Origin: Bacteroidales bacterium
Lineage (GTDB): Bacteria; Bacteroidota; Bacteroidia; Bacteroidales; WRLA01
Length of the DNA: 64,000 nucleotides
Reading direction: 5' to 3'
Assembly: GCA_963676725.1 (NCBI GenBank)
Contig: OY781463.1
Location: 2,701,421-2,765,420, forward strand
The notes below the pieces were generated by a model, which searched no databases, had not been told where the DNA came from, and was given only the letters and a program-made list of their open reading frames with translations. Each line of letters begins with the position of its first letter. Position 1 is the first letter of the stretch. The translations under genes were made by a program, and so were the position numbers. Shown here in pieces: positions 1 through 64,000 of the stretch.

Positions 1-2
1 TA

Positions 3-2255
3 CGCATTATCGCTGCACAATCCAACGAACAAAACCGACCTTTCGCCATTACGGCTATAAATGCCAATAAAATAGAAAACCAATTGGGAACCAGGGCTTT
101 TCCTGAAATTATGCAACGAAGCCCCGGACTGTATGCCAGCCGTACCGGTGGCGGTTATGGCGATGCAGCCGTGAACCTTAGGGGCTTTAAACAGGAGAAT
201 ATCAGTCTCTTACTCAATGGTGTTCCTGTAAATAGTTTCGAAAATGGTTTGGTCTATTGGTCTAATTGGCAAGGGCTTACAGAAGCAACTGCTGAAATTG
301 AAGTGCAAAGGGGCTTAGCTCCTTCTCAAACAGCCATGAATGCCGTGGGTGGCACCATCAATATTATTACAAAAACAAGCGAAGCTAAAGCATCCAATTT
401 TATTAGCTATGCCTATAGCAGCTTTGGCAACAGCAAAACCACTTTCGGCATCAATACAGGAAAAACCGAAAAAGGCTGGGCCTTAAGCTTTATCGGAAGC
501 AGAAGCAGTGGTCCGGGCTATATCGACGCAACTTATGTTGATGCATGGTCGTATTTCATGAGCATCAGCAAAAACTTTGGCAGCAAACATAAACTCGTTT
601 TTACCGGTTTGGGAAGCCCCGAGCGTCATGGGCAAAGAAACAGCAAACTATCCAAAGCGGAAGTAGAGGAACGTGGCATAAAATTTAACTCAGATTGGGG
701 CAGTTATAATGGCGAAATCCGGAACCTATCAGAGAATTTTTACCACAAACCTCAGCTTGCCCTCAACCACTACTGGACAATGAATGCGAACAACTTTCTG
801 GCTACATCAGTGTATTATTCGTTTGGTTATGGCGGTGGGCAATGGAATGAAAGCTTCTCATGGGACACACAAAATGTCTTCAGTTTCCGGAATCCATCCG
901 GGCAAATTGATTGGAATGGCATTTATGAGTATAATACTTCCAATGAGGATGAAACCATCATCAGCACAGGCGATACCATACGAAATTATGCACGCAATAT
1001 TTTAACAAATTTTCTTGCCGATCATTATTGGGCCGGAATCATGAGCAGCTGGGATCACCAATTTAATGAACATTTAAGTTTGAAAAGCGGCATCCATATC
1101 CGAACATTTAAATCCTATTTAAAAGAAGAAGTTACAGATTTATTAGGCGCTGAAGTATGGGTCGACAATTATGCCTGGGCTGCTGATGGTGTTGCCGGGC
1201 GCAATGAATTAAAGTACGTTGGCGATATAACACGTATCGACAATAGTGCAATTATTCAATACACACAGGCATTTTCACAAGCAAAATGGGAGAATAAAAA
1301 AATATTGGTCTTTGCTGCTGTCTCTGCTGCAAACAACTGGTATACGCGCGAAGACCGCTATAATTATGTGAAAGACATCAGAAGCGAAACACTTTCCATT
1401 ACTGGCTTTGATGTAAAATCAGGCATAAATTATCAGTTTACGGAATCTTTTTCAGCATGGCTGAATGGAGGTTTCTTCTCCAGAGCGCCTTATTATAAAT
1501 TTGTCTTTCCAAATTACAACAATATCCCGGCTGGTGGATTGAATAACGAAAAAATAAGCACTGCCGAGCTTGGGCTCTCATTCAAAAAAGAACAATTTGC
1601 CTTGCAAGCCAATGTTTATTATAATTTATGGAAAAACAAAAGCTTGCTTACCAATGAGTACATTCAGCTGGAAGACGACAGCCAAACAAGGGCAATGCTG
1701 CGTGGCCTTGACGCTCAACATATTGGTCTTGAACTGGAAGCGGCCTGGAAACCCCTACCCTCTTTAACAACAGGATTTTTAATGAGCATCGGAAACTGGG
1801 AATGGAAAAACGATGTATATGCAGTACTGTTTAATCATGAAAACATTGCTGTGGATACAGTTCAGGTTTTCGCTAAAGGCTTAAAAGTAGGCGATGCACC
1901 ACAAACACAAATTGGACTGTATGCTGATGCAAAATTCCTGCGGCGTTTCGATATTCATGCAGACTGGATGTATTATGACCGTATGTACGCCGATTTTGAC
2001 CCTTCATCGCGCACCGATGCAAACGACAAAGAGCAATCCTACCTCATGCCCGCTTGGTCGGTAATCAACCTACAAATTGGTTATCCATTTTACTGGGGAA
2101 AAGTACAATTTTACGCATCTGCAAATTGCGATAACTTGCTCAATAATAGCTATATTGTGCGAGGAGAAGATGGAGCCGACCACGATTTAGAAAGCTTCAG
2201 GGGATTTTGGTCTTTTGGCAGAACCTTTCAGTTTAGCTTAAAAGCAAAATTATAG
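3..2255 (+). CDS. TonB-dependent outer-membrane receptor (5' end runs off the window)
   Basis: The frame is open from the window edge (RIIAAQSNEQNRPFAITAINANKIENQLGTRAF...), so the track Met at 84 is not the true start. Plug-domain motif NLRGFKQENISLLLNGVPVN is followed by a long beta-barrel-type sequence with an aromatic-rich C-terminus. Confidence 0.85.
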   Translation, partial: RIIAAQSNEQNRPFAITAINANKIENQLGTRAFPEIMQRSPGLYASRTGGGYGDAAVNLRGFKQENISLLLNGVPVNSFENGLVYWSNWQGLTEATAEIEVQRGLAPSQTAMNAVGGTINIITKTSEAKASNFISYAYSSFGNSKTTFGINTGKTEKGWALSFIGSRSSGPGYIDATYVDAWSYFMSISKNFGSKHKLVFTGLGSPERHGQRNSKLSKAEVEERGIKFNSDWGSYNGEIRNLSENFYHKPQLALNHYWTMNANNFLATSVYYSFGYGGGQWNESFSWDTQNVFSFRNPSGQIDWNGIYEYNTSNEDETIISTGDTIRNYARNILTNFLADHYWAGIMSSWDHQFNEHLSLKSGIHIRTFKSYLKEEVTDLLGAEVWVDNYAWAADGVAGRNELKYVGDITRIDNSAIIQYTQAFSQAKWENKKILVFAAVSAANNWYTREDRYNYVKDIRSETLSITGFDVKSGINYQFTESFSAWLNGGFFSRAPYYKFVFPNYNNIPAGGLNNEKISTAELGLSFKKEQFALQANVYYNLWKNKSLLTNEYIQLEDDSQTRAMLRGLDAQHIGLELEAAWKPLPSLTTGFLMSIGNWEWKNDVYAVLFNHENIAVDTVQVFAKGLKVGDAPQTQIGLYADAKFLRRFDIHADWMYYDRMYADFDPSSRTDANDKEQSYLMPAWSVINLQIGYPFYWGKVQFYASANCDNLLNNSYIVRGEDGADHDLESFRGFWSFGRTFQFSLKAKL

Positions 2256-2563
2256 GGTTATGAATGATGGTAATTATTCTATAAACATTCAATCTCGGGG
2301 ATTGTTTTGTTTTTTAAAGCTGGACTTACGGCCCGCTTATTAGTGTGAAAATTTTAGCCCAAGGCAAGGCCTTAGGCTAAAATGAATTGACCTTTCAGGC
2401 CGTTTTGGTTTTTAAGCAATCTCTACGGCTTTTTTCCTGACACCGGCAATGTGTTGCCCTAAAAGACTATATGAGATTTATATCACCACGTTTATTTATA
2501 TCGAGAATTCCATCAACTACTGGCGCTGATTTGTAAATTATAGTTGCAGTGTATAAACTAAAA

Positions 2564-2589
2564 GGGCTCTCGAACGAAGTCGAGAGCCC
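2564..2589. terminator. Hairpin between convergent genes (possible bidirectional terminator)
   Basis: GGGCTCTCGA-acgaag-TCGAGAGCCC is a perfect 10-bp stem. It is flanked by an A-run on one side and T-rich sequence on the other, and lies between the stop codons at 2255 (+) and 2643 (-). Confidence 0.5.
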
Positions 2590-2642
2590 TTGGGTTTATT
2601 ATAATTTCATAATAGTCTTTTTCTCCCCTAGTGTGACAAAGC

Positions 2643-5600
2643 TTACATATAAATAATTTTCTGCACAATATCCTTTCCGCTTCCATTTCTAAAATGCGCT
2701 TTCAAATAATAAATCCCTTTAGGCACGGCCCATTGCGACATAGCAAAACGATGTTCATTATTACCCTCATTAAGTTCAAATTCAGTAAAATGAACCAATA
2801 ATCCCTGAGCATCATAGAATTCGCATTCGAGCACATCTGAAGCCTCACTTTCGAGCCTCAGCTGTAATAAATCACGCACCGGGTTCGGGTAAAGCAGCAT
2901 CTCAACTTCCTGCTCTTCGCTAGCAATCGGTGCTTCTTCATTCAAAATATGCCAATTTGCGAGTTCATCACCCGATTTATAAGACTGTATATCGCTCCAG
3001 CTCAAATTGATCAGCTTATCAGGGCCATCCCCCTTAAATGTAGCCATTGTATTTTCATCAAGCACAAGTGATGAAAAATCTTCATCAGCATCAATCACAA
3101 GGCTCAACGAATAGTTGCGTAGGTCATCAGGGATATCCGAAACATTTATATAAACGTTCAGTTCATTTCCATCAAGCGACCAGGAGAGCTGCGATTGATC
3201 CCGAACACGCAAGTATTCATAAACTTCCTGTAATGGCGCCATCCACATAATATCCGAACCATCTTTACCGTAGGTATCATTTAAGTACTGCATATAGTAT
3301 TCAAAAGTATCGAACAGCAAACTTCCACCGATTGATGTATTTTCTACCCTATGTGTAAACTCTGTCCACCAAAAATGTGTACCATCAGCTGTGCGAGCTG
3401 CAATATCATCCATCATTTCATGAATTGCCGGCAATGTTGCAAACAAATCATCGTATAAATAACGACGGTAAATCCTTAGATCGCTCTCATAATCCAGAGG
3501 ATTATCAACAGGCAAACCATTATACAAACCCAGATAGGAATCGATTTTTGAATAAATCACCTTATAGCCCAGTTCTTTGGCAGGTCCAAAATATTCAGGA
3601 TCGCCCGAAGGGGATATAAAATGCGTCATGCTAATGCCTGTTTTATTCAAAACATGATCGTAGTTTGATTGGATTTCCCAATTATAATCAATTGTGCCAT
3701 AAGCGCTATGCGAATAAGAATGATTAATTGCTTCCCAGCCATGATTATACAATTCGCTCAACTCACTCCACTTAATGTATGATGGTGTATTCACATGCAA
3801 ATCGCTATAGCTACTGTTTACACTATACCATGCCAGAGAAGCCCTGAACGGGATATCGTTTCCGCAGCCGTCTGTCGTATTCAGTCCCGGATACCAGGTA
3901 TTATTGTGGGCAACATATCCACCCTCAAAAAGTGGGTACGCATTGGTATAGGCGCATGAACGGCCATCATCGAGCGTAAAGCTGTATGCAATCATTTTAT
4001 TGAAACGGAGCACAGCTTTTTCCACATCGAGGCTTGAGGGAACCTCATCAAAGAGCACTTTAAAAGAGATTGTTCCGGCAGGCACTTCATCAGTGATCGT
4101 AATAAGAACAGAATCTGAAACAGCTTGCAGCCCTTCAGAATCGGTCAATCTTGCCTTTAACCAATATTCGCCGGCTTCATCAAACAATAAATTGGATGTA
4201 TAAGGAGCCTCCGTTAAAGACAAAAGACTCTCATCATTTACCATAAAATCGATTTGTTGTGGAGCAGCTGTTCCCGGGCTTGCCTGCATTAATTCAGCAG
4301 TAAGTTCACCACCGCCACCATTGCCGTTATGGGCAACATTGGAATGATCTTCGTTAAACCAAACAAATGGTGTGCTGCCCCCAGTAAAACGCATACTCTT
4401 AATGCCCATGACAAAGATGCCGGCACCGGCGCTATATGGGAACTCGATTAAAGAAATATTTGTAAAATCAATGGCCGGGTCAAAATCCGACAAAGGAATA
4501 CGGATTGTAGTCCAATCGCTTAAATCACTGCCAAGGGCATCAATATAACTTTTTATGTAGAGGCTGCCCGTTGCTTCGGGGCGCAGGCGAATCTTCGACC
4601 AATTTGTTGATCCTCCAATATCTTTAATAATAATTTCAAGCGTATCATTTCCTCCAATGGTAACATCATGCTTGGGCGCATACACATTTACTTCATTGCA
4701 ACTGATTTTCAGTTTTCTGTATCCATTATCCGGACAGCTTACGCGCATATACATTGGTTCAGGAGCAATAAAACCACCAATACTGGCAGATAAGGAAACC
4801 ATTGCAGGCGACAAATACTCAGCATTATCATCAGGACTATCCAGATGAACGGACAGCATGGAAATGGGGGTTGCCGGCTCAGGCACGATAAAGTGAATAG
4901 TATCGCTGTGAAACAACTCTCCACTCTCCATCAAAACCTCAGCAAAAAGCGTATGTGCACCGATTTCGGTCATTTGTACACTTCCTGCTATATTTCCATG
5001 AGAAATAGGATCGAAAGGCATATTGTCCAGATAAAAAACGGCCTCACTGATGGCATTTACAGGTGCATCCGGCACAATCACTTCTGCATTGATTTCACCG
5101 GCACCACCGTTGCCATTATGTGCATTATCGATTTGATCGTAGCCAAACCATGTATAAGGATTGCTGCCGCCTACAAAACTCACTTCCTTTATTTCGAGTT
5201 GGAAGAAACCTGCGCCGGCACTGTATGGAAATTCGATATAATCGAGGTCGGTAAAATCTATGGTACTGCTAAAATCGCTGAGTGGAATCCGAAGCCTGAG
5301 CCAATCCATTGAAGGACCACCTGCAGCATTCACATATGATGACAGGCTCAAAGTACCAATTGCCTGTGGGCGAATACGGATTTTTGACCAATTTGCATTG
5401 GCATAAACATCGCGCAGCTCTATTATTAGAGTGTCATTACCACCAAAAACAACATTTTTTCCCGGGCCGTAGATACTTGTAGCATTATTCCCTAATTTCA
5501 ATTTTCGATAACCATCTTCTGTGCACCAAACAGATAAATATGGTGATTCAGCAAAAGACGCCCCATCAACGAGAGCAGAAAAAGACAGATAATCGTATTG

Positions 5601-6524
5601 TTGGATACTATCATTATTGGATGGGTTCAATATGGAGACAAGAACATTTCCCGGCTCCGGCTCAGGAGGCGCATAGACAAAAATATCAATTGCTTCACTA
5701 TACACATAGCTGCCATCATTTTTGTATGCGGCAGACTGAAATTGATGCCAAAGACTATCGGGAGGAACAACATCCACAGAATATGGAGGTGTAGCATCCT
5801 GTCCTACAGACACTCCATCAACAAAAAACTCCATATATTGCACATCGCCAATAGGTGGCGTAGCATCAAATACTTCAGCAAGTAGTTCGCCCACATTGCC
5901 ATCACCATTATGGGCATTATCCGTTTTCCCTTCACCAAACCAAAGATAAGGCATTGCACCACCAGTGAAAACCACCTCAGCAATATCAAGTGTAAAATCA
6001 TCAGCATCAGCACTATAAGGAAATTCAAAATAGGCCAGACTTGTAAAGTCTATTGATGCATCAAAGTCCTCTAAAGGAATCGAAATAGTAGTCCAATCGC
6101 CGCCAACACCCCCGGCAGCATCAACATATTGATTAAGATAGAGATTCCCTGAAGCATTTGGGCGCAATTTGATGCGGTTCCATTGTGCGCTTCCCAGAAC
6201 ATCCCTTAAAGTAATTTTCAGTGTGTTGTTTCCGGATGCCATAACATTTTGCGCCGGGCCGTAAACGCTATTGGGATTATTCCCAAACTTCAGTTTGCGA
6301 TAACCATCTGCATTATCAATAACCCGAAGAAAGGCCGGCGTACCCGGAATAACACCTTCTGCGGAGGCTTCCATCATAAGGCTTTCGCCAAACAATACTG
6401 TATCACCTTGATGCGGTGACAACAACTGAACTTCCTGAGAAATCCCTTGAAAAGAATATAAGTTAAAGAAAATGAAAACAATTGCCAATTTTCCCACTAA
6501 TTTTTTAGAGTAAAAACCTACCAT
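2643..6524 (-). CDS. Secreted multidomain protein: three ~270-aa repeats, a NodB/CE4-like polysaccharide deacetylase domain and a T9SS type-A C-terminal domain
   Basis: The likely start is M47 of the track ORF (MVGFYSKKLVGKLAIVFIFFNLYSFQG, a signal peptide). Three internal repeats each carry GYRKLK, W[SN][KR]I[KR][LI]RP, [IF]EFPYSA[GD]A and NAHNG[ND]G. NodB-like motifs FTLDDG and HSYSH follow. The C-terminus LLYPNPVRDLLQLRL...QKIIYM resembles a Por secretion tail. Confidence 0.8.
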   Translation of the reverse strand: MVGFYSKKLVGKLAIVFIFFNLYSFQGISQEVQLLSPHQGDTVLFGESLMMEASAEGVIPGTPAFLRVIDNADGYRKLKFGNNPNSVYGPAQNVMASGNNTLKITLRDVLGSAQWNRIKLRPNASGNLYLNQYVDAAGGVGGDWTTISIPLEDFDASIDFTSLAYFEFPYSADADDFTLDIAEVVFTGGAMPYLWFGEGKTDNAHNGDGNVGELLAEVFDATPPIGDVQYMEFFVDGVSVGQDATPPYSVDVVPPDSLWHQFQSAAYKNDGSYVYSEAIDIFVYAPPEPEPGNVLVSILNPSNNDSIQQYDYLSFSALVDGASFAESPYLSVWCTEDGYRKLKLGNNATSIYGPGKNVVFGGNDTLIIELRDVYANANWSKIRIRPQAIGTLSLSSYVNAAGGPSMDWLRLRIPLSDFSSTIDFTDLDYIEFPYSAGAGFFQLEIKEVSFVGGSNPYTWFGYDQIDNAHNGNGGAGEINAEVIVPDAPVNAISEAVFYLDNMPFDPISHGNIAGSVQMTEIGAHTLFAEVLMESGELFHSDTIHFIVPEPATPISMLSVHLDSPDDNAEYLSPAMVSLSASIGGFIAPEPMYMRVSCPDNGYRKLKISCNEVNVYAPKHDVTIGGNDTLEIIIKDIGGSTNWSKIRLRPEATGSLYIKSYIDALGSDLSDWTTIRIPLSDFDPAIDFTNISLIEFPYSAGAGIFVMGIKSMRFTGGSTPFVWFNEDHSNVAHNGNGGGGELTAELMQASPGTAAPQQIDFMVNDESLLSLTEAPYTSNLLFDEAGEYWLKARLTDSEGLQAVSDSVLITITDEVPAGTISFKVLFDEVPSSLDVEKAVLRFNKMIAYSFTLDDGRSCAYTNAYPLFEGGYVAHNNTWYPGLNTTDGCGNDIPFRASLAWYSVNSSYSDLHVNTPSYIKWSELSELYNHGWEAINHSYSHSAYGTIDYNWEIQSNYDHVLNKTGISMTHFISPSGDPEYFGPAKELGYKVIYSKIDSYLGLYNGLPVDNPLDYESDLRIYRRYLYDDLFATLPAIHEMMDDIAARTADGTHFWWTEFTHRVENTSIGGSLLFDTFEYYMQYLNDTYGKDGSDIMWMAPLQEVYEYLRVRDQSQLSWSLDGNELNVYINVSDIPDDLRNYSLSLVIDADEDFSSLVLDENTMATFKGDGPDKLINLSWSDIQSYKSGDELANWHILNEEAPIASEEQEVEMLLYPNPVRDLLQLRLESEASDVLECEFYDAQGLLVHFTEFELNEGNNEHRFAMSQWAVPKGIYYLKAHFRNGSGKDIVQKIIYM

Positions 6525-6942
6525 AGCATATTGCGTTTTAAATAATAAACCTAATAAAATAAATCGACCCCTGTGGGATGAGTCAAAAATATCGCCTGTT
6601 GCCACAAATATATATATAATACACACTGTTTGCAATACTTTCTCACAAAAAATACGCAGCAATTAGTAAGTGTGCATCTTTCTTTGGTTTTCGTTCAAAA
6701 TGAGGCAAAAACCCAGAGACAAAAAAAATTAAATCAAACGAATAATAAACACTGAATTCTATGCGCATTTTCATCGAATCACCTAAACCCGGCATATACA
6801 TTAACCATTGAAAACAATTGCCCAAATAAAAAACCGACAGACTTATGCAGCCTTTAAGTATATTTGCCCGATGAAGATAAATTTGAATACTTAATCAAAA
6901 AAATTCCAATACCCTTGTCTCTCCATCAAATTTGAATCATTT

Positions 6943-8487
6943 ATGAACTCCATTTTTAAAACCGTCATACTTTCAATTTTTTTATTCCTGAGCACATTTC
7001 ACTCACTACAAGGCCAAAACAGGGCTTGTCAAGACTTCAGTCTTTATATTGACACACTCAATTGCATTCCGGTTCCTGTTGCCGAGACCGATGGTTATCT
7101 GTACTTTAACTTATGCCCCGATCAGGAAGTCCATATTGCTGTTTATGGTGTTTATCCGGACAATGGCACTTTTTACACCCAGCACGACACCCTAAACACC
7201 TATACTTGGGTTTTTGGCGATGGTGCAACTGAAACAACAATCAAAGAACCATATACAGATCACGAATACAACAGCATAAAAGGTTATGATTTAAGCATCA
7301 GCGCAAAAGATACCGAAGGATGCGAAAGTGACCCCATTACTAATGTAAGGGCGCGAATTGCAGGGAGTCCGATTACATCGATCAATACAAGCGGCACATT
7401 TTGTCAGTACGACACAGTAAATGTAAATATCAGTTCTATTGTTCAGGTATCTGAATACACCTATGAACTAGATGCCAGCCAAAGTTTTGATAGTACAATG
7501 TTCTTACCCGATGGACCAAATTGTGCCCCCGGATATTATTTTACTGATGTTGTTTTTGATGTCTTTACTCCGGGCGCATCCATCACAAGCGAGGAAGACA
7601 TACTCTCCGTTTGTGTAAATATGGAACATACGTATATTGGAGATTTATCCATGGAGCTCATTTGTCCCAGTGGCAAAACCGTACAGCTTAAAACACAGGC
7701 AGGAGGAGGTCGATATTTTGGTTCTCCGGGCTGTATGCCAACACCACACACTTGCGATGATGGTGCAAAAAAATGCAATGCAGCTTCCAATCCGGCAGGC
7801 GAAGGCTGGAATTATTGCTGGTCGGAATATTATCCCAATCGTGGGGATATTAATAATGGCCCTGTTGTCGGGAACAACCAAATCGACTCTACAGATTCTG
7901 AAGGCCTTGAGGGTTTTTACCAACCCGCAAACTCATTTCAAGGGCTTATAGGATGCCCATTAAATGGCTTGTGGACAATCAAAATTACTGATCATTTGGG
8001 CATTGATAATGGCTATATTTTCGATTGGACATTAAACCTCGACCCCGCCCTACTTCCTCAAAGCTGGTCATATACAGTTCCATATGATTCTGCCGGCATC
8101 AGTGGACCAGGTGTTATTAGTCAACAAAACGGAATAATGGTATTTAGCCCACCGACATCCGGAACCCAAAACTATACCGTTACAGCCTACGATGAGTACG
8201 GCTGTTCTTTCGACAGTATTATCGAATTAGAAATACAATCAATGCCCGAATTAATCATGCCCGACACTGTGGCTTTTTGCGCAGGTGGATATATAGATAT
8301 TGATGGTGGAAGCTGCACTAATTGCACATATTTATGGAATAATGGCGATACAGATCATGAAATTAGGGTTTCGAATGGCGGAACCTATTGGAGAAAGGTT
8401 TTTAGCCAAGCTGGATGCTCGGCAACAGATACTTGTATTGTATTGGAGCGGCCTATTCCGCCGCCAATCCAGATCAAACATAATTAA
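6943..8487 (+). CDS. Secreted protein with a PKD-like segment and a proprotein-convertase P-domain; no T9SS CTD (paralog 1)
   Basis: Signal peptide MNSIFKTVILSIFLFLSTFHSLQG. PKD-like YTWVFGDGAT...H.Y. P-domain signature VCVNMEHTYIGDLSMELICPSGKTVQLK ... NGLWTIKITDHLGIDNGYIFDWTLNL. It ends ...ERPIPPPIQIKHN-stop. Confidence 0.8.
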   Translation: MNSIFKTVILSIFLFLSTFHSLQGQNRACQDFSLYIDTLNCIPVPVAETDGYLYFNLCPDQEVHIAVYGVYPDNGTFYTQHDTLNTYTWVFGDGATETTIKEPYTDHEYNSIKGYDLSISAKDTEGCESDPITNVRARIAGSPITSINTSGTFCQYDTVNVNISSIVQVSEYTYELDASQSFDSTMFLPDGPNCAPGYYFTDVVFDVFTPGASITSEEDILSVCVNMEHTYIGDLSMELICPSGKTVQLKTQAGGGRYFGSPGCMPTPHTCDDGAKKCNAASNPAGEGWNYCWSEYYPNRGDINNGPVVGNNQIDSTDSEGLEGFYQPANSFQGLIGCPLNGLWTIKITDHLGIDNGYIFDWTLNLDPALLPQSWSYTVPYDSAGISGPGVISQQNGIMVFSPPTSGTQNYTVTAYDEYGCSFDSIIELEIQSMPELIMPDTVAFCAGGYIDIDGGSCTNCTYLWNNGDTDHEIRVSNGGTYWRKVFSQAGCSATDTCIVLERPIPPPIQIKHN

Positions 8488-8702
8488 TGCTTGTGTCCTA
8501 TGGGCAAACAAATGACTTTATAAACTAGCTTGAAATATTCTGCTTTTCCGACATAAAATTCCTATCAGGCGTAGATCGAAACCAACAAATCCCATCGTTT
8601 TTTTCTATATATTTGCCAATAAGGGAATAATTCCGAAATGCTGTTGCTTTTCCCTTTTATTATACAGCCCGGAATTATTGCTTCTGCTAACTAAATGGTG
8701 TT

Positions 8703-10232
8703 TTGAAAATAAAAGCCCTTTTTACTTGCCTGCTATTGATGGCAGTATTGAATATGTCCTTGGCACAGAACCCACCCTGCCAGCGGGCGCAAATTTATTT
8801 CGACACACTCAACTGCTCTCCTCAACCGCTTGTTGAAGATGGTATTTTATACTTTAACCTCTGCAAAGGCGATAGTCTTAAGCTGCAGGCATTAACAGAA
8901 TATCCTGAAAATTACAACTTTTACACCCAGCACGACAGTCTGCACAGTTTCCGGTGGTCTTTCACCGATGATGACCTGATTCTTACGGAAGGAATAAATC
9001 ATGCTGCTTACAAATACACAGAAGTCAATGGATACGACATCAGCATTAGCCTGATTGACAGCAATGATTGCAGCAGCAATACACAAATAGCCCGTGTACG
9101 CATTGCGGGAAACCCCATCACCGGTATTGGTTTGGATAATCCCTATTGCCACCACGACACGATTAGCATCAGCACAGCAACTATCGGACAGGTAATCCCC
9201 TACTCTTATGAGCATACTTCCACGCAAAAATTTGAAGAAGAAACTTTTCTGCCCGATGGCCCTGACTGTTTCCCTGGTTACTATTATACCGATGTGGTTT
9301 TCAGTGCATTCCTACCCGATCAAATTATAAGTGCCCCCGAGGATATCGTCAGCGTTTGCGTCAATATGGAACATACGTATATGGGCGATCTTTCCATGTA
9401 TATGATTTGCCCCAATGGGCAGACTGTGATGCTTAAAAAGCAAATCCAATACAATCATCGTATGGGCGAACCCGCCGGAATGCCCAATCCACGTTCGATG
9501 GACAATCCGAACTTTGAATGTCTTGCGGACAGTAACCCTCCGGGCATCGGATGGAATTATTGCTGGTCGGAGCTTTATCCAAATACAGGTTCTATCAATG
9601 ATGGAGCTGTTATAGGAAGCAATCAGTTGGATTCGACCTATATTTCTACGGTCCAGAACTATTTTGCGCCAGATAATTCTTTCGCAGGATTGGTTGGCTG
9701 CCCTTTAAATGGTTTATGGACCATCAAAATCAGGGACACCTTAAATATTGACAATGGCTATATTTTCGAATGGACCCTCAATCTCGATGAAAATTTACTC
9801 CCACCCGGTTGGTCCTATTTTGTGGACACCGATTCTATTATTATGTCGGGAGTAAATATTCTCAGCACAAACAATAGCCAAACCATTATTGCGCCACCCG
9901 ATACAGGCACTTATCAATACACCTACACTGTAATTGATGATTATGGATGCCATTGGGACACACTTATCCCTTTAGTTGTAGCACCATTGCCCGATTATCA
10001 TTTGCCTGCCGATGATATAGCCTGCCCTGATATTGAAATAGATATCGTAGGGAGCAATTGCCCTTTTTGCAGCTATTTATGGAGTACAGGAGAAAATACA
10101 GCCCAAATCAGCACAGTTCTTTCAGGAATTATTTGGTGCGAAGTAACCGACACAAATAGCTGTAGCAGCCGTGATACAATGGTGTTGTTGCGCCATCCCA
10201 AGCCTCCGCCTATTAACATCTACCACGAATAA
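8703..10232 (+). CDS. Secreted P-domain protein, tandem paralog 2
   Basis: Collinear with 6943..8487 (VCVNMEHTYMGDLSMYMICPNGQTVMLK; NGLWTIKIRDTLNIDNGYIFEWTLNL). Signal peptide MKIKALFTCLLLMAVLNMSLAQ. The start codon is TTG, so the start is uncertain. It ends ...RHPKPPPINIYHE-stop. Confidence 0.75.
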   Translation: MKIKALFTCLLLMAVLNMSLAQNPPCQRAQIYFDTLNCSPQPLVEDGILYFNLCKGDSLKLQALTEYPENYNFYTQHDSLHSFRWSFTDDDLILTEGINHAAYKYTEVNGYDISISLIDSNDCSSNTQIARVRIAGNPITGIGLDNPYCHHDTISISTATIGQVIPYSYEHTSTQKFEEETFLPDGPDCFPGYYYTDVVFSAFLPDQIISAPEDIVSVCVNMEHTYMGDLSMYMICPNGQTVMLKKQIQYNHRMGEPAGMPNPRSMDNPNFECLADSNPPGIGWNYCWSELYPNTGSINDGAVIGSNQLDSTYISTVQNYFAPDNSFAGLVGCPLNGLWTIKIRDTLNIDNGYIFEWTLNLDENLLPPGWSYFVDTDSIIMSGVNILSTNNSQTIIAPPDTGTYQYTYTVIDDYGCHWDTLIPLVVAPLPDYHLPADDIACPDIEIDIVGSNCPFCSYLWSTGENTAQISTVLSGIIWCEVTDTNSCSSRDTMVLLRHPKPPPINIYHE

Positions 10233-10387
10233 AAGGATTCTTCATGCTTACCAGTCCCTGATAAAACAAATATTTAGTTTGCTTTTGCTTGGCAATCTCT
10301 TTAAAAATACATTTCTATTATTTTATTATCTATTCCATCCAAATTCGCATCAAAGCTATATTAAAGCTATATCAAAGCCTCTTCAAA

Positions 10388-10506
10388 TACGTTATAGGTA
10401 CGTTATAAGTACGTTACAAGTACGTTTCAAGTACGTTTCAAGTACGTTATAGATACGTTCTAGATCGTTTTTATAACATACTTGAAACGTATTTGATACG
10501 TAGAAG
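10388..10506. repeat. 11-bp phased tandem repeat TACGTT[AT][YT]A[AG]G (7 direct copies) followed by inverted partial copies
   Basis: The direct copies read tacgttatagg tacgttataag tacgttacaag tacgtttcaag tacgtttcaag tacgttataga tacgttctaga. Next come acttgaaacgta and tttgatacgta, which are reverse complements of the unit. The array lies in a convergent intergenic region. Confidence 0.8.
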
Positions 10507-10688
10507 ATCAAGTTTAAATACGGTTTAGCTATTGCTCCAATCAGGCTTTACTATGGCCAAATACCGGTATTAGTATAGAATATTTGCTGCCATAAAATAA
10601 GCAGTTCCTAGAATCGTTGGGCATTATTAAACAAGAACAGCAGAACAAGTAGTGATGGTTCTGCATATGACAGAGGCACAGCTTCCCC

Positions 10689-11303
10689 TTATCGAATTAC
10701 CGGCAGGGATAAGCGATACTTCACTACAATCAGGCGCAAAGCAATTACAGAGACAATCGTAATAAACTCGATAAGCATGGGAGCAAGTCCAAGGTACTGC
10801 AAGATAAAAAACAAAGCACCACCAAAAATACATACGGTTGCATAAATTTCTTTCCGAAGGATCAAGGGGATTTCATTATTAAAGATATCGCGTAAAACAC
10901 CACCAAAGACTGCTGTTAGGGTTCCCATCAGCACACTAACCACGGGCGACAAGCCTCTTGCCAGAGCCGTTTCAATTCCAATGATTGTAAATACGCCAAT
11001 ACCTATACTATCGAATAAGAACAGCGTTTTCCGTAAGCGCCCGATATATTTCCGGAATAAGACAGCAGCAGGAACAGCGAGCAGAGCAACGAGCATATAT
11101 TCCGGATAAAGCATCCATCCTACAGGAGTATTTCCAAGAAGAAGGTCGCGCACTGTGCCTCCGCCCAAAGCGGTAAGAAAGGCCACAACGGCGAGACCAA
11201 ACAAATCGTAGCGCTTTTCGATACCCGACAATGCCCCTGACAAAGCAAAGGCAAAAACCCCGAGCAAATCAAGAAGGTAAATTGAGGACAATTCCGACAT
11301 CAT
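10689..11303 (-). CDS. Trimeric intracellular cation channel / UPF0126 (YadS/YicG-like) membrane protein
   Basis: Two UPF0126-type halves (LLDLLGVFAFALSGALSG...ALGGGTVRDLLLG and IGIGVFTIIGIE...AVFGGVLRDI). The track start at 11318 is TTG, so I chose the first ATG (MMSEL). Confidence 0.8.
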   Translation of the reverse strand: MMSELSSIYLLDLLGVFAFALSGALSGIEKRYDLFGLAVVAFLTALGGGTVRDLLLGNTPVGWMLYPEYMLVALLAVPAAVLFRKYIGRLRKTLFLFDSIGIGVFTIIGIETALARGLSPVVSVLMGTLTAVFGGVLRDIFNNEIPLILRKEIYATVCIFGGALFFILQYLGLAPMLIEFITIVSVIALRLIVVKYRLSLPVIR

Positions 11304-11330
11304 GATAAATGCTTTCAAGCGGAGAATCGA

Positions 11331-13007
11331 CTATTTCACAAACTTAAAAGTAGCTTTCGTATTATTTGTTTGTATGCTTAAAAAATACATCCCTGAGGGC
11401 AAGGCATTCAGACCGTTCATAAAAAAGTCACCATTTCCGGCATTATGTTCGCTTTGTTTTATGATCCGGCCATTAATATCGCTTAAAGAACAAGAGATAT
11501 CCCCTTGGATCCCATCATCGATTTTGATATGGATTTTATCTCGTACAGGATTGGAAGACAATAATTTAAAACCAGATTGGCTATTGAATACTGTCTGTGT
11601 CGATGCCAGATTTAAAGCGAGCTCAAAATCAGGGATCCCATAACCATATTCATCATCAGGGTTTTGATAAAAAGAAGAGCTTTTTTGGAGCACTTCAATA
11701 AAATGGTTTACACCCAACTGTGGCCAAGCTTGACGCAAAGAAGCCACAAGACCGGCAGCGATAGGTGAAGAAAAGGAGGTTCCATATCCGCCATAAACTG
11801 TATCATTCAGTAAGCTGGTTGAGGCAAGAATAGCACCACTTCCCTGCGCCATAATATCCGGTTTAATACGACCATCGGAGGTAGGGCCAACGGAGCTAAA
11901 TGAAGCATAAAGCCCATCTTTGTCTACAGCACCAACGGTTATAATATGTTCTGCATCAGCCGGTGCGCCAATATAATGCCAAGCATCATTTCCCGAATTT
12001 CCGGCACTATTGCAAACCAAAATCCCTTTTTCGCCAGCTATGGAAGCGCCAATGGATATTGCTGTTGTTTTCCCATCCATATCAGCATAAGTGTGGTTCA
12101 TTGTCGGATCATCAAATTCTGTATATCCCAATGACGAATTAATAACATCAGCGCCTAGGCTATCAGCAAACTCTGCGCCGCAAACCCAATTATATTCTTC
12201 AATTAGATATTCTGTTGGGCCATCCTCCGTGCGAATTAACCAATAAGAAGCCTCAGGAGCTGTACCAACAATCAATCCCGGCGACCAAGAAGCTATAGTT
12301 GAGAGCACACTACTGCCGTGCGAATGATTTCCTGGAGCAAAAACATCATTTCCGGGATTTACAAAATCGCGTGTTCCCAAAATACGACCTTGCGCCCAAG
12401 CACTATCAAAAACAGGCATTTGGTCAGCATTTACAAATCCCGCATCCAATACTGCGATGATCATGCCTTGCCCGGCATAGCCCAGTTCATGCAATTTTTC
12501 ACCCTTCAACATATTGATTTGATTGGAAGCATATCCATAATCATAAATAGTGGTATGCACCAAAGTATTTTTCTCCTGAACAGGCAAGACAGGTATAATG
12601 GATTCTTCCCGTAAGAATTTATCCTTTGCTTGATTTGGGGACGCAATGCCTGCCGGTTTTACAAAGACTGATTTCTCTACAAAATTGAGTGCGAGTATCG
12701 CATCCAGCATCAGGTCATCAGAAATTTCAAAAACAGCACAATTAAGCCATTTTGATTGATTTAAAAGCTTTGCGCCCATTTCTTCCACAGCAGTGATATA
12801 TTGAGGATTTACGGGCAAATCGGACTCATCAATACTAATACCAAGGCGGGCTCGACGTTCCAAAGCGCGTTCCGACAAAAACCCTGAGGGTTCGCTAATG
12901 GAATAAGGATTATCATTTTTATCGGTAAAATAAACCGCATATTTTGCATCCTGGGCATACACTAAAGAAACGCTTATCAGTAGCAATCCGATCAATAATT
13001 TTCTCAT
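11331..13007 (-). CDS. Subtilisin-family (S8) serine peptidase with a T9SS type-A C-terminal domain
   Basis: Signal peptide MRKLLIGLLLISVSLVYAQ. Catalytic-triad contexts IAVLDAGF (Asp), HGSSVLS (His) and GTSFSSPIAAG (Ser). The C-terminus is LLSSNPVRDKIHIKI...ATFKFVK. Confidence 0.9.
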   Translation of the reverse strand: MRKLLIGLLLISVSLVYAQDAKYAVYFTDKNDNPYSISEPSGFLSERALERRARLGISIDESDLPVNPQYITAVEEMGAKLLNQSKWLNCAVFEISDDLMLDAILALNFVEKSVFVKPAGIASPNQAKDKFLREESIIPVLPVQEKNTLVHTTIYDYGYASNQINMLKGEKLHELGYAGQGMIIAVLDAGFVNADQMPVFDSAWAQGRILGTRDFVNPGNDVFAPGNHSHGSSVLSTIASWSPGLIVGTAPEASYWLIRTEDGPTEYLIEEYNWVCGAEFADSLGADVINSSLGYTEFDDPTMNHTYADMDGKTTAISIGASIAGEKGILVCNSAGNSGNDAWHYIGAPADAEHIITVGAVDKDGLYASFSSVGPTSDGRIKPDIMAQGSGAILASTSLLNDTVYGGYGTSFSSPIAAGLVASLRQAWPQLGVNHFIEVLQKSSSFYQNPDDEYGYGIPDFELALNLASTQTVFNSQSGFKLLSSNPVRDKIHIKIDDGIQGDISCSLSDINGRIIKQSEHNAGNGDFFMNGLNALPSGMYFLSIQTNNTKATFKFVK

Positions 13008-13193
13008 GGTTTTATTTTCAAATGTTTGTATTTAATACATTGGTCATCAAAACAATAGCTTCATATCGGTGAATAAAAACAAAGGCCTGTTGGCCAAAAT
13101 TCTCTTTTCCAAAGGAAAACATTATTATTCAATAAATTAACACCGAAACACCGGCAAAGTTTACTCAAAAATAAAACTTTTTGGGAATAAAGC

Positions 13194-14255
13194 TCAAATT
13201 ATTCTACCTCCGGCCAAAATTGCACCGGAACTATAAAGAACAGCCCATTGCCCTGATGCCGGAGCAAATACGGCTTCTTCCAAGAAAATATCGCAGGATA
13301 AATCATTTATTTTCAATCCCTTAACCTTATGATGCGTATCTTTTCCACGGATTTTCACGCTCACCCCCTGTTCAACAACAAGATCTCGTGTTTTTTGAAA
13401 ATGCATTTGTTCTAATTGCAAATGATGCACAAACAATTTTGATTTTTCACCAACAATCAGTTGATTTTTTTGAAGGTCTTTTCGCAGCACAAAATCACTA
13501 CCTAACTGATGGTTAATTATTTGACCAATAGTATAGAAAGCTAGGCCTTTGTGTTTGCCAAGTATTTCACCCTGAATTCCTACGATATTTCCTTGCTTGC
13601 TTTGGGGTACAAAACTTTTCTGTGCTTCCAAAAAACAATTTGGGCTCATACCATAGTTAAAACAGAGGTCAAAGCTTTCATTTTTTTCAGAAACAAATTT
13701 CGGCAAATGCTTTTGGGCAATTTTCCGCACATCCGATTTCAGCATTTGCCCGAGAGGAAAACGACAAAGCTGCAAATGATCCTGCTGCAAATGAAAAAGC
13801 ATAAACGACTGATCTTTTGCAATATCAACAGCTTCTGACAAAAAAAAGCGTTCGTTTGAATACTGAATTTGCGCATAATGCCCACTGGCAATAAAATCTG
13901 CCCCACAATCTTTTGCCAAGTGCAGAAGTGCATCAAATTTTAATTTCGGATTGCATTGGATACAAGGGAAAGGCGTTTTTCCTTCCATAGTTTCCTTTAG
14001 AAAGGGATCAAGCACATGCTGATAAAATACATCAGAATAATTTCGCACAATGCATTGAATATTCAGGCATTTTGCGATGGCAGCCACATCCATCATTTGC
14101 TGTTGTGCAAAAGCCTGTATATATGGATTGCCCACTTTTTTCCAAAGATCTATATAAAGCCCAATTACATGAATACCAACTGATTGAAGCAAGAAAGCAG
14201 CCACAGCACTATCCATTCCTCCACTCATTGCAATAATCGCCTTTTTCGAGCCCAT
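13194..14255 (-). CDS. mnmA: tRNA 2-thiouridine(34) synthase MnmA-like PP-loop ATPase
   Basis: PP-loop AIIAMSGGMDSAVAAFLL. Conserved Cys context PFPCIQCNPKLKF. ASGHYA motif. The start was moved to M24 (ATG at 14255) so the gene does not overlap the divergent operon. Confidence 0.75.
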   Translation of the reverse strand: MGSKKAIIAMSGGMDSAVAAFLLQSVGIHVIGLYIDLWKKVGNPYIQAFAQQQMMDVAAIAKCLNIQCIVRNYSDVFYQHVLDPFLKETMEGKTPFPCIQCNPKLKFDALLHLAKDCGADFIASGHYAQIQYSNERFFLSEAVDIAKDQSFMLFHLQQDHLQLCRFPLGQMLKSDVRKIAQKHLPKFVSEKNESFDLCFNYGMSPNCFLEAQKSFVPQSKQGNIVGIQGEILGKHKGLAFYTIGQIINHQLGSDFVLRKDLQKNQLIVGEKSKLFVHHLQLEQMHFQKTRDLVVEQGVSVKIRGKDTHHKVKGLKINDLSCDIFLEEAVFAPASGQWAVLYSSGAILAGGRII

Positions 14256-14322
14256 AGGCTGCAAATTTAGAATTTCTCCCTTGAAACAGGCATACAATGA
14301 ATTTTTTTTCTTATTTTGCATC

Positions 14323-17298
14323 ATGCATCAAAATAAGGACAGACTGAACATTAGCGTACTGTATGTAGAAGATGAAATTATCTTTCGCGAGACTATTTCC
14401 TCCCTCCTAGAGCCAAGGATACGAGAACTTATCATGGCAAAAGATGGAGAAGAAGGCTTTGAGGCCTATAAAGTTCATCGTCCGGATATTGTGATTTCGG
14501 ATATTTCCATGCCGCGCATGAATGGCCTGCGCATGTTAAAAAAAATAAAAAAAATAAATCCACAGGCAATTTGCATCATTACAACATCCTATAGTGATAC
14601 GAATTATTTTCTCGATGCTATTGATTTAGGTGTCAACCGATTTATTTTAAAACCATTTGACATACAAGAACTTATCAATACCCTTAAAACACTTTCCAAT
14701 TCGATTATTTATAAACAGCAATTAGAAGCTGAGGAAAAAAGACGCCTACAAACAGAAGAAGCATTACGGGAAAGTGAGGAGCGTTTCAGGTTAATGTTTC
14801 TAGAAATGCCCGGTGCCATTGTATTGGCACATCCCGAAAATGGAAAGATTATTGAAGCAAACAATGCTGCCCTGAAACTATTCGGATACAGCAAAGAGGA
14901 GTTTTTAACATTCACACAAAAAGATATTACAGAAGACCACAATGAATTAATCGATGCCTTTAATGCCAAAGCAAAACAAAAAACCGATGGTTCCTCAATT
15001 GTTGGGGAGTTTAAGGTCAAATTAGCATCAGGCAAAAGCATTCCTGTAGAAATAAAGCAACGCTCGATTCATTATCATGGTTCTGAGATTTTCATTGGCT
15101 TTATTACAGATATAAGCAGCAGAAAGCAGCAAGAAGAAATGCGCCAAAGGTATCAGGAAGCATTGGAAAAACTCGTTCAAATCAGAACAGAAGAACTGCA
15201 AAAATCCAATGAAGACTTAAAGACTAATATTATATCATTGCATAAAGCTCAGAAACAAATAGAAAACAGGAGTTTATCTGAGCATTTACTCTCTGAAATA
15301 TCCAGCAATCTGGTAAATATACCACATTATGAACTAGACAATTACATTCGCAGCTCACTTCAAAAGCTAGGAGAATTTAAAAATGCGCGAAGCACTTTTG
15401 TCAGAATTCAGAATAAATCACAAACGATAAGGCAGATTTTCCGCTGGCATAGCAAAGATTGCCCGAATGCCACTTTAAGTGATGAAGAGTTGATTGAAAA
15501 ACAAGCAGAACTTTGGAAGGCCATCAGTCGTTCAAAACACATTATTGTTGAGCCAGAAAACCAAGCAGAAGCAGAAAACAATAATGCTCCGGCTTTGACC
15601 CAAGGATTGTATTACCAATTGCTTTATAATAATGAGTTTTATGGCTTTATTGGCATTGAGCACAGAAGACAGCAAACAAGATTGTCGGAGCAAGACACAT
15701 TTTTGCCAGGCATGCTTGGAGAGGTAATCTTGAATGCATTTTTCAGAAAACATGACCTTCTTCGAACACTCGAAAAAGAAGAAACAGCCCATGCGTTGAT
15801 CAATGCAAATACTGAAATTATGCTCTTGATCGATAAAAATGCTAAAGTATTGGATCTTAACGATAAAGCGATTGAAAAGCTAAAGATTAATAAAGGAAGT
15901 TCATTATATACCTCCAATACAAAATTTATTACAGTCAAACGATTACGTTCCGCATTAAACGTTTTTGCCAATGGGAAAAAGATACAATTTACTGATACCT
16001 TTAAAGGGCAATATTATGAGCACACTTTTTATCCGGTTCTTGGAATCAACAGTATTATTGAACGTATCGCCATCCACAGCCGTGATATTACTCAAAAAGT
16101 AAAGGGAGAGCAGGAAATACAACGTCAGAACCAATTTCTAAACAGCTTGCTCGAAAGCATACCGAGTCCTGTTTTTATTAAAAATTTGGATGGATTTTTT
16201 ATTGGCTGCAACCAGGAATTAGTAAGACTTACCGGAAAGCCAAAGGATCAAATCATTAGCAAAACACCTTATGACCTTTCCCCAAAAGAAATGGCAGACT
16301 TTTATACTCTGAAAGACAAAGAATTATATAAAAGCAAAGGCATTCAGAATTACGAATCAAAATTTATTGGTAAAAATGGCATTATTCGCGACATTGCCTT
16401 TTATAAAAGTCTTTTTTATGATGGTGAGGGCAATCCAGATGGAATTATTGGCGTAATGATTGATATTACGAAAGTTAAAAAAGACGAAAAGCAATTACGC
16501 GAGTTGAATGAAAACCTTGAAAATCGCGTTAAAGAAGAACTCAGTAAGACAGAAAACCAAAGGCAATTACTGATTCAGAAATCGAAACTGGAGTCTTTAG
16601 GGGAGCTTTCAGCAGGCATGGCCCATGAGATCAACCAGCCATTGGGCGGCATTTCTATGGGGTTGGAGAATATTTTATATAAGCTCAACGACAATCGTTT
16701 AGACAGAGATTACCTTCGGTCAAAGATTGATTACCTTTTCGAGAACATATCCCGTATTAAGCAAATTATTAGTCATATACGGACATTTTCACGGGATCAA
16801 CAACATATCAGCAAAGAAAAAGTGTCCATCTCTGAAGTGATTAAAAATGCATTAATGCTTATTGAAGTACAATTTAAAAGCAATCAGGTGAACCTTATTA
16901 TTAAGCATCCTGAAGAAGACTGCTTTTTTCTTGGGAACAAATACCGCACAGAACAGGTTTTGCTCAATTTACTCTCTAATGCACGCGATGCGGTAAATCA
17001 AAAAGCCGTCTTAGATTCCTGCGAGCCCGGATATCAAAAAACGATTATTATTCGTTATTTTAGTACTTCAGAGCAATGCATTATTGAGGTTTCGGATAAT
17101 GGAACCGGCATAAAACCCGAAAACATTGGTCGCATCTTTGAGCCTTTCTATACTACAAAAAGCGATGGATCCGGCACAGGGCTTGGCCTCTCAATAAATT
17201 ATGGCATAGTGCAAGATATGGGCGGTGAAATAAAAGTTGAAAGTAAAAATGGATTAAGTACCTTAATGCGCGTTATTTTTCCGAAATTTGTAGAGTAA
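14323..17298 (+). CDS. Hybrid sensor kinase: N-terminal receiver, PAS domains, HisKA and HATPase_c
   Basis: REC domain (ISVLYVEDE...DIVISDISMPRMNG...KP). PAS-like segments (ERFRLMF..., NSLLESIPSPVFIKN...). H-box ESLGELSAGMAHEINQPLGG. G-boxes DNGTGI and GTGLGLSI. The start is at M15 of the track ORF. Confidence 0.85.
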   Translation: MHQNKDRLNISVLYVEDEIIFRETISSLLEPRIRELIMAKDGEEGFEAYKVHRPDIVISDISMPRMNGLRMLKKIKKINPQAICIITTSYSDTNYFLDAIDLGVNRFILKPFDIQELINTLKTLSNSIIYKQQLEAEEKRRLQTEEALRESEERFRLMFLEMPGAIVLAHPENGKIIEANNAALKLFGYSKEEFLTFTQKDITEDHNELIDAFNAKAKQKTDGSSIVGEFKVKLASGKSIPVEIKQRSIHYHGSEIFIGFITDISSRKQQEEMRQRYQEALEKLVQIRTEELQKSNEDLKTNIISLHKAQKQIENRSLSEHLLSEISSNLVNIPHYELDNYIRSSLQKLGEFKNARSTFVRIQNKSQTIRQIFRWHSKDCPNATLSDEELIEKQAELWKAISRSKHIIVEPENQAEAENNNAPALTQGLYYQLLYNNEFYGFIGIEHRRQQTRLSEQDTFLPGMLGEVILNAFFRKHDLLRTLEKEETAHALINANTEIMLLIDKNAKVLDLNDKAIEKLKINKGSSLYTSNTKFITVKRLRSALNVFANGKKIQFTDTFKGQYYEHTFYPVLGINSIIERIAIHSRDITQKVKGEQEIQRQNQFLNSLLESIPSPVFIKNLDGFFIGCNQELVRLTGKPKDQIISKTPYDLSPKEMADFYTLKDKELYKSKGIQNYESKFIGKNGIIRDIAFYKSLFYDGEGNPDGIIGVMIDITKVKKDEKQLRELNENLENRVKEELSKTENQRQLLIQKSKLESLGELSAGMAHEINQPLGGISMGLENILYKLNDNRLDRDYLRSKIDYLFENISRIKQIISHIRTFSRDQQHISKEKVSISEVIKNALMLIEVQFKSNQVNLIIKHPEEDCFFLGNKYRTEQVLLNLLSNARDAVNQKAVLDSCEPGYQKTIIIRYFSTSEQCIIEVSDNGTGIKPENIGRIFEPFYTTKSDGSGTGLGLSINYGIVQDMGGEIKVESKNGLSTLMRVIFPKFVE

Positions 17299-17334
17299 AC
17301 AGTATTTTAAGATAATTTAAGTAAGTTCTCTGCT

Positions 17335-18510
17335 ATGAAACAATTTAATTTTAAATTGCTCGTCATCGAAGATGATGAGCCTTCAAGAGCTTATTACGAG
17401 CAAATTATTAAGCCAATTGTGAAATATGTGCATTTTGCAAAAAATGCATTTGAAGGAATTCAACTGTTCAATCAACACCAATATGACCTTATCCTTACGG
17501 ACATTAATATGCCCGAAATGAATGGTTTAGACATGATTCAAAGGATAAAAACCAAACATATAGATCTTAAATTTGTTGTGATGTCGGCCTACGGGCAATC
17601 CGATTTTTTTATCAGGGCAATTGAGCTTGGTGCAAAGGGATTTTTGCTAAAACCTGTTGACCGATTTAAAATCAGTGCTTTACTACAAGATTTTGGCAAA
17701 CAAATCTCCTTAGAGAAGGAATATAAAAAGCAGCAGGAAGAAAATAAAAAGCAGAGGGCCTTACTGATGCAAAAGTCCAAACTGGAATCACTCGGCAAAC
17801 TTGCTTCCTGTATTGCCCATGAAATCAACCAACCTCTTGGTGGCATATCCATGGGTTTGGAAAACATACTTCAAAAAATTGATAATAAAGCAATAGACAA
17901 TAAATACCTTCATCTAAAAATAGAGGCAATTAACGGGCATATTAGCCGGATCAATAACATACTGGAACACATCAGGACATTCAGTATGATACAAAAAGAC
18001 GATCTTAAAACCCGTTTCAACCTCAATGAAAGCATCCATAATGCCCTGAAACTATTTAAAACAGAGCTCCAAAACAACAAAACAGAGCTTACTGTCCACC
18101 TCAGCAAAGAGCCCTTGTTTGTCCGAGGGAATCGGTTTAGAATGGAACAAGTTATTATTAGCCTGATTAACAATGCAATAGAAGCAATAATAATCAAACA
18201 AAACGGACATAAGGATGCATATCAGAAAGAAATAAGCATTAAATCCGAGCTAATTAAAAGAAAAATAAAGGTCTGCATCAAAGACAATGGCATTGGCATT
18301 GACAGCAATAATATGGACAAAGTATTTGACCCCTTCTTTACAACAAAAAGTGCTCAAAAAGGCGGCGGGCTCGGTTTATCGGTTGTTTATGGCATTTTAA
18401 ATGATATGGATGGAGACATAAGGGTAGAATCGGAAAAAGGAAAATTTACGGAATTTACACTAATTTTGCCAATAGCAACGGAAGAAAAGCAAGATGAACG
18501 AGAAGATTAA
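17335..18510 (+). CDS. REC-HisKA-HATPase_c histidine kinase (paralog 2)
   Basis: REC (LLVIEDDE...DLILTDINMPEMNG). H-box ESLGKLASCIAHEINQPLGGISMGLENI. DNGIGI and GGGLGLSV. Confidence 0.85.
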   Translation: MKQFNFKLLVIEDDEPSRAYYEQIIKPIVKYVHFAKNAFEGIQLFNQHQYDLILTDINMPEMNGLDMIQRIKTKHIDLKFVVMSAYGQSDFFIRAIELGAKGFLLKPVDRFKISALLQDFGKQISLEKEYKKQQEENKKQRALLMQKSKLESLGKLASCIAHEINQPLGGISMGLENILQKIDNKAIDNKYLHLKIEAINGHISRINNILEHIRTFSMIQKDDLKTRFNLNESIHNALKLFKTELQNNKTELTVHLSKEPLFVRGNRFRMEQVIISLINNAIEAIIIKQNGHKDAYQKEISIKSELIKRKIKVCIKDNGIGIDSNNMDKVFDPFFTTKSAQKGGGLGLSVVYGILNDMDGDIRVESEKGKFTEFTLILPIATEEKQDERED

Positions 18511-19651
18511 AATAAGCGTACTATTTGTTGAAGATGATCCAATTACTACGAGTTTCTATAAAAGGGTACTGGCACCTTTGGTGAGCGAGCTACTTATCGC
18601 CGATAATGGAAAAACCGGCGCTGAGCTCTATAAAGCACACCGCCCCGATTTGGTGATCACCGATGTGGCCATGCCAGTAATGAATGGATTGGAAATGATA
18701 GAAGAAATACGAGCCTATGACCGTGAGGCACGTTTTATTATCATGTCGGCATTTGAGGAACCCCGAAAATTTATGGAAGAACATCGGGTAGATAAAAATG
18801 ATTTTCTGGCAAAACCCGTTGAAAGGAATAAACTTCAAATGCTGATTACAAAAGTATCCAGCATCATACAATTGGAAAAAGAAATTAAAACTGAGCGAGA
18901 AAAAAACAAGCATCAACAACAATTGCTGATCCATAAATCCAAATTAGAATCGCTCGGAAAACTCGCAGCAGGCATTGCCCATGAAATCAATCAACCATTA
19001 GGCGGCATTGCAATGAGCATCGAGAATATGCATTATAAACTCAATGAGGAAGGAACCGATAAAAAATATTTCCACGATAAAATTGAGAGCATCAATGAAA
19101 ATATAAACCGGATAAACCAAATCATTGAACATATTCGGGTCTTTTCCCGTGCACAGGGAAGCGAATTGAAAGTAGAATTTTCCGTAAAAGAAGCCATTTA
19201 CAATGCCCTATCGCTTACGCAAACGCAGCTGCACAATAATGGAATTGAAACCGACTTAAAAACCTCCGATAAACCTTTTATCGTTTTGGGCAATAAATTT
19301 AAACTCGAACAAGTTTTGATTAATCTGATCACGAATAGCAGGGACGCATTGATTCAAAAAAGGAAGAATTTTGATGATTCATTCAAGCCCTTGCTGACCA
19401 TACGCACACAGCAGAGCGGGCAAAATATACTGATAGATGTTGAAGATAACGGCAGCGGCATAGACAAAGACACCGCCCAATTGATCTTTGACCCCTTCTT
19501 TACGACCAAATCTGAAGGTCAGGGAACCGGTTTAGGGCTCTCTATTTCCTACGGCATTATTAAAGAAATGCAAGGTGATATAGAAGTCTTTAGCGAGCCC
19601 TCAAAAATGACCCGTTTACGAATTACACTTCCTATAATCACTAAAAGCTAG
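18494..19651 (+). CDS. REC-HisKA-HATPase_c histidine kinase (paralog 3)
   Basis: REC (VLFVEDD...DLVITDVAMPVMNG). H-box ESLGKLAAGIAHEINQPLGGIAMSIENM. DNGSGI and GTGLGLSI. It overlaps the upstream gene by 17 nt. Confidence 0.85.
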   Translation: MNEKIKISVLFVEDDPITTSFYKRVLAPLVSELLIADNGKTGAELYKAHRPDLVITDVAMPVMNGLEMIEEIRAYDREARFIIMSAFEEPRKFMEEHRVDKNDFLAKPVERNKLQMLITKVSSIIQLEKEIKTEREKNKHQQQLLIHKSKLESLGKLAAGIAHEINQPLGGIAMSIENMHYKLNEEGTDKKYFHDKIESINENINRINQIIEHIRVFSRAQGSELKVEFSVKEAIYNALSLTQTQLHNNGIETDLKTSDKPFIVLGNKFKLEQVLINLITNSRDALIQKRKNFDDSFKPLLTIRTQQSGQNILIDVEDNGSGIDKDTAQLIFDPFFTTKSEGQGTGLGLSISYGIIKEMQGDIEVFSEPSKMTRLRITLPIITKS

Positions 19652-19658
19652 GCAAAAA

Positions 19659-21071
19659 ATGCAGAACGAAAGCAGAAACCAAAACCTCAGCATACTCATA
19701 ATCGACGATGAAGCACTATATCGTGAAGAAATCGGCGAATTTCTTGGTGATCATAATTTTCGTGTATTAAAAGCTGCAACGCCTTCCGAAGCTTTTCGGA
19801 TTTTCAGGGAAGAAGAAGTAGATATCGCAATTCTGGATATCCGACTACCCGAAATGGACGGGCTCAGTATGCTAAAAAAAATTAAGGAAGACTCTCCCGA
19901 TACAGAAGTAATTATGATTAGTGGCCATGGCGATATGGATAGTGTAATCCAGGCCTTACGCTATGGCGCTACCGATTTCTTTTCCAAACCTTTTAGATTG
20001 GCGAATGTGCTGCACGCGATTGAGCGCACTAAACGCTTTTTGATGCTCTCAAAAAAATTACGCGAAGCAGAGCAAAGCTTCGATCTGATTAGCGCAAAGC
20101 TCAATGAAAAATACGGCCAGATCATTGTGGGCGATAGCAAAGCAATGAAAGATGTTACCGATCTTATTGCACGTGTTGCCAAAAGTGATGATACTTCTGT
20201 ACTGATATTGGGCGAAAGCGGAACCGGTAAAGAACTTATTGCCAGGGCTATACACTATATGAGCAGTCGGAAAGACAAATATTTCTATGCTGTAAACAGC
20301 TCAGCAATTACAGAAAGCCTATTTGAAAGTGAGTTTTTTGGCCATAAAAAAGGCTCATTTACAGGGGCTTCCGACGATCGTGCCGGATGGTTCGAAATTG
20401 CGAATGGCGGAACACTCTTCCTTGATGAAATTGGTGATCTGCCCATGAACCTGCAAACAAAATTCCTGAGGGTTTTGGAAGAGAAAAAAATTAGCAGGGT
20501 TGGAACAACTACCGAAATCGATATTAATGTTCGGGTTGTTGCAGCGACTCATCAGGATTTGCGAAAATTGAGTGGCGAGAAAAATTTCAGGCTCGATCTA
20601 TACCATCGCCTCAATTCTTTTGTGATAGAAGTGCCGCCTTTGCGCAGCAGAAAAGAAGACATTCCTTTGCTTCTGGAACATTTTAGCCAGGAACATACAC
20701 AAAAAATGAATAAAGCCAGCCTAAGCATCGACCCCTCTATTTATGAAGGACTGATGCAGTACAGTTTCCCTGGGAATATTCGCGAACTCAGGAATATGGT
20801 AGAGCGGGCTGTAATTCTTTGCGATGGCAAAAAACTAATGCCAAAACATTTTGAGCTCAATAAGCTCTTGCGCCAACCGGAGAACCTGCTTCGAAGCGAT
20901 AATGAGATAATGAACCTTGATGTGATTGAAAGAAATGCAATCATCCAATCCCTGAAGCAATCCAATTACAATAAATCCCAGGCCAGCCGCTTATTGGGTA
21001 TTAGCTTTCAATCCTTGGATCGCCGGATTAAAAAATTTAACCTCAAATTTGAGAAAAAACTAAGCATCTAA
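19659..21071 (+). CDS. Sigma-54-dependent response regulator (NtrC/AtoC family bacterial enhancer-binding protein)
   Basis: REC (ILIIDDE...DIAILDIRLPEMDG). AAA+ Walker A GESGTGKE. ESEFFGHKKGSFTGA (GAFTGA-type loop). Walker B LFLDEIG. C-terminal Fis-type HTH NKSQASRLLGISFQSLDRRIKK. Confidence 0.9.
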   Translation: MQNESRNQNLSILIIDDEALYREEIGEFLGDHNFRVLKAATPSEAFRIFREEEVDIAILDIRLPEMDGLSMLKKIKEDSPDTEVIMISGHGDMDSVIQALRYGATDFFSKPFRLANVLHAIERTKRFLMLSKKLREAEQSFDLISAKLNEKYGQIIVGDSKAMKDVTDLIARVAKSDDTSVLILGESGTGKELIARAIHYMSSRKDKYFYAVNSSAITESLFESEFFGHKKGSFTGASDDRAGWFEIANGGTLFLDEIGDLPMNLQTKFLRVLEEKKISRVGTTTEIDINVRVVAATHQDLRKLSGEKNFRLDLYHRLNSFVIEVPPLRSRKEDIPLLLEHFSQEHTQKMNKASLSIDPSIYEGLMQYSFPGNIRELRNMVERAVILCDGKKLMPKHFELNKLLRQPENLLRSDNEIMNLDVIERNAIIQSLKQSNYNKSQASRLLGISFQSLDRRIKKFNLKFEKKLSI

Positions 21072-21204
21072 ACTTTGTTTCAGCCTTAGAAAAACCTTCT
21101 GCCTTTTTATATTATTATAAAGCACTAATAAACAATACCTTATATTATTGTTTATTGAGGTGTTCAAATAAATACTTAACCTAATCGGTTGTTATATTGA
21201 TAAT

Positions 21205-21462
21205 TAGATTTCTCCCGCAGGATCTTCACTTCGTTTTGATCCCTTGGTCGAAAAGACAGGATTCGTTAGGGAGCAGACAAAAGTGGCGCGCGGACATATA
21301 TATTTTAAAGTTATTGTGTCCGCGCGCCACTTTTGTCTATCTATATTTCACCATCTTGTCTTTTCGACTGAGGTCATTTTTCTTAGTTACAGTGTTTTAT
21401 ATTCTTTTTGATATAGAACACTCATTAAATTACAAACATAAGATGACCGAGGGAGAAATCTA
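21205..21462. mobile_element. Foldback MITE-like element (copy 1)
   Basis: 12-nt terminal inverted repeats TAGATTTCTCCC...GGGAGAAATCTA, with TA at both ends. Internal matched arms GTCGAAAAGACAGG / CTTGTCTTTTCGAC. Central perfect 22-bp inverted repeat AGACAAAAGTGGCGCGCGGACA (21275-21296) / TGTCCGCGCGCCACTTTTGTCT (21317-21338). Confidence 0.5.
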
Positions 21463-21671
21463 AAACAACATTCATTGAAATATACTGAATTTCATTGCTT
21501 AGCCTAAGTACTCATTTGAGAAAAAACTAAGCATCTAAACTTTGTTTCAGCCTTAGAAAAACCTTCTGCCTTTTTATATTATTATAAAGCACTAATAAAC
21601 AATACCTTATATTATTGTTTATTGAGGTGTTCAAATAAATACTTAACCTAATCGGTTGTTATATTGATAAT

Positions 21672-21929
21672 TAGATTTCTCCCGCAGGATCTTCACTTCG
21701 TTTTGATCCCTTGGTCGAAAAGACAGGATTCGTTAGGGAGCAGACAAAAGTGGCGCGCGGACATATATATTTTAAAGTTATTGTGTCCGCGCGCCACTTT
21801 TGTCTATCTATATTTCACCATCTTGTCTTTTCGACTGAGGTCATTTTTCTTAGTTACAGTGTTTTATATTCTTTTTGATATAGAACACTCATTAAATTAC
21901 AAACATAAGATGACCGAGGGAGAAATCTA
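21672..21929. mobile_element. Foldback MITE-like element (copy 2, inside the second 467-bp unit)
   Basis: Same sequence as 21205..21462, offset by 467 nt. Confidence 0.5.
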
Positions 21930-22285
21930 AAACAACATTCATTGAAATATACTGAATTTCATTGCTTAGCCTATGCACTCAATTGAACACCTCATATTGT
22001 TTATTCGTATAGACCAAATTTTGAGCACTAAGTTTTTTTTTTCAAAAATAGAAGCTTTTTTTCTCGAGCACTATTTTAAAGTGCAATCTAAATCATTTTA
22101 GTATACGATAACGTAAGTCTATCCGAAAACGGATAATAATAATGTTATTCACCTGTTTCTCAATAGTTTATGAGCATATATCAATATATTAAGCTAAAAG
22201 GATATATTGAATTCGGATAAAAGCAGAAGAGGGGCTAAAGAATAGTATGTTTATTAAAGATTGATTAACAATAACTTAAAGACTT

Positions 22286-22301
22286 TGGCACGGACATTGC
22301 A
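22286..22301 (+). promoter_or_regulatory. Sigma-54 (RpoN) -24/-12 promoter
   Basis: TGGCACggacaTTGCA matches the TGGCAC-N5-TTGCW consensus exactly, with GG at 22287-88 and GC at 22299-300. It is on the same strand as, and about 1.2 kb downstream of, the sigma-54 activator gene. Confidence 0.7.
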
Positions 22302-22311
22302 TATTATAGGG

Positions 22312-22470
22312 AGCAAACGTTCTTAGCAAACCTAGAAAATATTGCAAACCAAACCAAATAAAATCAAACGCTCTTAACTACTTTTTATTAATTGTTTCAA
22401 TTTTCTTAAGTTTACTTAATTATTTTTTGATTACTGTTTTACCAGAGCCGTTCCAGGCTCTGGTTTTTTT
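22312..22470 (+). ncRNA. Candidate sigma-54-dependent small RNA (~160 nt)
   Basis: It is bounded by the sigma-54 promoter (predicted TSS ~22311-22313) and an intrinsic terminator. There is no ATG or GTG in the interval and only tiny TTG frames. It has a C/A-rich stretch gcaaaccaaaccaaataaaatcaaacg. The 5' end is inferred, not observed. Confidence 0.5.
22442..22470 (+). terminator. Rho-independent terminator
   Basis: CCAGAGCC-gttcca-GGCTCTGG is a perfect 8-bp GC-rich stem, followed by TTTTTTT. Confidence 0.8.
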
Positions 22471-23096
22471 ACGCCCATTTTTCTACGAAAGACGCGCTTT
22501 TCCTATATGGAAATATCCGGTGTTTGAGCTCGACAGACAAATACATAATTCTTAACTATTCCGGAATATTTAGACCCCCTCTGTTCGTAGAAATCACTCA
22601 TAATTAGTTATTTAGACAAAGGTAATCGTCATTTCGACAGAAAGCTCGAAGCAGAGCGGAGAGCTGAATTGAGAAATCTGTCCTAATAATTCAATAAAAA
22701 TCACTAGAGGTGTTCAAATAAATATTTATTCTAGTCGAAGAAAAAAAGGTCATTTTGTTGAGGAACTCGAAGTAAGATTCTCGAAAGAAACAAAGACGAT
22801 CCATGCGAAACAACTGATAATCAAGCGTAAGAATTACAAATTCGCACTAGCGTTTGGAGAGAATTCGCGTTCTTAGCAAATAAAAAAGGATAAAAAACTA
22901 CTCTACCTAATCCGCGAATAATAATAAAAATAAAAAAACGAAACGGCCTCTTCTGCGCAAATCTGCGTAATCCGCGGGAAAGAAATAAATAAACTATAGT
23001 AGAATCTGCTGAACGCAGCCGAAATGCCCGCAGGATCTTCACTTCACTTCAATACTTTGTTCCAAAAAACAGGATTCCTTCGGAAACAAGATCGAA

Positions 23097-23672
23097 TTAA
23101 ATACTCAGCCAGTTTTCTATAATTTGAGCGCCATAGGGCGTCATTATTGATTCGGGATGAAACTGTATACCAAAAAGGGGGAACTGCCGATGCTCCACAG
23201 CCATTATTAAACCATCTGCATCGGTTGCAGTGCAACGAAGCACTTCCGGAAAGGCTTTCTCCTGAACACACCATGAATGATAACGTCCTGCCTGAAAATT
23301 CTCAGGAATGCCGCGAAATAAAACGGAATCATTCGTATGACGGATCATTGAGGATTCCCCATGAACAATTCTTCCTGGCTTTTGCAATCCGGCGCCAAAA
23401 GTTTCGGCCAAAGCCTGATGTCCGAGGCAAACCCCAAGCATTGGCATACGCCCTGCGCAAGCCCTGATTATATTATAGAGCACTTTACGCTCCGATGGCA
23501 AACCCGGGCCGGGAGAAATCAGCACTTTATCGTATTTATTAATAGTTGATAAATCAAAATGTTCAGGAAAAACCAAATGGTATTTATCCACACCCAATTC
23601 TCTCACAATTTGCAATAAATTATAGGTAAAGGAATCGTGATTATCAATGATTAACAGTTGCTTAGTACTCAT
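23097..23672 (-). CDS. pabA: Glutamine amidotransferase component II of aminodeoxychorismate/anthranilate synthase
   Basis: LLIIDNHDSFTYNL. Catalytic GVCLGHQAL. FGIQFHPES. The start was moved to MSTKQ (ATG at 23672). I prefer pabA over trpG only because pabB and pabC are nearby. Confidence 0.8.
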   Translation of the reverse strand: MSTKQLLIIDNHDSFTYNLLQIVRELGVDKYHLVFPEHFDLSTINKYDKVLISPGPGLPSERKVLYNIIRACAGRMPMLGVCLGHQALAETFGAGLQKPGRIVHGESSMIRHTNDSVLFRGIPENFQAGRYHSWCVQEKAFPEVLRCTATDADGLIMAVEHRQFPLFGIQFHPESIMTPYGAQIIENWLSI

Positions 23673-23849
23673 GCGGCAAAAATAGTATTTTTCCATAGAA
23701 GCAAGCAATAGTATAGTCGGGTGCCGAGGCATCAAAGATCAATCTGCTTTTGACATCAGGGAGGATTTGAGGAAGACAAGTTATCAAATTGGATTTTCAT
23801 TTCCCTATCCTAGGCACTATTGAAAATGCATTGGCATCCTTTCCCAATA

Positions 23850-25502
23850 CTAATCATGATAAATCACCACCGGCAATGGTTTGCTATGCTCTATTGCATG
23901 GGTGCTGTCTATGGCTTTGCAGCCGTGGACACCCGTTACTTCAACACTAAGAATGATCGTGGTGTCTGCATAAAAGCTGGTATCTGTGCTACCGTTTTGC
24001 CAGAGGTAGGATTGAAAATTCCCCGGCCAGAGGTTAACACCATAGTCTTCACAAAAGCCGGTATCTGTTGGTAAAAGCGGAACAGGCAGAGGATGGATAA
24101 AAATCTCCTGCACTGTAGTGTCGTTCAGGTTGTTGTTATAGCCAATTACACTGACCTGATAAGCCCCGGTATCTTCATAAATATGATAAGGAAAAAATGA
24201 ATCCGAATAATTGGCCACACCGCTGGCCGGATCTCCAAAATCCCAGAAAACAGAATCCTGTGAGGCCGTATCTGTAATGGCGAAAAAGCTGGTATCCCCA
24301 ATGCAATGGCCTTCCCATGTGAAGTTGGCTTGGTTGAAGAAGGATTGGATGAAGGCGGGGAGGCCGAGGTAGGCAAGATGATTCCCGCTGCCATTATCCA
24401 GTAATACAGCCGAATCTTCAAATCTACATGCGAGCCCGGCTTCGTTTGGAAAATTGATCCTGCATAAGTAAGGCCGGCCTGACCTGGTGGTATAAATCCT
24501 TGAGTCGGGGCCTATTTGCAAAGCCCCGTATGGATTAGAGGTGGAGCTGACAGAATCTAAAAATACAGATGAATTTATGATTGCCGCAGAATCAGGCAAG
24601 CCTATATCGTATTGCATCAGGATCGTATTCCCCCCATAGTTGTAAGAGCTGAAGTAGAGTTTGCTTTCGTCCGGTGAAAACTCTATGCCATATGCATCAT
24701 TGTAAACATGACGGGGAAAGGTAAGCGGATTGCTCATTTGAGCTGTTTCATTATCAAAATCAAACAGCTGGAAAGTTTCATCCGGACAAACAGCACAGCA
24801 TATATAATTTCCTTTTATGGAGGCTTTTAAATAACCTGTTATGCTGTATGCGCTGTGCACTGCTCCAATACTGCACTCAACGGGTTGATGGTGCAGGGAG
24901 TCTTTGTCTATTAAAAATGACCTGAAAGTATTTGTTTCCCAAATGTGTGTTACTACCCAAAAAGAAGTGTCGTTTGCGTGTTTTACAGAGGTTACCATTT
25001 CGTGGGTCGGGCCGGTTAATACTTGGCCAGACCCGTTGATTACATCGCCAAGCCCACCATCAAGGTTCATATTGATGATATAGTATGATAAACCGGGGCT
25101 GCCTTGCCGCATGGGTACGGTGAACAGATAATACAAACTGTCTCTGCATGGCCAGGGGACAACAATAGCAGACATTGTTGAAGAGGGATGGCCTGTCAGG
25201 CCTTTGCCATTGGGCATGGTGTCGTGCTGCGCATTCCAAACAGAAAGGCCATCCGTATAGAAAAGCAGGTTGCCGGTACCGTCCGAAATAGAAGCACAGC
25301 CTTCACTTTGGTCAATTTGCCCATCAAATAAAGGCTGTGGGCTGCCATTAGCTGTATTGAAGGTAATGCCGGCATTATGCCCAAAATACCAATTATTGGC
25401 TTGTTTGTTTTGGGCAGATGCATAAGCAGAAAACACACACAGTAATAATATGATGATAATTTGGTTCACATTCTTTAATATTCGGACGAAACAAAAGTAC
25501 AA
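23850..25502 (-). CDS. Secreted NNWYFG-family protein (probable beta-propeller) with a PKD-like segment and the same short C-terminal tail as the P-domain paralogs
   Basis: Signal peptide ...IIIILLLCVFSAYASA, then QNKQANNWYFGHNAGITFNT...EGCASISDGTGNLLFYTDG. PKD-like FWDFGDPASG. It ends ...HSKPLPVVIYHD-stop. The track start is TTG, which overlaps a TAGATTTG -7-like box, so the real start may be the GTG 11 codons downstream. Confidence 0.75.
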   Translation of the reverse strand: MYFCFVRILKNVNQIIIILLLCVFSAYASAQNKQANNWYFGHNAGITFNTANGSPQPLFDGQIDQSEGCASISDGTGNLLFYTDGLSVWNAQHDTMPNGKGLTGHPSSTMSAIVVPWPCRDSLYYLFTVPMRQGSPGLSYYIINMNLDGGLGDVINGSGQVLTGPTHEMVTSVKHANDTSFWVVTHIWETNTFRSFLIDKDSLHHQPVECSIGAVHSAYSITGYLKASIKGNYICCAVCPDETFQLFDFDNETAQMSNPLTFPRHVYNDAYGIEFSPDESKLYFSSYNYGGNTILMQYDIGLPDSAAIINSSVFLDSVSSTSNPYGALQIGPDSRIYTTRSGRPYLCRINFPNEAGLACRFEDSAVLLDNGSGNHLAYLGLPAFIQSFFNQANFTWEGHCIGDTSFFAITDTASQDSVFWDFGDPASGVANYSDSFFPYHIYEDTGAYQVSVIGYNNNLNDTTVQEIFIHPLPVPLLPTDTGFCEDYGVNLWPGNFQSYLWQNGSTDTSFYADTTIILSVEVTGVHGCKAIDSTHAIEHSKPLPVVIYHD

Positions 25503-25530
25503 ATCTATTTGATTGTATGATGATTTTTTG
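25461..25530. repeat. 70-nt exact direct repeat, copy 1 (5' end and upstream region of the 550-aa gene)
   Basis: ttggttcacattctttaatattcggacgaaacaaaagtacaaatctatttgattgtatgatgattttttg is identical to 39331..39400. Confidence 0.95.
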
Positions 25531-25580
25531 CTGAATATTTAAGGGGATAACAATGTTTTTAAGTGCAGACCAGCTTTTAA

Positions 25581-25718
25581 ACGACAAGCCAAAACAGCGT
25601 AGTAGAGATTCAAAACCACGAGCTAAACGAACAACTGGCACTTATCAGCCAATTGGATGAAGACGAGAAAAACGCTTTGATTAAAATTATTTATTCTATG
25701 CTTACTAAAAAAGAATGA
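25581..25718 (+). pseudogene. Possible C-terminal remnant of an XRE-type HTH regulator
   Basis: Start-less open frame ...ELNEQLALISQLDEDEKNALIKIIYSMLTKKE-stop. I recall tails like this on small Bacteroidota HTH proteins. There is no start codon or HTH portion. Confidence 0.25.
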
Positions 25719-25795
25719 AGGATTTATTAGATGGGAAGGCTAAGTTTTAGGGTATGAAAAAGCCCCACATTTGCGAGGCTTAGACTATTCAATTA

Positions 25796-26098
25796 TTAGT
25801 TCAAAATTGTCTCAGAGAAGAAAATAAATAATACAATCCAAATAATTGCTGATAACCAAGAAATTCCTAGAAATAATAAAATCTTGATTAAAAACTTTTT
25901 TTCATCCTTATTTATAGTTTCAGATTTATTAACAGTTCTCAAAATCCGGAATGCATCAATCGTATTATTAACATGCCCTGTATACTTTGGGTTTTCTCTT
26001 TGCATCAAACTTTTTAATTTCTTTCTATTTGCTAAATACAAAAGAAGGGAGATACCAGCGGGTATTGTTGAGATGTAGAAAATTATAATGTTATTCAT
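25796..26098 (-). CDS. Small membrane protein, putative immunity protein for cassette H
   Basis: 100 aa with two hydrophobic helices (IIIFYISTIPAGISLLLYLA; ILLFLGISWLSAIIWIVLFIFF). It lies directly downstream of the toxin cassette on the same strand and is AT-rich. Confidence 0.55.
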   Translation of the reverse strand: MNNIIIFYISTIPAGISLLLYLANRKKLKSLMQRENPKYTGHVNNTIDAFRILRTVNKSETINKDEKKFLIKILLFLGISWLSAIIWIVLFIFFSETILN

Positions 26099-26111
26099 AT
26101 CTATATTGTAT

Positions 26112-26357
26112 TTATCTCCTTGATCCAGGACGTGACCAAAAATCTCTTGATGGAGGTGAAAAAGTTATTGTATATGAAAAGTAAAGGAACCAGCCAGCAC
26201 CAACACCAATGTTTCCACCATAACCATTTAAATTATTACCATAATGATCTCGTACAGCACCATGACTCATATCTTTATATCCTTCAAAACTAAGGGGTGT
26301 AGGCCCAATAGATAAGTTTACTCCACTTGCCCAACCAGAAAAGTCATTCATACTCAT
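26112..26357 (-). CDS. Gly/aromatic-rich 81-aa ORF, ATGA-coupled to the cassette H glycine-zipper frame
   Basis: Its ATG overlaps the TGA of the upstream frame (aaaaATGAgt). It contains RDHYGNN, which resembles the [10 protein letters not shown] and EEHYISGSLY termini of cassettes B and F. Confidence 0.4.
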   Translation of the reverse strand: MSMNDFSGWASGVNLSIGPTPLSFEGYKDMSHGAVRDHYGNNLNGYGGNIGVGAGWFLYFSYTITFSPPSRDFWSRPGSRR

Positions 26358-27198
26358 TTTTTATTGGTTTGTGAATAACCCATTCCAGCACTTGCACCCC
26401 AACCAATAACTGCACCTAATGTTAAATACATCTTTGAGTTTCCATAGCTATCTACAACAGCTCCAATATCTCCCATTGCTCCAAATCCAGCAGCAGCGGC
26501 ACCGTTAGCAACTGAAATAACTTGGCCACGATTATCTTCATCACCCCACCAGCTGAGCCTTTATTCTCATTTGTTTTATCTATTTTATCTGTTTTGTTTT
26601 TTTTCTTGTCGCCATCACCCTCAATCTCATCAAAATTGATTTCATATCCATGCCACAATCCTTCTGGATCTTCCATCCATTGCGACCAAATGTCACAATC
26701 ATCAAAACCATGTGGATTCATCCCCGTTGGATCGATAAATTTAATAGGGTTATTAAAGCTATTGTTATATGGGCTCCAGCAATTCATTTCTTCTGCTTTT
26801 GGGTCAACAGAATGCCACCGGGCGATTTGAGGGTCATAAAACCTCGCCCCATAATCATACCAATCCAAACCAAAATCATCCTGCAGCTCACTTCGACTAC
26901 GCTCAGTGCAACGCTTTCCATTATACTTGTATTTATTCTCAGGGCTGGAGTTGGCAGAACTCAAACCGGCAATGTTCATCCCAAAAGGATAATAGGCATC
27001 TTCCTGCAAGACATTTCCGTTTTGGCTGAGGCTAATGCGGGTGTTTCCCAAATGGTCTTTCAGGAAGTACTGGTATTCGTATGTGTCCTCGTTTTGCTTC
27101 ATAATGCGGCCTTCGGAAGTGAGGATAAACTGGAGTTGGTTGTTTTCATACACAAAATTAGCAATATAATCGGATTGGTCAAGAGCACTGCCATCGGA
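26354..27198 (-). pseudogene. Rhs C-terminal toxin cassette H (frameshifted; glycine-zipper type C-terminal domain)
   Basis: Rhs core end SDGSALDQSDYIANFVYENNQLQF...LKDHLGNTRISL...QEDAYYPFGMN...[44 protein letters not shown]...NNPIKFIDPTGMN. The reading frame breaks near 26550-26560. The alternative frame (26354..26560) reads RLSWWGDEDNRGQVISVANGAAAAGFGAMGDIGAVV...GAVIGWGASAGMGYSQTNKK-stop. Confidence 0.7.
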
Positions 27199-27212
27199 TT
27201 ATTCGAGCTTTT

Positions 27213-27380
27213 TATTTGCCCGTCAAACACTGCCTGTGGGCTGCCATCTATGGTGTTAAAGGTGAGCCCGGCATGTTGTCCAAAATACCAATTATTGGCT
27301 TGTTTGTTTTGGGCATAAGTTAGTGTAGCTCCCAGAAGGAAGCTGGTCAATGTTATAGTATTTGTTGTCCGAAAAAACAC
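27213..27380 (-). pseudogene. Leader fragment L1: signal peptide plus the first ~33 residues of an NNWYFG-family gene, joined out of frame to cassette H
   Basis: MFFRTTNTITLTSFLLGATLTYAQNKQANNWYFGQHAGLTFNTIDGSPQAVFDGQI parallels residues ~28-64 of the 23850..25502 protein. Homology ends at FDGQI, and a TAA precedes the Rhs frame. Confidence 0.75.
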
Positions 27381-27449
27381 GAAACAAATATATGAATTTA
27401 ATAATCTTGCTTCTAAATAAAATGGGGGTTGGCGATATTATTTTATGCC

Positions 27450-27596
27450 CGAAAATCAACAATCATTGTCAGTCAGCTACCTGCGGCAAGCTGGTTCAAT
27501 ATCATTGGCGAAGCTACTATTGCCGATGCAATATTGGACCGGTTGATACATACTTCCCACAGAATTGAATTAACAAGGAGACAGTTTAAGAAAAAA
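27450..27596 (+). mobile_element. Remnant of the IS21-family helper ATPase IstB (C-terminal ~50 aa only)
   Basis: IIVSQLPAASWFNIIGEATIADAILDRLIHTSHRIEL matches the IstB C-terminal pattern (S-N/Q...W...G[DE]..[AL]A.AILDRL.H.[AS]H.[IL].L). There is no Walker region, transposase or terminal repeats. Confidence 0.6.
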
Positions 27597-27731
27597 AGTA
27601 ATATTGTCAGCCAATCGCGTTCTTTAATAACTTTACGAATCAGACGGGTCAATATCACCGGAATGTGCATTAATATTATACGGTGATGTTTTCTCTGCTT
27701 GTTCCTGTTCTTTTGATTTTATGAAGCAGTT

Positions 27732-27977
27732 TTAATTAAGTAAACAATACAAAAAAGCAATAAAATTAATCACAATAAAGGCATAAAGTGCAATACTGTA
27801 ATAAGATGTACTCCTGTATTGTGAAATATATTGGTAAAGAACAAAACTCAATAAACACGATGTAACTACTTGTACAGCAACTCCAGTTATTGATAAAACA
27901 AGATTAATCTCTGTGTTGCACAGATTAATAGAGAATGAAATACAAATTAATGCAGCTATAAAAAGTTTTTTTTTCAT
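27732..27977 (-). CDS. Small membrane protein, putative immunity protein for cassette G
   Basis: 81 aa with three predicted TM helices. Its start lies 2 nt after the toxin stop. Confidence 0.55.
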   Translation of the reverse strand: MKKKLFIAALICISFSINLCNTEINLVLSITGVAVQVVTSCLLSFVLYQYISQYRSTSYYSIALYAFIVINFIAFLYCLLN

Positions 27978-27979
27978 TT

Positions 27980-29185
27980 TTAATCATTTTCTTTTGAATA
28001 AACTAACTTTAATGAAAAATCAAGTGAAACATGGAGTACGCCGCCGGGTGTAATGATCAAAGGAACTTTTCCCCCTATTGCAGCACCTGTGCTTATTGTC
28101 GTTGAATTGTTCATGTTACTTATTGTTGTCTCACTTTGAGTAAAAGGTACACCAGTGCCTATGGTAACTGTTGCTTCAGAATTTAGATTTGGATCAATAG
28201 TATATTCAACCCCGTACCCTTTTGCCTGTGCTACCAAATTTAAGGAAGGATTTTCATTCTTTTCCGTTACAATATCCACCTCAGTTTTACCTGTATATAG
28301 TTCTGTTTCTGATTTAGCAGTAATACTAGTTTTATTCAATTCTATTGCAGCTCCGCCGCCCGCTTCTCCTTTAATATTATAAGTAACGCCTAACTCCTCA
28401 CTTACGGATCCTTCAAGTTTTGTTTCCAGCGTCGTGTTTTCAATAATATCATTTATTTTATTTTTTATACTTTTTATTGCTGATCGTAAAAGATTATATG
28501 CGGTAGTTTGAATCCTGTGGGCAATATAATTTTTGACTCTGTTTTTAAAGTCTTCATCTCTTGGGTCTGGCACATCATCAAATTCATGGTCGTTAGCCCC
28601 ATTAGGGTCAATACGCCCCAATGGGTTATTTTGAACATAGTTAAACGGGCTTAGCCATTCTCTTTCTTCTGTTTTAGGGTCGGATACGTGCCATCTGCCA
28701 ATAGAGGCATCATACATCCTCGCCCCGTAATCATACCAATCCAGGCCAAATTCATCCTGCAATTCCTTGCCGTTGTATTTGTATTTGTTTTCGGAACAGG
28801 AGTTGTTATAGCTTAAGCCTTTTATATTCATCCCATAGGGGTAATAGGCATCTTCCTGTAAAATGTTCATATCTTCATCGAAGGTAATACGGGTATTGCC
28901 CAGGTGGTCTTTCAAAGAATACTCATAAGAGGAACTGCCATCCTCATGCATTACTATCCTGCCATGGTTTGCCATTAAATAGGCAAGCTCCGTATTGTCC
29001 CCGTTTACATCAGAATACACAAAACGTCCGGCATAGTCAAACGTTTTGGATATCTGGTGGTCGATGCGGGTCTGTTTCCGCAGCTTTGTGCCAGTGGCCG
29101 TATATAGGTAATTGATTCCCTGCATAATGGTGCTTCTGGAACTTGTTCCGGTTACAATCTGCAAATAATTACACGCGATAATCAT
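27980..29185 (-). CDS. Rhs C-terminal toxin cassette G (beta-rich C-terminal domain of unknown family)
   Basis: ATG start. Conserved ...TGTKLRKQTRIDHQISKTFDYAGRFVYSD...LKDHLGNTRITF...QEDAYYPYGMN...YKYNGKELQDEFGLDWYDYGARMYDASIGRWHVSDP...NNPLGRIDPNGAN, followed by a unique Gly/Thr/Ser-rich domain with an alternating pattern. Confidence 0.75.
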   Translation of the reverse strand: MIIACNYLQIVTGTSSRSTIMQGINYLYTATGTKLRKQTRIDHQISKTFDYAGRFVYSDVNGDNTELAYLMANHGRIVMHEDGSSSYEYSLKDHLGNTRITFDEDMNILQEDAYYPYGMNIKGLSYNNSCSENKYKYNGKELQDEFGLDWYDYGARMYDASIGRWHVSDPKTEEREWLSPFNYVQNNPLGRIDPNGANDHEFDDVPDPRDEDFKNRVKNYIAHRIQTTAYNLLRSAIKSIKNKINDIIENTTLETKLEGSVSEELGVTYNIKGEAGGGAAIELNKTSITAKSETELYTGKTEVDIVTEKNENPSLNLVAQAKGYGVEYTIDPNLNSEATVTIGTGVPFTQSETTISNMNNSTTISTGAAIGGKVPLIITPGGVLHVSLDFSLKLVYSKEND

Positions 29186-29414
29186 ATGGTCTTAAAAAAA
29201 CATCAAATTTAATGATAACTGTTGTGTAATTAAAGTCTTTGTTGATTAATTGAATTTCAAGAAGAACTTGAAGTTATATATTACTGGTTTACATATCTGA
29301 ATCTCAAAAGTAATTGAATTATTATACTTACTAAACTGCTTGAAAAAATGGCAATTACATTTAACTTTGATTGCGTCAACACTAATTCCATATATTGCTG
29401 AAAGGCTCTATTCT

Positions 29415-29735
29415 TTAATTACCTTTAAGTTCTTTTATAAAGTATATTGGTGCATAAATTATATTTAAAAATATTAACAACAATAAATTTATAGTGCTAT
29501 CTTTTCTGTTTTTCCAAACTATAATATTGTATATCCAAAAAACAAAAGCAACTAATCCTGTCAATCTGGCTAATAAACTAGATGTGTACAATCCTATTTT
29601 CTCGGCTATCACTTTCTTTGCTTCATAATTATCAGCAGTCAGTAAAAAAATTGGAATTAGCAATATTAATAAAACATACACAATGCTAATTATCCAAAAC
29701 ACTATCCATAAATTTTTTTTTCTCATATTTCTCAT
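29415..29735 (-). CDS. Small membrane protein, putative immunity protein for cassette F (apparent paralog of 38032..38331)
   Basis: 106 aa with three or four TM helices. The C-terminal half FVFWIYNIIVWKNRKDSTINLLLLIFLNIIYAPIYFI aligns with FGFSIYNLYIWAKYDKRITIFFLLFFLMGLYTPFYYL of the cassette A partner. Confidence 0.6.
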   Translation of the reverse strand: MRNMRKKNLWIVFWIISIVYVLLILLIPIFLLTADNYEAKKVIAEKIGLYTSSLLARLTGLVAFVFWIYNIIVWKNRKDSTINLLLLIFLNIIYAPIYFIKELKGN

Positions 29736-29739
29736 ATTT

Positions 29740-30885
29740 TTAATAAAGAGACCCAGATATATAATGTTCTTCTATTGGATCATCTTTTTCTTTAGGGATT
29801 TCTATTGTTTCTGTTTTAGTTTTTGTCCTTTCATTATCTATATATTCAACACCAATAACTGCTTTAATGCCGAGTAAGATCGCTTTAACTCCTACTCCTA
29901 TTTCATAGCCTATTGAATTGGTTGTTGTAATGCCCTCATCACTTTCAACTACTGTCTCCTTAGACACAAGTGCCTGTATTTCTGTTTTTGACTTGGCAAA
30001 CGTTGGGTGTTCGTCTATAGCATATTCGCTTGATGTTGATTTTCCTCCACCTGGAATTTCTATATTTACCTCATAGTTAACATTTTTAGATTCTTGATTA
30101 AACAAAAACTTAACTTTACCTTCAGGCGTAATACTTAACCCAACTTTAGTCTCTCCAACTACTTTTCCACCACTAATTCCAAGATCTAAAACATCTCCAT
30201 AACTCAATCCAATTTGAGGACCAAAACTTCCCGTAAATTTCAAATAAATCTGCGTTGTTCCAGCTGGCGGATCACCTGGACCCATTCCCATCCAATCTAT
30301 ATAATGGATAGGATGATTAGCCGCATAAACAAATGGTGATTGAAAACTATATTTCGTAGCTAAGGGGTCAAGCGTGTGAAATCGGGCAATAGCTGGGTCA
30401 TAAAACCTCGCCCCATAATCATACCAATCCAAGCCAAAATCACCTTCCAACTCACTTCGACTACGCTCAGTGCAACGCTTTCCATTGTATTTGTATTTAT
30501 TCTCAGGGCTGGAGTTGCCAGAATTCAATCCAGCAATGCTCATCCCATAGGGATAATAGGCATCTTCCTGCAAAATATTCAGGTTTTCATCAAAGGTAAT
30601 GCGGGTATTGCCCAGATGGTCTTTTAAAGAGAACTCATATAAGGAACTGCCATCCTCATGCATTATTATCCGGCCTTGGTTGGCCATTAAATAGGCAAGT
30701 TGGGTATTGTCCCCATTTTGGTCGGCATACACAAAGCGGCCGCTATAATCCCATGTGGCAGACACTTGATGGTCGATCTTTGTCTGTTTGCGTAGTTTAA
30801 TGCCATTGGCTGCATATGAAAAGTTCACTGACTGCATAATCGAACCGTTGGTATTTGTTCCGGTACTATTAATCTTTTGAGGCAA
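29740..30885 (-). CDS. Rhs C-terminal toxin cassette F (orphan; no ATG at the homology boundary)
   Basis: The track start is TTG, six codons after a stop, and the homology boundary is sharp and shared with cassette C. Conserved block ...NGIKLRKQTKIDHQ...LKDHLGNTRITF...[44 protein letters not shown]...NHPIHYIDWMGMG. The C-terminal domain is unique and beta-rich, ending EEHYISGSLY. Confidence 0.75.
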   Translation of the reverse strand: MPQKINSTGTNTNGSIMQSVNFSYAANGIKLRKQTKIDHQVSATWDYSGRFVYADQNGDNTQLAYLMANQGRIIMHEDGSSLYEFSLKDHLGNTRITFDENLNILQEDAYYPYGMSIAGLNSGNSSPENKYKYNGKRCTERSRSELEGDFGLDWYDYGARFYDPAIARFHTLDPLATKYSFQSPFVYAANHPIHYIDWMGMGPGDPPAGTTQIYLKFTGSFGPQIGLSYGDVLDLGISGGKVVGETKVGLSITPEGKVKFLFNQESKNVNYEVNIEIPGGGKSTSSEYAIDEHPTFAKSKTEIQALVSKETVVESDEGITTTNSIGYEIGVGVKAILLGIKAVIGVEYIDNERTKTKTETIEIPKEKDDPIEEHYISGSLY

Positions 30886-31014
30886 ATTTAATAAATTACA
30901 CTTTTAAAATGTCGAGTTTTTGGGGAAGCTTACACATAATAATAAATATGTTTTTTAATTTAAAGCAAGCTCTCTAATTCCAAGTGCGTATGGATAATAC
31001 AGTGAGTTGTAATA

Positions 31015-31719
31015 TTAATCAATCTCTTTGTCTTTCAATCTGGGGTCGGCAATTAATATATAATCTTCCGAAACTCCTTTATAGAAACCCAAATTTTCAA
31101 TAGTGTATTTTTCCGTTAGCATAGTGTCAATTACAACTCCGTTATTAGTTAATTTATAAATTGTTGAAGATTGATAATAAACGCTGTCAGGTGTACAATA
31201 TGCTTCATGGAGGTCCGATCCTCCTAATTCAATAGTACCATCACCGTCTAAATCTCCATAATAAGAAGCTTTAGTTTTAGTTATCAATATACACTTCTCG
31301 TCTTTAATCTCCAATATATGATAATTATTCCCGAGAATTGGATCAAATTCCTCCAAAATTAAATATTCTAAATTATCCAGTACTAAAAACTTTACGCGAC
31401 CCCTATTAAGATAAAAGGATTCATTAGTTAGACTATTATAGACCAGATTTGACCTAATATATAAGCTGGGGTGAAGGTAAATCGTATCTCCTTTATCAAC
31501 TAGTCCTGAATCTGGTGCCACAATATATACTGAATCATTTATGTCAACCAACAAGAAGTTGTTTTTTTCTTGCTTTATGTCAATATCATAAGTTGTTTCA
31601 AGTTCGTATAGTGCATCTGGAATTGATGAGTGCTTTTGATTTTCAATAGTTGAATTATTGCAAAAACAACCAGAAAATAGAAAACAGCCGATTATGTAGA
31701 ATAATTCTATTGGCTTCAT
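31015..31719 (-). CDS. Lipoprotein, putative immunity protein for cassette E
   Basis: I chose the start MKPIELFYIIGCFLFSGC (lipobox LFSGC), ATG at 31719, 4 nt after the toxin stop. It contains a DGDG motif (YYGDLDGDGTIELGG). Confidence 0.6.
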   Translation of the reverse strand: MKPIELFYIIGCFLFSGCFCNNSTIENQKHSSIPDALYELETTYDIDIKQEKNNFLLVDINDSVYIVAPDSGLVDKGDTIYLHPSLYIRSNLVYNSLTNESFYLNRGRVKFLVLDNLEYLILEEFDPILGNNYHILEIKDEKCILITKTKASYYGDLDGDGTIELGGSDLHEAYCTPDSVYYQSSTIYKLTNNGVVIDTMLTEKYTIENLGFYKGVSEDYILIADPRLKDKEID

Positions 31720-31723
31720 AATT

Positions 31724-32923
31724 TTATTCAATGTCCCCGTCCTCAAACCTTCCTCCTTTCGTAAAGTCAAACCACCAACCTTCTTGAACAACCATTTCAT
31801 CATTACTACTTGAATTTTGAGAAGGGCTTTGTGTGACATTTTTACCAAACACTTGATTCTTAATGATTATCATGATCAAATTTATAAATGAAAGAGGATT
31901 TTTGTCTGAACTTTGATTATTCAAGTACATATTAGACTTAGGTCTGCTAGGCCTATCATCTACAGCTGTTTTATCTTTGTTTAAAATAAAAAATTGCGGA
32001 GATGATTTAGAGCCAAATGTTTGCGAGATAGTGCCAACTTTATTTATTTTGCCTACATTCATTACTAAAACCTCATCCTCGCTTTTAGGAGAAACCACAG
32101 CAATATGACCACCAAATTTCCCGGGTTTCTCTCCACTACCATCATTTGATACATAGGAGGCGATGACTGTTATTCCTTTTTTTGCATAATAGATAGCATT
32201 CTTTTCATTAACAGGCGTTGCGAAATTGTTGTTGACGTACTTGCCAACAGCTCCTCTAAGCTTCCAGCCCATTTGATTAGCTGTGTAATCATTTATTTCA
32301 TAGTCTCCTAAAGAATAGTCCCTGGCTTGATTCAAAATATACTGAACTCCAATATTACAATATGTAGTTTCACCATTCTTGGGCCATTTTTTAATAGCTT
32401 CATTGCCAGCCGCAATTAAACCTTTTATTGTTGGGAAAATTCCATTCCCATCTGGGTCTATAAAAACAATGGGATTGTTAGTAGCGTAGTTATAACACGA
32501 AAATGAATAAAATTCTTCTGAAAGCATATCCAAGACAAACCATCGTCCTAGCCCTGCATCATACATCCTCGCCCCATAATCATACCAATCCAAACCAAAC
32601 TCATCCTGCAGCTCACTTCGACTACGCTCAGTGCAACGCTTGCCGTTGTATTTGTATTTGTTTTCGGAGCAGGAATTGCTATAGCTTAAGCCTTTTATAT
32701 TCATCCCATAGGGATAATAGGTATCTTCCTGCAAGACATTTCCGTTTTGGCTGAGGCTAATGCGGGTGTTTCCCAAATGGTCTTTCAGGAAGTACTGGTA
32801 TTCGTATGTGTCCTCGTTTTGCTTCATAATGCGGCCTTCGGAAGTGAGGATAAACTGGAGTTGGTTGTTTTCATAAACAAAGTTAGTAATATAATTGGTT
32901 TGGTCAAGAGCACTGCCATCGGA
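31724..32923 (-). CDS. Rhs C-terminal toxin cassette E (candidate papain-fold Cys/His amidase or peptidase C-terminal domain)
   Basis: The frame is open from 32923 (SDGSALDQTNYITNFVYENNQLQF...) and the first ATG is at 32827. Core end ...YKYNGKRCTERSRSELQDEFGLDWYDYGARMYDAGLGRWFVLD...NNPIVFIDPDGNG. The C-terminal domain has TTYCNIGVQYIL (Cys) and FGGHIAVVSP (His), as in NlpC/P60/CHAP-like enzymes. Confidence 0.7.
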   Translation of the reverse strand, partial: SDGSALDQTNYITNFVYENNQLQFILTSEGRIMKQNEDTYEYQYFLKDHLGNTRISLSQNGNVLQEDTYYPYGMNIKGLSYSNSCSENKYKYNGKRCTERSRSELQDEFGLDWYDYGARMYDAGLGRWFVLDMLSEEFYSFSCYNYATNNPIVFIDPDGNGIFPTIKGLIAAGNEAIKKWPKNGETTYCNIGVQYILNQARDYSLGDYEINDYTANQMGWKLRGAVGKYVNNNFATPVNEKNAIYYAKKGITVIASYVSNDGSGEKPGKFGGHIAVVSPKSEDEVLVMNVGKINKVGTISQTFGSKSSPQFFILNKDKTAVDDRPSRPKSNMYLNNQSSDKNPLSFINLIMIIIKNQVFGKNVTQSPSQNSSSNDEMVVQEGWWFDFTKGGRFEDGDIE

Positions 32924-32937
32924 TTATTCGAGCTTTC

Positions 32938-33102
32938 CATTTGCCCACCAAAAACTGCTTTTGGGCTGTCATCTATAGTGCTAAAGGTGAGCCAAGCATT
33001 ATGGCCAAAATACCAATTGTTGGCCTGCTTGCTTTGGGCATGAGCAAAAACAGCTCCTAAAAGCAGTGTGAATAATAATAAATATGGAGCATGATAATTC
33101 AT
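32938..33102 (-). pseudogene. Leader fragment L2 (signal peptide plus NNWYFG N-terminus) with the same out-of-frame junction as L1
   Basis: MNYHAPYLLLFTLLLGAVFAHAQSKQANNWYFGHNAWLTFSTIDDSPKAVFGGQM is followed by the same junction sequence as L1 (..SSNNPMAVLLT.PIILL..). Confidence 0.75.
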
Positions 33103-33261
33103 TTAAATGTAATTCCCTTTCTAACTAGAAGATTGCACTCTGACGTTAAGTGTTCCGCCGGATTCACAATGTTTTGAATACCATGGCATAGTATATATTA
33201 ATTGATATATAATATTATGCTACTATTTGCAGTCAAGCTAAATATCAATGTTTTATTCATA

Positions 33262-33459
33262 TTATTTTTTTTTCAAATATGAATAGGAAAATTCAGCGAA
33301 CATATAGCCAATATATATTCCTGCCTGTAAAAAAAATAAATATGTAAATACTTTGTGCAAACGTTCATGTAGAAAGAAAAAAAATAAAAAATATAACCAA
33401 AAAACCAAAACTACAATGATGCGCGAATTAGAGGCAAGCCAATATTTAAAACCATTCAT
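33262..33459 (-). CDS. Small membrane protein (second immunity-type ORF after cassette D)
   Basis: 65 aa with two TM helices. It overlaps the upstream small ORF by 14 nt. Confidence 0.4.
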   Translation of the reverse strand: MNGFKYWLASNSRIIVVLVFWLYFLFFFFLHERLHKVFTYLFFLQAGIYIGYMFAEFSYSYLKKK

Positions 33460-33670
33460 CTTTCTTGAGATTAATTGCTGATATTAATATAGCGAAAAGC
33501 ACTATTAATTCTGATATTCCATATAGCTTAGAATACTTATATTCAATATACTCTCCAAAAAATATTGAAAACAGAATTTGTGCGAAACCAATTACTAAAC
33601 TAGTAATATGAATCTTTTTTGCTAAACTGTTATTCAAACTCTTCTTTTTCCTTTCTTTTTTTCGCTTCAT
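33446..33670 (-). CDS. Small membrane protein, putative immunity protein for cassette D
   Basis: 74 aa with a basic N-terminus and two TM helices. It overlaps the 3' end of cassette D by 41 nt. Confidence 0.45.
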   Translation of the reverse strand: MKRKKERKKKSLNNSLAKKIHITSLVIGFAQILFSIFFGEYIEYKYSKLYGISELIVLFAILISAINLKKDEWF

Positions 33671-34817
33671 TGATTAAGTGTTTTTCCCATCTTTTTATCC
33701 GATCCTTCTCATAGTCTTCTTTTTGTTTCTTATCAGCATTTTCCCAAGCGTCTGGGTCTGTTTTTTTAATGTGCTTGCCAACAACTGACTCAAAATCATT
33801 TAGACGATAAAATCTAGTATTTTTGTCTTCATTTGGATTACTAAAAAATTCTTTTCCCATATCTCTTCCTTTTTCATCTTTTTCGTTTTGTGTTTGGTCG
33901 TATGGCCTCTTTGAAGGATCCTTATTAAAAAGATGATTAAAAGCATCTGCCGCTGTGGCAATTGTTACCACTACTGCCGCGGTCACAAGTTTAGGATTTC
34001 CTTCCGGATTACCTTTCGGCTTTCCTTCACCACATGAGTTGAGGTTTGAGTTGTTTTTTCCTATATTTTTACTATGATTTCTAGCATTCTTCAGTTTCTC
34101 CTTTTGAGAACGAACCTCTCTATTTTCTTGTTCTTGTCTTTCGTCACGAAGATCTTCCCAATATTTATAAGTTATATATGTAGTTATGGCTGTAGTAGTT
34201 ACCGCTGCTTGATAAATAGTATAAATGATAAAAGGGTACTCTCCATTCTTATCTATAAATATAACAGGGTTATTGACTGCATAAGCATATGTTGTTTGAA
34301 ATCGATACAATTCAGCTTTGGGATCAATTGAATGAAACCTCCACAAAGCCGCATCATACATCCTCGCCCCATAATCATACCAATCCAAACCAAACTCATC
34401 CTGCAGCTCACTTCGACTACGCTCAGTGCAACGCTTGCCGTTATACTTATATTTATTCTCAGGGCTGGAGTTGGCGGTACTCAAACCGGCAATGTTCATT
34501 CCAAAAGGATAATAGGCATCTTCCTGCAAAATATTCAGGTTTTCATCAAAGGTAATGCGGGTATTGCTCAGGTGGTCTTTTAAGGAATACTCATATGCAG
34601 GGCTGCCATCTTCCTCTATCGTGATGCGCCCCTGTGCAGCCATTAAATAAGCAAGCTCCGTATTGTCCCCGTTTACATCAGAATACACAAAACGTCCGGC
34701 ATAGTCAAACGTTTTGGAAACTGGTGGTCGATGCGGGTCTGTTTCCGAAGCTTTGTGCCAGAGGCCGCAATAGGTAGTTAATTCCCAGTATGATAGTGTT
34801 CCTTGAGCTTGTTTCAC
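33630..34817 (-). CDS. Rhs C-terminal toxin cassette D (5' region frameshifted relative to cassette G; TM-plus-charged C-terminal domain)
   Basis: ...SKTFDYAGRFVYSDVNGDNTELAYLMA...LKDHLSNTRITF...YKYNGKRCTERSRSELQDEFGLDWYDYGARMYDAALWRFHSIDP...NNPVIFIDKNGEY. Upstream of SKTFDY the DNA matches cassette G but lacks 1 nt (ggaaactgg versus ggatatctgg). The C-terminal domain has a TM-like YPFIIYTIYQAAVTTTAITTYITY and a long K/E-rich tail. Confidence 0.7.
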   Translation of the reverse strand: MKQAQGTLSYWELTTYCGLWHKASETDPHRPPVSKTFDYAGRFVYSDVNGDNTELAYLMAAQGRITIEEDGSPAYEYSLKDHLSNTRITFDENLNILQEDAYYPFGMNIAGLSTANSSPENKYKYNGKRCTERSRSELQDEFGLDWYDYGARMYDAALWRFHSIDPKAELYRFQTTYAYAVNNPVIFIDKNGEYPFIIYTIYQAAVTTTAITTYITYKYWEDLRDERQEQENREVRSQKEKLKNARNHSKNIGKNNSNLNSCGEGKPKGNPEGNPKLVTAAVVVTIATAADAFNHLFNKDPSKRPYDQTQNEKDEKGRDMGKEFFSNPNEDKNTRFYRLNDFESVVGKHIKKTDPDAWENADKKQKEDYEKDRIKRWEKHLINEAKKRKEKEEFE

Positions 34818-34902
34818 TTAAGCTGATCTTTTAATGTAAATTTGATCAATAATACTTTTAAAATGTCCATTTTATTGAGAAGCCAACATCTATTAAAATC
34901 TA

Positions 34903-35280
34903 TTATTCCTTATATATTATGATTCCATTAATTTTTAGTTTTCGATCGTTAACAACTTTTACCATATGCTCTCTTTTGTCTATGAATGCTGGTGAAAATG
35001 TTTCCATGAGGCCATATTTATAACATTTTAATACTATACCTCTATTTCTTTTATAACTCCATGTTCCTTTGCATGTTTTATGTGAATAATTACCGATAAT
35101 TCTTAAGTTAAAAGTGCTGTCACTGTTCAACTGCAAAATATAGTAATATTCATTTTTTGTTGGGCGGCTCTTATATATGCCTTGAAAATTATCATGTTGC
35201 ATGTAATAATTTGAGCTACATGAGAATAGCAATATAATAAGAAATAGATGCAAGTTAGTCCTGATAATAATAATCCCCAT
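34903..35280 (-). CDS. Lipoprotein, putative immunity protein for cassette C
   Basis: 125 aa, MGIIIIRTNLHLFLIILLFSC (lipobox). It overlaps the toxin 3' end by 26 nt. Confidence 0.55.
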   Translation of the reverse strand: MGIIIIRTNLHLFLIILLFSCSSNYYMQHDNFQGIYKSRPTKNEYYYILQLNSDSTFNLRIIGNYSHKTCKGTWSYKRNRGIVLKCYKYGLMETFSPAFIDKREHMVKVVNDRKLKINGIIIYKE

Positions 35281-36526
35281 AAGTATCTCCTTTTACTATA
35301 CTTTCATTACTTGGTAGATTTTGTAATGCTTTATTATTTGGATACGCCTTAAGCCAATCTTCCCTCTTAGAATAAATGTCTAAAGGATATTGTGCCGTAT
35401 TAGCCTTTCCATTAGGCCCATAAAAACTACCGTCATCTATATTTTTCACCCAACTTCGGGTAATTAGCTCATATTTATTCGCAATTCCATAAGATTGAAT
35501 ATTTTGAACAGAGACTGGGGAAACATTAAACTGCGCCCGATAGGCTTCCACTTCATTTTTAAGATCGACTAAAAAAGCTAATCCACTGGATTTGAAAAAA
35601 GCTATTTCCCCTTCCATAAATTGTTTAACATGCGTCACCTCATGGATTAGTACAGCAGCATTAGTATAAATAACATTAATTTTATTATCCTCTAATAATT
35701 CTAGAGTGCCAGCTTTCCCATTTACGGAACCTTCCATCGGCGTCAATACAAACGTCTGTTCCTCAGTGGCCTCCATATCATCCATGTGTTTAAGAGATAC
35801 CTTTAAACGAAATATCCTCTTATTTAGCCTTTCTTTTTTCTTTTCGCTGTTTTTTTCAGTATGTAGCTTATTGGTCAGCCTCCCTACTAATTTTTCCAAA
35901 AATCTTCTTTGACGCTCAAACTCTTCTTGACTGGCAGGGTCAATATCCATTCCTGTGGGATCTGTATAGCGAACGGGATTATTTGCAAACATTCTGTATG
36001 GACTAATTGGGTGGTATTTTTCAAGAAGCGGATCCATGCTTAATGTCATGGTCAGAGAAGCGTCATAGAATCTTGTTTCAAAATCATAGCAATTTAGTCC
36101 AAAGTCCTCCTGATGTTCTTTGCCGTTGTATTTGTATTTGTTTTCAGAACAGGAATTGTTATAGCTTAAGCCTTTTATATTCATCCCATATGGGTAATAG
36201 GCGTCTTCCTGTATAATGTTCAGATCTTCATCAAAGGTAATGCGGGTATTGCCCAGATGGTCTTTTAAGGAATATTCATAAGATGAACTGCCATCCTCAT
36301 GCATTACTATCCTGCCATGGTTTGCCATTAAATAGGCAAGTTGGGTGTTGTCCCCGTTGTTGTCTGCATAAATAAAGCGGCCGCTATAATCCCATGTGGC
36401 AGACAATTGATGGTCGATCTTTGTCTGTTTGCGTAGTTTAATGCCATTGGCTGCATATGAAAAGTTCACTGACTGCATAATCGATCCACTGGTATTTGTT
36501 CCGGTACTATTAATCTTTTGAGGCAA
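35255..36526 (-). CDS. Rhs C-terminal toxin cassette C (HExxH metallopeptidase-like C-terminal domain; orphan, TTG at the boundary)
   Basis: It has the same 5' homology boundary as cassette F. ...YKYNGKEHQEDFGLNCYDFETRFYDASLTMTLSMDP...NNPVRYTDPTGMD. The C-terminal domain contains AAVLIHEVTHVKQFMEGE. Confidence 0.7.
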   Translation of the reverse strand: MPQKINSTGTNTSGSIMQSVNFSYAANGIKLRKQTKIDHQLSATWDYSGRFIYADNNGDNTQLAYLMANHGRIVMHEDGSSSYEYSLKDHLGNTRITFDEDLNIIQEDAYYPYGMNIKGLSYNNSCSENKYKYNGKEHQEDFGLNCYDFETRFYDASLTMTLSMDPLLEKYHPISPYRMFANNPVRYTDPTGMDIDPASQEEFERQRRFLEKLVGRLTNKLHTEKNSEKKKERLNKRIFRLKVSLKHMDDMEATEEQTFVLTPMEGSVNGKAGTLELLEDNKINVIYTNAAVLIHEVTHVKQFMEGEIAFFKSSGLAFLVDLKNEVEAYRAQFNVSPVSVQNIQSYGIANKYELITRSWVKNIDDGSFYGPNGKANTAQYPLDIYSKREDWLKAYPNNKALQNLPSNESIVKGDTYGDYYYQD

Positions 36527-36544
36527 ATTTAAAAAATATATTCA

Positions 36545-36739
36545 TTTAATAAATACGCTGGAGTAACCTTCTCCCTGAAATATTTGCCCACCAAAAACTG
36601 CTTTTGGGCTGTCATCTATAGTGTTAAAGGTGAGCCAAGCATTATGGCCAAAATACCTTTGTTGGCTTGTGAGATGTGCTGCGAAACGCCTACTAATATG
36701 TTGAAAATAAAAAGTTAGATAATAATACTTTTGCAACAT
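36545..36739 (-). pseudogene. Leader fragment L3 (degenerate signal-peptide region; retains ..YFGHNAWLTFNTIDDSPKAVFGGQIFQGEGYSSV)
   Basis: It is homologous to L2 and to residues ~39-72 of the 550-aa protein (DGQIDQSEGCASI). There is a deletion in the AQ.KQANNW segment, and a stop lies immediately upstream of cassette C. Confidence 0.65.
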
Positions 36740-36787
36740 GGCACACTTCCAAGTAGATTTTTATTACACGCTATCCTAATGTAAAAA

Positions 36788-37264
36788 TTATTTAATATTT
36801 AAGTTGTCAATCACTGCTATAATGTTTTTTAGGTCACTGTCTTTCCATTGATTAACTCTACTTTCCATTATCTCTGCAATATATTTATCTTGGTTTTTAA
36901 AAACCAACGTGTTTTTGCGAATACCATATCCAACTTTTTGTTTGTAGTACTCATATTTAAGCAAATAATACGGAATGGAAACCGATCGTTTCCAAAAGAT
37001 ATATCTATAATAGAAAATAGTACATAGCTGTTTATTCTCGGAAAATGCAACTTTATAAACCACTCTGCCTTTATTGCGACTTATCATTAATATTATAATC
37101 AAAAGAACAATTAACTGAATACCTATCCAATACGTATAAAAAAAAGAAGCACCTTTAGCAATAAAAACAAAATTTATAATTGGTAGGATGTTAAATTCTG
37201 AATTATACTTACTATACCAATAAAACTTTTTTTTAAAAACCTTCATAATGGGTATTTTATTCAA
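36788..37264 (-). CDS. Membrane protein, putative immunity protein for cassette B
   Basis: 158 aa with two TM helices near the N-terminus followed by a soluble domain. It lies 17 nt downstream of the toxin stop. Confidence 0.5.
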   Translation of the reverse strand: MNKIPIMKVFKKKFYWYSKYNSEFNILPIINFVFIAKGASFFYTYWIGIQLIVLLIIILMISRNKGRVVYKVAFSENKQLCTIFYYRYIFWKRSVSIPYYLLKYEYYKQKVGYGIRKNTLVFKNQDKYIAEIMESRVNQWKDSDLKNIIAVIDNLNIK

Positions 37265-37281
37265 TTTACATGAATGTTGTG

Positions 37282-38001
37282 TTAATAAAGTGATTTATTT
37301 CTATAGTGATCACGCAATGCTTCTTCAGTTGGATCCATCTCTTCTACCTGTTCTTTAGGATTCATTGTTTTATTAATAATTTCATTAAAATTCTCTTTTA
37401 CTGAATTTATCGCATTTTGAATTTTACCACCAACAGATTCAAGGAATTCTTTACCGGAGGATACAATAAACTTGGTCGGTTCAGAGGCAGTAACAAGCAT
37501 ATTTGCACCCGAAACAGCACCGTCTATTGTATATTTAGGAGATCCTCCTGTAAGGCCGACTCCTAAATCCACTACAGCCCCTGCTTCTCGTAATCCTGAA
37601 CCTTCCATATCAAAAGCTTTTTCGGCAGTAGCTGCTGTTAATTCACCTAAGCCTCCCGGTACATTGTTCTCCCCATCATTAGCGGCACCATCAATAATTT
37701 GTGCCGTACCCAGAGCAATTGTTCCACTCCCGCTTATAATTAAAACTACACCAGCTGGACCCCCAACTCCCGTCGCAGCTAGACCAACCCCTCCGACCCA
37801 TTGGGTAACACCTCCAGCAACAGTAAGGCATCCTAGAGCAACATCCCAGCCATCTTCTCCGTTAATATCAATAAATCTCATTGGATTATTATATGTATAA
37901 TGGAATGGGGTTAATGAATAGTATTTTTCAGCTAAAGGATCAACAGCATGCCACCGGGCGATTTGAGGGTCATAAAACCTCGCCCCGTAATCATGTCTTA
38001 A
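37282..38001 (-). pseudogene. Rhs C-terminal toxin cassette B, 5'-truncated within the core (starts at ..[10 protein letters not shown]); glycine-zipper C-terminal domain
   Basis: The open frame from 38001 reads [52 protein letters not shown]... and the first ATG is at 37881. The C-terminal domain is Gly-rich ([29 protein letters not shown]) and ends [10 protein letters not shown]. Confidence 0.7.
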
Positions 38002-38031
38002 TCACCTGCCAACAAATTATAGTGAAATACA

Positions 38032-38331
38032 TTATACCCACCCTTTTCTTTTTGCATTAAGATAATAAAATGGGGTGTACAGTCCCATAAGAAAGAAAAG
38101 AAGGAAAAATATAGTTATTCTTTTGTCGTATTTCGCCCATATGTATAAGTTATAAATAGAAAATCCAAACGTTACATATGATAATATACTACGAATACAG
38201 GAAAAAACATCCCCAATTAAAATATCTTTTAAAAACATTAATTTGAATATCGATGAAAGGAAAATACCAATGAATACTGCAAATAATAAAAAATTCGATA
38301 TTAGTGCGACGGTTAATACAGTTTTTTTCAT
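38032..38331 (-). CDS. Small membrane protein, putative immunity protein for cassette A
   Basis: 99 aa with three TM helices. It is an apparent paralog of 29415..29735. Confidence 0.6.
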   Translation of the reverse strand: MKKTVLTVALISNFLLFAVFIGIFLSSIFKLMFLKDILIGDVFSCIRSILSYVTFGFSIYNLYIWAKYDKRITIFFLLFFLMGLYTPFYYLNAKRKGWV

Positions 38332-38343
38332 AATAAATATTAT

Positions 38344-39372
38344 TTAATAAAGTTCGCCATTTCTAAAATGCAACAGCATTGCCTCTTTTATAGGAGATAA
38401 TGTTGGAGTAATAGATTTTGATTTATTATTATCCAAGTCAGAATTGTTGTTATTGACCTTATTGCTACTGGGTGTATATTTTATTTGTAATTCTGCTCCT
38501 ACTCCTACCATAAGAGCATTTACACTTTGACTTATTCCGAAACCAAAGCCGTCACTACTTGCAGACACTTCGGCGCGACCAGCTCCTACAGAAACAGTTG
38601 GTTTAGGGTCATCATCTTCTTTGGCTTTATTTTCAGTATTCGATGATATTATTGGACTGACATTTGTCTTTGAGCTTTCAAATGTGTATGGTCCCAAACT
38701 GAGAGAATAATTGTCAAAATGTCCTTCGGTTGTAACTCTGTTAAATTCAGGACATACATTGAAATTACCAGTTTCGGTATCGTAGCTAAAAGAGATGGTA
38801 AGTGTATTCTTTAGGCTTCCGTCAAAATCATAATTTAAACTATATGGTGTTTGAGTAAAAGGAATCTTTCCGCTAAAACCAATGCTTCCACTACCCATAG
38901 ATAAAGAAAAACTAAAAGACCATTCATCATTTCCATCTGGATCTATATAAAAAATAGGATTGTTATTAACGTATAAATAGGGAGAGGTGTTGTGATTTCC
39001 CTCTGATAAATTATCAATCACATGCCACCTCCCCAAAACCGCATCATAAAACCTCGCCCCGTAATCATACCAGTCCAATCCAAACTCATCCTGCAGCTCA
39101 CTTCGACTACGCTCAGTGCAACGCTTGCCGTTGTATTTGTATTTGTTTTCGGAGCAGGAATTGCTATAGCTTAAGCCTTTTATATTCATCCCATAGGGGT
39201 AATAGGCGTCTTGCTGCAAAACAGTTCCGCTTATTCTATGGGTGACGGGTATTTTATCGAACCGAATCAATGACAATTGCTTGGCTTCTAATGCACAATA
39301 AGCGGTACCATTTGTATGTATGGATGCGGTTTGGTTCACATTCTTTAATATTCGGACGAAACAAAAGTACAA
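38344..39372 (-). CDS. Rhs C-terminal toxin cassette A, fused at its 5' end to a copy of the first 14 codons and upstream region of the 550-aa gene
   Basis: The N-terminus MYFCFVRILKNVNQ is identical to that of 23850..25502 (part of the 70-nt repeat; TTG start). It continues ...LQQDAYYPYGMNIKGL...[43 protein letters not shown]...NNPIFYIDPDGND. The C-terminal domain is beta-rich and ends LLHFRNGELY. Confidence 0.7.
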   Translation of the reverse strand: MYFCFVRILKNVNQTASIHTNGTAYCALEAKQLSLIRFDKIPVTHRISGTVLQQDAYYPYGMNIKGLSYSNSCSENKYKYNGKRCTERSRSELQDEFGLDWYDYGARFYDAVLGRWHVIDNLSEGNHNTSPYLYVNNNPIFYIDPDGNDEWSFSFSLSMGSGSIGFSGKIPFTQTPYSLNYDFDGSLKNTLTISFSYDTETGNFNVCPEFNRVTTEGHFDNYSLSLGPYTFESSKTNVSPIISSNTENKAKEDDDPKPTVSVGAGRAEVSASSDGFGFGISQSVNALMVGVGAELQIKYTPSSNKVNNNNSDLDNNKSKSITPTLSPIKEAMLLHFRNGELY

Positions 39373-39400
39373 ATCTATTTGATTGTATGATGATTTTTTG
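39331..39400. repeat. 70-nt exact direct repeat, copy 2
   Basis: Identical to 25461..25530, offset by 13,870 nt. The flanks diverge on both sides. Confidence 0.95.
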
Positions 39401-39439
39401 TGCTAAAATAACAATAGGTATAGGCAAATTACCTAAACA

Positions 39440-39517
39440 CTATTTATTAGGCTGTTTGTTTTGGGCAAACCCTCTATCAGCCCATAAAAGCTGGTACAGC
39501 AATAGTAGAAATTTCAC
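39440..39517 (-). pseudogene. Leader fragment L4 (signal-peptide-like VKFLLLLYQLLWADRGFAQNKQPNK-stop)
   Basis: It contains the FAQNKQ signal-peptidase/N-terminus junction shared by L0-L2 and is truncated by a stop after 25 codons. The possible start is GTG. Confidence 0.45.
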
Positions 39518-39590
39518 ATGATTGGCAAAAAAAGGTTTGACTACTTTGGGTGGCGCTGCATATCTGAATTTAAAGCCGTAATTTTGCATC

Positions 39591-40583
39591 ATGTCCATCA
39601 ATACATTAAACCGCAAACAGGCTATTCTAGCCATGAATCAGGCAGCAGCAGCAAATGAAGCCTTTTTCTTTACCATTGATTTTGATGTGCAAAACTGTAT
39701 TTTTATTCTGCGAAAGGATCTAGAAAAATCGGGGATTTCTTTTCGGATTGGCACCATCAAAAACGAAAATAATTCTACGCCAAGCAAAAACCTAAAGCCG
39801 GAAATTGTGGCGTCACCCCCATCCTACCTGCAATATAAAGCCGGTTTTGATTCGGTAATGCAGCATTTGCAGTTTGGCAATACCTATCTCACAAATTTTA
39901 CATGCTCCACACCCATAAAAACAAATATCCCTGCAGAAGAAATCTTCCAAAGAAGCCAGGCCAAATACAAATTATTTGTCCCGGGGCATTTTCTGGTTTT
40001 TTCGCCCGAATGTTTTGTGAAAATCAATAAAAATGGCCGTATTTTTTCGTACCCAATGAAAGGGACCATAGACGCTTCAATACCGGATGCAGCACAAAAA
40101 ATACTATCCGACAGCAAAGAAATGGCCGAACATAATACCATTGTTGATTTAATCCGCAATGACCTGAGTAGTATTGCTGAAAAAGTACGCGTAACAAAAT
40201 TCCGATATATCGACGAACTAAAAACCTCTTCTAAAACGCTTTTGCAGGTCAGTTCAGAGATTTCAGGGCAACTCCCGATCAACTGGCAGGAAAATCTAGG
40301 GACATTAATTTTCAAACTTTTACCCGCCGGCTCCATTAGTGGGGCACCAAAACAGAAAACCATTGAAATCATCAGGGAAGCAGAAGGAACCCAAAGAGGA
40401 TTTTATACCGGGGTTTGTGGCTATTTTGATGGCAGCACACTCGATAGTGGCGTTATGATCCGTTTTATTGAAATGCAGCATCAAAATATGATTTACCGCA
40501 GTGGTGGCGGAATTACAATCAATAGTGATGCGCGAAAAGAATACGAAGAAATGAAAGACAAAATATATGTGCCAATATCTTGA
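39591..40583 (+). CDS. pabB: Aminodeoxychorismate synthase component I (short form)
   Basis: Chorismate-binding signature LLPAGSISGAPKQKTIEIIREAEGTQRGFYTGVCGYFDG. The 330-aa size fits the short Bacteroidota PabB. pabC follows and pabA is nearby. Confidence 0.8.
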   Translation: MSINTLNRKQAILAMNQAAAANEAFFFTIDFDVQNCIFILRKDLEKSGISFRIGTIKNENNSTPSKNLKPEIVASPPSYLQYKAGFDSVMQHLQFGNTYLTNFTCSTPIKTNIPAEEIFQRSQAKYKLFVPGHFLVFSPECFVKINKNGRIFSYPMKGTIDASIPDAAQKILSDSKEMAEHNTIVDLIRNDLSSIAEKVRVTKFRYIDELKTSSKTLLQVSSEISGQLPINWQENLGTLIFKLLPAGSISGAPKQKTIEIIREAEGTQRGFYTGVCGYFDGSTLDSGVMIRFIEMQHQNMIYRSGGGITINSDARKEYEEMKDKIYVPIS

Positions 40584-41172
40584 AAGCATTGCTTGCCGCG
40601 ATGGAGCCTTTGCATTGGCACACTACCATCAACAGCGCATTGAACGTACATTTTCAGAAGCATTCCATGCTAGGCCGAGCTTTCAATTAAAAGCCGTTTT
40701 GAATGAGCTCAGACCTCCACAAAAAGGATTGTATAAATTTCGCATGATCTATGGCAAAGAAGGCATTATCAGCTATGGTTTCACACCATATATCCTACCA
40801 ATGATCAAGTCTTTAAAGCTGGTTCGTAAGGATGAGCTTGCATACAGGCACAAAAAAGCAGATCGCTCCATCTTAAATAAAGCATTTGAGGAACGCAGTG
40901 GATGCGATGATATTATTATTGTGCAAAACGATAAACCCACAGACTCCTGGTTTTGCAATCTTGTTTTTAAAATGGGCGATCGGCTGCATACACCCTTAAA
41001 CCCATTATTGGAAGGCATACGCAGAGCCTATTACCTTGATGAAGAACAGATCATCGAAAAAGATATAAGCATAAATCAAATCAGTGAATATGAGGGTGTT
41101 TACTTAATCAATGCTTTGCTCCCGCTTAGCACTGCTCCTTTTATTGCAATAGAAAACATTAAAGGGCTGTAA
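40567..41172 (+). CDS. pabC: Aminodeoxychorismate lyase-like (class IV aminotransferase fold) protein
   Basis: It overlaps pabB by 17 nt. The ~200-aa size and position match the short PabC-like proteins that follow pabB. No strong motif was verified by eye. Confidence 0.55.
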   Translation: MCQYLESIACRDGAFALAHYHQQRIERTFSEAFHARPSFQLKAVLNELRPPQKGLYKFRMIYGKEGIISYGFTPYILPMIKSLKLVRKDELAYRHKKADRSILNKAFEERSGCDDIIIVQNDKPTDSWFCNLVFKMGDRLHTPLNPLLEGIRRAYYLDEEQIIEKDISINQISEYEGVYLINALLPLSTAPFIAIENIKGL

Positions 41173-41320
41173 ATTAATCTTCAATCCACAAAAGCCTTTG
41201 AATCCGAATATTCTGACCCAAAAAAGGAGTTTAGCATTTTTTGGGTAAAGTAGTCAGAAGCCTCAAGCTGAATTTTTCAGTAATTTCGCCGCTATTTTTC
41301 AAGTTTAAATACTCATAAAT

Positions 41321-43354
41321 ATGAATAAAGGGAAAAAACATTCAGTGGCCGGACTACGTTTCAGGCGATGGGACCGCAATAAATACAGCGTATTTAATTC
41401 TATTAAAAAGAGGATCACAATTGGTGTATTGGCTCTCTGCAGTAGTTTGGCGATCACACCAAAATGTTCTAAAGCACAGACAGATAGCAGTGAAAATATC
41501 AGAAAGGAAGTCTTGGAAGAATATGTTGTTTCCGCAGATCCTGCTCCCTTGCTCTATTCAGAAAGCGCCCGCATAGTACATATCATTAGTAAAGAAGAGA
41601 TTGAGCAAGCCCCACTGAACAGCCTTGACGCCCTTTTGGAATACACAAGTCAGCTCGACATCCGACAGCGTGGCGGCATGGACGTTCAATCAGACATCAG
41701 CATAAGAGGTGGCAGTTCAGAACAAGTAGCCATACTGCTCAATGGCATCAATATCAGCGATCCACAAACAGGTCATCATCAATTAAACCTTCCTTTCGAC
41801 CTTTCTGCCATTGATCATATTGAAATTCTGGAAGGCTCTTCGTCCCGCATCTATGGAGCCGGGGCATTTTCCGGGGCAATCAACATCATCACTCAACCCA
41901 AAAGCACAAACAATAAGGCCGAATTAAATCTGTCAGGTGGTTCTTTTGGATACAGGAACATCTCTCTCAACAAGCATCTCCAAACAGGAAAAATCCATCA
42001 TTTCACCAATATCAGCCATAAGGCCAGCGATGGTTATATACGCAATACCGATTTTACAAACAGCAGTATTTTTTATCATGCTTTGATGGAGCTTAAAAAC
42101 CAACAATTCGAAGTACAAGCCGGTTACACAACAAAATCTTTTGGAGCCAATGCTTTTTATACTCCTGCTTATCCTGATCAGTTTGAGTCCATACGCAGCA
42201 AATTTGCCAGCATCAAATACAGCAGCGGAACATGGCTTAAGTTCACTTTTTCAGGATATTGGCGAAGGCTTCACGATCGTTTTGAATTGTTTCGATATGA
42301 GGCAGCCGATTGGTATACAGGCCATAACTACCATCGAAGCGATCTTTCAGGAATCCAATCATCCCTGGTTTATACGACTGCAGCAGGAAAAACATCCATT
42401 GGATTTGATGTACGCGATGAGCGCATTAAAAGTAATGTTTTAGGCTATGAAATGCCTGAAGCTTTGCCTGCAGAAGGCTCTGCATTTTTCACGAAGCAGG
42501 ATGCACGTCAAAATGCAGGGATTTATATTGAGCACAGCTTGGTGACGAATTCATTTACTGCAAGTGCCGGCGCTTTAATATACTGGCACTCAAGGCTGGA
42601 AGGAGCACATATTTTCCCCGGATTAGATGTCTCCTACTCTATAAACAAACATTTTAAGGCATTTGCATCTGTAAACCACAGCCTTCGGATGCCAACATTT
42701 ACCGATCTGTTTTATGAAGGCCCAACAAATAAAGGAAACCCAAACTTAAAACCGGAAACATCGACAAATATTGAAACCGGAATAAAATTCAATACTAAAG
42801 GCACACAAGCCTATCTACTTGGTTTCTATAGAAATGGCAAAAATATTATCGACTGGGTGCGCCAAAGTGAGGACGATATTTGGCTCGCCAGCAATCTTAC
42901 AGAATTAAATACATCCGGGTTAAGCCTCGCCATAAATATGCAACCTTTTCTATGGGAACGTCCTATTTCGATAATTAAAAATATTAGTATAAGCTATTCA
43001 TACATCATTATGGAAAAAGAAAGCGGTCAACTATTAAGTAAATATGCACTCGATTATTTAAAACATAAGCTCGACTTTTCCCTGCGCCATAAAATCTGGT
43101 CGAAATTAAATGCAAATTGGCTGCTCAGCTGGCAGGACAGAAACGGTCAATACATTAAATATGAGGCAGTAAAAAGCAGTCCGGCAGAATACAAAGCCTT
43201 TGCATTGCTCAACTTACGCTTAAGCTGGATGGAGAAAAAATGGCAAATATATACAGAAGCCAATAATCTTTTCAATACACTTTATTATGATTTTGGCAAT
43301 ATTGCGCAGCCCGGAAGATGGATTATTTGCGGCATCAGCTTGAAGCTGGGGTAG
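41321..43354 (+). CDS. TonB-dependent outer-membrane receptor
   Basis: N-terminal signal region. Plug motifs DIRQRGGMDVQSDISIRGGSSEQVAILLNGINISDPQTGHH. Beta-barrel region. NLFNTLYYDFG near the C-terminus. Confidence 0.9.
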   Translation: MNKGKKHSVAGLRFRRWDRNKYSVFNSIKKRITIGVLALCSSLAITPKCSKAQTDSSENIRKEVLEEYVVSADPAPLLYSESARIVHIISKEEIEQAPLNSLDALLEYTSQLDIRQRGGMDVQSDISIRGGSSEQVAILLNGINISDPQTGHHQLNLPFDLSAIDHIEILEGSSSRIYGAGAFSGAINIITQPKSTNNKAELNLSGGSFGYRNISLNKHLQTGKIHHFTNISHKASDGYIRNTDFTNSSIFYHALMELKNQQFEVQAGYTTKSFGANAFYTPAYPDQFESIRSKFASIKYSSGTWLKFTFSGYWRRLHDRFELFRYEAADWYTGHNYHRSDLSGIQSSLVYTTAAGKTSIGFDVRDERIKSNVLGYEMPEALPAEGSAFFTKQDARQNAGIYIEHSLVTNSFTASAGALIYWHSRLEGAHIFPGLDVSYSINKHFKAFASVNHSLRMPTFTDLFYEGPTNKGNPNLKPETSTNIETGIKFNTKGTQAYLLGFYRNGKNIIDWVRQSEDDIWLASNLTELNTSGLSLAINMQPFLWERPISIIKNISISYSYIIMEKESGQLLSKYALDYLKHKLDFSLRHKIWSKLNANWLLSWQDRNGQYIKYEAVKSSPAEYKAFALLNLRLSWMEKKWQIYTEANNLFNTLYYDFGNIAQPGRWIICGISLKLG

Positions 43355-43694
43355 TATGAACAGCTAGCTGAAGCTAAAAATAAAGATCATAAAGCGATGC
43401 TTTGCAAAAGATAGAATTTTTTGGATATATCTTTGAATTCACTATAAAATATTGCATCTTTACAGTTTTTTAGACCTATATGCATTAACATCTCATGAGC
43501 GATCAGGCAAAGGGAAGCAGATGCATATAAATAGTTTCTGTCCATAGAGTCGTGAGTTTGTTCTATAAAGTTCAAATTCAAGGCGTGTGAAAAATTCAAA
43601 CTGGATAATACTCAGGTATTTGAGGATTTGGATTTTGAGCAATCCCGAATTTTCGGGAGACTTTATAGACGAACTCTAAATACTGTCAGCACAT

Positions 43695-46211
43695 ATGGAA
43701 ACGAATTACGAACTGGAACTTGCACGGAAATTTGTTTATTTCACGAATAGGAATGTATTTCTCACCGGAAAAGCCGGAACAGGAAAAACAACATTTTTGC
43801 ATCAACTAAAGCAAGAATCACTGAAACGTATGGTGGTTGTGGCTCCTACAGGAGTTGCAGCTATTAATGCCGGTGGCGTTACTGTTCATTCATTTTTTCA
43901 AATGCCTTTTGGCCCTATGCTTTGCGAAAGGGTGGCTGGTGCTGCAGCGCGCAAAGAAGCTCCGACACACAAAATAAACAGGACAAAAATCAATATCATC
44001 CGTTCTCTTGATTTATTGGTAATCGATGAAATTAGCATGGTGCGTGCCGATATGCTCGACGGTATTGATGAAGTATTAAGGCGTTATAAAGACAGAAGCA
44101 AACCATTTGGTGGCGTTCAATTACTCATGATTGGCGATATGCAGCAATTACCCCCGGTTGTGAAAGATGATGAATGGCAACTACTTTCCCCTTATTACGA
44201 CACCTACTATTTTTTTGGGAGCAAGGCTCTCCGGGAATCCTATACGATTTCTATCGAACTAAAGCATATTTTTCGTCAAAGCGACAATGTTTTTATTGGC
44301 GTACTGAATGAAATCAGGAATAATAAACTGAGCAAAGCATCGGCAGACATCCTGAACACACGCTATAAACAAGGCTTTCGCGATGATAAAAATGAAGGTT
44401 ATATTAATCTTACAACGCATAATCATTCTGCCAATAAAATTAATGAAGAAGCCTTATCAAAAATTGATTATCAATCATTTACATACCATGCAACCATAGA
44501 AGGGGATTTTCCCGAACATGCAGCTCCGGCCGATATTGAACTGGAATTAAAAAAAGGTGCCCAGGTGATGTTTATTAAAAACGACAGCTCCTTTGAGAAA
44601 CGCTTTTATAATGGAAAAATAGGCGAAATTACAGCAATCGGCCATCATTTTATTGAAGTGCGCTGTAAGGGGGATGAGGAAACAATTGATGTTGATCGTG
44701 AAGAATGGAAAAATATCCGTTATAAGATCAACGACAAAACCAAAGAAGTTGAAGAAAATATTGTTGGCACATTCAAGCAATATCCACTGCGTCTTGCTTG
44801 GGCAATAACCATCCACAAGAGCCAGGGACTTACTTTTGAAAAAGCTATTATCGATGCGCAGGCAGCATTTGCGCATGGGCAAACCTATGTCGCCCTGAGC
44901 CGATGTAAATCATTGGAAGGATTAGTGCTCAGCACGCAACTTCATTCGGGCAGCATAATATCCGACAGCACCATTCAATCATTCTCGCAGCAAATTGAAG
45001 ACAATCCACCCGACGACAATTCACTATCAGCAGCTCAAAGGGATTATCAACTTTCCTTGCTTGAGGAGCTTTTTAGCTTCAAGCAAATATCTTATCTATT
45101 TGACCGCCAATATCGTACTTCAAGGGAGCATTATCGGGTGATTCATGGCAGGATGCATGAACTACTCCAGGAAATCCAAAAACCTGCTCTTGAAGAACTG
45201 AGGAATATTGGAGAAAAATTCCTCCAGCAAATCCGCTCTTTGATTGCTGCAGAGACGAATCCGGAAGAAAACAAAGCCTTACAGGAACGCATCAAAAAAG
45301 CAAGCGATTGGTTTTACAATAAATTATCGAAAGAGGTATGCACTCCTTTTGAAGCAATAAATTGGGATACAGATAATAAAGGCATCCATAAAAGCCTGAA
45401 AGAAACCGAAGACAAAATCAGGGAGCAATTAAACCTGAAAGAATTTTGTTTGAAGTCATGCAAGCAAGGTTTTGTTATTAAAGAATACCTGAACGAGCGA
45501 GCGAAAGCACTGCTGGAAGAGCCGCCAAAATCTAAAAAACCGAAGAATAAGAATCTGGAGCTAAGCGATTCCAGTCCAAATCATCAGAAACTTTTTCAGA
45601 TCCTGAAAGAATGGCGCAGAGAAATGGCTGATGAAGCAGATATTCCTCATTATATGGTATTAACGCAAAAAGCAATGGGGGAAATTGTGGAAGAATTACC
45701 GGTCACCTTTTCCGAATTAAAAGAGATTCATGGCATTGGGAAAAAGAAAATCGAGAGCTTGGGAGAGGAAATCCTGGATATCGTGCGCGCCTTTTGCAAA
45801 AAGAATGAACTGAAAGAAGTGCCCGAAGACATGAATGATTTGCCGGCACCAAAAGCAAAAAAAGCAGCAAAACCTAAAAAACCCAAACAGCCCAAGGGAA
45901 GCTCCAATAAAATAAGTCTGGAACTGTTTCAGCAGGGCAAAACAATTGCCGAAATAGCAGAAGAACGCAATTTTGCCCAATCAACCATTGAAGGTCATCT
46001 GGCATGGTGCGTTCGTCGGGGCATGCTTAAACTCAGCGACAAACTTTTGAAAAAAGAAAAAGAAAAGGCCATACGCGCATGGCATCAAAAGAGTGACAGC
46101 CAAAGTGCTACCGAGGCAAGGGAAACCCTCGGCGAAGATTATTCCTTTTCAGAAATACGCTATGTAGTGAACAGTATACTCTTTGAAACTGAAGGAGCCC
46201 CGGAAAATTAA
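43695..46211 (+). CDS. Superfamily-1 Pif1/RecD-like helicase with a C-terminal HRDC and HTH domain
   Basis: Walker A GKAGTGKTTFL. Walker B LLVIDEISMV. ITIHKSQGLTFEKAIID. HRDC-like LFQILKEWRREMADEADIPHYMVLTQKAMGEIVEELP...IHGIGKKKIE. HTH-like TIAEIAEERNFAQSTIEGHL. Confidence 0.85.
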   Translation: METNYELELARKFVYFTNRNVFLTGKAGTGKTTFLHQLKQESLKRMVVVAPTGVAAINAGGVTVHSFFQMPFGPMLCERVAGAAARKEAPTHKINRTKINIIRSLDLLVIDEISMVRADMLDGIDEVLRRYKDRSKPFGGVQLLMIGDMQQLPPVVKDDEWQLLSPYYDTYYFFGSKALRESYTISIELKHIFRQSDNVFIGVLNEIRNNKLSKASADILNTRYKQGFRDDKNEGYINLTTHNHSANKINEEALSKIDYQSFTYHATIEGDFPEHAAPADIELELKKGAQVMFIKNDSSFEKRFYNGKIGEITAIGHHFIEVRCKGDEETIDVDREEWKNIRYKINDKTKEVEENIVGTFKQYPLRLAWAITIHKSQGLTFEKAIIDAQAAFAHGQTYVALSRCKSLEGLVLSTQLHSGSIISDSTIQSFSQQIEDNPPDDNSLSAAQRDYQLSLLEELFSFKQISYLFDRQYRTSREHYRVIHGRMHELLQEIQKPALEELRNIGEKFLQQIRSLIAAETNPEENKALQERIKKASDWFYNKLSKEVCTPFEAINWDTDNKGIHKSLKETEDKIREQLNLKEFCLKSCKQGFVIKEYLNERAKALLEEPPKSKKPKNKNLELSDSSPNHQKLFQILKEWRREMADEADIPHYMVLTQKAMGEIVEELPVTFSELKEIHGIGKKKIESLGEEILDIVRAFCKKNELKEVPEDMNDLPAPKAKKAAKPKKPKQPKGSSNKISLELFQQGKTIAEIAEERNFAQSTIEGHLAWCVRRGMLKLSDKLLKKEKEKAIRAWHQKSDSQSATEARETLGEDYSFSEIRYVVNSILFETEGAPEN

Positions 46212-46237
46212 TATGATGATGCACAAAATTTTATCAA

Positions 46238-46972
46238 ATGGATTTCTACCAAAGCATTGCCTCTTATTATGATGATATTTTTCCTAAAAACCCCTTGCAG
46301 AGCAGCTTTGTTTTGCAATCAATCGAGGATGCAGGCAATAGCCGGCTTTTAGACATTGGTTGTGCTACAGGGAGTCTATCTTTAAGTCTAAGTTCTCATT
46401 TACAGTATATTGAAGGCATAGACATTGATCGTGAGTTTCTCGGCATTGCAGCAAAAAAATCGCCCAAAAAATGCACCAATGTTCGGTTTACCTATTGCGA
46501 TATGTTGAAAATCGGGCAGCAGTTTGGAGCAAATTCATTTGATGCACTTGTTTGTTTTGGGAATACGCTTGTGCATCTTCCGGATATGAATGCTATGGAT
46601 CGTTTTCTCAAAAACGCTTCCGAAGTCTTGCGTAAAGATGGAAAAATGCTCCTGCAAATTATTCATTACGACAGAATACTCGATCAGGACATCTGGCAAT
46701 TGCCAACAATCGATACAGAAAAAATCTGTTTTGAACGCAATTATGCCACTAATAAATCAACAAAGCGCATCGCCTTTAAGAGCAGTCTTCTCATAAAGAA
46801 AAGTGGCGAACGCATTCAGAATTCTATTGAACTCTACCCCCTTCGAAAAAAGGAGCTACATAAGCTTTTAGAAGACAATCATTTCGGTGATATACAGTTT
46901 TATGGGAATTTCAATAAGAAGGAATTAGAAACGAATGACCAGCCACTTATTATTGAATGCAGGCGTTTGTAG
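46238..46972 (+). CDS. Class I SAM-dependent methyltransferase
   Basis: Motif I LLDIGCATGSLSL and post-I/II spacing (FDALVCFGNTLVHL). Confidence 0.8.
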   Translation: MDFYQSIASYYDDIFPKNPLQSSFVLQSIEDAGNSRLLDIGCATGSLSLSLSSHLQYIEGIDIDREFLGIAAKKSPKKCTNVRFTYCDMLKIGQQFGANSFDALVCFGNTLVHLPDMNAMDRFLKNASEVLRKDGKMLLQIIHYDRILDQDIWQLPTIDTEKICFERNYATNKSTKRIAFKSSLLIKKSGERIQNSIELYPLRKKELHKLLEDNHFGDIQFYGNFNKKELETNDQPLIIECRRL

Positions 46973-46994
46973 TTTTCGAGTTGATGGTTACGAA

Positions 46995-49900
46995 TATTTT
47001 ATTTCGCTGCACTCAACTTTTTGTCCCGCGGATTTTCGCAGAGGGATTCGCAGTAAATATCTTTCCTTTCCACGAAGAACGCCAATAGCCGCTAATTCTC
47101 CAACTGCTGGCGCGAATTTGCAAGCCGTGCCCCAAAAACACTTTACGAATCGGACTTTTATTTCTTCCACGAAGGATGCAGATATTTCGCTTACTTCGGC
47201 TACGCTCAGCACAGGTCGCTCAACTTTTCTTTTCCCGCGGATTTTCGCAGGGGGACTCGTTCTGCTTATCCTTTCTTTTTGTCCCGCAGATTACGCGGAT
47301 TTTCGCAGATGGATTTGTAGTAAATATCTTTCCTTTCCACAAAGAACGCCAATAGCCGCTAATTCTCTAACCGCTGGCGCGGATTTGCAAGCCATGCCCC
47401 CAAACCAAATTCCAAATCGGACTTTTGATTCTTCCACGAAGGATGCAAATATTTCGCTTACTTCGGCTACGCTCAGCACAGGTCGCTCAACTTTTCTTTT
47501 CCCGCAGATTACGCAGGGGGATTCGCTCTGCTTATCCTTTCTTTTTGTCCCGCAGATTACGCGGATTTTCGCAGATGGATTTGTAGTAAATATCTTTCCT
47601 TTCCACGAAGAACGCCAATAGCCGCTAATTCTCCAACCGCTGGCGCGAATTTGCAAGCCGTGCCCACAAACCACTTTACGAATCGGACTTTTGATTCTTC
47701 CACGAAGGATGCAGATATTTCGCTTACTTCGGCTACGCTCAGCACAGGTCGCTCAACTTTTCTTTTCCCGCAGATTACGCAGGGGGATTCGCTCTGCTTA
47801 TCCTTTCTTTTTGTCCCGCAGATTACGCGGATTTTCGCAGATGGATTTGTAGTAAATATCTTTCCTTTCCACAAAGAACGCCAATAGCCGCTAATTCTCC
47901 AACCGCTGGCGCGGATTTGCAAGCCATGCCCCCAAACCAAATTCCAAATCGGACTTTTGATTCTTCCACGAAGGATGCAAATATTTCGCTTACTTCGGCT
48001 ACGCTCAGCACAGGTCGCTCAACTTTTCTTTTCCCGCAGATTACGCAGGGGGATTCGCTCTGCTTATCCTTTCTTTTTGTCCCGCAGATTACGCGGATTT
48101 TCGCAGATGGATTTGTAGTAAATATCTTTCCTTTCCACGAAGAACGCCAATAGCCGCTAATTCTCCAACCGCTGGCGCGAATTTGCAAGCCGTGCCCACA
48201 AACCACTTTACGAATCGGACTTTTGATTCTTCCACGAAGGATGCAGATATTTCGCTTTGCTCAACTTTTCTTTTCCCGCAGATTACGCAGGGGGATTCGC
48301 TCTGCTTATCCTTTCTTTTTGTCCCGCAGATTACGCGGATTTTCGCAGATGGATTTGTAGTAAATATCTTTCCTTTCCACAAAGAACGCCAATAGCCGCT
48401 AATTCTCCAACCGCTGGCGCGGATTTGCAAGCCGTGCCCCAAAAACACTTTACGAATCGGACTTTTATTTCTTCCACGAAGGATGCAGATATTTCGCTGC
48501 ACTCAACTTTTCTTTTCCCGCGGATTTTCGCAGGGGGATTCGTTCTGCTTATCCTTTCTTTTTGTCCCGCAGATTACGCGGATTTTCGCAGATGGATTCG
48601 CAGCGATTATATTTCTTCTCTACGTAGAACGCTGATTTCCATCCAACCGCTGGCGCGGATTTGCAAGCCGTGCCCCCAAACCACTTTACGAATCGGGCTT
48701 TTGATTCTTCCACGAAGGATGCAGATATTTCGCTTACTTCGGCTACGCTCAGCACAGGTCGCTCAACTTTTCTTTTCCCGCGGATTACGCAGAGGGATTC
48801 GCTCTGCTTATCCTTTCTTTTTGTCCCGCAGATTACGCGGATTTTCGCAGATGGATTTGTAGTAAATATCTTTCCTTTCCACGAAGAACGCCAATAGCCG
48901 CTAATTCTCCAACCGCTGGCGCGGATTTGCAAGCCGTGCCCACAAACCAAATTCCAAATCGGACTTTTGATTCTTCCACGAAGGATGCAGATATTTCGCT
49001 TACTTCGGCTACGCTCAGCACAGGTCGCTCAACTTTTCTTTTCCCGCGGATTTTCGCAGAGGGATTCGTTCTGCTTATCCTTTCTTTTTGTCCCGCAGAT
49101 TACGCGGATTTTCGCAGAGGATTCGCAGCGATTATATTTCTTCTCTACGTAGAACGCTGATTTCCATCCAACCGCTGGCGCGGATTTGCAAGCCGTGCCC
49201 CCAAACCACTTTACGAATCGGGCTTTTGATTCTTCCACGAAGGATGCAGATATTTCGCTTTGCTCAACTTTTCTTTTCCCGCAGATTACGCGGATTTTCG
49301 CAGATGGATTTGTAGTAAATATCTTTCCTTTCCACGAAGAACGCCAATAGCCGCTAATTCTCCAACCGCTGGCGCGGATTTGCAAGCCATGCCCACAAAC
49401 CAAATTCCAAATCGGACTTTTGATTCTTCCACGAAGGATGCAGATATTTCGCTTTGCTCAACTTTTCTTTTCCCGCAGATTACGCAGGGGGATTCGTTCT
49501 GCTTATCCTTTCTTTTTGTCCCGCAGATTACGCGGATTTTCGCAGAGGATTCGCAGTAAATATCTTTCCTTTCCACGAAAAACGCCAATAGCCGCTAATT
49601 CTCCAACCGCTGGCGCGGATTTGCAAGCCGTGCACACAAACCAAATTCCAAATCGGACTTTTGATTCTTCCACGAAGGATGCAGATATTTCGCTTTGCTC
49701 AACTTTTCTTTTCCCGCAGATTACGCAGGGGGATTCGCTCTGCTTATCCTTTCTTTTTGTCCCGCAGATTACGCGGATTTTCGCAGATGGATTTGTAGTA
49801 AATATCTTTCCTTTCCACGAAGAACGCCAATAGCCGCTAATTCTCCAACCGCTGGCGCGAATTTGCAAGCCGTGCCCACAAACCGAATTCCATAGCAGTT

Positions 49901-50345
49901 CTTTATTTCTTCCACGAAAAATGCAGATATTTCGCTGCACTCAACTTTTTGTCCCGCAGATTACGCAGGGGGATTCGTTCTGCTTATCCTTTCTTTTTGT
50001 CCTGCAGATTACGCGGATTTTCGCAGAGGGATTTGTAGTAAATATCTTTCCTTTCCACGAAGAACGCCAATAGCCGCTAATTCTCCAACCGCTGGCGCGA
50101 ATTTGCAAGCCGTGCCCACAAACCGAATTCCATAGCAGTTCTTTATTTCTTCCACGAAAAATGCAGATATTTCGCTGCACTCAACTTTTTGTCCCGCAGA
50201 TTACGCAGGGGGATTCGTTCTGCTTATCCTTTCTTTTTGTCCCGCAGATTACGCGGATTTTCGCAGAGGATTCGCAGCGATTATCTTTCTTCTCTACGTA
50301 GAACGCTGATTTCCCTCCAACCGCTGGCGCGAATTTGCAAGCCGT
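46995..50345. repeat. Non-coding satellite: ~14 tandem units of 240-266 bp with 532-bp higher-order (A/B alternating) structure
   Basis: The 266-nt periodicity shows in track ORFs 47291/47557/47823/48089. Alternate units are identical (47291..47674 equals 47823..48206 at protein level). Each unit carries two cccgcagattacgc boxes and gccgctaattctccaaccgctggcgcg. Shorter units lack a 26-nt core (acttcggctacgctcagcacaggtcg). Confidence 0.95.
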
Positions 50346-50499
50346 GCCCCTAATCTTCAAGATTTTAGCTTAACTTTTTAGACACAGATGTGTTTTGCTT
50401 GATTCGACTTACTTCGGCTACGCTTGTTTCGAGGGTCTCAGCACTAAAGGACAAGCTCAATGCATCGCATCGCAGCACGGGTCGCTTACAACAAGCCGC

Positions 50500-51015
50500 T
50501 TAATTTTTGTCTTTGATAAGAAAGCGCCATAGCCCAAGAAAGATATTTAAACCCGGCACTCTCTTTTGGTAAAGAATTGTTTCACTACCAAAACGTTCCC
50601 GCAAATAGGCATCTTCAAAAACACAACCTAAAGCGATAAAAACAATGGACATCAAGGCAAGCAAAATAATCCATATATTTTGACTGAGAAAAATAAAACC
50701 TAAAGCGAATAAAATAAAACCGAAATACTGCGGATGGCGCAGCAAGGAAAAAACACCTTTATCGACCAAATAATTTGTTTCCATATAATTCCCTTTCATA
50801 GGCAATCCATATTTTCTTAAATGGATCAATCCTATCAACCAAAAAAAACTTCCAGAAATCCACAAAACACCCCCTATAATTGTAAGCTTGGGAAAAACAG
50901 GAACACTTGGAATGAAAACATGGAAGAAAAAACAAAGAAAAAGCATAGAAAAACCCACTTTCAAACTATGGCCAAAAAACTTTCCTTTGAAATACCCACT
51001 CTTTTCTTCCACCAT
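50500..51015 (-). CDS. Isoprenylcysteine carboxyl / phospholipid methyltransferase-family membrane protein
   Basis: Polytopic membrane protein with the family motif LLRHPQYFGFILFALGF. Confidence 0.75.
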   Translation of the reverse strand: MVEEKSGYFKGKFFGHSLKVGFSMLFLCFFFHVFIPSVPVFPKLTIIGGVLWISGSFFWLIGLIHLRKYGLPMKGNYMETNYLVDKGVFSLLRHPQYFGFILFALGFIFLSQNIWIILLALMSIVFIALGCVFEDAYLRERFGSETILYQKRVPGLNIFLGLWRFLIKDKN

Positions 51016-51190
51016 TCGATTCTCTTGAAATATTTGGATAAAGGTATAACATTACGGCCTAATAAGACGAAAAACCTACAAATCAATCCTGCACCCAAAA
51101 AGAGCAACAAATTATCCTATAATTCATATCTTTACCGAAAGATTTATAATAAATAAGCTTGTAAAGCAAATTTTTCTTATTTTTGTATAA

Positions 51191-54100
51191 ATGATTGATT
51201 ACAAGAAATATACAAAACTATTTTTTTCCATATGGCTGTTTATGCTGTATTCAGTCATCCTTTTTGCCCAAAATTCCCCCTACACTTCCTCCGGTTCTTC
51301 CTCTCCCGATGCTACATTGTCCTTTATTGAAAACAAAGGCCAATGGCCGGAACAAGTACTTTTTAAAGCTCGTTTGGCAGATCATTTAACCGTATATTTT
51401 GAACAAAGCGGCTGGACTCTTTGCATGTATGATGCTGAGGACATGCACCATTCCCATGCCCATCATGATAGCGATGGGCACAATCACAAACTCAGGGGCC
51501 ATGCTGTTAAAGTACGATTGCCTGAAACCAATGCAATTGCTGAAGGCGTCGGGATGAAGGAAGAAAAATACAATTATCTGAATTTTGGCACAAGCTCTTC
51601 TGCCAAAAATGTACGCGCATTCAAAGAGATAATCTATAAAAATCTATGGCCCAATATTGATCTACGTTTTTATTGCAGTCCGGGCACTCGCTTAAAGTAT
51701 GAATTTATCCTTTCGGAAGGTGCTGACATCAATAAGATCAGATTGGAATATTCCGGTCAGGAGTCTATGGCCATTGAAAACGGGCATTTGGTTATTGGCA
51801 CTTCCCTCGATGAAATTACCGAACTAAAACCCATTGCCTGGACAGGTGATGGTCAGCAAAAGGATCATTTATCGTGCAGTTATCAACTGACGGACAACCT
51901 CCTCACATTTCAAACAGACGAATATCCGAAAGAAAGCAAAATGGTGATTGACCCCGAACTCGTTTTTTCAACATACACAGGCTCTTTATCAGATAATTGG
52001 GGCTTTAGTGCCACCGATGATCTAGATGGAAATGTATATTCCGGGGGCATTGTTTCAGGCGGTGGATATCCCGTAAGCCCGGGCGCCTTTCAGGAAGAAT
52101 TTGCCGGCAACTGGGACATTGCCATCATCAAATACACACCCGATGGAACACAAAGACTGTTTGCAACCTTGCTTGGCGGAAGCTATGCCGACCTGCCTCA
52201 CAGCCTCATTGTAAATAAAAACAACGAATTGCTTATTTTTGGAACAACAGGCTCCCCCGATTTCCCTATAACCCCTTCTGCCTATGATACTTCCTTTAAC
52301 GGTGGAGCAAATATTTCCTATGATGGCGTTTTAAATTTTCCTTTTGGCGTTGACCTTTTTGTGGCACGACTTAGTGAGGACGGAAGTCAATTGCTTTCCT
52401 CAACATTTATTGGCGGAAGTGGAAATGACGGACTAAACTACCGCAGCCGCTACGCCCCATTTTTAATGCATGGCAACGATTCCCTATATTATAATTATGG
52501 TGATGGTGCTCGTGGCGAAATCATTACAGATGATCAAAATAATGTGTATATAGGTTCCTGTACTTTTTCTACAGATTTTCCTGTGAGCACCAATGCTTTT
52601 CAGTCTCAATCAGCCGGAATGCAAGAAGGCATTGTACTCAAAATGGATGCAGGAATGAACAATCTTTTATGGAGTTCGTATCTTGGCGGCAGTTCCGATG
52701 ATGCTGTTTATTCTGTTGATATTGATAGCCAAAACAGGCTTTTCGCCACAGGAGGAACAACATCCGGCGATTTCCCAACAACAAGCAATGCCTGGAAGAG
52801 CACTTTTCAGGGTGGCACCACCGATGCTTTCCTTACTTGTATTCAGGCGGATGGAAGCAGTTTGTACGGTTCAACATTTTATGGCAGCAACGCATACGAT
52901 CAGTCCTATTTTGTGCGGCTAAGCCGTGATGATGAAGTATTTATTTATGGCCAAACCAAGGCATCAGATAATAGCCTTATCATCAATAACCCTGCTTATG
53001 CTCAAAGCAATAGCGGACAATTTATCGCTAAATTCCCTGCAGAAATGGATCAAATCTATTGGTCTTCGGTATTTGGCACCGGAAATGGAGAACCCAATAT
53101 CAGCCCAACTGCCTTTGCTGTTGATATGTGCAATAGGATTTATGTTTCGGGCTGGGGGCGCATTTGGGGAAATTATACGGTAAACGGAGTGCATCATCCT
53201 TGGGGCTCAGAATTTGGTACTGTTGGTATGGATATTACTGCAGATGCAGCTCAGAATACTACGGATGGACAAGATTTTTATATCGCTGTTTTTGCATCAG
53301 AAATGGCTGATCTTGAATACGGTAGCTTTTTTGGCGAACTGCATTATTCCAACTGCTATTATAGTGGCCACGACCATGTTGATGGTGGCACCAGCCGTTT
53401 CGACAAAAAAGGGCATATCTACCAATCAGTTTGCGCCAGTTGTGGCAATTGCCAGCAGTTCCCTACATGGCCAAATCCCGGAGCATGGTCGAACACAAAT
53501 AATGGGGGAAATTGCAATAATGCTGTATTTAAAATCCATGTACAATCAGATTTTGCTTATGCCGATTTTAAACAGCCCGAACCCGGCTGCACAGTCTATA
53601 CTGTTGATTTTGAAAATCTTAGTCAAGGCACAGAATTTCTATGGAATTTTGGGGACCCAGCATCAGGAAGCAATAATACATCGATAGAAGAAAACCCTTC
53701 ACATATATATACACAAGCCGGCTCCTACTCCATTCAACTGATTGCGTTTATGCCCGGCGGCTGTTACCCATCAGACACTACCATCAGGCAATTGCTTGTC
53801 ATGAACGACACCTCCTACTTTTTGCCTGATACGGGTATTTGCCTAGGAAATTCTATTCAAATTGGGCTAGATCCGGTTCCGGACACAAGCATTCATTACT
53901 TATGGCAACCCTCTGCCGGACTGAACGATACACTAATTGCTAACCCTATTGCAAGTCCAACAACGTCAACGCTTTATACGCTTGTGGTTTCCAATGGCTA
54001 TTGCGCCGACACCATCAGGCAATGGATTTATGTTTCTGAATTATACATTGATGCGGGTGCAGACACAAGCATTTGTCAAGAAAGCTTGCAGTTGACAGGG

Positions 54101-57100
54101 CATGCATGGCCGGAGCCCGTCTATTATTTATGGTCAAACAATCCGGAATTTTCAGACACACTCAATACCTTTCCCGACGACAGCACTGCCATTGTACAAA
54201 TCACAGGATCACAATGCTTTTATCTGCAAAGCGCGAGTATTGATGGCTGCATTGCAACGGATACAATCTGCATTACAGCTGCAACAGCGACAAGCAATAT
54301 TCCGAAAGACACAACAGCATGTATGGGCGACACATTGGCCATTCATGCAGGGATTCAATCCACAAACGGCATCGCAAGCATCCATTGGGAACCGGAAAAT
54401 ATGATAATTAGTGGTCAGGGAAGCCCTGATATAGAATGTATTGCCCCTTACGACTATGCCTTAACATTAAATATGGTTGATTCTTCGGGCTGTGTTTTTG
54501 GTGACACCACAATGGTTCACACTTCTGAAATTCTGGGGAAAACATATATACGAAACCCATTGTGTTCGGGCCTTTGCAATGGTGAAATTCGTTTTGAGGC
54601 ATTCGGCGGATTGCCCCCATATCATTATCAATGGTCCAACGGAGCAACAACAGCTGAAATTACAGGCCTTTGTGCAGGAACATACCATTTAATAATCACG
54701 GACAGCGCTTTATGCCAAAGCGAGTTTGATTTTGTTCTTCTTGAACCTGCTCCGTTTTTTATTATAGAAGCGCTTTCACCGCCAAGTTGTTATGGTAAAC
54801 CCGATGCATCTATTGAAGTATTTGTAAACGGAGCCACGCCTCCTTATGAATATTTGTGGTCGAATGGAGCGACAGTCCCCTTCATTGAAAGCCTGATTCC
54901 CGGAGAGTATAACCTAACGATCACAGATTCTGCACAATGCGATACAACACTATATTTTACAATTGAGCAAGCAGGGCTTTTTCAAATCATCGACAGTATA
55001 AAAAACCCTACATGCCATGACGCAGCAGATGGCTTTATTAAGGTATGGGTGAATGGCTCACGGCCTCCCTACGAATATTTCTGGAATGGTATTCAAGGAA
55101 CCGATTCACTGGGGGGGATTTCAGCAGGAACATACGAACTACTGATCACAGATACAGGAAATTGCGACAGCCTGCTGGTTTTTGAAATCAGCGCGCCGGA
55201 TGCATACAGCATACAATCAGAAATTGGAAATGCACGCTGTTATGGCAGTGAAGATGGATCGATTGCACTCAATATTAATGGCGCAAGCCCTCCCTACACA
55301 ATTGAATGGAGCAATGGCCAAAATTCTGCTTTTATCGATCATCTAAGCTCCGGTCTTTATACGGCTCATATCACCGATTCCCTAAACTGCGACACAACAG
55401 TTTCATTATGGGTTTCAGAACCAGACAGCCTCTATATTATCGCAGACCTTTTGAATCCACTATGTTATGGATCACAGAACGGCCATATTTTTATTGAGGC
55501 CTTTGGCGGCACGCCCCCTTACACTTTTCAATGGTCGAATGGAGCAATAACCCCTGAAATTGAAGAACTTGGATCCGGAACTTATGAATTATTACTTACA
55601 GACAATAATGCATGCAGCCTACAGCAAAACTTTATCCTAAACGAAACACCTAATTTTAATATCCTTAGCGAAATCACAGCGCCTTTATGCCACAACAGTA
55701 GCGATGGCAGCATTCATTTAGAGCTTGATGGCGCCACAAAACCTTATAGTTTTTTATGGTCAGATGGCAGCACCGAACAAAACCTCAGCAGTATCTCTTC
55801 CGGTATTTATACAGTTCTTATATCTGATGCTCACGAATGCGATACAAGCCTTGAATTTTCAGTGCTTGCTCCATCAAATTTTGACATTTTGATTAAGAAA
55901 GAAAATATTGCTTGTTATGGGCAGGCAACAGGACGTATTGAAGTTGGTTTGACGGGTGGAAGCCCACCCTATAATTTTCATTGGGAGCATGGCGCTATTG
56001 GGCCAATATTAGAAAATCTCACTGCAGGAACCTATAATCTCCAAATTACCGATGCCCATGAATGCGATACATTGTTACAGATTATGATCGAAGCCCCGGA
56101 AAGCGGACTCACTTGTACTGCAGAAATCACCCATTGCAGATGTTTTGGAAGCTCCGATGGTACCATTAGAACCAGCATAAGCGGCGGCACACCACCATAC
56201 ATATTTGAATGGGATAATGGCCAAAGCACTACGAATATTGACAATCTGAGCAGCGGGACCTATTCATTGCATATTATCGACGCACTGCTCTGCGACAGCA
56301 CTATTAGCTTTACCGTAGATCAGCCTTCAGCAATTGAAGCCACGGCAGAAATTACTGATGCAAGTTGTTATTTTGGCCGGGCCGATGGAAGCATCAAAGC
56401 AGTAATTAGTGGAGGAACAAAACCATATACATATATTTGGTCTGATGGGCAACAAAGCCTGTATATTAACCAATTATCCCGAGGCCTTTATAAGTTAAAT
56501 ATAACAGACTCCTCACTTTGTACAAAGAATGCTTTTTTTACTGTAGGCTCACCCGATTCCATTCAATTAGATGCAGATGTAAAAAATATCCGCTGCTTTG
56601 GAGAGCAAAATGGAGAAATTAGCATTCAAGTTTCGGGAGGCCTTGAGCCTTATCGAATTCTTTGGTCGAATGGAGAAGAAGGAAGACTCATCTACGATCT
56701 TGCTCCGGGGAATTACAGTCTTGAGCTTACGGACGATCATGGCTGTAAAGCTCAAGGCACTTATTGGATTACAGAGCCAGAGGAGCTCCTTTTAGGATTT
56801 CATCTTCAGGAAGTTGTATGCATTGGCCGTTCGAATGGCAGCATAGAAAGCAATGTAGATGGAGGCACAGAACCCTATAGTTATGTTTGGAACACAGGAA
56901 GTATGGAGGCGGATTTATACGATATCCCGGCAGGGGAATACAGTTTAGTACTTAGCGATTATAATGGATGCTCCATAGAAAAAAGCTGTATATTGACTGA
57001 GAAGCCTTGTGATCTGGTCATTCCAAATGTGATTACACCAAATGGAGATGGTTTTAATGATTTCTTTGTGATCACGAACATTTCGTATTATCCGGGCAAT

Positions 57101-57274
57101 GAATTATTAATTTTTAATCGTTGGGGAAAAGAAATTGCATCCTATACGAATTACCAAAATGATTGGGATGGCATTAAGAATGATGGCAGCAGAGCGGCTG
57201 ACGGCGTTTACTATTTCATTCTCAGGATACCCGGTGAGGAGCAAGTTCAGGGCTCAATTACGATTCTTCATTAA
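51191..57274 (+). CDS. Giant cell-surface protein: N-terminal beta-propeller-type region, PKD domain, ~14 SprB repeats and a T9SS type-B (CHU_C / gliding-motility) C-terminal domain
   Basis: Signal peptide. PKD-like FLWNFGDPASGSNNT...HIYTQAGSY. Repeated C.G..[DN]G.I......G..PY.[YF].WS[ND]G.....I..L..G.Y.L.[IL].D...C units from ~54.5 to 57.0 kb. C-terminus VIPNVITPNGDGFNDFFVI...LLIFNRWGKEI...DGVYYFIL. Confidence 0.9.
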   Translation: MIDYKKYTKLFFSIWLFMLYSVILFAQNSPYTSSGSSSPDATLSFIENKGQWPEQVLFKARLADHLTVYFEQSGWTLCMYDAEDMHHSHAHHDSDGHNHKLRGHAVKVRLPETNAIAEGVGMKEEKYNYLNFGTSSSAKNVRAFKEIIYKNLWPNIDLRFYCSPGTRLKYEFILSEGADINKIRLEYSGQESMAIENGHLVIGTSLDEITELKPIAWTGDGQQKDHLSCSYQLTDNLLTFQTDEYPKESKMVIDPELVFSTYTGSLSDNWGFSATDDLDGNVYSGGIVSGGGYPVSPGAFQEEFAGNWDIAIIKYTPDGTQRLFATLLGGSYADLPHSLIVNKNNELLIFGTTGSPDFPITPSAYDTSFNGGANISYDGVLNFPFGVDLFVARLSEDGSQLLSSTFIGGSGNDGLNYRSRYAPFLMHGNDSLYYNYGDGARGEIITDDQNNVYIGSCTFSTDFPVSTNAFQSQSAGMQEGIVLKMDAGMNNLLWSSYLGGSSDDAVYSVDIDSQNRLFATGGTTSGDFPTTSNAWKSTFQGGTTDAFLTCIQADGSSLYGSTFYGSNAYDQSYFVRLSRDDEVFIYGQTKASDNSLIINNPAYAQSNSGQFIAKFPAEMDQIYWSSVFGTGNGEPNISPTAFAVDMCNRIYVSGWGRIWGNYTVNGVHHPWGSEFGTVGMDITADAAQNTTDGQDFYIAVFASEMADLEYGSFFGELHYSNCYYSGHDHVDGGTSRFDKKGHIYQSVCASCGNCQQFPTWPNPGAWSNTNNGGNCNNAVFKIHVQSDFAYADFKQPEPGCTVYTVDFENLSQGTEFLWNFGDPASGSNNTSIEENPSHIYTQAGSYSIQLIAFMPGGCYPSDTTIRQLLVMNDTSYFLPDTGICLGNSIQIGLDPVPDTSIHYLWQPSAGLNDTLIANPIASPTTSTLYTLVVSNGYCADTIRQWIYVSELYIDAGADTSICQESLQLTGHAWPEPVYYLWSNNPEFSDTLNTFPDDSTAIVQITGSQCFYLQSASIDGCIATDTICITAATATSNIPKDTTACMGDTLAIHAGIQSTNGIASIHWEPENMIISGQGSPDIECIAPYDYALTLNMVDSSGCVFGDTTMVHTSEILGKTYIRNPLCSGLCNGEIRFEAFGGLPPYHYQWSNGATTAEITGLCAGTYHLIITDSALCQSEFDFVLLEPAPFFIIEALSPPSCYGKPDASIEVFVNGATPPYEYLWSNGATVPFIESLIPGEYNLTITDSAQCDTTLYFTIEQAGLFQIIDSIKNPTCHDAADGFIKVWVNGSRPPYEYFWNGIQGTDSLGGISAGTYELLITDTGNCDSLLVFEISAPDAYSIQSEIGNARCYGSEDGSIALNINGASPPYTIEWSNGQNSAFIDHLSSGLYTAHITDSLNCDTTVSLWVSEPDSLYIIADLLNPLCYGSQNGHIFIEAFGGTPPYTFQWSNGAITPEIEELGSGTYELLLTDNNACSLQQNFILNETPNFNILSEITAPLCHNSSDGSIHLELDGATKPYSFLWSDGSTEQNLSSISSGIYTVLISDAHECDTSLEFSVLAPSNFDILIKKENIACYGQATGRIEVGLTGGSPPYNFHWEHGAIGPILENLTAGTYNLQITDAHECDTLLQIMIEAPESGLTCTAEITHCRCFGSSDGTIRTSISGGTPPYIFEWDNGQSTTNIDNLSSGTYSLHIIDALLCDSTISFTVDQPSAIEATAEITDASCYFGRADGSIKAVISGGTKPYTYIWSDGQQSLYINQLSRGLYKLNITDSSLCTKNAFFTVGSPDSIQLDADVKNIRCFGEQNGEISIQVSGGLEPYRILWSNGEEGRLIYDLAPGNYSLELTDDHGCKAQGTYWITEPEELLLGFHLQEVVCIGRSNGSIESNVDGGTEPYSYVWNTGSMEADLYDIPAGEYSLVLSDYNGCSIEKSCILTEKPCDLVIPNVITPNGDGFNDFFVITNISYYPGNELLIFNRWGKEIASYTNYQNDWDGIKNDGSRAADGVYYFILRIPGEEQVQGSITILH

Positions 57275-57371
57275 ATTCATGCAAAAACTTATGGATTTTA
57301 TGATACAAAAGCTTATCTTTGTTAATCAATAACATTAATTTTGCTGCTTTATCAACCCTAAAAATTAAACG

Positions 57372-58295
57372 ATGAAAAAAGTTTTAGTTGCAACTGAAAA
57401 ACCCTTTGCTCCCGCAGCTGTAGAAGGCATTAAAAAATCCCTAGAAGAAGCCGCTTATGAGTGCATTCTTCTTGAAAAATACACCGATCAGCAAGCACTT
57501 TTAGATGCTGTTAAAGATGTTGACGCAATGATTATCCGTAGTGACAAAGCCAACAGGACTGTCATAGAAGCTGCCGAAAAGTTAAAAATTATTGTACGCG
57601 CCGGTGCCGGTTACGACAATATTGACCTTGAAGCTGCCACGGAAAAAGGCATTATTGCAATGAATACACCTGGTCAAAACTCCAATGCAGTAGCAGAATT
57701 AGCCATTGGCATGATGGTTTTTCTTGCCCGTAATGAATTCAACGGAAAAGCAGGCACCGAGCTTCGCGGAAAAAGCATTGGAATCCATGCCTATGGAAAC
57801 GTGGGTCGCTATGTAGCCAATATTGCAAAAGGTTTTGGAATGCAGGTTTTTGCATTTGATCCATTCGTCAAAAAGGAAGATATCGAAAAAGATGGCGTTC
57901 AAGTAATCGATACTGTTGAAGATCTCTACAAAAAATGCCAGTATATTTCATTGCATATCCCTGCCAATGCAAAAACCAAAGGCAGCATCAATTATGATTT
58001 ACTGATGTCGATGCCCAAAGGAGCCTGTTTAGTAAACACGGCCCGAAAAGAAGTAATCTGCGAAGAAGGGCTTGTAAAAGTATTTGCTGATCGTCCTGAT
58101 TTTCAATATTTAAGTGATATAGCACCTGATTGCAAAGAAGAAATCGCCGAAAAATACAGTGGACGCTTTTTCTTCACTCCAAAAAAGATGGGTGCCCAAA
58201 CCTCTGAAGCCAACATCAATGCCGGACTTGCTGCAGCGAAACAAATTATCGACTGTTTCGAGCATGGCGATACCAGCTTCCAGGTAAACAAATAA
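57372..58295 (+). CDS. serA: D-isomer-specific 2-hydroxyacid dehydrogenase, probably D-3-phosphoglycerate dehydrogenase
   Basis: NAD-binding GIHAYGNVGRYVA. Catalytic-region context (SLHIP...; NTARKEV). The ~307-aa size and the DUF1015 neighbour are as I recall for Bacteroidota serA loci. Confidence 0.65.
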   Translation: MKKVLVATEKPFAPAAVEGIKKSLEEAAYECILLEKYTDQQALLDAVKDVDAMIIRSDKANRTVIEAAEKLKIIVRAGAGYDNIDLEAATEKGIIAMNTPGQNSNAVAELAIGMMVFLARNEFNGKAGTELRGKSIGIHAYGNVGRYVANIAKGFGMQVFAFDPFVKKEDIEKDGVQVIDTVEDLYKKCQYISLHIPANAKTKGSINYDLLMSMPKGACLVNTARKEVICEEGLVKVFADRPDFQYLSDIAPDCKEEIAEKYSGRFFFTPKKMGAQTSEANINAGLAAAKQIIDCFEHGDTSFQVNK

Positions 58296-58325
58296 GACCA
58301 AACTAAACTACTAAAAATAAGCCCT

Positions 58326-58736
58326 ATGAACGATTATGAACACGACAAAAATCCGGCATTCTTCCGTTTTGAAGAATTAAGGATTTACCACAAATCGCTG
58401 GATTATATATGCTGGGTAAACCAGCATCAGCCAATCCCGGAAGCGAAAAAACAACTGCTTTGCGAAAAATTTCAAACAGCAGCTGCGAATATTGCGATCA
58501 ATATTGCTGAAGGATCGGCGCGAAACAAAAGCCAGTTTGTTTACTATCTGAAAATGTCGAAGAGTTGCATCCGCGAATGCGTTGTTTTTACAAGCACCAT
58601 GCACAAATTGGGATATTTCTCAGATGAAGAAGAACAGGAGTCGCGCAATCAACTGATGGAAATGACCAAAATGCTTGGCGCTTTCATCGGTTCTTTACAA
58701 CGAAATCAGCGCGATGATGACCACCGAGATGATTAA
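58326..58736 (+). CDS. Four-helix-bundle protein (23S rRNA intervening-sequence protein family)
   Basis: FEELRIYHKSLDY...NIAEGSARNKSQFVYYLKMSKSCIRECVVF matches the family pattern (L.vy.....l......NIAEG..r.s..ef..fl.iA.GS..E). Confidence 0.8.
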   Translation: MNDYEHDKNPAFFRFEELRIYHKSLDYICWVNQHQPIPEAKKQLLCEKFQTAAANIAINIAEGSARNKSQFVYYLKMSKSCIRECVVFTSTMHKLGYFSDEEEQESRNQLMEMTKMLGAFIGSLQRNQRDDDHRDD

Positions 58737-58758
58737 TTTTTAATACTTAAAAACTGCT

Positions 58759-60012
58759 ATGGCAATCTTTAAACCATTTAAAGGGCTACGCCCACCAAAA
58801 GAACTAGCCAAACAATTGGCTTCAAGACCTTATGATGTTTTAAATTCGGAAGAAGCTCGCGTAGAAGCTCAAGGAAACATCTACTCTTTACTACATATTA
58901 CAAAATCTGAAATCGACCTCGAACCCGGTATTGATGTACACAGCCAGGAGGTCTACGACAAATCTGTAGAAAATTTTAAGCTATTTCAAGAAAAAGGCTA
59001 TCTGAACCAGGATAAAACACCGAAGTTCTATATCTATGCCCAAACTATGGACGGGCGTACTCAATATGGCTTAGTGGGTTGTGCTCATATAGACGATTAT
59101 ATGAATGGTATCATTAAAAAACATGAGCTTACCAGAAAAGATAAAGAAGAAGACCGTATGATTCATGTGCGCATCAATGATGCCAATATTGAGCCTGTTT
59201 TCTTTGCTTATCCTGCTGTTAAAGAAATAGATAGAATTGTTGATAGCGTTGTAAAAACCCAGCAGGCTGAATACAACTTTGTTACAGAAGATGGTTTTGG
59301 CCATCATTTCTGGGTGATTAATGACGATATTGTTAACCAAAGGATTACTGAACTCTTCGCAACAAAAGTGCCATTTACCTATGTTGCTGATGGGCATCAT
59401 AGAACTGCTGCTGCTGCCTTGGTTGGCAAAGAAAAACGCGAAAACGACCCAAATCCTACTCCCGACAAAGAATACAACCATTTTCTTGCTGTGCATTTCC
59501 CTGACAACCAATTAAATATTATTGATTATAACAGAGTTGTTAAAGACCTCAACGGACATAGTCCTGAAGAGCTCATTGCATTGCTCGAAAAGAATTTTAT
59601 CGTAAAAGAAGAAGGTGAAGAGATTTACAAGCCTTCGAAATTACATGAATTCAGTATGTATCTTGAGGGCAAATGGTATAGCCTTCAGGCAAAAGATCAT
59701 ACTTATGACGATAACGACCCTATTGGCGTTTTGGATGTTACTGTTTTAAGCAAATTTGTCTTGGATGAAATGCTCGATATAAAAGACCTTAGAACATCAC
59801 AACGCATCGATTTTGTTGGCGGAATCAGAGGTCTGGGTGAATTGGAACGCCGCGTTGATAATGGCGAAATGAAAGTTGCCTTTGCACTTTATCCTGTTTC
59901 TATGAAACAACTGATCGATATTGCAGACAGTGGAAACATCATGCCACCAAAAACAACATGGTTTGAGCCTAAATTGAGGAGTGGGCTAGCAATCCATAAA
60001 CTCGAAGACTAA
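58759..60012 (+). CDS. DUF1015 domain protein
   Basis: The N-terminus MAIFKPFKGLRPPKELA...RPYDVL and the YVADGHHR motif are typical of DUF1015. Confidence 0.8.
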   Translation: MAIFKPFKGLRPPKELAKQLASRPYDVLNSEEARVEAQGNIYSLLHITKSEIDLEPGIDVHSQEVYDKSVENFKLFQEKGYLNQDKTPKFYIYAQTMDGRTQYGLVGCAHIDDYMNGIIKKHELTRKDKEEDRMIHVRINDANIEPVFFAYPAVKEIDRIVDSVVKTQQAEYNFVTEDGFGHHFWVINDDIVNQRITELFATKVPFTYVADGHHRTAAAALVGKEKRENDPNPTPDKEYNHFLAVHFPDNQLNIIDYNRVVKDLNGHSPEELIALLEKNFIVKEEGEEIYKPSKLHEFSMYLEGKWYSLQAKDHTYDDNDPIGVLDVTVLSKFVLDEMLDIKDLRTSQRIDFVGGIRGLGELERRVDNGEMKVAFALYPVSMKQLIDIADSGNIMPPKTTWFEPKLRSGLAIHKLED

Positions 60013-60086
60013 GTAGTGTTTGTCCATAATATTCAATCTTTTAGATTGTGGATAGGACGAATGAATACAGAAAATACAATGAATCA

Positions 60087-60118
60087 ACCGCTTTCCTTAT
60101 TTGGAAGGCGGTTTTTTA
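60087..60118 (+). terminator. Rho-independent terminator after DUF1015
   Basis: ACCGCTTTCC-ttattt-GGAAGGCGGT forms a 10-bp stem with one G-U pair, followed by TTTTTT. Confidence 0.7.
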
Positions 60119-60194
60119 TTGGATGGAAGTTTGAATCTCAAACGCCCATCAAGGAAATTATATTAGGTGGATTTTTAAAACCCTAATATGGTGA

Positions 60195-61060
60195 TCTGAA
60201 TTTTAAATACATAAATCCCCTGATTTACAAATGATAATACCACCCATTCTGGGTTTGATCATGCGCTGCATCCTGAATTTCTATAATAATGACATCCCTA
60301 TCGGGATTGGTGTGTGCTATTGAACCATTTGTTCGGTTTTGATGGAAATTTATGTGAAAAACACGCCTTATTTATTACATATCAGAACATTAAAACCCTG
60401 AAAGGGTGACATGATTATAAAAAGGCCTAACCTACTGGCTATCAAAACCCTGAAAGGGTGACACAATTATTACATTAGCATGCAACACCCAAAATACCTG
60501 AATTTCAAGTATTATAATACCACCCATTCTGGGTTTGATCATGCACTGCATCCTGAATTTCTATAATAACGACATCCCTATCGGAATTGGTGTGTGCTAT
60601 TGAACCATTTGTTCGGTTTTGATGGAAATTTACGTGAAAAACACTCCTTATTTATTGCATATCAGAACATTAAAACCCTGAAAGGGTGACATGATTATAA
60701 AAAGACCTAACCTACTGGCTATCAAAACCCTGAAAGGGTGACACAATTATTACATAAGCGCGCAACACCCAAAATACCTGAATTTCAAGTATTATAATAC
60801 CACCCATTCTGGGTTTGATCATGCACTGCATCCTGAATTTCTATAATAATGACATCCCTATTGGGATTGGTGTGTGCTATTGAACCATTTGTTCGGTTTT
60901 GATGGAAATTTACGTGAAAAACACGCCTTATTTATTGCATATCAGAACATTAAAACCCTGAAAGGGTGACATGATTATAAAAAGACCTAACCTACTGGCT
61001 ATCAAAACCCTGAAAGGGTGACACAATTATTACATAAGCGCGCAACACCCAAAATACCTG
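60195..61060. repeat. Tandem repeat, 3 x 280 bp, each unit containing two copies of a 20-nt hairpin motif
   Basis: aataccacccattctgggtttgatcatgc starts at 60236, 60516 and 60796. Each unit carries aaaACCCTgaaAGGGTgaca twice, with starts 53 nt apart. It lies in a convergent intergenic region. Confidence 0.9.
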
Positions 61061-61112
61061 AATTTCTTCTTTGAAACCTCAATAAGCATTAATACTCAGG
61101 ATTCCAGAATAT

Positions 61113-62891
61113 TTATGGTATCGGAATGCGAACAATAAACCTGGAGCCTTTTTCTTTTATGCTCTCCACATTTATATCGCCACCATGCTGCTCGGCAAAC
61201 TCTTTGCACAAGAGCAGACCGAGACCAGTACCCGTTTCATTATCTGTTCCCGGCATACTTTCAATGTTCCCAATCTGGAATAGTTTTGTTCGAATTTCAT
61301 CAGTCATTCCAATTCCATTATCTGAAACTGTGATAAAAACATCATGAGCCTTTTTATCCACATCAATATTGATTTCACCGCCTTCGAGGGAATATTTTAT
61401 TGCATTAGAGAGAAGGTTGCGAAGAATAGCCCGAATCATATTTTCGTCAGCGACAAATTCGATTTCGTCAAAATTAAAATGAATTTGTATTTTCTTTTTT
61501 TCTGCTGCTGAACGCAATAGGCTTACAACATCTTCAATAGACTCATTTAAATAATGCTTCATGGGCGAAAAATGAATTCTTCCTGTTTGTACCCGAGCCC
61601 ATTCCAAAAGATTATCAAGGAGGTTCAGGCTACGAATTGCAGTATTATTGAGGTGCCGGCTAATACGGTCAATATCTTCGCACTCTTTGTCTTTGCTTTT
61701 TTGCACTAATAATTCGCTATAGCCGAGAATACTATTAAAGGGAGACCTAAGGTCGTGCGCAATCACAGAGAACAATAAATCTTTTGTTGCATTCAATTCT
61801 TTCAGTTCTTTCGCCCGATCCTGAAGCATTTGATAGCTGCGACTATTCTGCAAGGCGATTGCGGCATAATCACCAAAAGCAGCAGCAAGTTGGGCATCAT
61901 GCTCATTAAAATCGCCATCTTTACAGGCCATTCCCATAATGCCTACGGTTTTTCCATCAATATTTAAAGGGCTGAACAGGACATTCCGCAGCGCCATATG
62001 GCCTTTAGGCATAAAATTCACCCATTCACTTTTCATAAAGTCATTATCAAAAACAACTTTCCCACTATAATACGCCTCAGCGCGCAAACCACGCACCGGC
62101 ATTGGCAGTTCAGGGTTTACCGTACAAGGCATTCCACCGTCTTCAAGAAACAAGAGTTCGTTCTCTTCTCCGTCATCAGACAATAATGCTACATAACCGG
62201 CTCTAGCTCCAATAGAGCGGGCACAAGCATCAAAAATATGCTTTGCTGTTTTTGTAAAATCCTCACTTTTCAGTATAGTATTTGCAGCTGCAAGAAGTTC
62301 CGATATTTCTTTCTCCCTTAACTTTAATTGGTTAAGGGATTTCATCAACTCCGTTCTACTATGCTCCAAGGAATTTTCTATTCTTTTCTGTTCGCTGATA
62401 TCACGGAATTCAGCAACACGAATCGTTCTCTGCTGAAAAGGAATATTTTTTGCACGGATTTCAAGATCAAAAGTCTTTCCATTTTTGCTCCTACCAATGG
62501 AAAAATATGGTTCTTCTGACTCATTCTTTATATGATTACTCACATGATCTCGTTCTTGCTCAGCAATAAGCAGCAAGACGTCCATTCCTTTGATTTCTGC
62601 TTCATCATAAGCAAACAGATCACAAAGGCTATGATTAAAATCCAGTATTACACCCTGATCATGGACAGCGATCCCGCCAAAAGACGCATTCGTCAATGTT
62701 TTGAAACGTGATTCGCTTTCCTGAAGCATTTGTGTTAATTCTGTTTGCTTTTTTAGAGCTTGATCATATTGCTGTTCATGTTTCTCTTGATAGCGAATCA
62801 ATTCTTCTACAATCCCATCTGTATTAATATTCGGCAGAAGTTCAGGATTCAATCCATTTTTCTCGAGAATTTCCCTAATTTTTTTTCGCAT
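61113..62891 (-). CDS. PAS-GAF sensor histidine kinase
   Basis: PAS-like N-terminal region and a GAF-like middle. H-box FSVIAHDLRSPFNSILGYSELL. N-box LRNLLSNAIKYS. DNGIGM and GTGLGLLLCKE. I chose ATG at 62891 because the track start is TTG. Confidence 0.85.
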   Translation of the reverse strand: MRKKIREILEKNGLNPELLPNINTDGIVEELIRYQEKHEQQYDQALKKQTELTQMLQESESRFKTLTNASFGGIAVHDQGVILDFNHSLCDLFAYDEAEIKGMDVLLLIAEQERDHVSNHIKNESEEPYFSIGRSKNGKTFDLEIRAKNIPFQQRTIRVAEFRDISEQKRIENSLEHSRTELMKSLNQLKLREKEISELLAAANTILKSEDFTKTAKHIFDACARSIGARAGYVALLSDDGEENELLFLEDGGMPCTVNPELPMPVRGLRAEAYYSGKVVFDNDFMKSEWVNFMPKGHMALRNVLFSPLNIDGKTVGIMGMACKDGDFNEHDAQLAAAFGDYAAIALQNSRSYQMLQDRAKELKELNATKDLLFSVIAHDLRSPFNSILGYSELLVQKSKDKECEDIDRISRHLNNTAIRSLNLLDNLLEWARVQTGRIHFSPMKHYLNESIEDVVSLLRSAAEKKKIQIHFNFDEIEFVADENMIRAILRNLLSNAIKYSLEGGEINIDVDKKAHDVFITVSDNGIGMTDEIRTKLFQIGNIESMPGTDNETGTGLGLLLCKEFAEQHGGDINVESIKEKGSRFIVRIPIP

Positions 62892-63020
62892 AATATTTCT
62901 CCACAAAGTATTCTATTATTAATCAAGCACAAAACACATATCCTGATGACGATAGATCAACAAATTAACTCCATTAAAATTTGAGCTACTCTTCGACAGA
63001 TATTGTATTTTGTATTAATC

Positions 63021-64000
63021 TCACACATATTTTTTAATCTTTCTTAATAAACTATCTTTTTGCACCGGCTTTTGGATATAGTCCGTGCATCCGGCTTCAA
63101 TGGTTTTTTCTCTATCACCACTTAGGGCATAAGCTGTTTGCGCAATAATTGGCAATTCGGGACGAAAAAGACGAATAGCCCTTGTTGCTTCATAACCATC
63201 CATTTTAGGCAATTTTATATCCATCAGCACCAAGTCAATATCATCATGCTCCCGAACAAAGTCCACGGCAATTTGTCCATTTTCTGCAAAAGAGACCGTC
63301 TTGCATAGATCATCCAATATATTCGCCAGGTATTCTCTGGCTATTTCATCATCTTCCACTACCAGAATATGGAGATGACTTAATTTTTCCATATTTTTAT
63401 CGGCACATACTTCCTGTTCCGGTATTGGCTTTATTTCGCAGCATTCCTCATAAGGGATTTTCAAATAGAAACAGGAGCCCTTTCCTTCCTCAGAAGCCAA
63501 GCTAATGGATCCCCCAAGCAATTCGGCATAAGCTTTAGCTATGGACAGCCCGAGACCTGCACCTTCAATTGCCTTGGTATAATCGAGGTCAACCTGATTA
63601 AAGCGGTTAAATATAAAATCCTGTTTATCAGTAGGAACACCAATACCTGTATCCTTTACAAATACTTCAATACACTCCTGCCCCATTTCTTGGCATTTGA
63701 TCAAATGATAACCAAATTCCACGCTTCCTTTTTGCGTATATTTTATAGCATTTTTAAGAAGGTTGATCAGGATTGCGTTAAATTTATCCATATCTGTGCG
63801 GGTAAACACTTCAATTTGATTCTTTATTAGCTTCAATTCCAATCCTTTCAGGGCGGCTTCCGGAGCAAAGAAGGAGTAATGGAATTCCATTTGCTCCTTT
63901 AAATTCATTTCGCTTAGGCTTATATCGACCTGCCCGGCTTCGATACGGGAAATATCTATTAAATCATTGATAATTGCCAGCATTCGTTTTCCACTTCGTT
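63021..64000 (-). CDS. Hybrid sensor histidine kinase / response regulator (N-terminus beyond the window)
   Basis: The frame is open to the window edge (..RSGKRMLAIINDLIDISRIEAG, the end of HisKA). HATPase_c (LINLLKNAIKYT, DTGIGV, GAGLGLSIAKA). C-terminal REC (ILVVEDDE...DLVLMDIKLPKMDG...KP). Confidence 0.85.
   Translation of the reverse strand, partial: RSGKRMLAIINDLIDISRIEAGQVDISLSEMNLKEQMEFHYSFFAPEAALKGLELKLIKNQIEVFTRTDMDKFNAILINLLKNAIKYTQKGSVEFGYHLIKCQEMGQECIEVFVKDTGIGVPTDKQDFIFNRFNQVDLDYTKAIEGAGLGLSIAKAYAELLGGSISLASEEGKGSCFYLKIPYEECCEIKPIPEQEVCADKNMEKLSHLHILVVEDDEIAREYLANILDDLCKTVSFAENGQIAVDFVREHDDIDLVLMDIKLPKMDGYEATRAIRLFRPELPIIAQTAYALSGDREKTIEAGCTDYIQKPVQKDSLLRKIKKYV

Follow-up and report, generated by a model that had tools for sequence, protein, structure and literature searches.

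Five of the seven orphan Rhs cassettes in a 64-kb window of DNA from a Bacteroidales bacterium (the whole stretch that was analyzed) carry, in frame, a 24-nt unit of a widespread hairpin-repeat family to which inserts in a satellite of the same window also belong, and the presence of the unit in Rhs is polymorphic even between very closely related strains. We consider it rather likely that a family unit entered the Rhs core of a narrow clade, is tolerated there as a passenger, and has been shuffled among cassettes by recombination.

The orphan C-terminal cassettes (A, a remnant B, and C to H) and the small ORFs downstream of them, which are presumably immunity genes, occupy positions 26452..39372 on the minus strand, as defined by ORFs, translations and homology. 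The array is placed between pabB-like and GATase genes, as identified by Pfam in the neighboring genes, and ORFs and translations reveal no full-length rhs gene at the locus. The C-terminal core pattern YxYxGK...GLxxYxYGARxYDPxxGRFxxxDP, homologous to TccC, is present in the cassettes; phmmer matches them to the structures of TccC2 (6l7i), TcdB2-TccC3, SGS1 and SGS4, and their closest database proteins carry the name RHS repeat-associated core domain. A Pfam search of the short cassette fragments gave no match.

The insert is CGTTGCACTGAGCGTAGTCGAAGT on the coding (minus) strand, and its codons (CGT TGC ACT GAG CGT AGT CGA AGT) are translated as RCTERSRS, flanked by YKYNGK and ELQD or ELEG. 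An exact-match search of the window placed the plus-strand form, ACTTCGACTACGCTCAGTGCAACG, at 26890..26913 in cassette H (32.3 bits, E 8e-7 with the family model described below), 30454..30477 in F, 32615..32638 in E, 34410..34433 in D and 39100..39123 in A, all read in frame from the minus strand and supported by translation and the family model; no match was found in 100 shuffles of the sequence. The five positions, the 24-nt size and the RCTERSRS frame proposed by the sequence-only reading were exact, and the insert-free sites that it had put near 28765 and 36120 each correspond to one clean 24-nt gap in a seven-way DNA alignment. The empty junctions, on the minus strand, are 28766|28765 in cassette G (AAG|GAA) and 36119|36118 in cassette C (AAA|GAA), the latter also evident from translation.

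The satellite extends from 46990 to 50350 between two convergent genes, with no strand assigned, and is composed of about 13 units of 240-266 bp: six long, four short of a "TG" type and four short of a "GCA" type, with the partial first unit included. The 17-mer ACTTCGRCTACGCTCAG has 11 matches in the window, five in the Rhs copies and six in satellite units, which bears out the likeness between the two sets that had been noted over their first 17 nt. The satellite copies, on the minus strand and found by both the 17-mer and the family model, are positioned in long units at 47193..47218 (minus-strand sequence CGACCTGTGCTGAGCGTAGCCGAAGT), 47460..47485, 47726..47751, 47992..48017, 48736..48761 and 49002..49027. 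Long units read CGCTT-ACTTCGGCTACGCTCAGCACAGGTCG-CTCAAC, and short units read CGCTT-TG-CTCAAC (n=4) or CGCT-GCA-CTCAAC (n=4); the net 24-nt difference between them is confirmed, and consists of 25 nt replacing 1 or 26 nt replacing 2 rather than a single clean insertion. Between the satellite variant and the Rhs unit, 6 of 24 positions differ. A further related copy that had been suspected at about 50411-50425 is real: it is a satellite-type unit on the minus strand (50411..50485, partial model match at 50414-50424) that is interrupted after CTG by exactly 48 nt and so split into 50411-50424 and 50473-50485, with the intervening 48 nt comprising two degenerate 24-nt units nested within it.

The common identity of the Rhs and satellite inserts is shown by a covariance model built solely from unrelated viral contigs, which recovers all 11 window copies at E ~1e-6 (31.8-32.3 bits for the Rhs copies and 31.4 bits for the satellite copies), while E is no better than ~1 anywhere else in the 64 kb. 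The unit of about 24 nt is made up of a short variable head, the core CTGAGCG[G/T]AG[C/T]CGAAG, and one or two closing nucleotides, and the core is closed by covarying base pairs. Within this CTGAGCGKAGYCGAAG hairpin-repeat family, all five Rhs copies have the core and the closing pairs CA...TG, reading CA-CTGAGCGTAGTCGAAG-TG, and the Rhs indel has exactly the 24-nt unit length, whereas the satellite difference is a net 24 nt. Matches to the family were found in over 120 (>120) genome stretches, from Bacteroidota, Cyanobacteria, Scalindua, Leptospira and other groups, and 87 matches came from viral contigs, over 73 stretches. These genome stretches match a 20-mer with a calculated chance expectation of about 4 hits, which argues against the motif being common by chance. 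At least two extra Watson-Crick pairs outside the core are present in 71 of 93 copies (5.8 expected), and the two closing pairs covary (CG 43, UA 26, GC 11; unpaired in 8 of 92) with a score reached by none of 500 shuffles.

Only 22% of family copies are positioned within called ORFs, compared with a genic share of 85% of the DNA, and they show no strand preference relative to genes (32 vs 38). An inverted partner lies within 120 nt of 34% of copies, direct-repeat partners begin at 24-nt spacing, and tandem units with a period of 24 nt are observed at four loci (L021, L044, L053 and L078). Heptamer arrays are broken by clean 24-nt units in Chamaesiphon and Nostoc contigs (L183, L152), and the borders of the Rhs unit are offset by one base with respect to these cyanobacterial insertions. 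Neither the Rhs insertion sites nor the heptamer-array sites show a target-site duplication, and the MITE combination of TIRs and duplication is thus not seen. The exact Rhs 24-mer also occurs in non-coding DNA of a metagenome-assembled genome of the cyanobacterium Chamaesiphon (L098:4193). In-frame copies exist in genes other than Rhs: a phage DnaG-type primase (L046) has three in-frame family units in the linker between its Zn-ribbon and catalytic core, in two orientations and different frames. The curated covariance models of Rfam gave no match in the window or in motif-rich loci, and an exact-sequence literature search found no paper with the repeat.

Among Rhs proteins the insert is a derived feature, restricted to a narrow clade. 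It is present in 10 of 120 Rhs protein matches, the closest ones only, and in about 17 of the best 150 matches from a search of 1.84 billion representatives, and it is absent from 79 of the 79 closest JGI metagenome relatives. Alignment across the insert leaves a gap of exactly 8 residues in SGS1 and SGS4 and of 6 in TccC2, and the same loop holds 4-6 extra residues in other Rhs homologues. Were RCTERSRS instead an ordinary ancestral Rhs sequence that cassettes G and C had lost, with its likeness to the satellite a coincidence, its presence in 21 of the 25 cassettes of the window and the three closest loci would be accounted for, but Rhs cores beyond the closest clade, including full-length proteins such as P0260, all lack the eight residues that such a reading would have all relatives carry. 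The gaps in the solved homologues also speak against it, as do the match of the insert core to a cross-phylum non-coding repeat, the recurrence of the full 24-mer in a cyanobacterium, and the variants of the insert, all of which are non-synonymous and none synonymous, the reverse of protein-level selection. We regard ancestral origin as extremely improbable.

Cassette G aligns at 94% identity with its orthologue in a near-identical strain (L001:4131-6093) with a single 24-nt gap, the orthologue being filled (L001:4518-4541), and the two strains share 96.4-99.7% identity in their chromosomal flanks; alignment of Rhs cores from related strains thus shows the 8-residue insert to be polymorphic. 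Two substitutions stand directly beside this indel (GAAT vs GAGC). Identical core haplotypes are found both filled and empty. Beside the 21/25 filled cassettes given above, which include the 5/7 of the window, 0/3 are filled in another genome; L281 has 0/3 filled and L282 has 2/3. Whether a site is filled or empty bears no relation to flank phylogeny: the state requires 6-7 changes on neighbor-joining trees of either flank, which is the level of random labels. The occurrence of both filled and empty sites suggests that the unit is mobile.

The favored reading predicts that, in a narrow Prolixibacteraceae-like lineage of Bacteroidota, one unit entered an Rhs core without target-site duplication, landing in the loop between YKYNGK and ELQDxFGLDWYDYGAR. 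Since the unit spans eight codons and the family core is stop-free in five of its six reading frames, the insert would simply be translated, as RCTERSRS, and because the loop is already length-variable among Rhs homologues, it would be tolerated there. The filled or empty state would then have spread among paralogous orphan cassettes by the short-tract recombination that makes the cores mosaic, or by an alternative route of repeated insertion and excision. Such passing-around among cassettes would account for the counts of 5/7, 21/25 and 0/3 and for the difference between strains, and as the cores are demonstrably mosaic, recombination alone would be enough. The satellite holds another family unit, and the copy at 50.4 kb represents units nested within a unit. 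We infer that the insert is a passenger without a function of its own in Rhs and that recombination is its route of spread among cassettes. Besides the near-invariance of the 24-mer described below, points against this reading are that no mobilizing enzyme was found near the motif-bearing loci, that the window shows no local source copy, that the satellite and Rhs units differ at 6 of 24 positions, and that the Rhs unit borders are offset by one base from those of the cyanobacterial insertions.

Homing, in which an active unit inserts repeatedly into this Rhs site and excises precisely from it so that filled cassettes are independent or semi-independent events, would also be consistent with the independence of state and flank phylogeny, the scar-free empty sites, the lack of microhomology at the borders able to drive slippage deletion, and the invariance of the 24-mer, as expected of young copies; clean duplication-free insertions and nested insertions are known elsewhere. 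However, no mobilizing enzyme was found near any of the 193 motif-bearing loci, and outside the Rhs and satellite copies no free-standing unit occurs in the window, which leaves no visible local source. The GAAT/GAGC difference beside the G indel fits a short conversion tract from a neighboring cassette, and the mosaic cores make recombination sufficient; homing therefore appears unlikely. A broader proposal, possible though in our view doubtful, is that the unit is an actively mobile cross-phylum mini-element, copied in 24-nt quanta without duplication by a putative host or phage enzyme. In that case the enzyme, whatever its source, would probably act on single-stranded DNA hairpins, units would routinely add 8-residue modules to proteins because each is eight stop-free codons, and the difference in Rhs between near-identical strains would be the element caught moving.

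The 24-mer itself is nearly invariant, with 1 of 24 columns variable compared with at least 6 in any 24-nt flank window, and with 0/8 third codon positions variable compared with 40/50 in the flanks. Two variants were seen, RCAERSRS and RCTKRSRS, both non-synonymous. A pure passenger does not explain this near-invariance, of which recent spread could be the cause. It would also be expected if the 24-mer were kept as a nucleic-acid signal, either a recombination block or hairpin for toxin swaps or an mRNA hairpin with a role in regulation or processing, and the constancy of every third codon position amid polymorphic flanks, together with the non-synonymous nature of the only two variants, is in keeping with this. 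The insert is also positioned a few tens of nucleotides upstream of the end of cassette homology, and with its invariant neighbors forms the longest block of perfect identity among filled cassettes, close in length to the minimal identity required for RecA-dependent exchange in E. coli. Four-gamete incompatibility, however, is 40-70% along the entire core and 0.50 across the insert, with no recombination peak there; the only placeable crossover, revealed by the H toxin being joined to two distinct cores, is about 40 nt downstream of the insert site; empty cassettes are as mosaic as filled ones; the fold in the Rhs context is no better than that of shuffles (z +0.7 for RNA, +0.8 for DNA); and the family is without strand bias relative to genes. 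Maintenance as a signal is accordingly improbable. Thus, the sequence-only proposal of a tiny palindromic element present or absent in coding and non-coding DNA is upheld by the family evidence, whereas its alternative of a recombination or processing signal is without support, given that there is neither a peak at the insert nor an unusually stable fold.

Orphan Rhs toxin/immunity arrays, such as those of Salmonella and Serratia, swap cassettes by recombination in the conserved core. The array described here resembles them in its row of C-terminal core fragments with a toxin after each, in its mosaic cores, and in a cassette content that varies between near-identical strains; it differs in lacking a full-length rhs gene, in that the 5' end of a neighboring gene is duplicated in every block, and in the repeat unit within the core. 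Rickettsia palindromic elements (RPEs), of about 100-150 bp and not known outside Rickettsia, are in frame and translated, and proteins tolerate them in surface or linker regions. The palindromic repeat here is likewise in frame and translated in coding genes (the Rhs cassettes and the L046 primase), and the RPE-like insertion initially suggested is supported by the finding that the Rhs and satellite units belong to one hairpin family. Unlike RPEs, the unit measures 24 nt (8 residues) and is found in Bacteroidota, Cyanobacteria and other phyla.

REP, BIME and REPIN sequences are strongly intergenic imperfect palindromes of 20-40 nt that form singlets, inverted dimers and clusters, and REPs occasionally occur in frame within ORFs, keeping the frame, including inside replication/repair genes and tnpAREP genes (PMC3733652, PMC6006769, PMC3116915). 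REPs have a conserved stem with an unpaired GTAG/GTGG (or CGTC) tetranucleotide at its foot (PMC3733652, PMC6006769). The family described here shares with REPs a short imperfect palindrome, many copies, a mainly intergenic location and frequent inverted dimers. It differs in that conservation across phyla lies in the apical 14-16 nt while the closing stem is variable and covarying, and in having no such tetranucleotide at the foot, GTAG being confined to the interior of the core in T variants (K = T). A profile search, in which class 2 is only weakly searchable, found no RAYT (Y1 HUH) homologue in either the window or the 193 motif loci, and because RAYTs are single-copy genes, failing to find one near the copies sampled says little. 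The hairpins of Y1 subclass 1.2 genes in relatives are not of this family, and the Y1 gene beside two related Rhs arrays likewise has a different hairpin on its flanks.

The small dispersed repeats SDR4-6 of Nostocaceae, reportedly described by Elhai et al. in 2008, are said to be hairpin-forming sequences of 21-27 nt in many dispersed copies that insert precisely and without target duplication, also into heptamer tandem repeats and other units. We know of no enzyme encoded by SDRs, and to our knowledge in-frame copies of such repeats in Rhs toxins and a phage primase have not been described before. Judged by description, the family here shows the same features: a hairpin within 21-27 nt (24-nt units), precise insertion, clean 24-nt breaks in the heptamer arrays of Chamaesiphon and Nostoc, and nested copies. 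SDRs are cited through PMC5861425, PMC4390886 and PMC3116915, the first of which reports them from Nostocaceae alone. Unlike SDRs, the family here spans Bacteroidota, several cyanobacterial orders, Scalindua, Leptospira and viral contigs. By its described features, the 24-nt hairpin family is of the REP and small-dispersed-repeat kind.

Five of the orphan Rhs core and toxin cassettes on the minus strand of the window (H, F, E, D and A) carry the 24-mer ACTTCGACTACGCTCAGTGCAACG, whose exact copies lie where the sequence-only reading had placed them (26890, 30454, 32615, 34410 and 39100) and which gave no matches in shuffles of the window. On the coding (minus) strand the insert reads CGT TGC ACT GAG CGT AGT CGA AGT, and translation confirms RCTERSRS flanked by YKYNGK and ELQD or ELEG in all five cassettes, while in the DNA alignment cassettes G and C each show one clean 24-nt gap, as had been described. 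The cassettes encode the last part of the Rhs shell only, and the array (26452–39372) lacks a full-length rhs gene. It repeats the 5′ end of the neighboring 550-aa gene (23850–25502, minus strand) at 27214–27315, 32936–33053 and 39330–39400, including its signal peptide and a "QNKQANNWYFG" motif, with 100% identity over one 71-nt stretch, and the N-terminus of this gene (MYFCFVRILKNVNQ) has become joined to cassette A. An ORF at 37282–37881 (minus strand) begins with the end of an Rhs core and is a toxin-only remnant cassette from which the insert region is missing.

The insert was present in only 10 of the best 120 Rhs relatives in a word-indexed search and, when 1.84 billion representatives were searched exhaustively with HMMER, in ~17 of the top 150. 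The carriers among these 150 are all 153–450 residues in length, the size of orphan cassettes, and the full-length relatives, such as the database protein P0260 (1194 aa), are without it. Neither the insert nor its core motif was observed in any of the 79 closest JGI metagenome loci. The possibility entertained earlier, that all related Rhs cores carry the eight residues, is thus contradicted both by the top relatives and by these loci. In the solved homologues TccC2, SGS1 and SGS4 a gap is found opposite RCTERSRS, of exactly eight residues relative to SGS1 and SGS4, and unrelated extras of 4–6 residues at the same loop in other homologues indicate that the position is length-tolerant. Comparison of these sequences indicates that the insert is a derived and probably recent feature of Rhs.

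Presence of the insert varies over very short evolutionary times. L001, the syntenic pabB-GATase region of a related strain, has flanking genes 96.4–99.7% identical to those of the window, and cassette G aligns with its L001 orthologue at 94% identity over ~1.5 kb, the only gap being the 24 nt of the insert. Cassette G is therefore empty in the window and filled in L001, which answers in the affirmative the question raised earlier of whether the 8-aa insert varies among related strains. The 63 nt upstream of the indel are identical in this pair, the sole downstream difference (GAAT versus GAGC) directly adjoins the indel, and no microhomology was found at the indel borders. Identical core haplotypes are found both filled and empty (for example IAGLSSANSSPENKYKYNGK, IAGLSYSDASPENKYKYNGK and IAGLSAANFSPENKYKYNGK). 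Filled cassettes make up 21 of 25 in the window and L001–L003, two of three in the further stretch L282, and none of three in L281, from another genome. On neighbor-joining trees of either flank, the filled or empty state requires 6–7 changes for seven empty cassettes, as many as random labels require, and the nearest neighbor of nearly every empty cassette is filled. The Rhs cores are mosaic, with 40–70% of site pairs failing the four-gamete test. Active homing of the unit to the Rhs site, or its excision from that site, is in our judgment unlikely. The window and L001 also carry different sets of cassettes between the pabB-like and GATase genes (23097–40583) despite their 96.4–99.7% identical flanks, and the H toxin is joined in the L001 strain to an unrelated "KYLYNGK" core.

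When 20 distinct filled cassettes are compared, a single column of the 24-mer varies, against at least six in every 24-nt window of the flanks, and variable third codon positions number 0 of 8 in the insert versus 40 of 50 in the flanks. The two insert variants seen, RCAERSRS and RCTKRSRS, are both non-synonymous. This near-invariance may mean that the insert is younger than the flank polymorphism and has spread on tracts of little more than its own length, or alternatively it may reflect a nucleotide-level constraint. Near the insert only 1.5% of positions differ between cassette G and its L001 orthologue, so few neutral changes are expected since the strains split, and youth remains compatible with the data. 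The sequence-only reading had proposed a recombination or processing signal, and a signal function of the insert as nucleic acid could underlie a constraint of this kind. However, a four-gamete scan of the cores showed no recombination peak at the insert, leading us to reject it as a hotspot, the only placeable crossover lies ~40 nt downstream, and the insert in its Rhs context folds no more stably than shuffles. We therefore consider such a signal improbable.

The 17-mer ACTTCGRCTACGCTCAG also tags six units of the 240–266-bp satellite, in agreement with the relationship noticed in the sequence-only reading. Of the earlier account of its long and short units, the net 24-nt difference holds, but it cannot be explained as one clean 24-nt insertion without one additional substitution. 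The copy near 50411 is a satellite-type unit, interrupted by exactly 48 nt. The satellite (46990–50350) is positioned between convergent genes for a methyltransferase (46238–46972, plus strand) and a PEMT-family protein (50500–51015, minus strand), and it contains other short repeats as well, for example CCCGCAGATTACGCGGATTTTCGCAGA.

In viral contigs, CTGAGCGKAGYCGAAGT gave 87 matches spread over 73 stretches, and the more specific CACTGAGCGKAGYCGAAGTG, scanned against one genome per species, was found in at least 120 stretches, compared with ~4 matches expected by calculation in 596 Gb (both strands, equal base frequencies assumed). The motif is thus well beyond chance, contrary to a concern voiced in the sequence-only reading. 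The hosts among the matches listed include many Bacteroidota (Flavobacteriales, Sphingobacteriales, Cytophagales, Chitinophagales, Saprospiraceae and Bacteroidales), Cyanobacteria (Nostoc, Chamaesiphon, Oscillatoriales and Geitlerinema), Candidatus Scalindua, Leptospiraceae, Spirochaetaceae, Anaerolineae and some Gammaproteobacteria. The 14–16-nt core is essentially identical across Bacteroidota, Cyanobacteria, Planctomycetota, Spirochaetota and phage contigs, and on this ground an origin of the insert by tandem duplication of adjacent Rhs sequence was rejected. Beside the 16-nt core, at least two further Watson–Crick pairs are formed in 71 of 93 copies versus 5.8 expected. The closing pairs covary (CG 43, UA 26, GC 11), with the second pair unpaired in 8 of 92; the observed covariation score was reached by none of 500 shuffles, and every slid register scored lower. 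These complementary, covarying flanks argue that the element is a short hairpin whose apical part is conserved while its closing stem varies. In the Rhs copy the closing pairs are CA...TG, the commonest of the family, and a covariance model built from viral copies only matches the five Rhs and six satellite copies (E ~1e-6), with no other notable match in the 64-kb window. A non-coding repeat cluster of a metagenome-assembled Chamaesiphon genome (L098) also contains the Rhs 24-mer without any mismatch, with a G on both sides as in Rhs. The analysis shows that an 8-residue toxin-core insertion that looks specific to one lineage is really one copy of a repeat from non-coding DNA. The family occurs alongside related sub-families that have different apical sequences (for example CCTGAGCCTGTCGAAGG and CCTGAGCTTTG..TCGAAGG) and is nested with them, as seen at L098:4150–4230 and in nested copies in the stretches L141 and L174, which suggests a larger super-family built on GAGC...TCGAA.

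Copies show a strong preference for intergenic DNA: only 22% lie inside called ORFs, though 85% of the sampled DNA is genic, and in viral loci 35% of copies are in long open spans versus 70% of random positions. No orientation bias relative to neighboring genes was found (32 versus 38), which argues for a DNA-level element; an RNA-level, strand-specific function was rejected on this basis and because shuffled sequences fold as well as the Rhs copy. For one third of copies an inverted partner lies no more than 120 nt away, and the spacing of direct partners starts at 24 nt, with tandem units of 24-nt period in four stretches (L021, L044, L053 and L078). Six tandem units with a period of 34 nt rather than 24 are present in a Marinicella contig (L104:3190–3380). 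In the Chamaesiphon contigs L183 and L152 a 24-nt unit cleanly splits a heptamer array, with periodicity kept and no duplication, and units nested within units occur, the 48-nt interruption being the example in the window. Copies with at least 5–6 further paired bases, which cap longer hairpins such as terminators, make up 11–12% versus 1–3% of controls; this enrichment is real, but the context is a minority one, and the idea that units in general cap existing terminators was rejected. Tandem degenerate units (GGGTCACTGAGCGGAGTCTATA...) ending in one perfect unit are found at L003:3600–3910 and L002:1560–1800, just upstream of the gene for a CARF/Card1 nuclease, which lies next to a further array of Rhs cassettes.

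A Y1_Tnp (Y1 HUH) gene adjoins the Rhs arrays in L002 and L003, and belongs by its motifs (DHVH, WQ and YIMNQEEHH) to subclass 1.2 in the scheme of Quentin et al. (2018; PMC6006769), the Cyanobacteria/Bacteroidetes subclass. Its place is conserved inside a MacB/FtsX cluster of Maribellus and Draconibacterium relatives, where a different hairpin, GTCGC-GTA-GCGAC, flanks it, and no homologue was found in 193 motif loci or in the window. These loci gave no support for a Y1/RAYT enzyme as the mover of the units, and the adjacency of the gene to the Rhs arrays looks incidental. The IS200-like Prolixibacteraceae genes of this subclass (~3860–4640 in L276–L280, and L002:8491–8952) share the conserved spot in the MacB/FtsX efflux cluster and carry the GTCGC-GTA-GCGAC hairpins on their flanks, followed by GNNGTTNTGGTAG; the arrangement looks like a REPtron, although the literature assigns no REPs to subclass 1.2.

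In-frame copies also occur in other genes. A 1130-residue ORF on the viral contig L046 is a DnaG-type primase with a Zn ribbon (residues 4–97), a catalytic core from residue 190 and then a Toprim domain, and the linker between Zn ribbon and catalytic core holds three units in two orientations and different frames (DFDSAQSP, PSTPLSHQ and CLSVAED); the same region is ~60 residues shorter in phage homologues. A 250-residue ORF with no Pfam match on another viral contig (L038:4630–5379) contains three reverse-orientation units in frame, which read TSTPLRG, TSAPLSE and TSAPLSN. Read directly, five of the six frames through the 16-nt core are free of stop codons. Given this and the 24-nt length, insertions into ORFs are intrinsically frame-preserving, so that the kept frame in Rhs does not speak for selection. 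The reading we favor, and hold to be probably correct, is that the insert is a passenger: a unit of a REP/SDR-like repeat would have entered a length-tolerant Rhs loop, would be translated along with the Rhs core, and would be shuffled among cassettes by recombination. The Rhs insert is a warning against reading lineage-specific indels as protein adaptation, and Rhs arrays offer a tractable test bed, with dozens of paralogous target sites and both filled and empty alleles in near-identical strains.

No Rfam family was matched by the window (gathering thresholds), by the satellite region or by five motif-rich loci searched up to E = 1; the exact family sequences gave no match in a literature search, nor did the family match the REP catalogue supplements of PMC3733652. 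By inspection, the core lacks the G8 and A9 of a hammerhead and the 3-nt bulge of a k-turn, and as a tRNA T-arm it would have to close with C-C; all three identities were rejected. The nearest match in behavior is with the small dispersed repeats (SDR) of Nostocaceae, reportedly described by Elhai in 2008, a likeness drawn from their description. It also resembles REPs, of which intragenic, frame-preserving examples are documented (PMC3733652, PMC6006769), but their defining feature, a conserved stem on a GTAG or CGTC foot, is missing from it; RPEs are far larger than its unit, and the hallmarks of MITEs are absent. On these differences the family is filed as a small dispersed hairpin repeat. 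Its Rhs toxin context and cross-phylum breadth appear to be new, and the family extends the class of very small dispersed repeats, which includes REPs in genes, RPEs and cyanobacterial SDRs, well beyond Nostoc.

Follow-up and report, generated by a model that had tools for sequence, protein, structure and literature searches.

The window, i.e., the whole 64-kb stretch of DNA that was analysed, contains a tandem repeat array of approximately 3.4 kb (46997-50354) located between two convergent genes of an uncultured Bacteroidota bacterium. The gene on the left encodes a SAM-methyltransferase, whose closest named relatives belong to Marinilabiliales (45-47% identity), and the gene on the right encodes a PEMT/ICMT-family membrane methyltransferase on the opposite strand, leaving no gene downstream of the array to regulate. 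The first repeat sequence begins 25 nt past the methyltransferase stop codon. Degenerate partial units cap both ends of the array, and the entire intergenic gap is thereby filled. The locus comprises the following elements:

46238-46972 (+), class I SAM-methyltransferase gene, 244 aa (Pfam Methyltransf_25/31/11, E 1e-12 to 1e-15)
46973-47011 (+), left boundary, the tail of a partial unit (…ggttacgaatattttatttcgctgca), by inspection homologous to the X/tail section of a unit
47012-50350 (+), unit array, 14 head-to-tail units
47012-47218 (+), u1, 207 bp, A/B fused
47219-47485 (+), u2
47486-47751 (+), u3
47752-48017 (+), u4
48018-48259 (+), u5
48260-48501 (+), u6
48502-48761 (+), u7
48762-49027 (+), u8
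49028-49262 (+), u9
49263-49456 (+), u10, 194 bp, without the A module
49457-49697 (+), u11
49698-49939 (+), u12
49940-50179 (+), u13
50180-50350 (+), u14, truncated
47219-48259 (+), higher-order block, u2-u5 as two copies of a 532-bp dimer
50351-50499 (+), right boundary, a degenerate partial unit extending to the converging gene's stop codon
50500-51015 (-), PEMT/ICMT-family membrane methyltransferase gene, 171 aa (Pfam PEMT E 1.4e-11, ICMT E 1.1e-7)

The units were delimited by a combination of TRF, an anchor motif, MAFFT alignment, nhmmer and module typing. TRF reported periods of 266 (4.6 copies, 94% match, score 2236), 242, 259 and 240 bp over 47027-50350. The anchor motif occurred 14 times, with spacings of 267, 266, 266, 266, 242, 236, 266, 259, 194, 241, 242, 240 and 232 bp, and a unit-derived nhmmer profile gave 14 matches in the array (E 1e-56 to 1e-90). 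These results agree with an earlier note on this DNA, which had described about 14 head-to-tail units filling the gap between the two genes and had proposed TRF as a check on the unit boundaries. The size variants of the unit were 266, 242, 260, 235 and 194 bp. The 532-bp higher-order period previously proposed for units 2-5 was borne out by an identity of 99-100% at a lag of 532 bp; u2/u4 and u3/u5 were 98.1% and 99.2% identical, respectively, compared with 94.7-96.6% for adjacent units. The near-identical terminal pair was likewise recovered as u12/u13, the last full pair (98.3%). The MAFFT alignment confirmed that the 240-242-bp units are missing a segment, which measures 27 nt (tacttcggctacgctcagcacaggtcg); TTG or GCA is found in its place. 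In the right boundary, the K-tail (acttcggctacgct…cagcacgggtcgct) comes after an 'Xend' segment (ctaatcttcaag…) and is interrupted by a 47-nt insert. The strand composition of the array was markedly asymmetric (GC skew -0.17, AT skew -0.17).

The corresponding loci of related strains were reached through cluster members. Four independent long-read assemblies from metagenomes (L008-L011) represent the same species, with flanks 99.0-99.6% identical to the window. All four carried arrays at the same locus, with differing module orders and, in ascending order, with 4, ~6, ~6 and 11 units as assembled, versus 14 in the window; these copy numbers were read from the assemblies, L008 and L011 represent one sample, and L010 contains many small indels resembling consensus errors. 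The array lengths were 2741 (L008), 1399 (L009), 1434 (L010) and 990 bp (L011), versus 3388 bp in the window. The related-genome search proposed in the earlier note thus revealed the copy-number variation that it was meant to look for, with 4 to 14 units among same-species assemblies. Every strain seen keeps an array, and zero or one unit was found in none. The 39-nt leader of the left boundary was also present in L008-L011. The Xend and K segment of the right boundary was internal to the array in L011, and the array of L009 meets the right flank within the K-tail. Two JGI short-read contigs (L012, L013) terminate at the array, and the array explains the breaks that short-read MAGs from this lineage have at the locus. 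Modules were typed in five strains as A (a/b), M1/M2, X1/X2/X3/Xend and K+/k, and nearly all combinations occur. The module breakpoints fall in any conserved stretch and are not limited to the core described below. Deletion variants, namely u1 and u10 (A/B fusions) and u2 of L009, are joined at internal direct repeats.

It is extremely improbable that the array is an artefact of assembly or a repetitive protein gene, even though tandem arrays are prone to assembly collapse or expansion and the arrays on related contigs were assigned ORFs of 159-413 aa by gene callers. Five independent assemblies show the array at the locus. Mis-assembly is an unlikely origin because four independent long-read assemblies carry an array at this position. 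As for coding, the unit lengths of 266, 242, 260, 235 and 194 bp are not multiples of 3, vary by indels and break every reading frame. A translated array ORF, compared against 5.8 billion proteins, matched only array ORFs of the same species, and these products contain no Pfam domain. The array is non-coding, in line with the earlier reading.

The small dispersed motifs that had been noticed at 22.5-23.1 kb turned out to be one complete unit, diverged and in reverse orientation relative to the array:

22814-23036 (-), solo diverged complete unit (~65-70% identity, nhmmer E 2.7e-10)
22952-22978 (-), core of the solo unit

The proposal that the unit is a composite of small dispersed repeats was not upheld, as a whole solo unit exists and only a 27-nt core is dispersed, in other organisms. 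The solo unit starts ~60 nt past the end of a GATase gene (stop codon; 23097-23672, -). Three other strains each carry one copy of it at the corresponding position, and it is thus stable in four strains. The full unit had no match in plasmid or phage records and is species-specific. The window also contains another intergenic tandem (467 bp, two copies), which is strain-specific and indicates that tandem duplication is active in this species.

The most conserved part of the unit is built of CGCNGAT heptamers:

47283-47309 (+), one B-core as an example (27 nt, CCCGCAGATTACGCGGATTTTCGCAGA), with CGCNGAT occurring three times at a spacing of 9-10 nt
47283, 47549, 47815, 48081, 48323, 48566, 48825, 49092, 49278, 49520, 49761, 50001 and 50241 (+), starts of the 13 B-cores found by regex

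Most units have a shorter A-core ahead of the B-core. Upon inspection, the core is preceded by a T-rich run, itself starts with CCCGC and is not self-complementary. The array contains 58 CGCNGAT heptamers on the + strand and none on the - strand, compared with 5 (+) and 14 (-) in the remaining 60.6 kb of the window. As all 58 are co-oriented, the array may have a directional role. The B-core and the GCTGGCGCGRATTTGCAAGCC segment were almost without change over 27 units from four strains.

The 27-nt core was also found in at least 120 metagenome contigs, with GC contents of 28-67%, as well as in Gemmatimonadota and Bacteroidota plasmids, and a base-exact copy was present in a 72%-GC-type Gemmatimonadota replicon. 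A scan of genome contigs with GCGCGRATTTGCAAGCCRTGC returned only seven single matches, five in coding sequence and two intergenic (Myroides and a Chitinophaga MAG). The core was not found among 2.9 million viral contigs. In other organisms it takes the form of hairpin pairs, single copies or tandem arrays, and dimers of core-bearing elements are head-head, tail-tail or head-tail. Its placement was intergenic at 119 of the 120 metagenome loci. Tandem arrays carrying the core were present at 13 of these loci (periods of 32-352 bp, up to 24.5 copies), one of them longer than 2.1 kb. In an organism from metagenome Ga0256840, a composite element of ~240 bp with the core was found on at least 10 contigs, often in 2-3 tandem copies. 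Across the 120 loci, the core faced its neighbouring genes without bias towards either orientation (45 vs 39) and had no preference for gene 5' ends, and neither a protein family nor a transposase recurred beside it. In 41 hairpin-type elements, both arms keep C-G-C-x-G-A-T, and the spacers and the central base lose complementarity, which fits sequence read-out rather than pure selection for a hairpin.

The near-invariance of the B-core and GCTGGCGCGRATTTGCAAGCC, together with the base-exact core across genomes of 28-67% GC, argues that something recognises this sequence. The array could accordingly be pictured as a protein-binding platform, in which the core would be an iteron-like site of a conserved DNA-binding protein, for example a nucleoid-associated or topological factor, much as REP/BIME elements are sites for gyrase and IHF, and the ~58 co-oriented sites would act as a sink, anchor or insulator between the converging transcription units. 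The exact conservation of the core over phyla and a wide GC range, the manner in which the hairpin arms are conserved, the phasing of 9-10 nt, which would place the sites on one helix face, and the concentration of 58 of the 63 + strand heptamers of the window within the array are all consistent with this role. We nevertheless consider it unlikely: no candidate protein was found and no family recurred beside the motif at the 120 loci, AA/TT periodicity of 10-11 bp was absent from the array, giving no sign of curved DNA, and the 3.5-fold spread of copy number in near-identical genomes speaks against a dosage-sensitive role. Moreover, homogenisation by gene conversion can mimic constraint.

A broader proposal is that the (CGCNGAT)x3 core with its T-run and CCC defines an undescribed, cross-phylum 'heptamer-iteron' class, with a putative conserved reader protein that would seed and remodel tandem arrays by acting at co-oriented cores. 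The core sequence was found in no paper in a literature search and in no Rfam family. Heptamer-based intergenic repeats are known in cyanobacteria as STRR. We regard the proposal as doubtful and put it forward tentatively. If it is true, the reader would be either a domesticated recombinase or a host protein acting on the nucleoid or on DNA topology, and the 3.4-kb array would be the largest known example of the class and not a passive minisatellite. A protein reading the core would also add a member to the known repeat-protein systems (REP with gyrase, IHF or RAYT, and dRS3 with integrase).

The units might alternatively be non-autonomous elements (REP/RAYT-, MITE- or NIME/dRS3-like) that were placed by a transposase or recombinase recognising the core. 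Core elements form dimers and arrays in many organisms, as REP dimers and clusters do (PMC3733652), the neisserial dRS3 is a phage-integrase target (PMC3898611), and the Ga0256840 composite element is both dispersed and often tandem. This origin appears quite unlikely in view of the marks of mobility that were sought. No inverted repeats of at least 14 nt were found in 46700-50800, terminal inverted repeats were lacking, and no target-site duplication was evident. Inspection revealed no GTAG or CGTC tag at the core, and the dRS3 pattern ATTCCC(N8)GGGAAT had no match in the window with one mismatch allowed. No RAYT was identified within the 64-kb window, and no transposase is recurrently adjacent to the core. 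The IS inserted in L135 has unrelated ends. The core is lacking from viral contigs, as is the full unit from phage and plasmid records. Finally, the solo copy is fixed in 4/4 strains, and the breakpoints between modules extend beyond the core.

The possible transcription of the array was addressed with promoter and RNA structure searches. On the + strand, each unit contains a weak hairpin and a T-tract. The skewed strand composition of the array, the hairpin with T-tract, the start of both the array and the solo unit 25-60 nt past the stop codon of a same-strand gene and the existence of tandem sRNA genes (PMC9045159) would suit a transcribed repeat RNA, either an sRNA-gene array (cf. the 12 NsiR1 copies in Nostoc) or a long pyrimidine-rich 3'-UTR or sponge RNA with reiterated binding sites. 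The earlier note had listed such an RNA among its options; we judge it very unlikely, as promoter motif, structure and covariation were all lacking. The Bacteroidetes -7 promoter motif TAnnTTTG occurs on neither array strand, and a sigma-70 scan of the array revealed no excess. A sigma-54 -24/-12 element suggested by GGCACGGCTTGCA on the - strand was dismissed upon inspection, its GG-to-GC spacing being 2 nt too short. Rfam searches of the array gave no family at the gathering threshold or at E up to 10, 20 core-bearing loci were also negative, and no tRNA or tmRNA genes were found. The fold stability of units and modules, whether as RNA or as DNA, did not exceed that of shuffled sequences (z-scores of -0.4 to +0.5). 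In alignment folding of 20 units, none of the 49 pairs on the + strand and none of the 44 on the - strand was compensatory, and there was no compensatory change even between the ~35%-divergent M1 and M2 modules. The unbiased orientation of the core at the 120 loci argues in the same direction.

We consider it probable that the region is a minisatellite/VNTR that is derived from a mosaic intergenic repeat and driven by recombination, most likely neutral or selfish. A mosaic repeat of ~266 bp would have multiplied head-to-tail within the 'dead' interval between converging genes; its core belongs to a family of intergenic elements that crosses phyla. Expansion, contraction and reshuffling of the array would then proceed by out-of-register homologous recombination and by gene conversion among its units, and slippage between short direct repeats within units (e.g., A-core/B-core) may contribute. 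Such a process would yield the 4-14 units and varied module orders in strains with flanks less than 1% apart. Neutrality is opposed by the conservation of the core, by the shared orientation of all 58 heptamers and by the retention of an array in every strain seen, and the recombination hotspot that the earlier note had named among its options is conceivable. An incidental effect is conceivable. As the + strand RNA would be C-rich, G-poor and unstructured, with a weak hairpin and T-tract in each unit, read-through from the methyltransferase gene should be stopped by Rho-type or weak intrinsic termination. The median C/G ratio of this strand is 1.38, with values above 1 in 91% of 78-nt windows, against a median of 0.95 for the genes upstream. 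Because the copy number changes between nearly clonal strains, the array offers a ready strain-typing marker. It also provides a natural system for the dynamics of bacterial minisatellites, including unequal recombination, higher-order repeats and concerted evolution.

Among the known classes of repeats, the array agrees in its defining traits with minisatellites/VNTRs, i.e., head-to-tail units of at least 10 bp with copy-number polymorphism within the species, here 4-14 units. It does not represent a CRISPR array, in which short identical repeats (24-48 bp) alternate with unique spacers of similar size: here the repeat comprises the entire 266-bp unit, and its 'variable' segments exist as 2-4 alleles that recur. 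An integron attC site, an imperfect palindrome with complementary R''/R' core sites, was also rejected: GCTCAAC fits RYYYAAC, yet a complementary GTTGAGC or inverted partner on the same strand is absent, and there are no cassette ORFs. The earlier view that such arrays are unusual in bacteria was overstated, given NIME arrays of up to 2.7 kb (PMC3898611), REP clusters (PMC3733652) and arrays at 13 of the 120 core loci. The present array is among the larger regular non-coding arrays seen in bacterial chromosomes.

The NIME arrays of Neisseria, which span 0.2-2.7 kb, resemble it in being intergenic and in combining a short conserved repeat with 30-160-bp modules in alternative versions, and both are mosaic, strain-variable recombination substrates (PMC3898611). 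A strain-variable intergenic array of alternative modules was indeed observed in our five strains. The NIMEs differ in being an irregular mosaic of RS families with dRS3, a 20-bp repeat with terminal inverted repeats (PMC3898611), whereas here a single regular unit carries a core of direct heptamers and no dRS3 brackets the modules. The REP/BIME and REPIN elements of Enterobacteria and Pseudomonas are also extragenic, favour gene 3' ends and convergent gaps, and occur as singletons, head-head, tail-tail or head-tail dimers and clusters with strain-variable copy number (PMC3733652, PMC3116915). In REP clusters, the tandem reiteration takes in the adjoining DNA as well (PMC3733652), and an extragenic arrangement in tandem was found both here and in the core loci. 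However, REPs are 20-40-bp palindromes with a GTAG/CGTC tag that form lineage-specific families, and RAYT-associated REPs flank a single-copy RAYT (Y1/HUH transposase) gene (PMC3733652, PMC3116915). The basic repeat here is neither such a palindrome nor tagged, and its core is identical across phyla.

The BrickBuilt repeats of Porphyromonas gingivalis, likewise from Bacteroidota, are species-specific, intergenic, non-coding tandems of variable copy number (PMC4596501). They differ in having a 23-nt unit, 19 dispersed copies and small inverted-repeat ends on their leader and tail subunits, and they show promoter activity (PMC4596501), in contrast to the 266-bp unit of the present array, which lacks a promoter motif and inverted ends. 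The terminal inverted repeats of a MITE of this or another type are absent, the array ends being partial units. The NsiR1 locus of Nostoc shares the arrangement of about a dozen direct intergenic copies that are near-identical in the centre and diverged at the outside, but each of its units has a DIF1 promoter and yields a ~60-nt sRNA, upstream of hetF (PMC9045159). A tandem small-RNA gene array of this type is very unlikely for want of a per-unit promoter motif or structured RNA. The TAACTGA direct heptamers of Beggiatoaceae, Cyanobacteria and Bacteroidetes come close to the core itself, as they are direct intergenic heptamers with a patchy cross-phylum spread and up to tens of copies (PMC4679880). 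They follow each other without gaps, for the most part immediately ahead of start codons, whereas the heptamers of the core are spaced, grouped in threes and often arranged as inverted pairs.

The array claimed by the earlier note between a methyltransferase gene and an ICMT-family gene was confirmed. Tandem Repeats Finder, the check that note had proposed, returned overlapping arrays over 47027-50350 with periods of 266, 242, 259 and 240 bp (top score 2236, 94% matches). The invariant anchor TTGCAAGCCRTGC was present in 14 copies, on the + strand only, the MAFFT alignment of the 14 segments gave a clean unit of 266-267 bp, and a profile HMM made from the units matched the array 14 times (E 1e-56 to 1e-90). 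The proposed 532-bp higher-order period was reproduced: u2/u4 and u3/u5 were 98-99% identical, versus ~95-97% between adjacent units, and lag-532 identity reached 99-100%. In the shorter units of 240-242 bp, also reported previously, the alignment placed TTG or GCA where other units carry the 27-nt segment tacttcggctacgctcagcacaggtcg. Units u7, u9 and u14 had a different version of the middle module, M2, which is shorter by 7 nt; u1 and u10 were fusions of both internal core copies, and the near-identical terminal pair corresponded to u12/u13 (98.3% identity). The array is flanked by two genes:

46238-46972, + strand, class-I SAM methyltransferase gene, left flank
50500-51015, - strand, PEMT/ICMT-family gene, right flank, convergent with the methyltransferase gene

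The first 39 nt beyond the methyltransferase stop codon and the last 150 nt ahead of the PEMT/ICMT stop codon were themselves degenerate partial units; thus, the whole 3.5-kb intergenic space is repeat-derived. The nearest named relatives of the methyltransferase were all Marinilabiliales and only 45-47% identical, and a neighbouring gene encodes a 2027-aa SprB-repeat/CHU_C (T9SS) protein, which assigns the host to Bacteroidota.

The non-coding character of the array was upheld. Unit lengths of 266, 242, 260, 235 and 194 bp destroy every reading frame, and the translated longest array ORF had only 4 matches among 5.8 billion proteins, all of them array ORFs of the same species and none with a Pfam domain. 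That the array is an artefact or a coding sequence is hardly credible. A known or structured RNA was also ruled out: Rfam gave no match to the array, either at the gathering threshold or with E relaxed to 10, no tRNA was found in it, and on both strands the folding of whole units and individual modules did not surpass that of dinucleotide shuffles. Across 20 units from four strains, none of the 49 (+) or 44 (-) predicted pairs was compensatory, despite a difference of roughly one-third between modules M1 and M2. TAnnTTTG, the -7 motif of Bacteroidetes, was absent from both array strands, sigma-70-like sites were not enriched, and no helical AA/TT periodicity was detected in the array. A transcribed repeat RNA is regarded as very unlikely. 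The sole signal in each unit, on the + strand, was a T-rich run preceded by a weak 6-bp hairpin (~-9 kcal/mol, z = -0.4). The + strand C/G ratio in the array had a median of 1.38 and exceeded 1 in 91% of 78-nt windows. RNA extending past the end of the methyltransferase gene would be unstructured, rich in C and poor in G, and would carry a weak hairpin and U-tract once per unit. As a side-effect, this would favour termination of the Rho-dependent or the weak intrinsic type ahead of the converging gene.

Copy number in related genomes was determined in four long-read metagenome contigs of the same species (L008-L011), reached together with two short-read JGI contigs via members of the methyltransferase's 90% protein cluster. 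The flanks of the long-read contigs matched the window at 99.0-99.6% identity across 5.6 and 6.9 kb. The intergenic repeat measured 2741 bp in L008, 1399 bp in L009, 1434 bp in L010 and 990 bp in L011 versus 3388 bp in the window, corresponding to 11, ~6, ~6 and 4 units versus 14; L008 and L011 originated from the same sample. Both JGI contigs ended at the first unit. Module typing of the sub-segments (A-core a/b and C/T, M1/M2, X1/X2/X3/Xend, and the K tail present or absent) revealed alternative versions in nearly all combinations, in a different order in every strain; L010 was left out of fine conclusions because of many small indels resembling consensus errors. In L011, the window's right-boundary sequence lies inside the array, and in L009, the array-flank junction falls within K-tail homology; breakpoints are therefore found in any conserved stretch. 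Such a pattern points to homologous exchange out of register together with gene conversion, plus slippage between direct repeats within the unit. The best supported reading, and probably the correct one, is a passive minisatellite (VNTR). On this reading, a mosaic intergenic repeat would have multiplied in a gap between convergent genes that lacks promoters and in which additional DNA is cheap; unequal homologous recombination, gene conversion and slippage would now drive it. The 532-bp higher-order block, a 526-bp M2 pair and the terminal pair would represent recent multi-unit duplications.

The PEMT/ICMT gene was called as 171 aa in the window (50500-51015), L008 and L011, and as 99 aa in L009 (12230-12529) and L010 (12312-12611), despite 99% DNA identity; the short call may stem from an assembly error, a frameshift or an alternative start. 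The SprB-repeat gene of 2027 aa was split into four ORFs in L008.

Three further repeat features were located in the window:

22814-23036, - strand, complete, diverged (~65-70%) solo unit, ~60 nt after the GATase gene stop codon
21047-21986, 467-bp tandem duplication (two copies, 99% identical), in the 2-kb convergent gap shared with the solo unit
60234-61066, 280-bp tandem repeat (three copies, 97% identical), unrelated to the array unit, with small hairpins aaaccctgaaagggtgaca

The motifs that the earlier note had considered dispersed small repeats at 22.5-23.1 kb thus proved to be one further, complete unit. Three other strains carried it as a single copy in the same place with ~99% identity; solo units, unlike the array, are therefore stable. 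The 467-bp duplication was specific to the window's strain; two of these strains (L134 and L136) have one copy, and in the third (L135), a 1.35-kb IS (DDE_Tnp_1, 429 aa) was inserted in the solo-unit gap. The 280-bp repeat lies between a convergent DUF1015 gene and a sensor histidine-kinase-like gene. With three large intergenic tandems in 64 kb, all in convergent gaps, intergenic tandem duplication is evidently common in this species.

The window also contains six consecutive ORFs (27980-39372, - strand), each with an Rhs-associated core domain (TIGR03696, E 1e-12 to 1e-17) and none with a Pfam or PHROG match:

27980-29185, - strand, Rhs ORF
29740-30885, - strand, Rhs ORF
31724-32827, - strand, Rhs ORF
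33630-34817, - strand, Rhs ORF
35255-36526, - strand, Rhs ORF
38344-39372, - strand, Rhs ORF

The stretch resembles a series of orphan Rhs C-terminal toxin modules separated by small ORFs that presumably confer immunity; a full-length Rhs gene was not seen in the window, and the gene content differed among 99%-identical strains.

The most conserved part of the unit was the 27-mer CCCGCAGATTACGCGGATTTTCGCAGA, consisting of three CGCNGAT heptamers with 9-10-nt spacing. The array contained 58 CGCNGAT sites, all on the + strand, and the remaining 60.6 kb held 5 (+) and 14 (-), at chance level. The core CCCGCRGATTACGCRGATTTNCGCAGA was recovered, through a degenerate form of the 27-mer, from at least 120 metagenome contigs, which share only the core with the array unit. 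Among the 120 matches listed, contig GC ranged from 28 to 67%, 119 occurrences were intergenic (16 in convergent versus 7 in divergent contexts), and neither an orientation bias relative to neighbouring genes nor a recurrent protein was found beside the core. With full 90-nt flanks and overlapping categories, 39 of the 120 listed occurrences had an inverted partner 6-20 nt downstream, making a long hairpin, 15 had one upstream, 19 had a direct neighbour and 54 were solitary. Tandem arrays with the exact core in the unit were present at 13 of the 120 listed loci (periods 32 to 352 bp), the largest being 88 bp x 24.5 in L133 (>2.1 kb, truncated where the contig ends) and 71 bp x 13.7 in L125; only 3 loci in the same 696 kb held unrelated arrays alone, an enrichment that is an upper bound because the exact-match search over-samples arrays. 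The cross-phylum range of the core is confirmed by named records, in which hairpin forms lie on plasmids from Gemmatirosa kalamazoonensis (Gemmatimonadota), Haliscomenobacter hydrossis and Bacteroides finegoldii. The core was positioned on two plasmid loci as follows:

L137, 1500-1560, core
L138, 1500-1570, core

In 41 hairpin-type elements, arm mismatches were concentrated in the spacers and the central heptamer base, with C-G-C-x-G-A-T kept on both arms. This pattern fits sequence recognition of the heptamers no less well than it fits selection for a perfect stem. A protein-binding platform read via the heptamers is unlikely as an account of the array. Slightly less probable again is a recombinase or transposase acting on the core and driving amplification, as might be proposed by analogy with REP/RAYT and dRS3/integrase; no inverted repeats of at least 14 nt were present in or around the array, the full unit had no match in plasmid or phage records, and the degenerate 27-mer was absent from 2.9 million viral contigs. 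The core motif had no Rfam match and was not found in the literature searched. What reads this cross-phylum heptamer triplet is a more novel question than the array itself.

A search of 185,579 species genomes for a second conserved brick of the unit yielded only chance or isolated matches. This brick, GGCGCGGATTTGCAAGCCRTGCC, was also intergenic in Myroides sp. WP-1 (L006, ~1189-1209), where three direct copies of TTTATTTACGTGCC follow it, and in a Chitinophaga MAG (L004, ~1372-1392). In metagenome Ga0256840, another organism carried a dispersed composite element of ~240 bp with the same core and weakly collinear flanks, often in 2-3 tandem copies (L014, L030, L040, L049, L052, L053, L055, L067, L070 and L129). 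It is built from blocks arranged in succession, each with 2-4 phased heptamers (CTTCGTG-type, CGCAGAT-type, CTGTGTG-type and ACGGAT/CACGAAT-type), which suggests a shared library of heptamer bricks. At L023, L103 and L112, small homologous proteins (~126-aa ORFs), which we take to be GxxExxY / PD-(D/E)XK-like, adjoin the core. The window encodes a 136-aa protein (58326-58736), whose counterpart in L009 and L010 was annotated as 23S-rRNA-IVP four-helix-bundle family. The GxxExxY-like and 23S-rRNA-IVP groups are multi-copy small-gene families of Bacteroidota.

The earlier reading was largely right; besides the solo unit, it needed correction where such arrays were called unusual in bacteria, since they have precedents. 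The array behaves most like the NIME arrays of Neisseria, intergenic and strain-variable clusters of 0.2-2.7 kb in which a short conserved repeat is combined with alternative 30-160-bp modules (PMC3898611). However, dRS3 was absent from the array and from the window as a whole, as were the palindromic REP and the GTAG or CGTC tag from the array, which belongs to neither the NIME nor the REP family. BrickBuilt is different too, its 23-nt unit lying within a MITE that has inverted ends and promoter activity (PMC4596501), as are the NsiR1 array of sRNA genes, whose copies each have a promoter of their own (PMC9045159), and contiguous heptamer repeats such as those of TAACTGA (PMC4679880). The array is thus a mosaic intergenic repeat cluster behaving as a VNTR, of a kind that is already known.
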